Part shown: positions 1-43,566 of the stretch, piece after piece
Layout of the letters: every line of letters starts with the position of its first letter
How positions within the stretch are numbered: the first letter of the stretch is position 1
Source: an uncultured Cytophagales bacterium
GTDB lineage: Bacteria; Bacteroidota; Bacteroidia; Cytophagales; Bernardetiaceae
DNA length: 43,566 bases
Direction of reading: 5' to 3'
Assembly: GCA_964537755.1 (NCBI GenBank)
Contig: CAZIAQ010000002.1
Span: 1-43,566, forward strand
The notes under the pieces: model-generated
Seen by the model: only the letters and a program-made list of their open reading frames with translations
Database searches by the model: none
Told to the model about the DNA's origin: nothing
Position numbers and translations under genes: made by a program

Positions 1-130
1 AAGACAAGAGGAACAGCGTGGCCATCACTGCATACAAAATGCTGCTCATCAAAGGATTAAACCAACGATACAAGCCAATGCCCAACATCAGCAGTAAGGC
101 ATACCGCAAAAAGGGAAAAGGAATCCAATG
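1..130 (-). CDS. Partial CDS; N-terminus of a hydrophobic membrane protein that continues past the window start
   Basis: The reverse complement from about 130 downward reads ATG then MHWIPFPFLRYALLLMLGIGLYRWFNPLMSSILYAVMATLFLLS with no stop before position 1. It is hydrophobic and TM-like. It is too short for the ORF track, and no homology was recognised. Confidence 0.2.
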
Positions 131-214
131 CATGAGTGCTAAGATAAACAATACTGGCTTTGTGTCTTAACTTTTTTTCGGTTATTTTGCTTCAAAATTT
201 TCCTTTCCTGACCC

Positions 215-1234
215 ATGAGAAAACCAACTACACCCTTTGTTCTTTCCTTGCTGGGGCTTTTGTTCCTGAGCAACATCACCCCCGAAAAAAAAACCTACAT
301 GGTACAGATCGCCTCTTACTACGAAATCGTAAGGGCTGTCAGTGCCGGACAAGCCCTCGAAGCAGCCGTCGGGACGACTGTTTTTATTGAGACGCAGTGG
401 ATGGATAGCACCAAGCGCATTTATCGGCTCGTAGCCGGCGATCACGAGGAGATGTCTGATGCTAAGATCACCCTGGCACGGGCGCAAGTAGCAGGTTTTC
501 AGGATGCTTTTGTCAAACCCAAAACTGACCTGACCTACATCCCCGTCGCTCAGATCAAGCCGGAGGCGGCACAGCATCCCTACAACACCCTGGGCTACAA
601 AGAGTACGGCATTGCCTCCTATTATGCCCACGAGTTTGACAAAAAGTACACCTCCAACGGAGAAGTCTATGATATGGATGGCATCTCGGCGGCCCACAAC
701 ACGATACAATTCAATAGCCTTGTCCGGGTAACAAACCAAAAAAACGGCAAACAGCTCATCGTCAGGATCAACGACAGGGGGCCTTTCGTCAAAAACCGCA
801 TCTTAGACCTCTCCCGTGGGGCAGCCCGCAAGCTGGGCATGGTGCGCGATGGCATCGTACCGATTGAGTTGGAGATGATTCGGGTGGGGGCAGATGGCCC
901 ACGCTTGCAGTCGGTGGAGGCTGCCGTCTCGATTCCAAACAAAAACCTACACCGCACGCTGACCTACGACGTATGGGGAACGCCGCGCCGCACGAGTAAG
1001 TACGGCGTGCAGATGGCTTCCTATGATCTGCTTTTTAAGGCCGTCAAGTTGGGCAACGAACTGCGAACCAAAGGCTACCAAGATGTGTTCATACAAGAAG
1101 GCTGGACACAAAACCACGAGGTTACGTTTCGGGTCATTGTTGGGGATCGGGCCAAGTCCCTGGCCGCCGGCGATAAACTTCTGCTCGAAAAAGACTATCC
1201 GGGCTGCTTTGTAAAACCACATTTCAATTTCTAA
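215..1234 (+). CDS. rlpA: Septal-ring lytic transglycosylase RlpA-family protein with a signal peptide and N- and C-terminal SPOR domains
   Basis: There is a signal peptide ([19 protein letters not shown]). The central DPBB/RlpA core reads [43 protein letters not shown]...[31 protein letters not shown]-like segments flank it ([14 protein letters not shown]... and [28 protein letters not shown]). Confidence 0.75.
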
Positions 1235-1247
1235 AAAAATAACAATC

Positions 1248-2546
1248 ATGCAACGCGACAAAGAACTATTTCAACTCATTGATAAAGAAGAAGAACGCCA
1301 ACGCCGAGGGATTGAACTGATTGCTTCCGAAAACTTCGCCTCCCCCCAGGTACGAGAAGCCGCTGGTAGTGTCCTGACCAACAAATACGCCGAAGGGCTG
1401 CCCGGCAAACGCTACTACGGCGGCTGTGAAGTCGTCGATCAAGTCGAAGACCTGGCCCGCCAACGCGCCCAAGCACTCTTTGGGGCCCAGTGGTCAAACG
1501 TCCAACCACACTCGGGGGCGCAAGCCAACATGGCCGTCATGCTGGCTACCTTGCAGGCAGGCGATACCATCCTGGGCTTTGATCTCTCCCATGGTGGGCA
1601 TCTCTCGCACGGCTCCCCCGTCAATTTTTCGGGCAAAATCTACCGAGCCACGTTTTATGGCGTAGAAAAAGAAACAGGCCTGATCGACTGGAACCGCGTA
1701 GCCGATACCGCCCGCAAGGAAAAACCCAAGATGATTATCTGCGGGGCCTCTGCCTACTCCCGCGACTGGGACTACGCCACCCTGCGAGAGATCGCCGATG
1801 CCCAAAACGCCCTCTTGCTTGCCGATATTTCACACCCTTCTGGACTGATTGCCAAAGGTTTACTCAACGATCCGGTCAAGCACTGCCACATCATAACCAC
1901 CACCACCCACAAAACCCTGCGCGGCCCCCGAGGTGGGCTGATCCTGATGGGCGAAGACTTTGAAAACCCCTTCGGCTTGCGCACCCCCAAGGGCAACCTC
2001 CGGATGATGTCCGCCCTACTCGATAGCGGCGTATTCCCGGGGACACAAGGCGGGCCACTCGAGCATATCATCGCCGCCAAGGCTGTCGCCTTCGGGGAGG
2101 CTCTCACCGACGACTTCAAGCACTACGTAACACAAGTGCGCCAAAACGCCCAAGCCCTGGCAGAGGCTTTCCTCAAACGCGGCTATGAGATCATTTCTGG
2201 CGGAACAGACAATCACCTCATCTTGATTGACTTGCGATCCAAAGGACTCACCGGAAAACTCGCCGAAAACACCCTGATCCAGGCCGACATCACGATCAAC
2301 AAGAACATGGTTCCCTTCGATGACAAATCTCCCTTCACCACATCGGGAATGCGCCTCGGGACAGCTGCCGTTACGACCCGTGGGTTGGTGGCCCAGGATA
2401 TGGAACGCATCGCCGATGCCATCGACCGCGTCTTGATGAACCACGATAATACCGCCATCATTGGGCAGGTTCGGGAAGAGATCAACCACTGGATGAGCCA
2501 GTACGATCTCTTTCAGTGGCCATCGTCCCAAGTCCTGACGGCGTAA
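1248..2546 (+). CDS. glyA: Serine hydroxymethyltransferase
   Basis: 432 aa with full-length SHMT signatures: IELIASENF, the [13 protein letters not shown] region, and the PLP-lysine motif [14 protein letters not shown]. Confidence 0.95.
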
Positions 2547-2584
2547 GCGTTGCCATTTCATCACCAACTATCCTATCCTATCCT

Positions 2585-2908
2585 ATGCTACAACTACTGA
2601 TGGCCAGTTTGCTGTGCCTTTCGCTCTCCACCACGTCCAGTTTTCACTTCAAGAGTATCCGCGCCGAGCAACATACGCTAAGTTGGCAGGTAGCCAACGA
2701 ACAGCGGTTTGGGCAGTTCTTTATCCAGCGCAAGCGCACCCACACCTGGGTTAGTTTCAAGGTGATGAACTGCAAAGGGGAAAAAGGCGTTGTGGGCTAC
2801 GCCTTACCCGTAATGCTACAAAAGGGCGAAAATCACCTACGGATCAAGTACCTTGATCTGGCCGGGCGTTCACATTATTCTCCCGAAGTTTCGATGTGGA
2901 TAGAATAA
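2585..2908 (+). CDS. Hypothetical small secreted protein (108 aa from the internal ATG)
   Basis: The ORF 2516..2908 overlaps the glyA 3' end. An internal Met at 2585 gives MLQLLMASLLCLSLSTTSS, which looks like a signal peptide. No family was recognised. Codon bias is only moderately coding-like. Confidence 0.3.
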   Translation: MLQLLMASLLCLSLSTTSSFHFKSIRAEQHTLSWQVANEQRFGQFFIQRKRTHTWVSFKVMNCKGEKGVVGYALPVMLQKGENHLRIKYLDLAGRSHYSPEVSMWIE

Positions 2909-2983
2909 ATTTTCGTAAGTTTGTTGGTTAATTTTTTTGCCTTTTTTGTAGCCTTTTGCCCTCAACAAAATGTATTGTCTAGC

Positions 2984-4774
2984 ATGAAAAATATCCGTAA
3001 CTTCTGCATCATTGCCCACATTGACCACGGAAAAAGCACCCTGGCGGATCGCCTGCTGGACATGACAGAAACCGTAACCGAGCGTGAGCGGCAAGATCAA
3101 CTGCTCGACAACATGGATCTCGAACGCGAACGGGGCATCACGATCAAGAGCCATGCCATCCAGATGGGATACACTTACGCCGGTGAGCGCTACACCCTCA
3201 ACCTGATCGACACGCCGGGCCACGTTGATTTTTCGTATGAAGTCTCCCGATCCATCGCCGCCTGTGAAGGGGCTTTACTGATCGTAGATGCAGCACAAGG
3301 CATCGAAGCACAAACGATCTCTAACCTTTATCTGGCCCTGGAACACGACCTGACGATCATTCCGGTACTCAACAAAATCGACCTCCCGAGTGCCGACCCC
3401 GAGTACGTCGGCGATCAGGTCATGGACTTGATCGGCTGTGATCCCGAAGACCTTATTCCGGCCAGTGGCAAAACAGGACTAGGCGTAGATAAAATTCTGG
3501 AAGCCATCGTAACGCGCATCCCCGCCCCGAAGGGTTCGCCTGACGCACCACTGCAAGCCCTCATTTTTGATTCGGTCTATAATCCGTTTCGGGGGGTGGA
3601 GGTGTACTTTCGGGTAATGAACGGCACACTCCGCAAGGGGGAAGCCGTGAAGTTTTTGGCGACCGGACGCGAGTACGAAGCCGACGAAATCGGCATCCTG
3701 GGGCTGGTGCAGCAGCCGCGCCAGGAGATTTCGGCAGGCAATGTAGGCTACCTCATCTCGGGCATCAAGGCGGCCAAAGAGGTAAAAGTAGGAGACACGA
3801 TCACGCATGTCAAGAACGGTAGTGATTTGGCAATCAGGGGTTTTGAAGATGTCAAGCCGATGGTTTTTGCGGGCGTTTATCCCGTCGATACGACGGAGTT
3901 TGAGGAGTTACGGGCTTCGATGGAAAAGCTACAACTCAACGACGCTTCGCTCGTCTGGGAGCCCGAGACTTCGGCGGCTTTGGGCTATGGCTTCCGCTGT
4001 GGCTTCCTGGGGATGCTGCACATGGAGATCGTGCAAGAGCGGCTAGAGCGGGAGTTCAACATGACCGTCATCATGACCGTTCCCTCGGTGCAGTTTTTGG
4101 CGACCACCAAAAGAGGGGAGGTTATCAAAGTCAATGCCCCTTCGGATATGCCCGATCCCTCCATCCTCGAGCATACGCAGGAGCCGTTCATTAAGGCTTC
4201 CATCATCACCAAGTCGGATTACATCGGTGCCGTGATTAGCTTGTGTGTCGAGAAACGGGGCGAGATACAAAACCAGTCGTTCTTGACAACGGATCGTGTG
4301 GAACTGATCTTTTTGATGCCCCTGGCCGAGATCGTCTTTGATTTCTTCGATAAGCTCAAGACCATTTCGCGGGGCTATGCCTCACTGGATTATGAGCTTG
4401 TTGGGATGCGCCAATCCCAGATGGTCAAGCTCGACATCATGCTCAACGGCGACCGTGTCGATGCCCTCTCTGCGATCGTACACCGAAGCAAAGCCTACGA
4501 CTGGGGAAAGCGTATCTGCGAAAAACTCAAAGACTTACTCCCGCGCCAGCAGTTCGAGATTGCCATACAAGCCAGTATCGGAACAAAGGTTATCGCCCGC
4601 GAGAGTGTCCGCGCACTCCGCAAAAACGTAACGGCCAAGTGCTACGGTGGCGATATTTCGCGGAAGCGAAAACTCCTCGAAAAACAAAAGAAAGGCAAAA
4701 AGCGGATGCGACAAATTGGTAACGTTGAGGTGCCACAAGAAGCCTTTATGGCCGTTTTGAAGCTAGACGATTAG
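2984..4774 (+). CDS. lepA: Translation elongation factor 4 (LepA)
   Basis: Start chosen at [25 protein letters not shown] (G1 motif AHIDHGKST). DTPGHVDF and NKIDLP are present, along with the LepA-specific C-terminal domain. The upstream in-frame extension (MLVNFFAFF...) is rejected as non-homologous. Confidence 0.93.
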
Positions 4775-4798
4775 GCCAATACAAATCTATTGCCTAGC

Positions 4799-4825
4799 TT
4801 TGATGCACACAAACCAACCGCTTTG
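4799..4825 (+). promoter_or_regulatory. Putative Bacteroidota sigma-A type promoter (TTTG ... TTTG) upstream of the acidic ORF
   Basis: TTTG at ~4799-4802 and a second TTTG at ~4822-4825, ending 6 nt before the ATG at 4831. This resembles the -33 TTTG / -7 TAnnTTTG architecture but lacks the TA. Confidence 0.2.
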
Positions 4826-4830
4826 TTTCC

Positions 4831-5148
4831 ATGAAAACGAACCCACTGTACGCCGCTTTGAGCGCACGATACGAAGCCGACATGAAGGCGGCCATTGCCC
4901 AGATTGAGTGCTACTTCACCGGAAAAACCATGGCCGCGCCCGGGGCTGATCTGTTGGATACGCTCAATGAGCAGTTTGAAAAACTCATCCAAGCCGAGGA
5001 GAAACTAGAAGCCCTTGAAGACTTCTTCAACGAAGACGGCACTGCCCTGGACTACGAAGAAGACGAGGATGACGATGACGAGGATGAAAGCATCTGGTAC
5101 GTAAGCGATGATGAAGACGAGGACGAATCAGAGGATACCATCGACTAG
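4831..5148 (+). CDS. Hypothetical small protein with an extremely acidic C-terminal tail
   Basis: 105 aa. The N-terminal part is predicted helical (LNEQFEKLIQAEEKLEALEDFF). The C-terminal ~45 residues are almost entirely D/E (DYEEDEDDDDEDESIWYVSDDEDEDESEDTID). Third codon positions are G/C-rich like neighbouring genes. Confidence 0.45.
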   Translation: MKTNPLYAALSARYEADMKAAIAQIECYFTGKTMAAPGADLLDTLNEQFEKLIQAEEKLEALEDFFNEDGTALDYEEDEDDDDEDESIWYVSDDEDEDESEDTID

Positions 5149-5170
5149 CCTATTAAATTGCCGTCCGCTT

Positions 5171-5902
5171 ATGGGACATCTTATATTGTCTGTTTTTTCC
5201 TGGTTCATCGTGGCCTCCTGTGGTAGTGCAGACTTTTTGGAGGAGCAAAAAAAATATCCCCGTGTACGGGAGGCCATCGACCAAAAGCAAGCAGTTGTTG
5301 AGGGTTATCTCCTGGACAAAGGCTTATCCATTAAGGACTTTTCCCTTATTCTGGTTGCTTACAAGGATAGCGATACCCTCGAAATTTTTGCCAAAGCTGC
5401 CATTGATTCCACCTTTGCCCCCCTGGTGAGCTATCCGATTTGCGCCCGCTCCGGGCGATTAGGTCCCAAACGCCAGCAAGGCGACCTGCAAGTACCCGAG
5501 GGCTTTTATCACATCGACCGCTTCAATCCCCGTAGCAATTTTCACTTATCGCTCGGGATCAATTATCCCAATGCCTCAGATCGCAAAAAAAGCACGGCTT
5601 CCAGGCTCGGCGGCGATATTTTTATTCATGGCAGTTGCGTAACGATTGGCTGCCTGCCCATGACCGATGAGGCGATCAAAGAGATTTACCTCCTAGCCGT
5701 TCATGCCCGCAACAACGGACAAGAAAAAATTCCGGTCTATATCTTTCCTTTCCGCATGAGCCAAACAGCCATCGACAAGCAGACCAACGCCCCAGAGCTA
5801 CGTACCTTCTGGCAGAACCTCCTGACGGGCTACCAGACTTTCCAAACCCAGAAAAAAGCCCTGCCGGTGCGCATCAACGAACAGGGGGATTATCTGTTTT
5901 GA
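5171..5902 (+). CDS. L,D-transpeptidase catalytic-domain family lipoprotein (YkuD_2-like)
   Basis: Start chosen at MGHLILSVFSWFIVASCGS, a lipoprotein signal with a lipobox Cys. The conserved block is SYPICARSGRLGPKRQQGDLQVPEGFYHI...LSLGINYPN...GGDIFIHGSCVTIGCLPMTD, with a His/Cys catalytic pair typical of the Bacteroidota L,D-transpeptidase-like family. Confidence 0.5.
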   Translation: MGHLILSVFSWFIVASCGSADFLEEQKKYPRVREAIDQKQAVVEGYLLDKGLSIKDFSLILVAYKDSDTLEIFAKAAIDSTFAPLVSYPICARSGRLGPKRQQGDLQVPEGFYHIDRFNPRSNFHLSLGINYPNASDRKKSTASRLGGDIFIHGSCVTIGCLPMTDEAIKEIYLLAVHARNNGQEKIPVYIFPFRMSQTAIDKQTNAPELRTFWQNLLTGYQTFQTQKKALPVRINEQGDYLF

Positions 5903-6893
5903 GTTTTTTCTTTTGGATTATACTCACCAGCAGACAAATACCACCCACAGCTACCACGCCTAGCGTCTGGGAGCCATGAATCAAGAAAGCAAAATCCTCG
6001 GCATCTGCTCGCCCTACACCGAAGGCTGCCACCCCCACGCTCACGAAGAGATGATAAAACCCAATACCAGCCTGCACGGGCATCAGCATACCGAAGCTAC
6101 CCATCATCAGAACCACAAAACCAGCCGATAACCCCAGGTCTTCTGTGGCAGGCAATGCCGGAAAAAGGATATAGGTCATCAGAAAATACAAAAACCAGAT
6201 CAAAAAAGAGTGAAGCAAATACTGCCACAACAACGAAGCCTCCATGTGTAAGACGCTCAACAGCCCCAAGCGCATCCCCCGCAAAAACGAAATGCCCTTT
6301 GCCAAAATGGACACCCGAGAAAGGCGTTCCCGAAACAAGTACACCACACCCAACCCTAAGCCCAGGAGCAAAACCGTTACCCCAGCCAGCAGCAGTTTTT
6401 GACGGAAGGCATCCTCCTGAGCCCCGATCTGTTCCAGGACAAACTGTCCCACCCGCGAGAACTCCAAAACCAGGGTAAGGCAAATAATCAACACCAAAAA
6501 CAACAGGTCGATGACCCGCTCGGTTACGACAGTGCCGAATGACACCGTAAAAGGCACGTTTTCAGACTTTTGTAAAACTGCACAACGCGAAAACTCACCC
6601 ATACGCGGGATCACCAGGTTGGCCAGATGGCTAATCATCACGGCCACAAAAGCAGAACCCAGCGAACTCCGGTACCCCAACGGACGCAAAGCAATCACCC
6701 ACCGCCAGGCCCGGCTCAAATGGCTCAACATCGCAAACAAAAAAGACAACACGATCCACTCCCAACGCACCAATGCCGTATCCGGCCAAAAATCCGATAA
6801 CTCCCGATGCCCATATACATAAGCAAACAAAGCCGCCGCCAAAAGTAACGATAGGCTGTACTGAATCAGGCTTTTAAAATCTATACCCATCAA
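5874..6893 (-). CDS. UPF0104 / lysylphosphatidylglycerol-synthase (MprF flippase)-like transmembrane protein
   Basis: 339 aa with ~8 TM helices. The conserved N-terminal region reads LRWEWIVLSFLFAMLSHLSRAWRWVIALRPLGYRSSLGSAFVAVMISHLANLVIPRMGEFSRCAVL, characteristic of the UPF0104 family. Confidence 0.6.
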   Translation of the reverse strand: MMGIDFKSLIQYSLSLLLAAALFAYVYGHRELSDFWPDTALVRWEWIVLSFLFAMLSHLSRAWRWVIALRPLGYRSSLGSAFVAVMISHLANLVIPRMGEFSRCAVLQKSENVPFTVSFGTVVTERVIDLLFLVLIICLTLVLEFSRVGQFVLEQIGAQEDAFRQKLLLAGVTVLLLGLGLGVVYLFRERLSRVSILAKGISFLRGMRLGLLSVLHMEASLLWQYLLHSFLIWFLYFLMTYILFPALPATEDLGLSAGFVVLMMGSFGMLMPVQAGIGFYHLFVSVGVAAFGVGRADAEDFAFLIHGSQTLGVVAVGGICLLVSIIQKKKLKTDNPPVR

Positions 6894-6920
6894 GCAAAGC
6901 TACAAAACAAATGCAGATCA

Positions 6921-6945
6921 TTTACAAACAAAATGCCTATCTTTG
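6921..6945 (+). promoter_or_regulatory. Putative Bacteroidota -7 element (TAtcTTTG) upstream of the 6959 ORF
   Basis: TATCTTTG at ~6938-6945 sits 14 nt before the ATG and is preceded by TTTA about 17 nt upstream. It matches the TAnnTTTG consensus. Confidence 0.25.
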
Positions 6946-6958
6946 TCCCAAAAAGTAA

Positions 6959-7609
6959 GTGATGAGAAGCTACACCACATTGTTTTTTCTGCTCGCCAGT
7001 GTTTTGCTGCTAAGCTGTCAGCCCAAAAAAGCAGAAATGCCCGAAGGTGCCGAGGAAGCCGAAACGGTCGATATATGGGAGGGCGTACCCATAGAGGAGT
7101 TCGTCGATACCCGCCCGGTACAGGTGCGCTACACCGAAGTTACGCAACAACTCGATAGCCTTTGGCAAGACATACACACCGCCGATAGCATCAAGCACGC
7201 TGCCTTACGCGCCCTCGAAGGAACCCTCCCACAGACACCTGGATTTGCGATGCAAAAGGAGTTTGCCACGATGGTAGCTCACTCAAGGTGGCTCGAAAAG
7301 CGTCCGCTTACCTATCAGATCATCGGAACGACGGACGAAATCGAAGCCTACGATCAGCACCTGGACGGCTTTATTGAACTGGCCGACTCGATCATACAAA
7401 ATACCCGAAACCTCGACGCCGAGACCGCCCGCTACCTCAACATGATCTTTGATGCCGATGCCGATGACCTCCTGCGCCGCACCCGTTACGAATCCCTTGT
7501 CCAGACCCACAACCAAATCCTGGAAGAGCAAAAAGATTCGCTCGAGTACTTAGGATTCCAAAATCTAAGCCCCCTACCCATCTTTGCCTATCAGGGACGT
7601 ATCCAGTAG
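6959..7609 (+). CDS. Hypothetical lipoprotein
   Basis: MMRSYTTLFFLLASVLLLSCQPKK is a signal peptide with a lipobox Cys. The remainder is acidic and helical. No family was recognised. Confidence 0.5.
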   Translation: MMRSYTTLFFLLASVLLLSCQPKKAEMPEGAEEAETVDIWEGVPIEEFVDTRPVQVRYTEVTQQLDSLWQDIHTADSIKHAALRALEGTLPQTPGFAMQKEFATMVAHSRWLEKRPLTYQIIGTTDEIEAYDQHLDGFIELADSIIQNTRNLDAETARYLNMIFDADADDLLRRTRYESLVQTHNQILEEQKDSLEYLGFQNLSPLPIFAYQGRIQ

Positions 7610-7663
7610 GCTCAACAAAACGTTTTTTATTCAATTTCTCAAAAACAAAACAAAATATTTTTT

Positions 7664-8905
7664 ATGGAAACGATCCTCGAAAAACCGCCTGTGCCGTCAG
7701 TTGCGAATATCCCCCTGACACCGCGTCAGCAACCCGATTTATTTGAAGCCCCTGATTATTACGCCCTTGATGCACTCCTGGAAGAAGAACACCTGATGGT
7801 ACGCGACAGCGTCCGGCAGTTTGTCAGTCGTGAAATCATGCCGATCATCGAAGAGTGCGCCCAGAAAAGCTATTTTCCCCAACATATCATCCGCAAGTTT
7901 GGGGAAGTGGGTGCTTTTGGGGTCAATATCCCGAGCGAGTACGGCGGGGGTGGTCTCGATTATATTGCCTACGGACTAGCTGCCCAGGAAATTGAGCGCG
8001 GCGATTCGGGTATGCGCTCGGTGGCTTCGGTGCAGAGTTCGTTGGTCATGTATCCGATCTGGAAGTTTGGCTCCGAAGCCCAACGCCAAAAATACCTCCC
8101 CAAGCTAGCCAGTGGCGAACTCCTGGGCTGTTTTGGTCTCACCGAACCCTCTCATGGCTCGAACCCCAGCGGGATGCTCTCCCGATTTGAGGACAAAGGC
8201 GATCACTATCTCCTCAATGGAGCCAAGATGTGGATCACCAACTCACCCCTGGCCGATATAGCTGTTGTGTGGGCAAAGAGCGAAGCCGGACGTATCCATG
8301 GACTGATCGTAGAACGCGGTATGGAAGGCTTTTCGGCCCCCGAAATACACGGCAAGTGGTCGTTGCGGGCGAGCATTACGGGCGAGCTGGTCTTTGATAA
8401 CGTCCGTGTCCCGAAGGAAAACCTTCTGCCCAACAAGTCGGGCTTGGGCGCGCCCATGATGTGCCTGGATTCGGCCCGCTATGGCATTGCCTGGGGAGCC
8501 ATCGGAGCGGCGATGTCTTGCTACGATGCCGCCTTACGCTACGCTAAGGAGCGCATTCAATTTGATCGCCCCATTGCAGGGTTCCAACTGATCCAGAAGA
8601 AGTTAGCCGAAATGCTCACCGAGATTACCAAAGCCCAACTCCTTGCCTGGCGGCTCGGAACGCTGATGAATGCCGGCAAAGCCAGCACGGCACAAATCTC
8701 GATGGCTAAGCGAAACAATGTAGCTATGGCTCTGGATATTGCCCGCGAGAGCCGACAAATTCTCGGCGGCATGGGCATCACGGACGACTACCCCATCATG
8801 CGCCACATGATGAACCTTGAATCCGTGGTTACCTACGAAGGCACACATGATATTCACTTGCTCATCCTGGGGCATGACATCACGGGTATCCAGGCGTTTC
8901 GGTAA
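7664..8905 (+). CDS. gcdH: Glutaryl-CoA dehydrogenase (acyl-CoA dehydrogenase family)
   Basis: 413 aa. The match to GCDH is full-length (SVQSSLVMYPIWKFGSEAQRQKYLPKLASGELLGCFGLTEPSHGS...KMWITNSPLADI...YEGTHDIHLLILGHDITGIQAF), with near-identical blocks relative to human GCDH by recollection. Confidence 0.85.
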   Translation: METILEKPPVPSVANIPLTPRQQPDLFEAPDYYALDALLEEEHLMVRDSVRQFVSREIMPIIEECAQKSYFPQHIIRKFGEVGAFGVNIPSEYGGGGLDYIAYGLAAQEIERGDSGMRSVASVQSSLVMYPIWKFGSEAQRQKYLPKLASGELLGCFGLTEPSHGSNPSGMLSRFEDKGDHYLLNGAKMWITNSPLADIAVVWAKSEAGRIHGLIVERGMEGFSAPEIHGKWSLRASITGELVFDNVRVPKENLLPNKSGLGAPMMCLDSARYGIAWGAIGAAMSCYDAALRYAKERIQFDRPIAGFQLIQKKLAEMLTEITKAQLLAWRLGTLMNAGKASTAQISMAKRNNVAMALDIARESRQILGGMGITDDYPIMRHMMNLESVVTYEGTHDIHLLILGHDITGIQAFR

Positions 8906-8910
8906 GTCAA

Positions 8911-9360
8911 TTAAAGGTTACGAATCTTCTCGAGGGTCTCTTTGATGTGTATTTCGGCATCGAAGAGGTCTTCGACAACGGCCGCCACGCGGTGCGACTT
9001 ATCCAGCACGTAGGTTACTCGCTTAGAAATGCCAAAAAGCGGAATAGCCGATTTGTAGGCTTTGGTTGTTGCTCCGTCTTCGTCGGCCAGCAGATCAAAG
9101 GGCAGTTTGTACTTTTCCTTGAAACGGTGGTGGGTCGCCAGGTCGTCTCGACTGATACCTACCACTGTTACATCTAAGTTCCGAAAAGCCATAAACTGAT
9201 CTCGGAAGGTGCAGGCTTCTTTGGTGCATACACCCGTGAAGTCTTTGGGATAAAAAAACAAAACCAACACCTGTCCTTTGTAATCGTTCAGGACAAAGTC
9301 TTTGCCCGCCGTAGAGGGCAGTTGGAAATTGGGGGCGAGATCGCCTACGTTGAGTGGCAT
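8911..9360 (-). CDS. bcp: Thioredoxin-dependent peroxiredoxin Bcp
   Basis: 149 aa with FFYPKDFTGVCTKEAC, which carries the peroxidatic and resolving Cys of the Bcp/PrxQ subfamily. Confidence 0.85.
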   Translation of the reverse strand: MPLNVGDLAPNFQLPSTAGKDFVLNDYKGQVLVLFFYPKDFTGVCTKEACTFRDQFMAFRNLDVTVVGISRDDLATHHRFKEKYKLPFDLLADEDGATTKAYKSAIPLFGISKRVTYVLDKSHRVAAVVEDLFDAEIHIKETLEKIRNL

Positions 9361-9399
9361 AAGAATTTTGCTTTGGAGATAAGATAAAAACCAGCAGGC

Positions 9400-10932
9400 C
9401 TAGGCTTTGTTTTTTTTGAGGGTAAAGAGGTCTTTGCGGCGGTCATTGAGGTTACGGACGCTCCCGATATGGTGTAACTCGCGCAGGAGGTCAATATCCA
9501 GATCGGCAATCAACATCATTTCTGTATTCGGGGTGGCTTCGGCTTTGATGCCATCGGTGGGAAAGGCAAAATCGCAAGGCGTAAAAACAGCGGATTGGGC
9601 GTACTGGATGTCCATGTTGTGTACCTTAGGCAGGTTACCCACACAACCCGCAATGGCGACATAACATTCGTTCTCGATGGCTCGGGCCCGCGCACAGTTC
9701 CTGACTCTGGAGTAGCCGTTTTGGGTATCGGTCAGGAAGGGAACAAAGAGAATATCCATCCCTTCGTCGGCTAACAGGCGGCTAAGCTCCGGAAATTCGG
9801 AATCGTAGCAAATTAAAATGCCAATTTTTCCACAGTCGGTATCAAAAGTTTTAATTTCATCTCCTCCTTGCAATCCCCATACGCGCTCCTCATCGGGCGT
9901 TACGTGTAACTTGACGTATCGCTCCATCGTTCCGTCTCTTCGGCACAAATAACCGACGTTGTAGAGTTGCTCACCCACGATCTCGGGCATACTTCCCGTG
10001 ATGATGTTGATGTTGTAGGCAATGGAAAGTTGGGAAAATCTTTCTACTACGGGCTGGGTATAGGCAGCCAAACAACGGATGGCTTCGGGTTCGCTTAGGT
10101 CGTTGTACTGTGCCATGAGCGGCGCATTAAAAAACTCTGGAAAGAGTGCGAAGTCAGCACGGTATCCCGAGACAGCATCCACAAAGAACTCCGCTTGCTG
10201 CATGAGGTCATCCAGGTTTCGATACAAGCGCATCTGCCACTGCACTAGCCCCAGGCGAACGACGCTTTTATCAATCTGGACAGTCTTTTTGGGCTTCTCG
10301 TAGTAGATGTTATCCCAGGCCATCAAAACGGCATACTCTTGTGAGGCTGCATCATCGGAGAGATAACTTTTCATCAGCTTTATCACATGAAAATCATTGG
10401 ATAGCTGAAAGTTAAGTACCGGATCATGGACTTCTTTTTGCTTGACCCGTTGGAGATATTCTTTGGGGGAAAGCTTCTCTGCGTGCTTGTGATAATTGGG
10501 GATTCGCCCACCAAAGATAATACTTTTGAGGTTCAGCCGCTCACAGAGTTCTTTGCGGTAATCGTACAAACGCCGCCCTATCCGTAAGCCCCGAAACGAA
10601 GGGCGCACAAAAATATCAATCCCGTACAAGGCATCTCCTTTGGGATCATGGGTATCGAAGTTTGTGTTGGTGCCAATGACCTCACGGTAGGTGTGCTGGT
10701 CGTTGAAGCGATCATAACGCACGATCAGGGACAAGGCCGCCCCCGCAATCTGCCCATTGACCTTAACAACTACCTGCCCTTCGGGAAAAATATCGAGCAG
10801 CCGCTCAACCTGGTGTTTTTTCCAATAGGCTTGGGGCATGGTGGGGTAAGATTCGATCATGGCCGCCTTGAAGGGTTCATAGTCATCAAGGGTGAGATAA
10901 GAGAGTTCAATATTGCCAATATCCAAAGACAT
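9400..10932 (-). CDS. Bifunctional GNAT N-acetyltransferase / carbon-nitrogen hydrolase (nitrilase superfamily) fusion protein
   Basis: Start chosen at MSLDIGNIELSYLTLDDY. The N-terminal ~200 aa is a GNAT fold (acetyl-CoA pocket RGLRIGRRLY). The C-terminal half is a CN hydrolase with its catalytic Cys in GILICYDSEFPE and the Glu/Lys regions (FPEFFNAP, KLHV). Confidence 0.75.
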   Translation of the reverse strand: MSLDIGNIELSYLTLDDYEPFKAAMIESYPTMPQAYWKKHQVERLLDIFPEGQVVVKVNGQIAGAALSLIVRYDRFNDQHTYREVIGTNTNFDTHDPKGDALYGIDIFVRPSFRGLRIGRRLYDYRKELCERLNLKSIIFGGRIPNYHKHAEKLSPKEYLQRVKQKEVHDPVLNFQLSNDFHVIKLMKSYLSDDAASQEYAVLMAWDNIYYEKPKKTVQIDKSVVRLGLVQWQMRLYRNLDDLMQQAEFFVDAVSGYRADFALFPEFFNAPLMAQYNDLSEPEAIRCLAAYTQPVVERFSQLSIAYNINIITGSMPEIVGEQLYNVGYLCRRDGTMERYVKLHVTPDEERVWGLQGGDEIKTFDTDCGKIGILICYDSEFPELSRLLADEGMDILFVPFLTDTQNGYSRVRNCARARAIENECYVAIAGCVGNLPKVHNMDIQYAQSAVFTPCDFAFPTDGIKAEATPNTEMMLIADLDIDLLRELHHIGSVRNLNDRRKDLFTLKKNKA

Positions 10933-11013
10933 GCGTAGTGTTTTTTGATGAAAATAAAAAAGCCTTTCCCCGAAAGAGTATCGAAGAAAGGCAATATAAC
11001 AAAAATTAGTCAA

Positions 11014-11877
11014 TTATCCTAAATAAGGTTTCAAGGATTTGCTACGAGAGGTGTGCCGTAACCGCCGGATGGCCTTTTCCTTGATCTGACGGACGCGCTC
11101 ACGGGTAAGATTGAACTTTTCACCGATTTCTTCGAGGGTCATGGGGTGTTCACCATTGAGTCCGAAGTAGAGCGAGATAACATCAGCTTCACGGGGCGTA
11201 AGCGTAGAGAGCGCACGCTGTACCTCTCGGCGCAGGGAGTCGTTCATCAACTCGGAGTCGGGCTTTTCTTCGGTGTTGTTTTCCAGGACATCGAGCAAGG
11301 TATTATCTTCCCCCTGAACAAAGGGCGCATCCACCGATACGTGTCGTCCGGATATTTTGAGGGTATCCACGACCTCATCTGTGCTGACTTCTAGCTCTTC
11401 GGCTAGCTCCTCGGGGGAGGGTTCGCGTTCGTAGCGTTGTTCGAGTTCGGAAAATGTCTTGGATATTTTGTTGAGCGAACCCACGCGATTGAGCGGCAAG
11501 CGCACGATACGAGACTGCTCGGCCAGTGCCTGCAAGATAGACTGACGAATCCACCAGACGGCATAGGAGATGAACTTAAAGCCACGGGTTTCATCGAAGC
11601 GTTGTGCAGCCTTGATGAGACCGAGGTTACCTTCGTTAATCAGGTCACCAAGTGAAAGCCCCTGGTTTTGGTACTGCTTGGCTACGGAGACAACAAATCG
11701 CAGGTTGGCTTTGGTGAGCTTTTCCAATGCAATCTGATCCCCTTGACGAATGCGCTTGGCTAATTCCACCTCCTCGTCAGGGGTGAGCAGATCTACCTTG
11801 CCAATTTCTTGTAAGTATTTATCAAGCGATTGGCTTTCGCGATTGGTAATCTGTTTACTGATTTTGAGTTGTCTCAT
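11014..11877 (-). CDS. rpoD: Primary RNA polymerase sigma factor (sigma-70 family)
   Basis: 287 aa, the compact Bacteroidota SigA form. Region 2 ([35 protein letters not shown]) and region 4 ([28 protein letters not shown]) are present. Confidence 0.9.
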
Positions 11878-11949
11878 ATGCGCTCAATGGAATTTTTTGG
11901 CTGTAACACTATAGGAACGCAAAAAAAGTGTACAAAGTTACACGTTTTT

Positions 11950-11990
11950 TCAAGAAAATAGCCTTGGCGGGAAATTCCTGCCAAGGCTCT
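11950..11990 (-). terminator. Rho-independent terminator downstream of nqrE
   Basis: A perfect 8-bp inverted repeat GCCTTGGC(11961-11968)/GCCAAGGC(11980-11987) with an 11-nt loop. On the minus-strand transcript it is followed immediately by UAUUUUCUUGAAAAAA, a T-rich tract. It lies 24 nt after the nqrE stop. Confidence 0.5.
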
Positions 11991-12010
11991 CGTTGATAGA
12001 CACAAGAAAC

Positions 12011-12625
12011 TTAGAGCGCAATACCCATAAAAGACATAAATGCTAGCCCCATCAAGCCCGTGATAATCATCGTAATTCCCAATCCGCGAAGCGGAGCAGG
12101 TACATTAGAGTACTTGAGTCGCTCACGGATGGCAGCCAACGCAATGATAGCCAGCCACCAACCAATACCCGAAGAGAAGCCAAAAACAGTTGCTTCCGTG
12201 ACCGTGTACTCGTTTTGTACCATGAACATCGAAGAACCGAGAATGGCACAGTTCACTGCGATCAGCGGCAGAAAGATACCCAAAGAACCGTAAAGCGACG
12301 GCGAAAACCGCTCAATAATCATCTCGACCAACTGTACCGTTGAAGCAATAACGGCGATGAAGGTGATGAATTGAAGGAAATCCAGGCTCAACTCTTTGGC
12401 ACTATCCCCAAGCAGCCATTGCAAGGCTCCTTCTTGCAGGATACGCTCCTGAATCAGCCAGTTGAGTGGTACCGTGATGGTCAAGACGAAAATAACGGCC
12501 AGCCCCAAGCCCATGGCCGTAGAGACCTTCTTAGAGACGGCCAAATATGAACACATCCCCAGAAAATAGGCAAAAACCATATTTTCGATGAAGATAGACT
12601 TAATACCCAGGTTAATCAGTTCCAT
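12011..12625 (-). CDS. nqrE: Na+-translocating NADH:quinone oxidoreductase subunit E
   Basis: 204 aa. [26 protein letters not shown]...[16 protein letters not shown]...[19 protein letters not shown] matches NqrE (RnfA-like) along its full length. Confidence 0.9.
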
Positions 12626-12654
12626 AGCTCTTTTACTTTAATATTGATGGCAAA

Positions 12655-13341
12655 TTAGTTAGTGGCTTCGGTATATCCGTTGCGTGCGCGTTGTACCCAG
12701 ATGATGATTCCCAGAACAATAAAAGCACCTACGGGGTTGGTCATCAAGCCATTATTGGTGATCTCGAGGCCCATTGCCTCAAAGACTTTAAAGCCAAACA
12801 AGGAACCAGACCCAAAGAGTTCACGGAAGAAAGCAATCGCCAAAATAACCCAGGCATAACCCAGACCACTGCCAATGCCATCCAAGACGGAATCATAAGG
12901 CTTGTTACCCATCGCAAATGCTTCCAGGCGCCCCATGATGATGCAGTTCGTGATAATCAAACTTACATACACCCCAACGACCTTAGAAACATCGTAAAAA
13001 TAGGCTTTCAAGACCTGATCTACCAGGATGACCAGCGTAGCCACAACAGCCAACTGCACAATGATCCTGACCCGCGAAGGAATCAAGTTACGGATCAGAG
13101 ATATAGTCAGGTTGGCAAATACAATAACAAAAATCACGGCTACCGACATAACAAGGGTAGGTTCGAGCTGTGCCGTAACGGCCAGGGCTGAACAAATACC
13201 CAATACCTGTACCGTAACGGGGTTGTCGTCATCAAGCGGATCGGTAACAAACTTTTTTCGGCGTTTGGAGAACAAAGCCTCTGCCGGCTGCTTGGCTACG
13301 GTAGCTTGTTGCTGCTCTAAAGTTTGGGTTTCTGTACTCAT
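12655..13341 (-). CDS. nqrD: Na+-translocating NADH:quinone oxidoreductase subunit D
   Basis: 228 aa. The NqrD/RnfE-like membrane protein reads LGICSALAVT...VLDGIGSGLGYAWVILAIAFFRELFGSGSLFG. A 4-nt overlap with nqrC. Confidence 0.9.
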   Translation of the reverse strand: MSTETQTLEQQQATVAKQPAEALFSKRRKKFVTDPLDDDNPVTVQVLGICSALAVTAQLEPTLVMSVAVIFVIVFANLTISLIRNLIPSRVRIIVQLAVVATLVILVDQVLKAYFYDVSKVVGVYVSLIITNCIIMGRLEAFAMGNKPYDSVLDGIGSGLGYAWVILAIAFFRELFGSGSLFGFKVFEAMGLEITNNGLMTNPVGAFIVLGIIIWVQRARNGYTEATN

Positions 13342-14117
13342 GGCGCAGTTTCGGTTTTGGGTGAGAAAAGGGAAGACATGGCATCGTCAGTGTTGCCTTT
13401 CTTCTCAAAATAGTTGTTGTAATCTTGCAAGTAGAATTTGAGCATGTCATTTACACCCCTGGCCGTAATGGTTGCACCAGACATACCATCTACCTGATAG
13501 TCAGAAATTTTAGAAGGGGCAAGGTTTTCGCCTTTCAGCATCTCTACCCCCACGATTTCACCTTTTTCATTGCGAATTTTCTTGCCCACATAGCGTGCCT
13601 GGATTTCGGGGGCCGTAATGCGGGCCCCAAGTCCAGGAGTTTCGGAAGCATGGTCAAACTTAGCTCCTAATACTTTCTCGTAGGTAGGATCCATGGCCAC
13701 AAAACCCCAAATATCATCCCAGAGCCCTTTTCCATAGACAGGTAAGATGTAAGCTACCACTTGCTCACCTTCTTTGTATTTGAAGATGGGGTAATAGCGT
13801 TCGGCTTTGTTGGATTTCTTGTACTCCTTGCGAATGTTTACCTTTTCGGGTTCGATGGGGTTTCCGTCCTTGTCCTGCTTTACAGCATCTCCGTTGATGT
13901 CCACGACCAGAGATTCAATATGATTGGCGTAGAGTGCCATCACATCGTCCTCTTTGCCGAGTTCTCGCACGGCACCAAGGATTTGCTTCTTCGTGTCTAG
14001 TTCTCGGGCGATGCGTTGCGGCTCACTCAAAGAGATTTTCGCGCCCGCCAAAAGCATAGCCAATACAACGGTCAGAAATGCCGTAAATCCGATGATATAA
14101 GCGTTAGAGTGTTGCAC
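13338..14117 (-). CDS. nqrC: Na+-translocating NADH:quinone oxidoreductase subunit C
   Basis: 259 aa with a single N-terminal TM then a periplasmic FMN-binding domain (SGATITARGV, a covalent-FMN threonine motif). It sits between nqrB and nqrD with overlaps. Confidence 0.85.
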   Translation of the reverse strand: MQHSNAYIIGFTAFLTVVLAMLLAGAKISLSEPQRIARELDTKKQILGAVRELGKEDDVMALYANHIESLVVDINGDAVKQDKDGNPIEPEKVNIRKEYKKSNKAERYYPIFKYKEGEQVVAYILPVYGKGLWDDIWGFVAMDPTYEKVLGAKFDHASETPGLGARITAPEIQARYVGKKIRNEKGEIVGVEMLKGENLAPSKISDYQVDGMSGATITARGVNDMLKFYLQDYNNYFEKKGNTDDAMSSLFSPKTETAP

Positions 14118-15300
14118 GTTTCAGTCTTCGTTTTTTGTTTGCTTCAACTACATAAAAATCAATCAATGGGGCAAAGACGTTCATCAACAGAACGGCCAGC
14201 ATAATACCTTCGGGATAAGCCGGATTGAACACCCGGATCAAGACCGTCAAGAGGCCAATAAAGATTCCATAAATCCATTTGCCGGTTTCGGTGTGTGCCG
14301 CTGATACTGGATCAGTTGCCATAAAGACCGCCCCAAAAGCAAAGCCACCCATAATCAAGTGCCAATGGGCTGGCATACTCATAAAGGCGTTGTAACCCAC
14401 GGCGTTGAATATACCGCCCATGAGCAAAGCACCCAACACACAACCAACAATGATACGCCAGCTAGCCACGCCAGTAGCAATCAAGATAATTGCGCCTACC
14501 AGAGCCATCAACGCAGAGGTCTCTCCGATAGAACCTGGAATAGTACCAATGAGCATATTGAGTGGTGTAAACATCTCTCCGGCAGCACCCCATCCCGCAG
14601 TTGCTTCCAGGAGAGCTGTGCCTACAGGCTGACTGGCATTGGCGGCAATGGCCAAAGCCGTAGCACCGGTGTAACCATCCACTACGGCAGCATCTCCGAG
14701 GTAGGTCCAGACTTCACCCGAAATATCCGATGGATACGCGAAGTACAAGAACGCACGTGCCGTCATGGCTACGTTGAGTACGTTCATGCCCGTTCCTCCA
14801 AAAGCCTCCTTAGCAATCAAGACCGCAAAAATCGTCGCCAATGCTACCTGCCACAAAGGAATCGTAGGCGGCATCACCAATGGAACAAGCATTCCGGTTA
14901 CCAAAAAACCTTCGTTGATTGGGTGCTTGCGTGTGATGGCAAAGACCACCTCTACCAAACCACCAGCCGTGTAAGAGACCAAAACCACCGGCAAAACCAC
15001 CAGCGAACCTATCAAGAGCTGGCTCACCAAATCAGGGGCTGCTCCGGTAGCTAAGTTGTGTTGGTATCCTACGTTCCAGATACCAAAAAGCAAGCAGGGA
15101 ACCATAGCCACGACAACCGTAATCATCATGCGCTTGAGGTCGATGGCATCCCGAATCTGTACCCCACGGGCGGCCGTCGTTGTGGGCGGCGTAAAGGCAA
15201 AGGTCTCTGCCGCTTCAAAGAGATAATAAAACCGCTCTAACTTGCCTCTTTTCTCGAAGAGCGGTTTTTGTTTTTCTAAGATGTTGTGTAAGAAGTGCAT
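14104..15300 (-). CDS. nqrB: Na+-translocating NADH:quinone oxidoreductase subunit B
   Basis: 398 aa polytopic membrane protein with GYTGATALA and VDGMSGAT-like FMN-attachment motifs (NqrB/RnfD family). Confidence 0.9.
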   Translation of the reverse strand: MHFLHNILEKQKPLFEKRGKLERFYYLFEAAETFAFTPPTTTAARGVQIRDAIDLKRMMITVVVAMVPCLLFGIWNVGYQHNLATGAAPDLVSQLLIGSLVVLPVVLVSYTAGGLVEVVFAITRKHPINEGFLVTGMLVPLVMPPTIPLWQVALATIFAVLIAKEAFGGTGMNVLNVAMTARAFLYFAYPSDISGEVWTYLGDAAVVDGYTGATALAIAANASQPVGTALLEATAGWGAAGEMFTPLNMLIGTIPGSIGETSALMALVGAIILIATGVASWRIIVGCVLGALLMGGIFNAVGYNAFMSMPAHWHLIMGGFAFGAVFMATDPVSAAHTETGKWIYGIFIGLLTVLIRVFNPAYPEGIMLAVLLMNVFAPLIDFYVVEANKKRRLKRATL

Positions 15301-15333
15301 AGCAACGATTGGTATTGGTTCAGTTATGTAAAT

Positions 15334-16710
15334 TTATACTTCGGTAGATCGGATCAAATCCAGTCCCTCCCGAATGATCTCCTGGATCGGATGCTTGGAT
15401 ACGTCGATGAACTCACAGAGCGCGAAATCCTCCTCCACGACTTCATAAATACCCAGCGTCTCCATACCGTCATAATCTTCGGCTAGGATGGCTTTAATCA
15501 AGTGTGTGGGTAGAATATCCATCGGCAAAACCTGCTCGAAAGCCCCCGTAACAACAAAGGCGCGTTCTTCGCCGTTGGTGCTGGTATCCAGGGCGTATTC
15601 TTTTTTCTTGCCGTTCAGAAAGGAGAGCAGACCCAATGCTCGGTGAAAACTCACTCGATTGGTTACCGGAGCGAGCCATCCATCGGTCAGGAAGAAACGC
15701 GGCTTATCGCCTTCGGGCAAAACCGATAGTTGATGGTGATAATAGCCGAGGAAACTGTCTTTTTCGATGCGTTCGCCCGTCAAGGGGTTCCCCGAAATGA
15801 CCCGTACATGATCGCTCTTGAGTTGATCTTTGATGAGCGTATCGACACAAGAGCCATGAAAGACCTCGTAGTATTGAGGCGACTTGACCTCTGATCCGGT
15901 CAAAGCAATTTTTTTGCGGGCATCGTACTTGCCTGTCAGGAGGAGCCTTCCAATGAGTGCCAATCCGTAGGGGTTGAGCGTCCAGACGACCTCCCCTTTG
16001 TTGATCGGGCTAATGTGATGGATATGCACACCTACGTTTCCGGCCGGGTGTGGGCCCGACACCTGATGGAGTGTAACGCCTTGTAAGTCCTTGAATACGC
16101 TAGATACCTCTGCTGCCTGATTAACCGTCAGGTGGATGGGCGCACCGGTCATCTTAGCCAGGGCATGAATACCTGCTTGTATGTTTTTTTCTTCTCCCTT
16201 AAACAAAAAGTCGTAATCGGGAGCTAAGGGGTGAGAATCAAAAGCGGAAATGAAAATGGCTTTGGGTTGGCTATCTATCGGAGGAACAACGCCGTAGGGA
16301 CGCTGTAAGATTTGGGGCCAGGCACCACTTTTGGCAATAACTTCTTTGAGCTTTTCGGGAGCTATCTGACTGATTTCGGAGGGGTTGAAGACCTCAAAAG
16401 GAAGGTATTCCATCGCCTGATCGACCAGCACCACAACGGCTAACAATTTTCGCTTTTCGCCGCGCCGGATCTCCACGACCTCCCCACTGACAGGGGAAGT
16501 GTACATGATCTCTGGATGAAGTTTATCGTAGAGGATAGGCGTACCAGCCTTCACGACCTCACCTTCCTTTACCATCAACTTAGGGCGAGACATCCCCAAA
16601 AAATCACTAGGCTTGATCGCCACTCGCGTCAAAGAGGGGGCTTTGCCCAGGGTCATCTCTGCCTTTCCGGCCAGATTTATATCGAAACCTTTCTTTACCT
16701 TAATGTGCAT
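15334..16710 (-). CDS. nqrA: Na+-translocating NADH:quinone oxidoreductase subunit A
   Basis: 458 aa, starting MHIKVKKGFDINLAGKAEM... like NqrA N-termini. It is the first gene of the minus-strand nqr cluster. Confidence 0.9.
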   Translation of the reverse strand: MHIKVKKGFDINLAGKAEMTLGKAPSLTRVAIKPSDFLGMSRPKLMVKEGEVVKAGTPILYDKLHPEIMYTSPVSGEVVEIRRGEKRKLLAVVVLVDQAMEYLPFEVFNPSEISQIAPEKLKEVIAKSGAWPQILQRPYGVVPPIDSQPKAIFISAFDSHPLAPDYDFLFKGEEKNIQAGIHALAKMTGAPIHLTVNQAAEVSSVFKDLQGVTLHQVSGPHPAGNVGVHIHHISPINKGEVVWTLNPYGLALIGRLLLTGKYDARKKIALTGSEVKSPQYYEVFHGSCVDTLIKDQLKSDHVRVISGNPLTGERIEKDSFLGYYHHQLSVLPEGDKPRFFLTDGWLAPVTNRVSFHRALGLLSFLNGKKKEYALDTSTNGEERAFVVTGAFEQVLPMDILPTHLIKAILAEDYDGMETLGIYEVVEEDFALCEFIDVSKHPIQEIIREGLDLIRSTEV

Positions 16711-16741
16711 AGTCTAGTACACGAGTTCTGGTGGTTTGGTG

Positions 16742-16770
16742 CAAATATAATACAAAACGGCTCAAAAACC
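16742..16770 (-). promoter_or_regulatory. Putative promoter for nqrA (-7 TAtaTTTG element)
   Basis: The minus strand reads ...GGTTTTTGAGCCGTTTTGTATTATATTTGCACC... about 30 nt upstream of the nqrA ATG. TATATTTG fits the Bacteroidota -7 consensus TAnnTTTG. The spacing to the upstream TTTG is shorter than canonical. Confidence 0.25.
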
Positions 16771-16852
16771 AGCGTTGTTACGATTTATTTCCGCTGATTT
16801 TCTTGATTGAAAACCCTTTTGTGAGAAAATTTTGTTTGGTCAAATGTATTTT

Positions 16853-17611
16853 TTAAGGGATTCGATCCTCAATATCCTCAGGGTAACGGACGCGCATTAA
16901 AAAAAGCCCCTCGGGCGGTGCTGCCGGCCCCGCTTTTCGGCGGTCTTTTGAGGAAATGATGGCATGTAACGCCTCGGGTGGGTATTTTTCCTTCCCAATC
17001 TCGATCAATGTCCCGACAATCGCCCGTACCATGCCATGCAAAAAGCGGTTAGCGGCAATATGAAAAACCGACGCACCATCCATCCCTTCCTCCCATCGGG
17101 CCCAAAGCAACTGACAACGGTGGTGCTTGACCTGGGCTTTGGCTTTGCTGAATGCCTCAAAATCTTCGTATTGAAGGAGTATCTGGGCGGCCGCTTGCAT
17201 GGCTTCCCTGTTGAGGGGCTGCCAAACGCGATGACTCAAACCCAAAGCAAAGGGGTCTTTTTGCTGGCGCAAATGATAGGCATACTCCCGACGTAGGGCC
17301 GAGTAGCGGGCGTGGTCGTTGGGGGCCACCTCAAAGACAGAGCGTATCAGGATGTCCTTCGGCAAGAGCGCGTTAAGTCGCCGATAAAGATGCGCCGTAT
17401 CCAGGGCCGTCCCCGTCTCGAAGTGGGCAAACTGCTGCATGGCATGTACGCCGGCATCTGTGCGTCCGCTGCCCATCAGTGCCGTAGGCACGCCCAGCAG
17501 CAACTGTAAGCCCTCCTCAATGACCCCTTGCACCGATACGGCAGCAGGCTGCACTTGCCAGCCGTGGTAGTCAGTCCCGCGATAAGCAATTTCAAGAAAG
17601 TAACGTTTCAT
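16853..17611 (-). CDS. truA: tRNA pseudouridine(38-40) synthase
   Basis: 252 aa with MKRYFLEIAYRGTDYHGWQVQP...GSGRTDAGVHA (catalytic Asp) and the conserved RFLHGMVR region. A 4-nt overlap with the upstream murE. Confidence 0.9.
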   Translation of the reverse strand: MKRYFLEIAYRGTDYHGWQVQPAAVSVQGVIEEGLQLLLGVPTALMGSGRTDAGVHAMQQFAHFETGTALDTAHLYRRLNALLPKDILIRSVFEVAPNDHARYSALRREYAYHLRQQKDPFALGLSHRVWQPLNREAMQAAAQILLQYEDFEAFSKAKAQVKHHRCQLLWARWEEGMDGASVFHIAANRFLHGMVRAIVGTLIEIGKEKYPPEALHAIISSKDRRKAGPAAPPEGLFLMRVRYPEDIEDRIP

Positions 17612-19098
17612 GGATGGTGCTTTTCCAGGGCCGCCCTTAGGATCAAGCGATCATCGAAGGGTAGGCGTTGCCCCGCGATCTCTTGGTAGGTTTCATGGCC
17701 TTTGCCGGCTACCAGGATCAAATCCTGGGGCTGGGCTACGGCTACGGCTGCCTCAATCGCCTCTCGCCGATCTGTGATCCGATGCGCCTTGCCATGGCCG
17801 ATGATAGAAAACCCCTCGGCGATCTGATCCAGGATGTCTTCGGGTGCTTCGTTGCGGGGGTTATCGGAGGTCAGGAATATCCGGTCGCTGTACTTTTCAG
17901 CGATTTTTGCCATCAGGGGGCGTTTCTCGCGGTCGCGGTTGCCGCCACAGCCAAAGACCGTCAGGATACGCTGCCCAGGGTGATGACGCAGGACTTGCAA
18001 GGTCTCTAAGACGTTTTGGAGCGCATCCGGGGTGTGGGCGTAATCGACGAAGGCAAATATCCGGGGATGCAGCACCCGCTCGAGCCGTCCGTCCACGCCT
18101 CCCAGCCCGGAGAGCAAAGTCAAGACTTCTACGCCGTCCTGGCCCAGTTGGTCGGCTACGGCATAGGCCGCCGTAAGGTTGTAGGCATTAAAAGCACCCA
18201 CCAGGCGCATCTGGCAAGTCTGTTCCTGGATTTGGAGGTACAAGCCCTCGAGGGTATTCTCCAAAATCCGAAACTGATAATGGCCCAGGAACTTTTGGGC
18301 AAAGGTGAACTTCCTTTGAGCAGAGCAGTTTTGGAGCATGACCAGCCCGCGCTTATCGTCTTTGTTCGTCAAAGCAAACGCTGTGGATGGCAAATCATCA
18401 AAAAATTTCTTCTTGGCAGCGATATACGCCGCAAAGGTCTTGTGGAAATCCAGATGATCGTGGGAGATATTCGTAAAGACACCGCCGGCAAAGACAGCCC
18501 CAGCAATACGCTGTTGTACGATGGCGTGCGAACTGACCTCCATGAAGACGTGCGTACAGCGGGCAGCCACCATGCGTGCCAGCAGGGCGTGTAGGTCGAG
18601 GGCATCGGGTGTGGTATGCGTACTCGGCAGGATGGTATCGTGGATGCAATAGCGGGTCGTGGCGATAAGCCCCGTGTTGTAACCCAACGCACGGAACAGG
18701 TGGTAAAGCAAAGTCGCTACGGTGGTTTTGCCGTTGGTTCCCGTGATCCCGACGAGCTGGAGCTGTCCCGATGGGCGGCCGTGATAGCGATGCGCCACTT
18801 GCCCCATGAACGCCTGTACATCCGAAACGCGCAAGTAAGGCACGCCCCACTCGGGTTTGTAGGGCTGCTCTCCTATCACCAGGGCTGCTCCGGCGGCTTT
18901 TGCCTGGGGGATGTACTGGTGTCCATCTTGTTGCGTACCCGGGAGGGCAAAAAACATTCCCCCCAAAGTAAGCTTTCTCGAGTCGTGGTATAGCCCCGTG
19001 ATGCGCTCGGGCAAAGGCCCGTGTTGCTCAACGACGGCGAGGTCTTCGAGAAGTATATCCGTTGGTTGCATGGCACTTAGGGCGTTGCTCTTTTCCAT
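17608..19098 (-). CDS. murE: UDP-N-acetylmuramoyl-L-alanyl-D-glutamate--2,6-diaminopimelate ligase (Mur ligase; MurE-type DNPR motif)
   Basis: 496 aa with the P-loop GITGTNGKTT, the Mur ligase central domain (FTNISHDHLDFHKT), and the C-terminal DNPR motif (FLTSDNPRNE) diagnostic of meso-DAP-adding MurE. It lies outside any visible dcw context. Confidence 0.75.
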   Translation of the reverse strand: MEKSNALSAMQPTDILLEDLAVVEQHGPLPERITGLYHDSRKLTLGGMFFALPGTQQDGHQYIPQAKAAGAALVIGEQPYKPEWGVPYLRVSDVQAFMGQVAHRYHGRPSGQLQLVGITGTNGKTTVATLLYHLFRALGYNTGLIATTRYCIHDTILPSTHTTPDALDLHALLARMVAARCTHVFMEVSSHAIVQQRIAGAVFAGGVFTNISHDHLDFHKTFAAYIAAKKKFFDDLPSTAFALTNKDDKRGLVMLQNCSAQRKFTFAQKFLGHYQFRILENTLEGLYLQIQEQTCQMRLVGAFNAYNLTAAYAVADQLGQDGVEVLTLLSGLGGVDGRLERVLHPRIFAFVDYAHTPDALQNVLETLQVLRHHPGQRILTVFGCGGNRDREKRPLMAKIAEKYSDRIFLTSDNPRNEAPEDILDQIAEGFSIIGHGKAHRITDRREAIEAAVAVAQPQDLILVAGKGHETYQEIAGQRLPFDDRLILRAALEKHHP

Positions 19099-20582
19099 CG
19101 CTCGGGTTGGGCGATCATCTGCTCGATCAGGTGTGTGAGCAGATAAGGGCCATAACCGGTCGCGCTTTTCTCTTTGGAGAACGGCGTGCTATCAAAGACC
19201 ACCCCGGCAACATCCATGTGTAGCCATGCCGGATGCTCCTCCGTAAACGCCTCCAAAAACTTAGCTGCCAGGCTGGCCCCGGCCAGGTCTGCGTTGGCGA
19301 TGTTTCGGATGTCGGCTACGTCGCTCTGCAAAAACTTCCCGTGCCAATCCAGGAGTGGCAGCCGCCAGACGGCCTCCCCCGTCGTGGCCGCAGAGGCGGC
19401 TACGGCTTCGGCCAGGGCATCGTTTTTACTGAAAATACCGGCGATGTCGTAGCCCAAAGCCCGCACACAGCTTCCCGTCAGGGTCGCGGCATCAATCATC
19501 ACATCGGGTTTGAGGTGTCGGGCGGCGTAGGTCAGTCCATCGGCCAGGATCAAACGTCCTTCGGCATCGGTGTTGAGGACTTCGATGGTTTGTCCCGAGT
19601 AGGAGTCGATGACATCGCCTGGGTAAATCGACCGAGCATCAATGGCATTTTCGCAGATACACAAAATCATGTCCAGTGCCACGGGTAACCCCAAACGCGC
19701 CGCAGCCTCCATGGCACCAATCATCACGGCAGCACCGCCCATGTCGGTCTTCATGTACTGGATGCTTTGGGTTACTTTGAGCGAAATCCCGCCGGTATCG
19801 AAGGTAACGCCCTTACCCACCAGGGCAATACGCAGGGCATCTTCGGGCAGCCCTTCGGGGCGATAATGCGCCCTCACAAAATACGGCTCATGTACTGACC
19901 CCCGACTAACACTCCAAAGAGCCTGCAAGCCTTCGTCAAGTACCCTTTGCTCTCCCCAGACCTCCACAGAATAGCCATGAACTCGCCCCGATTCCTGGAC
20001 GCGCTCCACCAGTATCGAGGGTGTCAGGAGGTTGGCGGGCGTATCTACCAGCGTCATGGCCGACATCTGTGCCTCCGAGATATGCAATACCCGATCAAGT
20101 GCTGTGGTATCGGGGAGCGTAAAGTGCAGGTTGGTTAGGTCAATCTCTGGGATCGTTTGCTTGTGTCCTGTCCGTGGAATGTGATACCGCCCCAAGGCGA
20201 TGCCCTGTACGGCATGGGCGAGCAACGGTTCATCTGTTCCCTCAATGGCTAAATCTTTGGGTAAATATTCCCGATAATGTACCATCCAACGCTTGAATAT
20301 CCGAAACAAATCCCGTGGATCATGGCTTGTCCCGAGACCCAACAAAAAAGTCCGTTGCTCCCCTACATAAATCACGGTATGTTCCTGGGCATTGGCCCGA
20401 AAAGGCAAGGCAGCAGGTAAAGAAAAACGGGCTAAGGCATCCTCGAGGGCATCGGCATATACCGGAATAAGACGAGCCGTAATCGTAGGAGGGATGCTTT
20501 GGTGTGCGTGTATGTACATAAAATTTGTCTTTTTTTGGTGTAAAAAGCAACTTTGTAGATAAAGTGTTCTCTTTACTGACAA
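19077..20582 (-). CDS. pepA: Leucyl aminopeptidase (M17 family)
   Basis: C-terminal catalytic domain with GKGVTFDTGGISLK, NTDAEGRL and DAATLTG motifs. An alternative start at the internal Met (MYIHAHQ, ~20519) is possible. The 3' end overlaps the murE start by 22 nt. Confidence 0.85.
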   Translation of the reverse strand: MSVKRTLYLQSCFLHQKKTNFMYIHAHQSIPPTITARLIPVYADALEDALARFSLPAALPFRANAQEHTVIYVGEQRTFLLGLGTSHDPRDLFRIFKRWMVHYREYLPKDLAIEGTDEPLLAHAVQGIALGRYHIPRTGHKQTIPEIDLTNLHFTLPDTTALDRVLHISEAQMSAMTLVDTPANLLTPSILVERVQESGRVHGYSVEVWGEQRVLDEGLQALWSVSRGSVHEPYFVRAHYRPEGLPEDALRIALVGKGVTFDTGGISLKVTQSIQYMKTDMGGAAVMIGAMEAAARLGLPVALDMILCICENAIDARSIYPGDVIDSYSGQTIEVLNTDAEGRLILADGLTYAARHLKPDVMIDAATLTGSCVRALGYDIAGIFSKNDALAEAVAASAATTGEAVWRLPLLDWHGKFLQSDVADIRNIANADLAGASLAAKFLEAFTEEHPAWLHMDVAGVVFDSTPFSKEKSATGYGPYLLTHLIEQMIAQPERWKRATP

Positions 20583-20598
20583 ACAAGTTTAAATAATT

Positions 20599-21294
20599 AT
20601 GCGCAGATTTCAAATTTTTCTTGGATTGTTCTTTTGTCTCCCCTCGCTCTTTGCCCAACAGGAGACCCGTAGCCTGCCCCAGTTCAACCAGATAGAGTGC
20701 CTGGGCAGTTTTGATGTGCAGCTACAGGCAGGCAACAAGCCCAGCGTACTGATCCAGACCGAAGGCATAAAAACCGAAGACATCATCACCGAAGTCGGCA
20801 ATGGAACACTCAAAATCTATCCCCGCAAAAAAAACTTTTGGCAAAGCCAAAAAAAAGATGCCGTCCGCATTACCGTTACTTACCACAACAAAGACCTCAC
20901 GAAGATCATCCTGGGAGGATCGGGCAACATCACCAATGCCGATGCACTGACCGGCAAAGACATCCAACTCTCCGTCCGTGGGTCGGGCAACCTCAAAACG
21001 GGTCTCAAAGCCGATCGGGTGAGCCTCACGATTCAGGGATCAGGCGACTTGACCACCTACGGAAAAGCCGATCAGGCCACTCTCCGAGTGCAAGGGTCGG
21101 GGAGCGTGATCGCCTACGAACTCAAAACCCGACAGCTCGAGGCAAAGATCAACGGATCAGGAGATGTGAGCGTCTATGTCCGAGATCAACTTGATGTACA
21201 GATCAATGGATCCGGGGATGTGCGCTACAAGGGCGATCCATCCCAAAAGCAAATACGCATTCAGGGATCGGGGAAGGTCAGAAAGACAGATTAG
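20599..21294 (+). CDS. DUF2807 / 'head GIN' domain-containing secreted protein (putative autotransporter-adhesin-head-like beta-helix)
   Basis: Signal peptide MRRFQIFLGLFFCLPSLFAQ. Six or more degenerate ~20-aa repeats are centred on GSGN/GSGD (SVRGSGNLKT, TIQGSGDLTT, RVQGSGSVIA, KINGSGDVSV, QINGSGDVRY, RIQGSGKVRK). Confidence 0.6.
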   Translation: MRRFQIFLGLFFCLPSLFAQQETRSLPQFNQIECLGSFDVQLQAGNKPSVLIQTEGIKTEDIITEVGNGTLKIYPRKKNFWQSQKKDAVRITVTYHNKDLTKIILGGSGNITNADALTGKDIQLSVRGSGNLKTGLKADRVSLTIQGSGDLTTYGKADQATLRVQGSGSVIAYELKTRQLEAKINGSGDVSVYVRDQLDVQINGSGDVRYKGDPSQKQIRIQGSGKVRKTD

Positions 21295-21308
21295 AACAAG
21301 AGCAGCGA

Positions 21309-22202
21309 TCAAAGCCAAAGCCACCAGCCGTAAAGCGTCGGCACGGCCAGGATCAGGCCTACGCCCACGAGCAGATTGGCGAGCGTAGGGTTGAGCTTAT
21401 AGGTCGTCGCGACGATAGAAGCCGTTACCATAGGCGGCATCCCCGACTCCAACACCGAAACCTGGATCGCTAGCCCCCCCGCCGGGGCGAGCCAGACATA
21501 CAGCCCCCACACCAGCAGCGGTGCCAATACGAGCTTGTATGCCAAGCCTAGCCCCAAAGCCTTCCAGGGCAAAGACTGAAAACCAATCTTAAACTGTAAG
21601 CCCACCGAAAAAAGAGCCAGCGGCGTAAGCGTGCCGCCTAACTGCCGCAAAACAGGATCGAGCAGATCAGGAACGCGCAGCCCAGAAACAGCCATCAGCA
21701 AGCCCACCACAAAGGCCCAAAAAGGAGGAAAACGCAAAATACGCCCCAGCACCTGGGAGACCCGTAGCCGGTTGCCCGAATAGACCGCCGCAATGCTGAT
21801 CCCCACCAAAGCCAACATCAAAAAAGCCGACTGATCGGCGAAGATGGCATATTGCAAACCCGCCGACCCGTAGAGCGTCTCCGTAATCGGAAAACCCACA
21901 AAGGAAGTGTTCCCTAAGCCACAAACAAGCATCAGGCAGCCTACCGTTAGGCGATCAAACTGGCCACGCAAGAGCCCAAAAAAAGCCAAAGACCCACCCA
22001 TCACGAGCAAACCCGAAACAAAAGGATACAACATCTCGAGCCTCAAAGACAGAGCCGGCACATACAGCAAAGAAATAGCAGGCAGCGAGACGTAAATCAA
22101 AAAAGCATTTAAGCCAAGGTGTGCGTCCTTGGGGAAGCCCGGAATACGGCGACAAAGGATACCGCCTAGCACGCAAAGACCGATCAGAAGAAAATTGCTC
22201 AT
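21309..22202 (-). CDS. AEC (auxin efflux carrier) family transporter
   Basis: 297 aa with ~10 TM helices and a two-repeat topology. The N-terminal MSNFLLIGLCVLGGILCRRIPGFPKDAHLGLNAFLIYVSLPAISLLYV is typical of the AEC/MleP family. Confidence 0.7.
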   Translation of the reverse strand: MSNFLLIGLCVLGGILCRRIPGFPKDAHLGLNAFLIYVSLPAISLLYVPALSLRLEMLYPFVSGLLVMGGSLAFFGLLRGQFDRLTVGCLMLVCGLGNTSFVGFPITETLYGSAGLQYAIFADQSAFLMLALVGISIAAVYSGNRLRVSQVLGRILRFPPFWAFVVGLLMAVSGLRVPDLLDPVLRQLGGTLTPLALFSVGLQFKIGFQSLPWKALGLGLAYKLVLAPLLVWGLYVWLAPAGGLAIQVSVLESGMPPMVTASIVATTYKLNPTLANLLVGVGLILAVPTLYGWWLWL

Positions 22203-22212
22203 CTATCCCAGC

Positions 22213-23208
22213 TTAATCCATGCTGGCATTACCGCTACCCAAAGGCTGACGGTTTTGGGCGGCCAACTGAAGCATCTGATCGTACTCTTCGGGGGATAAA
22301 TCGTTGAAGAAATAGTTGATCGGATTGACGGGACGACCTTTGTAATGCACCTCGTAGTGCAGGTGCGGTGCCTGCGACAGCCCCGTACTGCCCACCAGCC
22401 CAAGCAACTGCCCGCGCTTGACCTTTTGCCCTTTCTTGCACTTGATCGCGCTCATGTGGGCATAACGGGTGATGTACCCGTAGCCGTGATCGACATCAAC
22501 GACTTTGCCGTAGCCGCCCTCCCATCCGGCCCGAATGACAGTACCATTGCCGGTAGCATAAATGGACGTACCACGGGGGGCCGTCAGGTCGCAGCCCGTG
22601 TGCATCTTCGGCACTTTGTAGATAGGGTGCATCCGCATCCCGAAGCCAGAGGCAAAATGGGTCATGTCTTTTTTGGCGATGGGCTGGATGGCCGGAATAG
22701 AGGCCATCATTTCTGCTTTATTTTGAACCAAATTGACGATTTCATCGTAAGACTTAGTCTGAATGTACATCTGCTTGCGCAGATTATCTACGCGCTGCTG
22801 TGTACTGACGATGAGTTCTTGGTATTTTTCGTCTTTGGCAAAAATATCCTTGTAGGCTTTGCTACCTCCCGTACCCCCTCGGCGCATTTCCATCGGGATT
22901 GGGTCGGCTTCAAAGATGACGCGGTAGAGCTTATCGTCGCGTTCCTGGAGAGCGGTGAGCATCTGACCGGCTTCTTCGATCTCCTTATTGAGGAGTTGGT
23001 ACTGATAAAGTAATTTTTCGTTGCTGGCCTGGAGTTCGATCTCTTTGTGTGAAGGAAAGTAAGCAGAGTAAAACAGCGAAAGTCCAAAGGCAAGCACAAG
23101 GGAGACGACAAGAAAGCCTAATAGATTGAGGGCTACATCCGTCTTTGTCGTCTTAATGCGTTCATAACGACAGGTTTCGGTGTCGTAGTAATATTTTATT
23201 TTGGCCAT
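22213..23208 (-). CDS. M23 family metallopeptidase (LytM-like) with an N-terminal TM anchor and coiled coil
   Basis: Start chosen at MAKIKYYYDTE. A TM segment and a coiled-coil region are followed by the M23 catalytic domain (HTGCDLTAPRGTSIYATGNGTV...GYGKVVDVDHGYGYITRYAHMS...HLHYEVH, with HxxxD and HxH zinc ligands). Confidence 0.75.
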   Translation of the reverse strand: MAKIKYYYDTETCRYERIKTTKTDVALNLLGFLVVSLVLAFGLSLFYSAYFPSHKEIELQASNEKLLYQYQLLNKEIEEAGQMLTALQERDDKLYRVIFEADPIPMEMRRGGTGGSKAYKDIFAKDEKYQELIVSTQQRVDNLRKQMYIQTKSYDEIVNLVQNKAEMMASIPAIQPIAKKDMTHFASGFGMRMHPIYKVPKMHTGCDLTAPRGTSIYATGNGTVIRAGWEGGYGKVVDVDHGYGYITRYAHMSAIKCKKGQKVKRGQLLGLVGSTGLSQAPHLHYEVHYKGRPVNPINYFFNDLSPEEYDQMLQLAAQNRQPLGSGNASMD

Positions 23209-23298
23209 AACATAAACAGTTGTACCATTTGAAGTGGCAAGTAACGGGAATAATCCAGAACAAAGCAAAAAACAATGTCCGCACGGGCTTAAAATTCT

Positions 23299-23670
23299 TT
23301 AATTACTCATCCACTGGGCCATTTTCCCACCTAGCCAAAGCATCAGCCATCCGGTGAGTAGGCTGCCCAAAGCATAACCAAAAAAGGCGTTCCATTGCCC
23401 GTTGCGGAGCAAGTGCCAATTTTCGTTACTGAACGTAGAAAACGTACTGAACCCCCCACAAAAACCCACCAACACCAAGGGGCGTACCCAGGGGATAGGC
23501 TTGTGAAGCATCAGGTACACAAAAAACCCTAATAGCAAGCAGCTTAGGGCGTTAGCTACAAAAGTACCCAACGGAAAATGTTCCCATACCGGGTTGCCGT
23601 ATCGACTGACCATAAAACGCAACCAGCTTCCCAGTCCGCCGCCCAACATCACCAGCAGGCTCTCCGCCAT
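23299..23670 (-). CDS. crcB: Fluoride ion channel CrcB (Fluc)
   Basis: Start at MAESLLVMLGGGLGSWLRF, and GFCGGFSTFSTFS is the Fluc signature. About 123 aa with 4 TM. The start codon overlaps the clpS stop by 1 nt. Confidence 0.8.
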   Translation of the reverse strand: MAESLLVMLGGGLGSWLRFMVSRYGNPVWEHFPLGTFVANALSCLLLGFFVYLMLHKPIPWVRPLVLVGFCGGFSTFSTFSNENWHLLRNGQWNAFFGYALGSLLTGWLMLWLGGKMAQWMSN

Positions 23671-23945
23671 TAGAGAATCTCTGCCCATACGCCACCTTTA
23701 CAGATGCCCTCTCGGTAGGGCTTGAGTTCGTTAAAAACCCCTACCATCAGGGTCGCGTGTCCGTTTTGGTGGGCTTCCAGGGTACAGGCCGTCGCTCGTT
23801 CGTAATCAAACCGACAGACTTTCATCAGCAGGCGCACCACGTGTTCGGCGGCGTTGTGATCGTCGTTGAAGAGTACCAACTCACGTTCGAGGCTTTGATC
23901 GAGTGCCTCCTCCGTGATTTCTAGTTCAAGTGTACGGGTATCCAT
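23670..23945 (-). CDS. clpS: ATP-dependent Clp protease adaptor ClpS
   Basis: Start chosen at the internal MDTRTLELEIT. The ClpS core reads VLFNDDHNAAEHVVRLLMKVCRFDYERATACTLEAHQNGHATLMV. The long N-terminal extension in the ORF track has no homology. Confidence 0.8.
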   Translation of the reverse strand: MDTRTLELEITEEALDQSLERELVLFNDDHNAAEHVVRLLMKVCRFDYERATACTLEAHQNGHATLMVGVFNELKPYREGICKGGVWAEIL

Positions 23946-23955
23946 GAGTGTTCTG

Positions 23956-25185
23956 TTATCGGATAAGCAAAATAGAATCGGAGACGGGTGCGGCTTCGTT
24001 GCCGGCATCGTCGCGAAACTTGACATAGACCGTTTTTTCACCGTTGGGGCCGGCCAGTCGCCAGTCCGTGATGAGTTCTTCGTAGGCCTGCCACTGGGCA
24101 TTTTTGAAGTCTTTGCTGTTGCTGATGAGCATCATGGTCGCATCTTCTGCTTTGAGGGATAACTCCACGTAGCCGTCCAGGTGTCGGGAGATTTCGTCTC
24201 CGGCATTGATGAGTACGCTACAGTTTTGGGGCGGTAAGGCATCGACCAGAATATCATCCTTGACCACATCAGACTCGTTGTGTGCCTCATCCCTAAACTT
24301 GGCATAGACGGTTTGTGTTCCCGAATCGCCGGCTAATTTCCATTGGGAAACCGACTTGGCGAAGGGCTGCCACTCGGCACCGGCGAAGTCTTCGGTGTTG
24401 GCGATCAGCATTTCGGTAGCTCCGATGGCAAAGAGCGTCAGGATAACGGACTTTCGGGGGAGTGTCGTGAACTCGGCACCGTTTTCGATGACCAGCGAGG
24501 CACGCACGGGGGCGAAGGTATCCACGTCGATACTTGTCGTCCCGACATCAGAGACATTGCCTGCCTTATCCCGAAAATTGACGAAGACCGTTCGTTTGCC
24601 ATCCAGGCTGCCGGTCAGTTTCCAATCCGGGATGGAGTCGCGGCGGAGTTGCCAGCGTTTCCGAAAAAAAGTACGGCTATTGCTGACCATCATGTAGCGG
24701 GCATCGTCCGGGTCGTTGGTCTTTATCATCAAGAGAACGGTTTGCTCTGGGCTACCCACGGCTTTGGTCTCCGACTTGATACTGACCGCCGGCGGGGCGG
24801 GCTTGGTCATATCCAATTCGATTTCATCCGAAACCGTCGCTGAAAGCGTTCCTTTGGCATCCTTAAAGCGTACATACACCCGCTGCAAGCCTTCCTCCTG
24901 CCCTAGTCGCCAGCCATAAACGCGGGGCTGATAGGGTATCCAGATGTCGTCGTTGTTGAAGTCGGGGCGGTTCTTGATTTGCATGTGCGTCTTATCAAAG
25001 GCAGCCAGGCTTAGGGTTACGATGGGGGTGCGGGTGTAGCGGCTCCCTCGGTTGATCTTGACCCGTTCTTTTTTGAGGGTGCTTGTCTCGGAGGCGTCGT
25101 CTTCCTGCCCATAAAGCCAAAGGGGCAACAACAAAAGCCCCCAAAAAAATACCTGTGAGAGGGATCGATGTGTGGTCATGCGCAT
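23956..25185 (-). CDS. Hypothetical secreted protein composed of four tandem ~90-aa beta-rich repeats
   Basis: Signal peptide MRMTTHRSLSQVFFWGLLLLPLWLYGQ. The four repeats share the pattern V.L.L......M.ISN..DF....W......DW.L.G..G..TVYVKFRD.AGN.S (RVYVRFKDAKGT / TVFVNFRDKAGNVS / TVYAKFRDEAHNES / TVYVKFRDDAGNEA). No family was confidently recognised. Confidence 0.6.
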   Translation of the reverse strand: MRMTTHRSLSQVFFWGLLLLPLWLYGQEDDASETSTLKKERVKINRGSRYTRTPIVTLSLAAFDKTHMQIKNRPDFNNDDIWIPYQPRVYGWRLGQEEGLQRVYVRFKDAKGTLSATVSDEIELDMTKPAPPAVSIKSETKAVGSPEQTVLLMIKTNDPDDARYMMVSNSRTFFRKRWQLRRDSIPDWKLTGSLDGKRTVFVNFRDKAGNVSDVGTTSIDVDTFAPVRASLVIENGAEFTTLPRKSVILTLFAIGATEMLIANTEDFAGAEWQPFAKSVSQWKLAGDSGTQTVYAKFRDEAHNESDVVKDDILVDALPPQNCSVLINAGDEISRHLDGYVELSLKAEDATMMLISNSKDFKNAQWQAYEELITDWRLAGPNGEKTVYVKFRDDAGNEAAPVSDSILLIR

Positions 25186-25226
25186 AAATTTTGGTTGAAA
25201 TGGCTCAATAAGAAAACGCCAGATGT

Positions 25227-26594
25227 CTAAGAAAGTTGTTGGGGCTTACGTTCGATCAAAACGGATTTGATCCGTCGGTTGTCCGTTTGTTCGACCGTAA
25301 AACGAAACATACCAAACCCCACTTGCTCACCAACGACGGGCATTTTCATAAACAATTCTAACAATAATCCCCCCAAAGAATCGCTTTCGCCCTGTACCTC
25401 TTCAAAATAATCCGGGTTGAGGTCAAGGATTTTGCACAGATCATGGATCGAGACCTTGGCACTGAAGCGGTAGCGGTGGGTATCTAGTTTTTGGTAGCGT
25501 TCGTCCTTTTCGTCGGGTTCATCAAACTCATCTTCGATGTCGCCCACGATCTCTTCGATGACATCCTCGAGGGTGATTAGCCCACGGGTAGCCCCGTACT
25601 CGTCCGTAACGACGGCCATGTGTAGATGGCGTTCCTGAAACATCCTAAAAAGTTGATTGATTTTGAGGTTTTCGGAGATATGCAAGAGGTACCCGCTGCG
25701 GCGGATGAGGCGTTGCCAGTGGTAGTCAGGGGATTCGTCGAGGTGGTTGAGGAGGTCTTTGACGTAAAGGATGCCCTTGATCTCGTCGAGGCTTTTTTGG
25801 TACGTCGGGATGCGGGAGTAGCCGTGTTGGGTAATGAGTTGGATGAGTTCGGGAAAGGAGATGTTCTCGTCGGCAGCGATGATGTCGGGGCGGGATTGCA
25901 TGATCTGTCGGGCAGTCGTACTGCTAAAGTTGATGACCCCGCGTAGGATATGCTGCGTTTCGGGTTCGGAGACCTCCTGTGCCATTGTCATTTCCAGGAC
26001 GCGGTTGAGCTGGTGGAGGGTGATATAGGGGATATTGGGTCGGGCAAACCGCTGTTGAATCCAGGTGCCGATGGTGGTCAAGAAGAACGTCAGGGGAAGC
26101 AGCAACTTTTGCATCACAAAAATACCGCTACTGGTAAAACGCGCAAAAGCCAGGCTGCGCTCCTGGGCAAAGACCTTCGGGACGACCTCCCCAAAAAAAA
26201 CAATCGCTGTCGTTACCAGTATCGTCAGCAAGACCACGGCCCAGCCGTCGTTATCCTTGCCGTAGATCTGCCAGGTCAGGTAAGAGGAAATAACCACGAT
26301 GGCGACATTGACCAGGTTGTTGAGGACAAGTACAGTGGCCAGCAGGGTGTTTTTGTCTTTGCACAAGCGGGCGAGCCGACGATCACGGGGGTTTTTGCTT
26401 TGTTGGCATTGCTCCAACTCACTTTCAGAGATGGAAAAAAAGGCTACCTCAGACCCAGAGATCAAGCCCGATGCCCCCAGGAGTATGACCAGGATCAGTA
26501 GCTCCGTGAGGTAATGGGTGATGTTGAAATTACCTGTCGGGAGAAAAGAGTCAAGTAAGGTAAACAACAAAGAAAAACTTTCGCTTTCGTCCAC
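25227..26594 (-). CDS. gldE: CNNM/CorC-HlyC family membrane protein (DUF21 + CBS pair + CorC_HlyC); GldE-like by context
   Basis: 455 aa. The N-terminal DUF21 region has 4 TM (LLILVILLGASGLISGSEVAFFSISESELEQ), a CBS pair follows (ELIQLITQHGYSRIPTY...MAVVTDEYGATRGLITLEDVIEEIVGDIEDEFD), and the tail is the C-terminal transporter-associated domain. It sits immediately downstream of ssb and mutY, the neighbourhood described for Flavobacterium johnsoniae gldE. Confidence 0.7.
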   Translation of the reverse strand: MDESESFSLLFTLLDSFLPTGNFNITHYLTELLILVILLGASGLISGSEVAFFSISESELEQCQQSKNPRDRRLARLCKDKNTLLATVLVLNNLVNVAIVVISSYLTWQIYGKDNDGWAVVLLTILVTTAIVFFGEVVPKVFAQERSLAFARFTSSGIFVMQKLLLPLTFFLTTIGTWIQQRFARPNIPYITLHQLNRVLEMTMAQEVSEPETQHILRGVINFSSTTARQIMQSRPDIIAADENISFPELIQLITQHGYSRIPTYQKSLDEIKGILYVKDLLNHLDESPDYHWQRLIRRSGYLLHISENLKINQLFRMFQERHLHMAVVTDEYGATRGLITLEDVIEEIVGDIEDEFDEPDEKDERYQKLDTHRYRFSAKVSIHDLCKILDLNPDYFEEVQGESDSLGGLLLELFMKMPVVGEQVGFGMFRFTVEQTDNRRIKSVLIERKPQQLS

Positions 26595-26611
26595 GGTGGT
26601 TGGTTTTCTAC

Positions 26612-27097
26612 TTAGAACGGGAGATCGTCTTCGTCCGTACCTGTATCGCTGGGTGCCAGACTTTGATCGTGGCTTGAGGTCGTTTCGGGTGCTGTGGTGT
26701 TGGTTGATCGGGTGGGCATGGGTGGCTCTTGCATGGGCGGCGGCACGTTGGGCGAACCAGTGCTGGTGCGGGAGTCGAGCAGAAGTATCTCTCGGGCAAG
26801 CACTTCTGTAATGTACTTCGTGATGCCGTCTTGCTCGTAGGAGCGCGTGGTGAGCTTTCCTTCGACGTAGATTTTGCTGCCCTTGCGGACGTATCGCTCA
26901 ATGACATCGGCTAAGCCGCGCCAGGCAACGATATTGTGCCACTCCGTGAGTTCTTTTTTGTTTCCGTCTTTGTCTTTGTAGGTTTCGGTGGTAGCTATCG
27001 AAAAAGTGGCCAACTTAGCACCACTTTCGAGGGTGCGCACCTCGGGGTCTCTGCCCAGATTTCCGACCAAAATAACTTTATTGATTCCTAAGGCCAT
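26612..27097 (-). CDS. ssb: Single-stranded DNA-binding protein
   Basis: Start at MALGINKVILVGNLGRDPEVRT, the OB fold. A Gly/Pro/Thr-rich linker leads to the C-terminal acidic tip DEDDLPF. Confidence 0.9.
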   Translation of the reverse strand: MALGINKVILVGNLGRDPEVRTLESGAKLATFSIATTETYKDKDGNKKELTEWHNIVAWRGLADVIERYVRKGSKIYVEGKLTTRSYEQDGITKYITEVLAREILLLDSRTSTGSPNVPPPMQEPPMPTRSTNTTAPETTSSHDQSLAPSDTGTDEDDLPF

Positions 27098-27148
27098 GGC
27101 TGTATCGTTTTGGTGGTGCAAAATTATTGTTTTGTGCTGAATGTTACA

Positions 27149-28198
27149 CTAAAAAAGGCTAATTTTCAAATTATCCAGGTATTTTTTTATCAAAACAGGC
27201 TTGGGTAGTGCCTCAACCCCTGCCAAATCAAAAAAACGGAGGCCGTGTGTCTGTGCCAATACCTGGGCTTGGGCTTGTTCTACCTCAATGATCCAGAAAC
27301 GCGCCTGGAGGCGTTGGTGTGTCAGGAGGTGCTTAAAGATCGGCGAAGGATCGCGCCAACGCCCATCAACGGGTACCTCAATCTGCTCGGGGCGAGACCA
27401 CTGCTGCGCTTCGTACAGAAAAAAATCATACAAGCCCTCCCAAATATCGCCCCCCTGGCGCAAACGCATCGCGTATTTCCCCTCATGCCAAAAGACCAGG
27501 TAATGAAAATAACGATCCTTCACTTTGGTCTTTTTGGTTTTATGGGGCAGCTGGGCTTGAAGCCCGCCGGCAAAAGCCACACAAGTCCCCCGAAAAGGAC
27601 ACGTGCCACATTGAGGCTGCTTGGGGGTGCAGTGCGTAGCCCCAAACTCCATGATGGCCTGGTTGTAGGTGCTGGGACTCTCGGCGTGTTGGATCAACTC
27701 CTGGGCCAGTTGGGCAAATACTTTCTTGCCCTGGTGAGCAGAAATATCCTCCGATTTGCCGAACACCCGCGCCAAAACCCGATAGACATTGCCATCCACA
27801 ACGGCCACCCGTTCCCCAAAAGCAAAAGAGGCAATGGCCGCCGCCGTGTAGTCGCCGATACCTTTGAGGGTTTTGAGGGTCTGGAAGTTATCCGGAAAAT
27901 TCCCCGCGTAATCATCCACGATCACGCGGGCTGTAGCGTGCATGTAGCGGGCGCGGGAGTAGTAGCCCAGCCCCTGCCAGAGGCGCAAGACCTGCTCCTG
28001 CGAAGCCGCCGCAAAAGCTTGCACCGTAGGCAAAGCCTCCACAAAGCGCGTGTAGTAGGGCAATCCCTGGGCTACTCGGGTCTGTTGCAGGATCATCTCC
28101 GAGAGCCATATCCGGTATGGGTCTTGTGTGTTGCGCCAGGGGAGATCGCGCTGATGGTCAGCGTACCAGTTCGTGAGCTGGTCAGCAAATTCATTCAT
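27149..28198 (-). CDS. mutY: A/G-specific adenine DNA glycosylase
   Basis: 349 aa. It has the HhH-GPD domain (WLSEMILQQTRVAQGLPYYTRF...LKGIGDYTAAAIASFAF), the 4Fe-4S cluster loop (CTPKQPQCGTCPFRGTC) and the C-terminal NUDIX-like domain. Confidence 0.9.
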   Translation of the reverse strand: MNEFADQLTNWYADHQRDLPWRNTQDPYRIWLSEMILQQTRVAQGLPYYTRFVEALPTVQAFAAASQEQVLRLWQGLGYYSRARYMHATARVIVDDYAGNFPDNFQTLKTLKGIGDYTAAAIASFAFGERVAVVDGNVYRVLARVFGKSEDISAHQGKKVFAQLAQELIQHAESPSTYNQAIMEFGATHCTPKQPQCGTCPFRGTCVAFAGGLQAQLPHKTKKTKVKDRYFHYLVFWHEGKYAMRLRQGGDIWEGLYDFFLYEAQQWSRPEQIEVPVDGRWRDPSPIFKHLLTHQRLQARFWIIEVEQAQAQVLAQTHGLRFFDLAGVEALPKPVLIKKYLDNLKISLF

Positions 28199-29085
28199 GC
28201 AAACTTAGCGGCTACTGGCGGGTTTTTGGTTCCCCCCGACCAGTCGTAAAAACCTCGTCCTGATTTTACGCCTTTATCTCCCGCATTGACCATATTGACC
28301 AACAAAGGACAAGGCGCATACTTAGGATTGCCGAAGCCTTGATACAACACATCCAAAATGGCCTTGCAAACATCCAGCCCAATAAAATCGGCCAGCAAGA
28401 GCGGCCCCATCGGATGAGACATCCCCAACTTCATCACCGTGTCGATCTCCTCCACGCCTGCGACCCCCTCGTGAAGGGTGTAGATGGCCTCATTTATCAT
28501 CGGCATCAAAATGCGGTTCGAGACAAAACCTGGGAAGTCATTGGCTGGCACAGGGACTTTATCCAGGGTCTTAGAGAGCGACATGATTTGTTCCGTCGTC
28601 TCGTCGCTGGTCAGGTATCCTCGGATGACCTCCACCAAGCGCATCACCGGCACGGGGTTCATGAAGTGCATCCCGATTACTTTTTCGGGCCGCTTTGTTG
28701 TCGCGGCTAGATCAGTGATCGAAATGGAGGAGGTGTTGGTGGCCAGAATGGCTTGGGGAGGGCAAAGGGCATCTAGTTTTTTGAAAATCTCTCGCTTGAT
28801 GGCGATGTTTTCCGAAGCCGCTTCAATGACCAAATCCGTCTCAACCACAGCCATTTCCAAATCTGTCAGGGGCTGCAAGCGGGCTAAGGTAGCCGTTTTG
28901 TCGGCTTCCGTGATTTGCTCTTTTTTGATCTGGCGATCTAAGTTTTTTTGGATCGTTTGGAGGGCCCGCCCCAGGGCATCCGATGAAATATCCACCAAAG
29001 CGACATCAAATCCTTTTTGGGCAAATACATGGGCGATGCCGTTACCCATCGTTCCTGAACCAATAACGGTAATGTGTTTCATCAA
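28195..29085 (-). CDS. hbd: 3-hydroxybutyryl-CoA / 3-hydroxyacyl-CoA dehydrogenase
   Basis: 296 aa. The N-terminal Rossmann motif is MKHITVIGSGTMGNGIAHVF, and the 3HCDH catalytic and C-terminal dimerisation domain are present. A 4-nt overlap with the mutY start. Confidence 0.85.
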   Translation of the reverse strand: MMKHITVIGSGTMGNGIAHVFAQKGFDVALVDISSDALGRALQTIQKNLDRQIKKEQITEADKTATLARLQPLTDLEMAVVETDLVIEAASENIAIKREIFKKLDALCPPQAILATNTSSISITDLAATTKRPEKVIGMHFMNPVPVMRLVEVIRGYLTSDETTEQIMSLSKTLDKVPVPANDFPGFVSNRILMPMINEAIYTLHEGVAGVEEIDTVMKLGMSHPMGPLLLADFIGLDVCKAILDVLYQGFGNPKYAPCPLLVNMVNAGDKGVKSGRGFYDWSGGTKNPPVAAKFA

Positions 29086-29120
29086 AAAAAATGCTGGTAC
29101 AGCTAGTCAAACCGCTAAAC

Positions 29121-29801
29121 CTAGCGATTGGTTTGGGCGTACCAAAACTGTAATACACGATCAATTTGGACTTCGAGCCACAACAACGTGCGATCTACGC
29201 TCCCACGCATCGAGAAAAAGTAAGCCACAAGCAAGGCTATCGAATAAAACAAGATGTCCAGATAAGCAAAGCGATCTGCGATAAAACCATAGAGTTGGGA
29301 TAAATCAAATATCTGAATAACAGTAAAATAGCTTAACTTGAGTGTCGCGACCACATAAGCAATCGAGCTGAATGTATTCCCCAGCAAACAACCCAAAATC
29401 GCCAGTACCACTGCCACCACACCAAAACGCGGATGCCGGCCACGCCCCAAAAAGCGTACCGCCAGCCCCACGACCAGCCCCACCAGCACGGACATATAAG
29501 CATGTTGTGGGTCATAAGCCAAATCTTTTTCGAGAATAATCGTGGATTCGGCCCAGGCAAATGCTCCGATGAGTGCTGCCAAAAGACCACCAATGATTGC
29601 CCAGGTCAAACTTTCTCTTACTGTCATGTCTTCGTTCGTTAGGTATAGGTTTGTATCCGATACCTCTGCCTCTTGCCGCTCAAGGGCTGCTCTGCGCTCT
29701 TGTAACCGCTTAAAAACAAAGCGTTTATCAGATTTGGATGGAGTGTTAGAGGGATGCACGGATGATGAGATGTTAAATGTTTGGTGTAAATCAATAGTCA
29801 A
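29121..29801 (-). CDS. Hypothetical integral membrane protein
   Basis: 226 aa. The N-terminal ~60 aa are polar and charged (RFVFKRLQERRAALERQEAEVSD), followed by ~5 TM helices. No family was recognised, and the true start may be an internal Met. Confidence 0.4.
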   Translation of the reverse strand: MTIDLHQTFNISSSVHPSNTPSKSDKRFVFKRLQERRAALERQEAEVSDTNLYLTNEDMTVRESLTWAIIGGLLAALIGAFAWAESTIILEKDLAYDPQHAYMSVLVGLVVGLAVRFLGRGRHPRFGVVAVVLAILGCLLGNTFSSIAYVVATLKLSYFTVIQIFDLSQLYGFIADRFAYLDILFYSIALLVAYFFSMRGSVDRTLLWLEVQIDRVLQFWYAQTNR

Positions 29802-30066
29802 TAACCATACCTATTTACGGATGAAAATACAGCCTGGATGACCCTGGACTAACGCTATATCCACTAACAAAGACTTTTTGGAGACCAACAAACGCTAAGT
29901 GTCGATTAAACCCGCAAAAACTTCGATAAAAAAATTACGATGTAAGATTTTCACCTCAAAACTAACCTTTTAGCCGCAAAATCCCCAAAAACGGCAGCAT
30001 AAAAAATATTTGTTTTTTCGATTGAATACATCTACATTTGTTCATTCATACAAACACAACGGATTT

Positions 30067-30264
30067 ATGGAACGTGAACGGATCATTCGTGCCTTTGCTG
30101 GCAGTTTTATTTTGATTTCTTTGTTGTTGGGCTACTATGTAAGCCCTTTGTGGTGGTGGTTTACGGCTTTTGTGGGTCTGAACTTACTGCAATCTTCTTT
30201 TACCCGCTGGTGTCTGCTGGATCGTATCTTGCAGCGCATGGGTATCAAGAGCTGCTGTGAATAG
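30067..30264 (+). CDS. DUF2892 (YgaP-like) small inner-membrane protein
   Basis: Start chosen at MERERIIRAFAGSFILISLLLGYY....WWWFTAFVGLNLLQSSFTRWCLLDRIL, a two-TM hairpin with the conserved W and C typical of DUF2892. Confidence 0.55.
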   Translation: MERERIIRAFAGSFILISLLLGYYVSPLWWWFTAFVGLNLLQSSFTRWCLLDRILQRMGIKSCCE

Positions 30265-30305
30265 ACTCCGTCTTTGAGGGCTTCGCCCGTCAAAGAGGAA
30301 AATTA

Positions 30306-31445
30306 CTACTCCTCCTGGGCTGTCAGGCACTCGACGACATCGGAAACGCGCCCCTTGCCATCCTTGAACTGCACAAAAAGCCGCTCGCCCGTAGCCGGTG
30401 GCACGCGGCTGGTGTACATCTCGTAGGCTTTCCAGTCCGTATCCGCAAAAGCAGCCCCCACGCCAAAGCGCATCTGGCTTGCCCCCACGGCAAAGACCTG
30501 CAAGCGCGTCGGGGTATCGAGTTGGGGCTGCTCCAACCACGCCGCACCGATGGGGATGGGCGGCGGCGGCTCGGGAAGTGCGCCGTAGGAGTACAAGACC
30601 ATGTTGTAGAGCTGAAAAAGATCGCGGCGGCGTAGCTGTTGGTGCTTGCGTTTGAGTTGGGCAAAGGAGAGATATGCGTCGATGGCCGCCTGGTGCTGCC
30701 CCGAAAGCTGCTCAATATCCCCGAGCGTGAAGAGCAACTGCGCTGCCGCAAACTGTTCCTTGCCTATTTGTTGGAGGGCATCCTTAGTCAGGCGGCGGGC
30801 TTGCTCGGCTTCTCCCATACTGACATACAAGCGCACCAGACGATACAGCCCCGACTGATAATCTTCGGAGTTTTGTTTGCCCGACGATTTGAGTTGTTGG
30901 AGGTAGCTCTGATAATACTTTTGGGCGGCATCGTAATCGTATTCTTTTTCGTAATAAATTCCCAATACGCGCTGGTGCAAGGGACTGCCTGCATCGGCTT
31001 TTTGGCGAGCCGTTTCGAGGGCTTCGGTCAGGATGTTACCCAACCAGAGCTTCCCCTGCTGCATCAGATCAAACGCTACCGTACCTTTGGGGATCGGCGG
31101 AAAAACCATCGCAAAATAACGGATCGGCGTATCCTCCTGGCAGGTGATATTGCCGATCTGGGCCTCCTGCAAAGCCACCAAAGGGAGGCGTTTGTCGGTA
31201 TCCACTTGCAGGTACCACTGGGGGCGCGTCGCTGAAAGGCTTTCTACATGAATTACATCGCCGTCCAGGCAGACCAATTCGAGGTATAGAACTGTCTGCT
31301 GGTCAGTCAGTTCGAGTTTTTGTAAGGTAAAGTTTTCCGAAGTCCCCATCCCGACGACTGGTGGCTCAATGACCGTCTGGGCTAAGGCACTTTGTCCCCA
31401 ACAGCAAGAGATGAGCAAAATCAGGAATAGGCAGCGTTGCAACAT
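30306..31445 (-). CDS. Hypothetical secreted protein with TPR-like helical repeats
   Basis: Start chosen at MLQRCLFLILLISCCWGQSALAQ, a signal peptide. The C-terminal half has TPR-like helices (YDAAQKYYQSYLQQLK..., LYRLVRLYVSMGEAEQARRLTKDALQ). It is transcribed divergently from the PIG-L gene. Confidence 0.5.
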   Translation of the reverse strand: MLQRCLFLILLISCCWGQSALAQTVIEPPVVGMGTSENFTLQKLELTDQQTVLYLELVCLDGDVIHVESLSATRPQWYLQVDTDKRLPLVALQEAQIGNITCQEDTPIRYFAMVFPPIPKGTVAFDLMQQGKLWLGNILTEALETARQKADAGSPLHQRVLGIYYEKEYDYDAAQKYYQSYLQQLKSSGKQNSEDYQSGLYRLVRLYVSMGEAEQARRLTKDALQQIGKEQFAAAQLLFTLGDIEQLSGQHQAAIDAYLSFAQLKRKHQQLRRRDLFQLYNMVLYSYGALPEPPPPIPIGAAWLEQPQLDTPTRLQVFAVGASQMRFGVGAAFADTDWKAYEMYTSRVPPATGERLFVQFKDGKGRVSDVVECLTAQEE

Positions 31446-31493
31446 GAATTTCTTACTTTTGTCTGATCGTCTGATGACTAATCCCGAAATACA

Positions 31494-33989
31494 ATGCCAA
31501 GATACGTTTTGTTGTTTTTTTTCGTGCTTTTTTTTCCGATCCTTCTCCCCGGGCAAACTCCCGAAATGAACGCCTCACAGATCGCCCTGGCTCTCCAACA
31601 CCTTCACGTACAGGGGCGTGTGCTGTACGTAGCCGCCCATCCGGACGACGAAAACACCCGCCTCATCGCGTATCTGGCCACCCACAAAGGCTATCATACG
31701 GGCTATCTTTCCCTGACCCGAGGCGACGGCGGACAAAACCTCATCGGGAGTGAAGTCCGAGAGCAACTGGGTTTGATTCGTACCCAAGAACTGATCGCGG
31801 CCCGAAAGATCGACGGTGGGGTGCAGTTTTTTTCGCGGGCCAATGACTTCGGCTTCTCGAAACACCCCGACGAGACCTTTGCGATCTGGGATCGGGAGCA
31901 AGTGCTGGCCGATGTCGTTTGGACGATACGAAAGTTTCGCCCCGATGTCATCATTACCCGCTTCTCCCCCGATCGGGCGGGCAAAACACACGGACACCAC
32001 ACGGCCTCGGCCCAGCTAGCCGTGGAGGCTTTTCATGCCGCCGCCGATTCGTCCCGCTTTCCCGAGCAGCTCAAGTACGTCCGTCCCTGGCAAGCCAAGC
32101 GCATCTTCTGGAATACCTCTTCGTGGTTTTATCGCAACGATCCAAAGGCTTTTGAAGAAGCCAAAAAACAACTGCTCTCCCTCGATGCCAGCCCGTACAA
32201 CCCTCTTTTGGGGCAATCCATCGGCACCATCGCGGCTTTGAGCCGCAGTATGCACCGCTCACAGGGCTTTGGAGCAGCCCTCCAGCGCGGGGAGGAACCC
32301 GAACTCTTCCAGTGGCTTGCCGGCGATACAGCGACGCACGACCTCTTCGAGGGCATCAACACCCACTCGAACCGCTACCCCAACACAGAACAAGTGGCTC
32401 ATTGGATCGCCCAAGCCCAGACACGCTTTACGCCCGCCGCCCCGCATCGCATCCTGCCCGAACTCCTCCAGGCTCGGGAGGCACTCTTGCCGCTTCTGCC
32501 CCAGCAACCCGAACTCGACCATCAACGCCAACGCCTCGAAGCCCTTATCTGTGCCGCTGCCGGCATTTGGGCCGATGCCACCACGACAAGCCCTACCGTT
32601 GCCGTAGGCGATAGCCTCCTTGTCCGCTTGCGTGCCATCAACAGAAGCCCCGTAAGTATCGTGATCCAGCAAAGCGATTTTGGGCAGACCCTCGATGATA
32701 CCCTTCGTCAAATGCCAAACAACCAAATGATTAGCTGGCAAAGCAAAATCCTACTCCCCGATACACTCCCCACCGCACAGCCTTACTGGCTCAAAAAAAC
32801 AGGCACAACGGGGATGTTCTTCGTCGATCAACAACACCAAATTGGGCTTGCCCAAAACCCTCCCGCCTATACCGTCCGCCTGCTCTGCAAGATCATCGCC
32901 GAAGGCACCGACGCCCAAATCCCCTTGGAGCTACCCGTCCAGTATCGGGAGGTGCGCCCCGACGAAGGCGAACGCTACCAACCCCTGGCCCTTGTCCCTC
33001 CCCTGACGGCACAACTCGAAAACGACCTCTTTTTGTTTGCCAACGACAGCCCCCAAGACCTCCGCCTACGGGTGAAATCTTTCCTGCCCAAAGCCCAAAC
33101 CATAGTACGCCCGCTTGTCCCCCACGGATGGATTATCCAACCCAGCCAACAAAGCATCCAGCTACAAGGGCGCGGCAGTGAGCAAGAAGTAAGTTTCCGC
33201 TTGATCCCGCCCTCCGAGCCAAGTGAAGACACCCTGCAAATCCTCCTGGAAACAGATAAAGCCACTTACCAACAGGGATTTACGCGCATCGACTACCCCC
33301 ACATCCCAAACCAATACCTCCTCCCGACGGCACAGGCCCGCCTTTCCCGCCTCGACATCCAGACCCGCCCCGAGGAACGCATCGGTTATCTCATGGGAGC
33401 CGGCGATAAAATCCCCGAAGCCCTGCGGCAGATCGGCTATGCCGTCGATTTGCTCCAGCCCGAGACGCTCACCCTGAGTGAGTTGCAACGCTACACGACC
33501 GTCATTGTGGGTATCCGCGCCTACAACACCATCCCGAGGTTGCGCTTTTTGCAGCCTAGCTTGATGCAGTTTGTCGAACAGGGCGGCAACCTGATCGTGC
33601 AGTACAACACCTCCTTCGGGCTAGTAACCGACCAGCTCGGCCCCTATCCCTTCAAACTATCCCGAGATCGAGTAACCGTAGAGACGGCTCCCATGACCCT
33701 CCTCAAACCCGATCATCCGCTACTCCAAAGCCCCAACCGCCTCACCGATGCCGACTTCACGGGCTGGGTACAAGAGCGCGGACTCTACTTCCCCAACGAG
33801 TGGGACGAACGCTACACGCCCATTTTTTCTTGCCACGACCCCAACGAAGACCCCAAACAAGGGGCCCTCCTCGTGGCCCGCTATGGCAAGGGAACCTACA
33901 TCTATACCGGTCTTTCGTTTTTCCGCGAGCTGCCCGCTGGCGTAACGGGGGCTTACCGCTTGTTTGTCAATCTGATTTCGTACCGATAA
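31494..33989 (+). CDS. PIG-L/LmbE family N-acetylglucosaminyl-type deacetylase, large multidomain form with a C-terminal ThuA/GATase1-like domain
   Basis: 831 aa with a signal peptide. The N-terminal LmbE signature is VLYVAAHPDDEN...HTGYLSLTRGDGGQN. The C-terminal region (TTVIVGIRAYNTIPRLRFLQPSLMQFVEQGGNLIVQYN) resembles the ThuA/class-I-GATase-like fold. Confidence 0.7.
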   Translation: MPRYVLLFFFVLFFPILLPGQTPEMNASQIALALQHLHVQGRVLYVAAHPDDENTRLIAYLATHKGYHTGYLSLTRGDGGQNLIGSEVREQLGLIRTQELIAARKIDGGVQFFSRANDFGFSKHPDETFAIWDREQVLADVVWTIRKFRPDVIITRFSPDRAGKTHGHHTASAQLAVEAFHAAADSSRFPEQLKYVRPWQAKRIFWNTSSWFYRNDPKAFEEAKKQLLSLDASPYNPLLGQSIGTIAALSRSMHRSQGFGAALQRGEEPELFQWLAGDTATHDLFEGINTHSNRYPNTEQVAHWIAQAQTRFTPAAPHRILPELLQAREALLPLLPQQPELDHQRQRLEALICAAAGIWADATTTSPTVAVGDSLLVRLRAINRSPVSIVIQQSDFGQTLDDTLRQMPNNQMISWQSKILLPDTLPTAQPYWLKKTGTTGMFFVDQQHQIGLAQNPPAYTVRLLCKIIAEGTDAQIPLELPVQYREVRPDEGERYQPLALVPPLTAQLENDLFLFANDSPQDLRLRVKSFLPKAQTIVRPLVPHGWIIQPSQQSIQLQGRGSEQEVSFRLIPPSEPSEDTLQILLETDKATYQQGFTRIDYPHIPNQYLLPTAQARLSRLDIQTRPEERIGYLMGAGDKIPEALRQIGYAVDLLQPETLTLSELQRYTTVIVGIRAYNTIPRLRFLQPSLMQFVEQGGNLIVQYNTSFGLVTDQLGPYPFKLSRDRVTVETAPMTLLKPDHPLLQSPNRLTDADFTGWVQERGLYFPNEWDERYTPIFSCHDPNEDPKQGALLVARYGKGTYIYTGLSFFRELPAGVTGAYRLFVNLISYR

Positions 33990-34056
33990 AATCCATAGGA
34001 TTCGGGATTTCTTCCTATCTTGCCTTACCAAAAAAACACTCAGACCAAGCCAAAAC

Positions 34057-34713
34057 ATGAAATTTTTTATTGATACTGCTGATCTTCAACAAATCGAACA
34101 GGCCCAACAGATGGGCATCCTCGATGGCGTAACCACCAACCCCTCCTTGATGGCAAAGGTGGGCATTTCGGGGAAGGATGCCATTTTTAAGCACTACAAA
34201 GCCATCTGCGACCTGGTGGTAGGCGATGTGAGTGCCGAAGTAATCGCGACCGACTACGCGGGTATCGTCCGTGAAGGAGAGGAACTGGCCGAGATCGACC
34301 CCAAAATTGTCGTGAAAGTACCCATGATTCCGTCCGGTATTCGGGCCATTTATCACTTTACCCAACACCAAATCAAGACCAACTGCACCCTGGTTTTTTC
34401 GCCCTTGCAGGCCTTGCTGGCCGCCAAGGCTGGGGCCACTTATGTCTCGCCTTTCATTGGGCGGCTCGACGACATCGCCACCGATGGGCTAGATGTGGTG
34501 GGACAGATTGCTACAATTTTTGAAAACTACGCTTTCCCGACCCAGGTCTTGGCCGCCTCCATTCGACATCCGATGCACCTGCTGGCCTGTGCCGAGATGG
34601 GCGTAGATGTGGCTACGCTGCCCTTTGCCGTCATCGAAAGCCTCTTTAAGCATCCGCTCACAGATGCCGGCTTAGCTAAGTTCCTCTCCGATGCCCAACA
34701 ACTGAATTTGTAG
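34057..34713 (+). CDS. tal: Transaldolase / fructose-6-phosphate aldolase (short subfamily)
   Basis: 218 aa. MKFFIDTADLQQIEQAQQMGILDGVTTNPSL..., with the Schiff-base lysine region IVVKVPM, matches Fsa/TalC-type enzymes. Confidence 0.9.
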   Translation: MKFFIDTADLQQIEQAQQMGILDGVTTNPSLMAKVGISGKDAIFKHYKAICDLVVGDVSAEVIATDYAGIVREGEELAEIDPKIVVKVPMIPSGIRAIYHFTQHQIKTNCTLVFSPLQALLAAKAGATYVSPFIGRLDDIATDGLDVVGQIATIFENYAFPTQVLAASIRHPMHLLACAEMGVDVATLPFAVIESLFKHPLTDAGLAKFLSDAQQLNL

Positions 34714-34769
34714 GGCTTAGCCAACGAACCTTCGGGGATAGCTTTGCGTTATCTCCTAAAAAAAATGCC

Positions 34770-36206
34770 ATGTACGAGTTTACCAAAATCGAACGCATTA
34801 CGCCACAGGTTCGCCCCTCCAACGAGCGCGTCCATAACTTCAACGAAATACAGGAGATTTATACCGAAGAGGAGACGGCCTCTCAGGCGAGCCGTTGCTT
34901 GCAGTGCGGCAATCCGTATTGCAGCGCGACGGGTTGTCCATTAGGCAATTACATCCCGCAGTGGTTAAAGTTTATCGCCGAAAAAGACCTCCGTTTGGCC
35001 TTCGATATATCCAACGAGACTTCTCCTTTCCCCGAAATTTTGGGGCGCATCTGTCCGCATAGCCGTCTCTGTGAAGGTGCTTGTACCCTCAACGACGGCA
35101 ATGCGTACGAGACCATCGGTGCCATCACGATTGGCTCGATTGAGGTAGCCATCTCCGAGCAAGGCTTCAAGCAGGGTTTTACGCCGCAGTTTGCCCCCTT
35201 GCCGAGCGATGCCAAGCGGGTGGCTATCATTGGCTCGGGGCCGGCGGGGCTTTCGTGTGCGCATTTTTTGTTGCGGGCCGGCATTCGTCCGGTAGTTTAT
35301 GAGCGTTCGGATGCTGCCGGCGGGCTACTGACCTATGGCATCCCGAGTTTTAAGCTCGAAAAAACTGCCGTGGATCGTCGGATAGCGGTCTTGCAGGCCG
35401 CTGGTATGGAACTTCACCTCAACACAGAAGTAGGCAAAGATGTCTCGTTTACGCAACTACACACCACACACGATGCTGTTTTTATCGCCATTGGTGCTTT
35501 GCAGGGTCGTGTCCTGGATCAGGAAAGCTACAACACCCCGAATCTCTACATGGCTGTTCCGTACCTGACCAACGCCCAGAAGATCATCACCGAACAGCCC
35601 TACGACAAAAAATACCACGTCGCCGGCAAGCACGTCATCGTGATTGGGGGCGGCGATACGGCCATGGATTGCGTCCGTACCTCCCTACGCCTGGGGGCAT
35701 CACGGGTGCAGTGCCTCTATCGCCGCGATGAAGCCAACATGCCCGGCAGCCGCAAGGAAGTACAGGCAGCCAAAGAAGAAGGCGTAGAGTTTATCTATCA
35801 AAAATCGCCCAAGCGGCTCCTCTCCGATGATCGGGGGTGGCTTGTCGGAGCCGAGTTTGTAGATACCCAACTCGTCCCCCAACCCGATGGCCGCGACCGC
35901 GTAGAGGAAGTCGAAGGCTCGGAGCGCGTCTGGAGTGCCGATGTTATCATTCTGGCTTTGGGTTTTAAGAACGAACGCCTGCCGTTTTTGGAGGAAAACG
36001 GTATTGCCCTCAACGAGTGGGGAGCCATCCAGGTAGATGAACACCAACAAACAACCAAAACCGGCGTTTTTGCCGGTGGCGATGGCGTGCGTGGGGCTGA
36101 CCTGGCCGTAACGGCGGCCCTGGACGGACGCGAGGCAGCTTTGCATATCATTGATTTTATTTTTAAAGAACAAGAACTGGCCCATGACTTTTCTGATCGT
36201 AGATGA
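34770..36206 (+). CDS. Glutamate synthase small-subunit-like NAD(P)H-dependent Fe-S flavoprotein (GltD family), orphan with no adjacent gltB
   Basis: 478 aa. The N-terminal 2x[4Fe-4S] cysteine clusters are CLQCGNPYCSATGCPLGNY and ICPHSRLCEGACTL. Two dinucleotide-binding sites follow (VAIIGSGPAGLSCA, VIVIGGGDTAMDC). No large-subunit gene is on either side. Confidence 0.8.
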   Translation: MYEFTKIERITPQVRPSNERVHNFNEIQEIYTEEETASQASRCLQCGNPYCSATGCPLGNYIPQWLKFIAEKDLRLAFDISNETSPFPEILGRICPHSRLCEGACTLNDGNAYETIGAITIGSIEVAISEQGFKQGFTPQFAPLPSDAKRVAIIGSGPAGLSCAHFLLRAGIRPVVYERSDAAGGLLTYGIPSFKLEKTAVDRRIAVLQAAGMELHLNTEVGKDVSFTQLHTTHDAVFIAIGALQGRVLDQESYNTPNLYMAVPYLTNAQKIITEQPYDKKYHVAGKHVIVIGGGDTAMDCVRTSLRLGASRVQCLYRRDEANMPGSRKEVQAAKEEGVEFIYQKSPKRLLSDDRGWLVGAEFVDTQLVPQPDGRDRVEEVEGSERVWSADVIILALGFKNERLPFLEENGIALNEWGAIQVDEHQQTTKTGVFAGGDGVRGADLAVTAALDGREAALHIIDFIFKEQELAHDFSDRR

Positions 36207-37278
36207 CGAAGCAGGTAGCTTACACAGCATTTATCAAGCCATCAACCAGATTGAGGAAGGATACAACGTCCTGAAAGCACCCAACGGAAAGATCGCTTTT
36301 GAGATCGCCAAAAAGCATCTCCCCGATCTGGTCATTACCGATTGGGAGATGCCCGAAATGAACGGCATCGCCCTCCTGCAAGCCCTCAAAGCCCACCGAC
36401 ACACGGCCGATATTCCCGTTATCATGGCAACAGGCATTATGACCTCCTCCCAAAACCTCCAGACAGCACTCGATGCCGGTGCCGTAGATTATGTCCGCAA
36501 GCCCATCGACCCCATCGAGTTGCGGGCCAGGATACAATCCGTCTTGCGGCTTTCGGAGAGCTTCAAAGAGATCAAATCCCTCAATGCCACCAAAGACCGT
36601 GTTTTTTCGATTATCTCCCACGACTTGCGCAGCCCGCTCAACCTCCTACAAGGCATCCTGACCATCTTCCAGCTCGGAGGATTCAATGATCCCGACGAGC
36701 TACAAAAGATGATGGCCAACGCAAGCCTCAACGTACAAAACATCTCCGAACTCCTCGAAAACTTGCTGAGCTGGGCCCGTATCCAGATCGAATCCGAGGG
36801 GCAAAGTATGCACCCCAGAGCCATCCAACTGCCCCATCTGCTCCGCAATACCATCCAGCTTTTCGGAGAAATGCAGCAACAAAAAGACATCCAAATCAAC
36901 CGATATTTACCCGAGCATCTGCCCGACGTTTGGGTCGATCCAGAAGCGGTCAAGTTGGTGCTACGCAACCTCATCAGCAACGCCCTCAAGTTCACGCCCC
37001 GAGGAGGGCAGGTCAGTATCCGGATAGAGGAAATTTCGGAGACAACCCTCAAAATTTACGTACAAGATACCGGCGTGGGCATGTCGCCGGCCACACAAGA
37101 GAAGCTCTTCCTGGGTATCACCGAAAGCCAGCGTGGCACCAACAACGAACGCGGAACAGGCTTAGGTCTAATGCTTTGTAGGGATTTTGTGGAATGGAAC
37201 GGCGGAGAGATCGGCGTAACCAGCGCACCGGGAGCAGGCAGCACCTTTTGGTTTACCTTGCCGAGCCATCGCGCGTAA
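36184..37278 (+). CDS. Hybrid two-component protein: N-terminal receiver (REC) domain fused to HisKA + HATPase_c, with no sensor domain
   Basis: Start chosen at MTFLIVDDE. REC has its phospho-Asp in ITDWEMPEMNG and VDYVRKP. The HisKA H-box is SIISHDLRSPLN. The HATPase N/G boxes are NLISNALKFT and GTGLGL. The start overlaps the 3' end of the GltD-like gene by 23 nt. Confidence 0.8.
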   Translation: MTFLIVDDEAGSLHSIYQAINQIEEGYNVLKAPNGKIAFEIAKKHLPDLVITDWEMPEMNGIALLQALKAHRHTADIPVIMATGIMTSSQNLQTALDAGAVDYVRKPIDPIELRARIQSVLRLSESFKEIKSLNATKDRVFSIISHDLRSPLNLLQGILTIFQLGGFNDPDELQKMMANASLNVQNISELLENLLSWARIQIESEGQSMHPRAIQLPHLLRNTIQLFGEMQQQKDIQINRYLPEHLPDVWVDPEAVKLVLRNLISNALKFTPRGGQVSIRIEEISETTLKIYVQDTGVGMSPATQEKLFLGITESQRGTNNERGTGLGLMLCRDFVEWNGGEIGVTSAPGAGSTFWFTLPSHRA

Positions 37279-38065
37279 GCGATACCCGAGTAGGGATTTC
37301 TTTGCGTCCCAGGGTGCGTAGCATACGGGCTAAAGCATCGGTTTGTCCCGTGCTACCAAAACGATGTTGCGTTACTTCTTGGGGAGCTATCGCGTATCTC
37401 CAACGGCGGGCCACCTGACGAGCCACTGCCTCGGCTGGCTCCACAACCACGACCCCAGCAGGCAGCAACTCCTCCAGAGCCGGTATCAGAAAGGGATAAT
37501 GCGTACAGCCCAGTACCAGATGGTCGATCCTGTCCGAGAGCATGGGGGCTAGGTATTGCGCCAACAAAGCCATCGTTTGTGGGGTCTGGATATGACCAGC
37601 TTCTACACACTCCACCAGCCCATGCCCAATGCAGCTATGCACCGTTACGTGTTCAGCAAATCGGGCTTTGGTTTCCCGAAAAAGCCGGCCGTTGAGCGTG
37701 CCAGCCGTGGCCAGCAGTCCGATATGTCCCGTTTGGGTTTGAAGGACGGCAGGCTTAAGGGCCGGCTCCATACCCACGATGGGCATACGCCCCCCCCAAA
37801 TGTGCCGAAGCGTACCGATAGCAGCGGCGGTAGCGGTATTGCAGGCCACCACCAACAAACGGCAGCCCTGCCCGTAAAGGTATCTGGCAATAGCCAGACT
37901 GCGCTCGGCGATGCGTTCGGGGGACTTATCCCCGTAAGGGCAATACGCCTGATCGGCTAGATAGATCGTTGGCACCTCGGGCAGAAGCCGCTCAATGGCC
38001 CGCCATACGGACAGCCCTCCTACGCCCGAATCAAAGACCCCAATACAAGGGCGATGCTCATTCAT
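37253..38065 (-). CDS. murI: Glutamate racemase
   Basis: 270 aa with IGVFDSGVGGLSV (first catalytic Cys region), ACNTA and the second catalytic motif (GCTHYP). Its 3' end overlaps the convergent HK gene by 26 nt. Confidence 0.9.
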   Translation of the reverse strand: MNEHRPCIGVFDSGVGGLSVWRAIERLLPEVPTIYLADQAYCPYGDKSPERIAERSLAIARYLYGQGCRLLVVACNTATAAAIGTLRHIWGGRMPIVGMEPALKPAVLQTQTGHIGLLATAGTLNGRLFRETKARFAEHVTVHSCIGHGLVECVEAGHIQTPQTMALLAQYLAPMLSDRIDHLVLGCTHYPFLIPALEELLPAGVVVVEPAEAVARQVARRWRYAIAPQEVTQHRFGSTGQTDALARMLRTLGRKEIPTRVSLTRDGSAR

Positions 38066-38741
38066 AGAAGACCGCGATCTGGTCTAGGGGTTTTCGTTTG
38101 ATTTTCGGAACATAAACCTCCTCGGCAGGATAGCCTACGGGCAAGAGCAAAAACGGGCGTTCGTTGTGCGGGCGGTCCAGGACATCGGCCAAAAAACCCA
38201 TCGGGCTAGGCGTATGCGTAACCGTAACCAGCCCCGCATGATGGATCGCCTGGATGAGCATCCCGCAGGCCAGTCCTACCGATTCACTGACGTAGTAATT
38301 GTTGCGGCGTTGGGTGCCTTCCATCTCGAAGTTTCGCCGAAAAACCACGATGAGATAGGGGGCAATCTCCAGGAAGGGTTTTTCCCAGGAGGTACCGATG
38401 GGACGCAAGTCGTCGAGCCAGGTATCGGGCATCCGTTGTTGGTAGTTTTTGCGCTCTTCTTCTTCGGCGGCGGCCCGAATGCGGGCTTTGTAAGCCGGAT
38501 CAGCGACGACACAAAATGTCCAGGGTTGGCGGTTGGCACCCGAAGGAGCCGTAGAGGCCGTCAGGAGGATGTTTTCGATGACCGCACGCGGGATGGGTTT
38601 ATCCGAAAAAGTCCTGACGGTGCGGCGTTGATTTGCCTGATAATAAAAATCCTCCGTGCGCTGAATCATCTCCTCGGGGGTGTAAGTCTTAGCCGTATAG
38701 CGTTCGTGGGGATAGCCATCTATCCAGAGATCGGTTTCCAT
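38058..38741 (-). CDS. Nitroreductase-superfamily flavoprotein closely resembling iodotyrosine deiodinase (IYD, halotyrosine dehalogenase)
   Basis: 227 aa. The blocks are RRTVRTFSDKPIPRAVIENILLTASTAPSGANRQPWTFCVVADPAYKARI, EEEERKNYQQRM, LEIAPYLIVVFRR, NYYVSESVGLACGMLIQAIHHAGLVTVTHTP and LLLPVGYPAEEVYVPKIKRKPLDQIAVF. By recollection they align nearly block for block with human IYD, including the Glu/Tyr/Lys lid residues. An 8-nt overlap with the murI start. Confidence 0.7.
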   Translation of the reverse strand: METDLWIDGYPHERYTAKTYTPEEMIQRTEDFYYQANQRRTVRTFSDKPIPRAVIENILLTASTAPSGANRQPWTFCVVADPAYKARIRAAAEEEERKNYQQRMPDTWLDDLRPIGTSWEKPFLEIAPYLIVVFRRNFEMEGTQRRNNYYVSESVGLACGMLIQAIHHAGLVTVTHTPSPMGFLADVLDRPHNERPFLLLPVGYPAEEVYVPKIKRKPLDQIAVFYE

Positions 38742-38829
38742 GTCTTGGTTTGAATGGGTGGGTGATTAAGCAAATATAAAAAAAACAAATGGGTGTTGGT
38801 TGTCGGTAGATTTTGTACCTTGTCTTTTG

Positions 38830-39390
38830 ATGCTGGATCGCTTACGTGCCTTCGATGAAGCCCTCTTTTGTGCCTTGCACAGCCTACACCATCCGATGCT
38901 GGATGGCTTTATGGTTTGGGCGACGGGCAAATGGTCGTGGTTGCCGCTCTATGCCCTGTGGTTGGGACTTTTGGCCTGGCAGTATCGGGGACAAGTGTGG
39001 CGGGTATTACTCGTGTTGGTACTGCTGATTACGGCCACGGATCGGATCAGTTCGGGCTTGATGAAGCCGTTCTTTGGGCGGCTACGACCTTGCCATGAGC
39101 CACTACTCGACTGTTCCCTGGACTTGCTGACGGGCTGCGGCGGGCAATATGGTTTTGTTTCGTCTCATGCCGCCAACGCCTTTGGCGTAGCCATGCTGCT
39201 CTCCTTGCTGTGGCGACAAAAAATATCGGCCGTCCTGGGGCTTTTCTCTTGGGCGGTACTGGTGAGCTATACCCGTGTGTATGTGGGCGTGCATTACCCG
39301 GGCGATGTGCTGGGCGGTGCTTTGCTGGGCATCACACTGGGTGGGCTAGCGTATGGGCTGTTCAATAAAAGCGGATTAAAGCCGTCTTAG
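38830..39390 (+). CDS. PAP2-family phosphatase (undecaprenyl-diphosphatase / lipid phosphatase type)
   Basis: Start chosen at MLDRLRAFDE. The three PAP2 motifs are KPFFGRLRP, SSHAAN and RVYVGVHYPGDVLGG, and there are ~5 TM helices. Confidence 0.7.
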   Translation: MLDRLRAFDEALFCALHSLHHPMLDGFMVWATGKWSWLPLYALWLGLLAWQYRGQVWRVLLVLVLLITATDRISSGLMKPFFGRLRPCHEPLLDCSLDLLTGCGGQYGFVSSHAANAFGVAMLLSLLWRQKISAVLGLFSWAVLVSYTRVYVGVHYPGDVLGGALLGITLGGLAYGLFNKSGLKPS

Positions 39391-39399
39391 TGTTGTTGG

Positions 39400-40878
39400 C
39401 TAGTCTTCGTGGTGGGCGCGTTGCTCCAAAATCAATCGGGTACGCAGATCAAAAAGCTGGCGTTCAAGCCCTACGGGATACTCGTGGGGGTTGGTCAGTC
39501 GTCGGATGCTGCGGTGAAAGGTCTGGAGTTCGTCCTTGACGCGCTGCCTGCTCTGGTGCAGTGTCGGGAGATCATAGACGCATTGGCCGCGCGCAAAGAT
39601 GGGGGTTAGCAGATCGACCGAGCGCATTTTTTTCTTGATCTTTTTGCGACGGGTCATGTCCTTGGGGTCGATGATGAGATTTTTTTCGTCGGGGGGCATC
39701 GACTCCTCGTAGATCATATCGGCCACGGCAAGGCCATCTTCGTCATAAAACCGGCGGATGCGTTGCAAGCCCGGATTGGATATTTTGATCGCCTGCTCGG
39801 AGAGTTTGATCTTGGGTTTCCAGTCGCCCTTGGGTGGGCGGATGGCCGAAATTTTATAGACCCCCCCCAGGGCGGGCTGGTCATAGGCCGTGGTCAGTTT
39901 TGTGCCGATGCCCCAGACATTGATTTTGGCATCCTGCTGATGGAGGCTATTGATGAGGTATTCATCCAGATCGTTGCTGGCCACAATTTTGGTGTCTCCA
40001 AAACCGGCATCATCGAGGAGTTTTCGGGCTTCGATGCTCAGGTAGGCTAAGTCGCCGGAATCGAGGCGGATGCCGGCCATTTCGTGTCCTCGGGTACGCA
40101 TCTGCTGCCCTACCTTGATGGCCTCCCGCACACCCTCGAGGGTATCGTAGGTATCCACCAAAAAGATGCAGTTGTTGGGCATGGCTTCGGCGTAGCGGGT
40201 AAAGGCTTCGGCTTCCGAATCAAAGGACATGACCCAACTATGGGCGTGTGTTCCCTTGACGGGGATACCAAAGAGCTTGCCTGCCAGCACATTAGAAGTT
40301 GCCGCACAGCCACCCAGATAAGCTGCCCGGCTGGCGGCTAAGCCACCATCAATGCCTTGGGCCCGACGCAAACCAAACTCGAGGACGGGTTCATCCCCGG
40401 CTACCATACAAACGCGGGCGGCCTTGGTTGCGATCAGGCTCTGAAAGTTGATGATGTTCAGGAGGGGTGTCTCGATGAGCTGGGCCTCAATCAGCGATCC
40501 CGTTATGCGCAAGAGTGGCTCCTGCGGAAAAACGACCGATCCCTCCGGCACGGCTTCTACATCACAGGTAAAACGCATCCCTTGCAGATAATCCAAAAAA
40601 TCTTGCTCAAAAAGCGGTTTGCCATCACTACCCGTCTGCTGGGCCAGGAAGGCAACATCATCGGCTTCAAAGTGAAAATCACGTAGGTAGTCGATCACGT
40701 ACTCTAGCCCAGCGGCAATGGTAAAGCCGCCCTTAAAAGGAGCTTTCCGAAAAAAGAGATGAAAGGCCGCTTCATGGTCGCGCATACCGCTTTTCCAGTA
40801 GCCTTGAGCCATCGTGAGTTGGTAGAGATCGGTGAGCAGGGCTAGGTTGCTGCGGTAGAGCTGTTGGAGAATCTGCAT
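39400..40878 (-). CDS. pncB: Nicotinate phosphoribosyltransferase (eukaryote-like NAPRT type)
   Basis: 492 aa. LLTDLYQLTMAQGYWKSGMRDHEAAFHLFFRKAPFKGGF and EFGLRRAQGIDGGLAASRAAYLGG...GTHAHSWVMSF give a strong full-length NAPRT match. Confidence 0.85.
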   Translation of the reverse strand: MQILQQLYRSNLALLTDLYQLTMAQGYWKSGMRDHEAAFHLFFRKAPFKGGFTIAAGLEYVIDYLRDFHFEADDVAFLAQQTGSDGKPLFEQDFLDYLQGMRFTCDVEAVPEGSVVFPQEPLLRITGSLIEAQLIETPLLNIINFQSLIATKAARVCMVAGDEPVLEFGLRRAQGIDGGLAASRAAYLGGCAATSNVLAGKLFGIPVKGTHAHSWVMSFDSEAEAFTRYAEAMPNNCIFLVDTYDTLEGVREAIKVGQQMRTRGHEMAGIRLDSGDLAYLSIEARKLLDDAGFGDTKIVASNDLDEYLINSLHQQDAKINVWGIGTKLTTAYDQPALGGVYKISAIRPPKGDWKPKIKLSEQAIKISNPGLQRIRRFYDEDGLAVADMIYEESMPPDEKNLIIDPKDMTRRKKIKKKMRSVDLLTPIFARGQCVYDLPTLHQSRQRVKDELQTFHRSIRRLTNPHEYPVGLERQLFDLRTRLILEQRAHHED

Positions 40879-40919
40879 GATGTAAGTGTATTTTTTACAC
40901 CAAAGACGGAAAAAAAAAT

Positions 40920-42146
40920 CTAATCTCCAAACAAAGCGACATATTTTTTTGCGAGGGTCTCAAAAGTGCGGTTCTCGATCAGGAAGTCGTGGGCCCGTTG
41001 CCCCATCGCTTCTAACTCCTGGGGTGGCTTTTGGGCGTATGCCAATAGCTTATCTGCCAGGGCTTTGGGGTCTTCGGCCGGAACGGCTTCTCCGCATTGG
41101 GCTTCGTTGATGAGCGAGAGAAAACCGGAGTAGGAAGCCACGATGGGCTTGGCCGCGTACATGTAATCCATCCATTTGTTGCGGGAAAGTCCGTAGCGAT
41201 AAATGACCGTATCGGCGACACTATCATAAAGCAACTGACAATGCCGAAGGAAAGACTGGACGTAGGGTTTTTCGATGCGCGGCGCAAAGCTGATATTGGG
41301 CAGCCCTTCGGAGAGGGCCTCGAGTTCGGTCTTGAAGTCGCCATCACCCAGAAGAACGACGTGTATCTGGGGGTGATCCTGCAAAAGACGGGCGGCCTCC
41401 ACGATGGTATGCAGGCTGTTGGAACGCCCCAAAGCCCCGGCATACCCCACGACAAACTTACCCTTCGGGATATAGGTTTCGATGAACGCCTGATCTAGCT
41501 CCCGCTGTCCTTCGGTATAAAAACTCATCTGAATACCCTGCGGCATACAATACACGGGGGCAGCCTGCGGGCATACCTGGCGTACATGCTCCGCCAGGTT
41601 GGGCATCGTACCCACGATGGCATCCGCCTTGCGATAGCCAAACCGCTCCACCCACGCCAGGACGCGAATGAACGGATGGCCGGCCGAATACCCCCCCAAC
41701 TCCATCGCCGTCAGGGGCCAGATGTCCCGAATCTCGAAGATGAGCCGAGCGTTGTATTTTTTTTTGAGGCGATAGCCGTTCAGAATCGTCAGCAGGGAAA
41801 GCGAAGAAACAATGACCACATCGGGTTTGGGCAAGTGGCGCGTATCGAGGGTGAGCAGTTGCCACTCAAAGTGAAGCCAACTCAGGATACGCGCTAAGCC
41901 GCTGGCTGTCTGTGCCTGGAAAGTATTGAGCCAAATCGTCTCTACACCCTGGATGACCTCCCGAAAGGACTTTCCCCGAAACGTGGGCAGCTTACCTTTG
42001 GCTAAGTGATTGGCGTTTGAGGTAATGACGCATACGCGATGTCCCTCCTTTGCCCAGACTTCACCGTAGTAAAAGTGCCGCGTGCCAAAGAAATACTTGA
42101 TGGGGGTGGCGTATTTGGAGATGTACCAGATGTTTTTCTTTTCCAA
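40920..42146 (-). CDS. Glycosyltransferase family 4 (WbuB/WcaI-like)
   Basis: 408 aa with GT-B topology. The N-terminal acceptor domain is IWYISKYA...GHRVCVITS, and the C-terminal GT4 donor domain carries E-x7-E-like residues (EGLPNISFAPRIEKP...EAQCGEAVPAEDPKALADKL). Confidence 0.75.
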   Translation of the reverse strand: MEKKNIWYISKYATPIKYFFGTRHFYYGEVWAKEGHRVCVITSNANHLAKGKLPTFRGKSFREVIQGVETIWLNTFQAQTASGLARILSWLHFEWQLLTLDTRHLPKPDVVIVSSLSLLTILNGYRLKKKYNARLIFEIRDIWPLTAMELGGYSAGHPFIRVLAWVERFGYRKADAIVGTMPNLAEHVRQVCPQAAPVYCMPQGIQMSFYTEGQRELDQAFIETYIPKGKFVVGYAGALGRSNSLHTIVEAARLLQDHPQIHVVLLGDGDFKTELEALSEGLPNISFAPRIEKPYVQSFLRHCQLLYDSVADTVIYRYGLSRNKWMDYMYAAKPIVASYSGFLSLINEAQCGEAVPAEDPKALADKLLAYAQKPPQELEAMGQRAHDFLIENRTFETLAKKYVALFGD

Positions 42147-42180
42147 GGCGACAAGAAGTTTGAAGATGGCTCACCGACCC

Positions 42181-42244
42181 AAAAAAACGCCTGCCATCAT
42201 CTGTGCTGGCATTGCGCGCAAACAAGGGCAGGATGTTTTTTTTT
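42181..42244. terminator. Bidirectional intrinsic-terminator-like hairpin between degT-like and the GT4 gene
   Basis: A7 run (42181-42187), then stem CCTGCC (42190-42195) ... GGCAGG (42227-42232) with an internal palindrome TTGCGCGCAA in the loop, then T9 (42236-42244). On the minus strand the hairpin is followed by CGUUUUUUUGGG. Confidence 0.4.
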
Positions 42245-43340
42245 AAAAGAAGCTACGGATTTGATCCGTTACGTAGTTCACCTGCTGCTCCGTCATTTCG
42301 GGGAAGATGGGCAGGGAAACTTCTCTGTTTTGGAGATCAAAGGCGTTGGGGTAGTCTTCGGGCTGGGCTTTTTGGTGGGCGTAAGCGGGCATAAAGGGCA
42401 TGGCGTTGGGGTAATGTACCTGCGTGGCGATGCCTTTGGATTGAAGAAACTCCTGAAAAGGCGCACGCTCGGGAACCTTAACGGCGAAGACGTGGAAGCT
42501 GTGTTCGCTTTTGGGACGAATCAAGGGGAGTTCTAGCTGGGCAATATCCGATAGCTGCTCCATGTACTGATGGGCTACCTGCTGGCGGGCGGCCGTCCAG
42601 TGGAGGATATGGGGTAGCTTGACGTTCAAGACGGCTGCTTGTAAGCCATCGAGGCGGCTGTTGATGCCTTCGATTTCGTGGTGGTGCTTGACCAGGGCCC
42701 CGTGGTTGGCATATCGCTTACAGGCGGTGGCCAGGGCTTCATCGTTGGTAATCAGGCATCCTGCGTCGCCATAAGCCCCGAGGTTTTTGCCTGGATAAAA
42801 GCTAAACGTAGCCACATCGCCCCAAAGTCCGGCGCGTTTGCCGTGAAGTTCGGAGAAATGGCTCTGGGCGCAGTCCTCGATGACCTTGAGATTGTGCTGC
42901 TGGGCAATGGCCATGATCTGTTCCATGTCTGCCATCTGTCCGTAGAGGTGTACGGGGATGATGGCCTTGGTGCGGGGCGTGATCTTGGCTTCGATGGCAG
43001 CCGCATCTAGGGTGTGGTACTCGTCTGCATCCACAAAAACGGGCGTAGCACCGGTCTGGCTGATGGTTTCGGAGGTCGAAATCCAGGACATGGCCGTCGT
43101 GATGACCTCATCGCCCGCTCCAATGCCCAGCATCCGCATCGCAATATAGAGCGCATCGGTTCCATTGGCACAAGGGACACAGTGCTTTACACCATAGGTC
43201 TGGGCAAAGTTTTCGGCAAAGCTACTCACGTGGCTTCCGCCAATGAAAGCGGTATTTTCGAGGACGTCGGCAATGGCGGCATCCATCTCGGGTTTGAGGC
43301 TGTGGTATTGTGCCTTCAGATCAACAAAGGGGATATTCAT
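42243..43340 (-). CDS. DegT/DnrJ/EryC1/StrS family PLP-dependent sugar aminotransferase (PglE/WecE-like)
   Basis: 365 aa with MNIPFVDLKAQYHSLKPEMDAAI...HCVPCANGTDAL. The PLP-lysine region is FSFYPGKNLGAYGDAG, typical of nucleotide-sugar 4-aminotransferases. Confidence 0.85.
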   Translation of the reverse strand: MNIPFVDLKAQYHSLKPEMDAAIADVLENTAFIGGSHVSSFAENFAQTYGVKHCVPCANGTDALYIAMRMLGIGAGDEVITTAMSWISTSETISQTGATPVFVDADEYHTLDAAAIEAKITPRTKAIIPVHLYGQMADMEQIMAIAQQHNLKVIEDCAQSHFSELHGKRAGLWGDVATFSFYPGKNLGAYGDAGCLITNDEALATACKRYANHGALVKHHHEIEGINSRLDGLQAAVLNVKLPHILHWTAARQQVAHQYMEQLSDIAQLELPLIRPKSEHSFHVFAVKVPERAPFQEFLQSKGIATQVHYPNAMPFMPAYAHQKAQPEDYPNAFDLQNREVSLPIFPEMTEQQVNYVTDQIRSFF

Positions 43341-43342
43341 GG

Positions 43343-43566
43343 TTAGGATAATTTTTTGGCCGGGTTGCCCACATAGACCCCCGGCTCCGTAATATCTTTG
43401 GTAACAACAGCCCCCGCACCAATCACGACGTGATCGCAGATACGGACGGGCAAGATGGTGGCATTGCTGCCAATAGAAACATGATCGCCGATCGTGGTGG
43501 ACTTCCAGAGGCTCTGGTCGCCTCCCGCAGGGCCGCCTTTGGCAAAGGTATCGTTGATGAACATCA
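43343..43566 (-). CDS. Left-handed beta-helix (hexapeptide-repeat) sugar N-acetyltransferase, PglD/WbbJ-like. The C-terminal part only; the N-terminus lies beyond the window end.
   Basis: Hexapeptide repeats IGDHVSIGSNATI...ICDHVVIGAGAVVTKDITEPGVYVGNPAKKL resemble the PglD C-terminus. The stop is 2 nt upstream of the degT-like start. Confidence 0.6.
   Translation of the reverse strand, partial: MFINDTFAKGGPAGGDQSLWKSTTIGDHVSIGSNATILPVRICDHVVIGAGAVVTKDITEPGVYVGNPAKKLS

Follow-up and report, generated by a model that had tools for sequence, protein, structure and literature searches.

A glutamate synthase beta subunit gene adjoins a receiver-first histidine kinase gene in a small Bernardetiaceae-related clade

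RESULTS

Overlapping gltD and kinase genes in a Bernardetiaceae genome

We analyzed a 43.5 kb stretch of DNA (the window) that carries 37 genes and comes from a MAG of the Bernardetiaceae (Bacteroidota). Two of these genes, both on the + strand, are considered here. The first, gltD (34770-36206; stop codon TGA at 36204-36206), encodes the small (beta) subunit of NADPH-glutamate synthase (478 aa), and it is followed by a gene for a soluble relay-type histidine kinase of 364 aa with the domain order REC-HisKA-HATPase (36184-37278; start codon ATG at 36184). At NCBI the two products are named 'glutamate synthase subunit beta' and 'ATP-binding protein'. Read off the sequence, the genes share 23 nt (36184-36206, + strand), confirming the overlap of gltD stop and kinase start described in a first-pass annotation of this DNA. 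Upstream of gltD lies a fructose-6-phosphate aldolase/transaldolase gene (34057-34713, + strand; TIGR00875, 268 bits), which we take as the upstream boundary of the unit because it is absent at orthologous loci. On the other side, the convergent glutamate racemase gene murI (37253-38065, - strand; TIGR00067, 192 bits) overlaps the 3' end of the kinase gene by 26 nt and marks the downstream limit of the gltD-kinase unit. An Rfam scan of positions 31000-38500 and of the locus of one relative (L001) returned no riboswitch and no other RNA. Horizontal acquisition of gltD and the kinase gene was considered and ruled out, as their GC and GC3 agree with the window and with the orthologous loci.

The flavoprotein and its missing large subunit

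The N-terminal two-[4Fe-4S] domain of GltD is matched by Pfam Fer4_20 (aa 20-134, nt 34827-35171, + strand; 2.3e-31) and the FAD/NADPH domain by Pyr_redox_2 (aa 150-452, nt 35217-36125, + strand; 3.8e-31). Its cysteine motifs (CX2CX4CX4C and CX5CX3C), whose residues ligate the two [4Fe-4S] clusters, align with those of Azospirillum GltD (6S6S_G), and the FAD motif (GSGPAG) and NADPH motif (GGGDTAMDC...YRRD) are conserved in the same comparison. The earlier reading of a GltD-family protein with two 4Fe-4S clusters and FAD and NAD(P)H sites therefore stands. The protein passes the TIGR01318 cut-off (515.6 against 482.95 bits) and falls under the cut-off of every sister-family profile, namely AegA (486.7 against 1003), YgfT, TIGR01316 and TIGR01317. 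Among PDB entries it scores highest against A. brasilense GltD (6S6S_G, 387 bits), ahead of NfnI at 271 and a DPD-like protein at 268. It retains 137 of 138 highly conserved GltD columns and nests within the Cytophagales GltDs in the tree, in a clade without branch acceleration. At K272, where the lysine is at least 95% conserved elsewhere, all four clade GltDs examined have I or Q; the Azospirillum enzyme does not keep this lysine either. The window protein carries no additional N-terminal domain, and the adjoining genes are the aldolase and kinase genes rather than nfnA, preA or a gene for a ferredoxin domain. Judged from these sequence comparisons, the flavoprotein is by identity and predicted activity an ordinary NADPH-GOGAT beta subunit.

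The first-pass annotation was right that no glutamate synthase large subunit is encoded nearby. Of the ORFs found in the 43.5 kb, none exceeds 831 aa (a PIG-L protein), against about 1,480 aa for GltB in relatives, and the window thus holds no gltB. Its description of GltD as an 'orphan' fares less well. Outside the clade, gltB adjoins gltD in 40 of the 42 informative relatives (GltD identity of at least 41%), the neighbouring ORF carrying GATase_2, Glu_syn_central, Glu_synthase and GXGXG. This is the very arrangement that the annotation had said would tell against a redox-sensing pair. Within the clade, gltB is beside gltD in none of the five members. In one clade relative (GCA_039024475.1) gltD, 81% identical to that of the window, and gltB are found on different contigs; the gene directly upstream of this gltD is transcribed divergently and is not gltB, and after gltB there is no gltD start. 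Another solo gltB, sharing 82% identity with that of GCA_039024475.1, was sequenced in the same run as the gltD-kinase pair at L082, and the organism represented by L081 and L082 likely carries gltB in its genome. The window MAG's own gltB was not seen among the best 120 GltB matches, which include ten unnamed NCBI matches traced by cluster, and we assume a GOGAT partner in the window genome. These data show that gltB and gltD have become split within the small clade of the window protein. Since gltB adjoins gltD outside the clade, the protein is under normal GltD constraints and a clade member has a solo gltB, the window GltD is better described as a displaced GOGAT beta subunit.

The kinase has a receiver as its probable input

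The kinase start at ATG 36184 is the one annotated at NCBI, and two of three orthologues start at the same residue, the third having been called six residues longer. Pfam places Response_reg at aa 4-118, HisKA at aa 137-201 and HATPase_c at aa 252-361. On the DNA (+ strand) these correspond to a receiver at nt 36193-36537 with the phospho-acceptor D53 at 36340-36342, a HisKA domain at nt 36592-36786 with H146 at 36619-36621 (33.5 bits), and a HATPase_c domain at nt 36937-37266 (95.1 bits). The Pfam assignment leaves no inter-domain stretch of more than 50 aa, no TM helix was detected (maximum Kyte-Doolittle 19-residue score of 0.81), and no HWE_HK match was obtained, the core being a classical HisKA plus HATPase_c. 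The domain layout given in the first-pass annotation, with no transmembrane or further input domain, is thus borne out.

The same annotation regarded the kinase as input-less, and here the receiver itself argues otherwise. D7, D8, D53 and K106 are invariant across 15 aligned family members (position 83 is T or S), and H146, N266, the G1 box (D295/G297/G299) and the G2 box (G324/G326/G328) of the kinase core are invariant in 15 of 15. Since the phospho-acceptor Asp has been kept, the receiver probably is the kinase's input, and since the acceptor site is intact in all orthologues, a kinase phosphodonor is still to be expected. The protein belongs to a large Bacteroidota family, in which the homologues recovered by the family search are 41-50% identical over the full length, about 360-390 aa long and of the same architecture. 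A sensor kinase gene lies directly upstream of the family REC-HK gene in five of six contexts (L085, L087, L089, L090 and L174), with TPR repeats in four of the six, and from this gene order the upstream sensor kinase is expected to be the phosphodonor in the wider family. A metagenome pattern scan with generic patterns contributed at least two true family members (L089 and L090). Within the 43.5 kb window we found neither a sensor kinase nor a response regulator, and no sensor kinase was found at the L081 and L083 loci either. A paralogue 46% identical to the kinase is present under a neighbouring NCBI accession with the same organism name and probably comes from the same MAG. We also asked whether the kinase family is linked to glutamate genes in general, as the cassette comes after gdhA in L085 and L087, but L089, L090, L174 and L175 show no such link and the idea was rejected.

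The gltD-kinase pair is older than the overlap

The order gltD then REC-HK is found in three of the five clade members, namely the window genome and the relatives at L081 and L083, whose GltDs are 79-80% and whose kinases are 67-68% identical to those of the window. The kinase orthologues that follow gltD in L081-L084 are 67-71% identical to the window kinase. Of the 37 window genes, gltD and the kinase gene are the only ones that recur within 10 kb at both L081 and L083; the other 35 are absent, indicating that gene order was otherwise scrambled as the clade diverged. In place of murI, both relatives have a co-directional gene for a secreted S8 peptidase after the kinase gene. Conservation of the pair, which the earlier proposal had named as a check, therefore extends to two other clade members and fails in the remaining two, where the L001/L171 sublineage lost the pair and kept gltD, and in all 75 other genome loci examined. 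In an NJ tree the pair spans the clade root, suggesting that it has persisted since the clade ancestor. The adjacency is real and older than the window genome, and the survival of the pair through the loss of local synteny hints at more than co-expression.

The junction between the two genes is less constant. Spacing is -23 nt in the window, and +10 (as called) and +65 nt in the orthologous pairs. The overlap is made by a lineage-specific C-terminal tail of GltD (...DFIFKEQELAHDFSDRR), and because this tail varies, the 23-nt overlap is specific to the window genome. The translational coupling that had been read from it is accordingly not conserved among the orthologous pairs. The consensus of the Bacteroidota -7 promoter element is TAnnTTTG, for which we counted 34 occurrences in the window (20.8 expected), many of them just upstream of gene starts. 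One match, TAGCTTTG (34739-34746, + strand), lies 24 nt before the gltD ATG and is the sole + strand match between 33990 and 37300, with none from the start of gltD to the end of the kinase gene. We tentatively regard it as a candidate promoter for a gltD-kinase transcript. Neither L081 nor L083 conserves this TAnnTTTG exactly, and a scan for sigma-70 promoters and terminators gave nothing above chance. We infer that gltD and the kinase gene are co-transcribed, which their shared strand and their short or negative spacing fit.

DISCUSSION

The reading that we favor, and hold to be somewhat better than an even bet, is that of a lineage-specific operon in which an ordinary GOGAT beta subunit, with its gltB elsewhere, is encoded together with a receiver-input relay kinase, and in which no direct sensing between GltD and the kinase is needed. 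GltD would take electrons from NADPH and pass them via FAD and the two [4Fe-4S] clusters to the alpha subunit GltB, which would be encoded elsewhere in this Bernardetiaceae-related clade. Separately, a sensor kinase encoded elsewhere may phosphorylate Asp53 of the relay kinase, and this phosphorylation would change the autokinase activity of the HisKA/HATPase core and thereby the signal to a downstream response regulator, much as proposed below by analogy to ExsG. In two relatives the operon would also take in the secreted S8 protease. An operon of this kind would mean that the relay kinase is made together with a nitrogen-assimilation gene. Two parts of this model are inferred, namely which protein serves as phosphodonor and how phosphorylation of the receiver acts on the kinase.

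A simpler account would be that the adjacency is an accident of the rearrangement that parted gltD from gltB, and that it has been kept merely through the closeness of three genomes. The arrangement is indeed limited to one shallow clade (GltDs 79-81% identical), it is missing in two of the five members and in all 75 other loci examined, and the overlap is not conserved. We nevertheless consider a neutral origin unlikely, as only two of 37 window genes are found again within 10 kb at L081 and L083, these two span the clade root in the NJ tree, and their location on one strand with short or negative spacing is in keeping with co-transcription.

It is less probable again that GltD, or the GOGAT holoenzyme, acts as a trigger enzyme or co-sensor that binds the REC-HK and reports NADPH, redox state or glutamine/2-oxoglutarate flux, in the role otherwise held by the TPR kinase. 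In the three diverged loci gltD occupies the position of the usual signalling partner, directly upstream of the REC-HK gene and tightly spaced, as a sensory partnership would predict, and the pair is the sole synteny that these loci have kept. The clade GltDs examined also share the change of K272 to I or Q, and enzymes of glutamate metabolism can moonlight as regulators, one example being RocG of B. subtilis, which acts on GltC (PMC6794564). Against a direct contact, every orthologue has an intact receiver phospho-acceptor site, for which a kinase phosphodonor is still expected; GltD has no other sequence change, extra domain or rate acceleration, and the Azospirillum enzyme does not conserve K272 in any case. 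Furthermore, the L001/L171 sublineage lost the pair while keeping gltD, and the gene spacing ranges from -23 to +65 nt. The fuller form of this proposal, in which GltD was recruited as the sensing partner of the receiver-kinase in replacement of the TPR kinase and feeds NADPH/redox state or glutamate flux into the relay, possibly for nitrogen scavenging, strikes us as improbable. The secreted S8 protease that two relatives encode in the same putative operon would fit such control of nitrogen scavenging, and direct redox sensing via GltD is less likely.

Finally, it is highly improbable that the flavoprotein is a non-GOGAT electron-input module for another acceptor, in the manner of NfnB/SudA, PreT or AegA: GltD-like modules do serve several enzymes (PMC8097209), and there is no gltB in the window and none for the window MAG among the best 120 GltB matches, but the protein scores above the GltD cut-off and far under those of AegA, YgfT, archaeal gltA and NfnB-type proteins, falls inside a clade of GltDs encoded with gltB, has no candidate acceptor gene (nfnA, preA or ferredoxin domain) alongside, and without it the solo gltB genes of clade relatives would have no beta subunit.

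In its most likely reading, the operon of GOGAT beta subunit and relay kinase makes a small point on gene order. The two subunit genes gltB and gltD can lie apart in Bacteroidota, and finding gltD on its own is therefore no reason to propose a new oxidoreductase. In the same way, REC-HisKA-HATPase proteins termed 'sensor-less' are best viewed as relay elements with receiver input. To our knowledge, the NtrBC system is not well established in Cytophagales, and the gltD-relay kinase(-secreted protease) operon provides a lead to how nitrogen assimilation in this group may be tied to two-component signalling. The Bacteroidota 'TPR kinase + REC-kinase' cassette is widespread, uncharacterised and worth following up. 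In our literature search no paper connected GltD with a histidine kinase, in agreement with the first-pass statement that this is not a described system; were the kinase modulated by GltD, glutamate metabolism would supply its first demonstrated case of a trigger enzyme with a histidine kinase as its target.

Comparison with known systems

Set against GltD of the Azospirillum brasilense/E. coli type (PDB 6S6S, 2VDC; TIGR01318), the window protein has equal length and equal domain order, that is, an N-terminal two-[4Fe-4S] domain followed by an adrenodoxin-reductase-like FAD/NADPH domain, a GltD-like module that is reused by several enzymes (PMC8097209). Unlike a typical GltD, it is not encoded beside gltB, it has a short non-conserved C-terminal tail running into the next gene, and it carries the clade-specific K272 to I/Q change. 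The RocG/GudB-GltC trigger enzymes of B. subtilis offer a conceptual parallel only, that of an enzyme controlling a regulator by protein contact (PMC6794564). The trigger-enzyme cases known target DNA-binding regulators rather than histidine kinases, and for the window pair the analysis covered gene adjacency.

The closest precedent for the kinase is ExsG of Rhizobium/Agrobacterium. Like the window kinase, ExsG is a soluble protein in which a receiver is followed by a kinase core, with no further sensor domain. It is both response regulator and kinase, the phosphorylated receiver Asp controls its autokinase, and it works in the relay BphP1 -> ExsG -> ExsF (PMC3899027). ExsG is hexameric and its core is HWE-type, whereas that of the window kinase is classical HisKA plus HATPase_c, so the latter is not an ExsG-family member. 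The gene upstream of the window kinase is, unlike in the ExsG precedent, gltD and not a kinase gene, and control of the core by the receiver is proposed here by analogy. In the uncharacterised 'TPR sensor kinase + REC-HisKA-HATPase' cassettes of Bacteroidota, the second protein has the same architecture as the window kinase; these cassette kinases are annotated as 'hybrid sensor histidine kinase/response regulator'. Compared with the cassettes, the clade of the window has gltD in the place of the TPR kinase gene, and two relatives add a secreted S8 protease gene after the kinase gene.

Organization of the gltD-kinase locus

The gltD gene (34770-36206, + strand) encodes a 478-aa protein with a two-cluster Fer4_20 domain and a Pyr_redox_2 FAD/NAD(P)H domain. 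It is followed on the same strand, in a different frame, by a 364-aa kinase (ATG at 36184, gene end at 37278) composed of Response_reg (aa 4-118), HisKA (137-201) and HATPase_c (252-361) domains. The gltD stop codon lies at 36204-36206, which gives a 23-nt overlap with the kinase gene. The kinase is predicted to be soluble and to lack any other sensor domain, because its most hydrophobic 19-residue window reaches only 0.81 and every unassigned stretch is at most 50 aa. No gltB is present in the window, since the longest ORF found there is 831 aa, and the kinase is its only two-component gene. ORFs, domains and coordinates agree in every detail with what the first-pass annotation had observed, namely a GltD-like ORF, the overlap, the kinase architecture and the lack of a nearby gltB. 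Identical proteins from a Bernardetiaceae MAG are deposited at NCBI as 'glutamate synthase subunit beta' (MGF1532259) and 'ATP-binding protein' (MGF1532258). A Bacteroidota-type -7 motif, TAGCTTTG, is located 24 nt before gltD and none is found inside the pair, a weak hint compatible with a single transcript. Across the whole window the motif TAnnTTTG occurs 34 times, a count reached in 1 of 100 shuffles, versus 20.8 expected; many of these sites closely precede gene starts (e.g. 34739, 6938, 11933, 16742, 31454 and 38771).

The remaining window genes are housekeeping genes (glyA, lepA, an rpoD-like sigma factor, nqrA-E, murE, pepA, ssb, mutY, pncB and others). On the minus strand (11014-16710), the gene immediately after nqrA, B, C, D and E (12011-16710) encodes a sigma-70 family protein (11014-11877), and nqrF does not adjoin nqrA-E in the window. 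Three sizeable ORFs lack Pfam matches at E <= 1e-5: 226 aa (29121-29801, -), 416 aa (30306-31556, -) and 216 aa (6959-7609, +). The 416-aa ORF shares 63 nt with the 5' end of a divergently oriented PIG-L-domain gene (831 aa, 31494-33989), so one of these two starts is probably miscalled.

The flavoprotein has the sequence of an ordinary GltD

The window GltD scores 515.6 bits against TIGR01318 (cut-off 482.95) and falls under the cut-offs of AegA, YgfT, archaeal-type gltA and the remaining GltD-like models. Its best solved match is the beta subunit of Azospirillum brasilense glutamate synthase (GOGAT; 6S6S_G, 387 bits), with which all Cys, FAD and NADPH motifs are aligned; NfnI (271 bits), a DPD-like protein (268) and the Bacillus small chain (259) score lower. 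In an alignment of 119 homologues, 138 columns are conserved at >=95%, and the window protein deviates at one of them, the median over all sequences also being 1. The deviating residue is K272, the second Lys of an LTNxQKK loop (35583-35585), which is replaced by I in the window protein and by Q in P0002, P0003 and P0004, the clade relatives examined. This Lys is kept in at least 95% of 115 other GltDs, and the loop around it is not conserved in the Azospirillum enzyme.

A scan with one genome per species yielded 80 gltD loci. At >=41% identity, gltB adjoins gltD in 40 of 48 loci, six have too little flanking DNA, and gltB is missing in just two (L020 and L048). The ORF adjoining the relatives' gltD is ~1,480 aa long and carries all four GltB domains. 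The proposal of an orphan GltD-like flavoprotein is not borne out, given the TIGR01318 score, the 137 of 138 conserved columns retained and the adjacency of gltB to gltD in relatives. By every sequence test the protein is a GltD family member that is missing only its usual gltB neighbor. A separate Cytophagales MAG (MFD03250.bin.3.125, contig_5188; L020:10001-11371) encodes a 456-aa GltD homologue whose flanks lack gltB for 10 kb in both directions. That protein deviates at 17 of the 138 conserved columns, versus the median of 1, and is a much better candidate than the window gene for a truly orphan, diverging GltD-like protein.

gltB and gltD are unlinked in the clade

The window GltD clusters with P0002, P0003, P0004 and the L001 protein (79-81% identical; L001 versus P0003, 93%), other Cytophagales GltDs being 62-71% identical to it, and the stem and tip branches of this clade are unremarkable in the GltD tree. 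In none of the five clade members does gltB adjoin gltD. In assembly GCA_039024475.1, gltD lies on contig JBCCQF010000199, with a divergently transcribed gene upstream, and gltB lies on JBCCQF010000085, with no gltD start in the 193 nt after it. Another solo gltB, P0271, has an unrelated gene after it; it is 82% identical to the gltB of GCA_039024475.1 and ~70% to all others, a pattern that parallels the GltD clade. P0271 was assembled from run ERR6290780, also the source of the L082 gltD-kinase contig; because its GC3 is higher than that of the L081 genes, we only infer that it comes from the same organism as the L081/L082 pair. No gltB from the window MAG is among the best 120 GltB matches. 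Overall, gltB and gltD are unlinked in this clade. The closest genome-collection relative of gltD is on a 3.4 kb MAG contig (L001) and is interrupted by a stretch of Ns; neither flank (1-1018 and 2432-3372) yields a convincing ORF or an Rfam match. An artefact of assembly is possible.

The pair is retained in part of the clade

Two relatives, L081/82 and L083/84, have contigs of sufficient length, and in both the kinase gene comes after gltD on one strand, as in the window (GltD 79-80% and kinase 67-68% identical to the window proteins). The 10 kb on either side of gltD in L081 and L083 contain homologues of only these 2 among the 37 window genes, and each locus has a different upstream neighbor of gltD: an aldolase in the window, a DUF5691 gene in L081 and, in L083, a guanylate cyclase gene in divergent orientation. 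The three genomes with the pair span the clade root in the GltD tree, so the pair probably dates back to the clade's ancestor. Conservation of the pair holds in these relatives and fails in the L001/L171 sublineage, which has gltD without the kinase, and at the other 75 genome loci, none of which has a kinase family member beside gltD. In L171 (2660-4586), a 318-aa ORF without a Pfam match lies 3' of gltD, followed by a convergent, contig-truncated REC-Hpt fragment.

The overlap is limited to the window genome, with gaps of +10 and +65 nt in the relatives, and the C-terminal tails of GltD vary in length and sequence. This spacing does not support the earlier suggestion of overlap-based translational coupling. 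L081 (12551-14092) and L083 (7042-8583) each have a third gene in the unit, giving the order gltD-kinase-protease: it encodes a 513-aa S8 peptidase, subtilisin-like and secreted, and its 5' end overlaps the stop of the kinase gene by 4 nt. The two peptidases share 56% identity. No homologue of them occurs in the window, where the next gene is murI (glutamate racemase, -), whose convergent 3' end shares 26 nt with the kinase gene (+) at 37253-37278.

The kinase as a putative relay element

The kinase belongs to an uncharacterised and very large Bacteroidota family of receiver-kinases of ~360-390 aa with the same architecture. Across 15 family members, D7, D8, D53 and K106 of the receiver are invariant, as are H146 and the N, G1 and G2 boxes of the core. 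We compared six independent loci of homologues at 41-48% identity, and four (L085/86, L087/88, L090 and L174) have a TPR-HATPase sensor kinase directly upstream. At L089 a HisKA-HATPase kinase is directly upstream and a stand-alone receiver downstream, and at L175 a REC-SpoIIE phosphatase is directly upstream. Such layouts read as those of a multi-step relay. With D53 intact and sensor kinases upstream in family contexts, the notion of an input-less kinase gives way to that of a relay element. A paralogue (MGF1534058, 46% identical) is probably from the same MAG, since it shares the organism name and has a nearby NCBI accession; it groups with the gltD-linked kinases in an NJ tree.

At L085 (1799-7107) and L087 (2190-7122), with differing outer flanks, glutamate dehydrogenase is followed by the TPR sensor kinase and the REC-HisKA-HATPase kinase. 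Kinase homologues thus adjoin a glutamate-forming enzyme other than GOGAT at these loci. Because this link is missing in L089, L090, L174 and L175, it may reflect shared ancestry only.

Interpretation and relation to known systems

We regard it as reasonably probable that the pair is a lineage-specific operon in which a relay kinase, and in some genomes also a secreted protease, would be co-expressed with the GOGAT beta subunit. GltD would act with an unlinked GltB, and the kinase would receive its signal via Asp53 from a sensor kinase encoded elsewhere. Neutral retention of the gltD-kinase adjacency is unlikely. We give still less credence to GltD being the kinase's redox-sensing partner. GltD does occupy the position of the kinase family's usual partner and the pair has outlasted all surrounding synteny, but the receiver is not degenerate, GltD is unmodified save one loop residue, a sister lineage does without the pair and the distance between the two genes drifts; as far as can be read from them, neither protein's sequence points to such sensing. 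A non-GOGAT role for the flavoprotein is very improbable, as GltD-like modules also serve other acceptors (PMC8097209) but the hallmark features of such systems are absent at the window locus.

A literature search for GltD linked to a histidine kinase found no paper, and the closest parallel in concept is RocG, a trigger enzyme that acts on GltC (PMC6794564). In ExsG, an N-terminal receiver is phosphorylated by an upstream kinase and controls ExsG's own kinase core (PMC3899027). The window kinase would work alike as a receiver-first kinase, yet it is not an HWE kinase. The gltD-kinase gene order is a clade-specific variant, both parts of which belong to known kinds.
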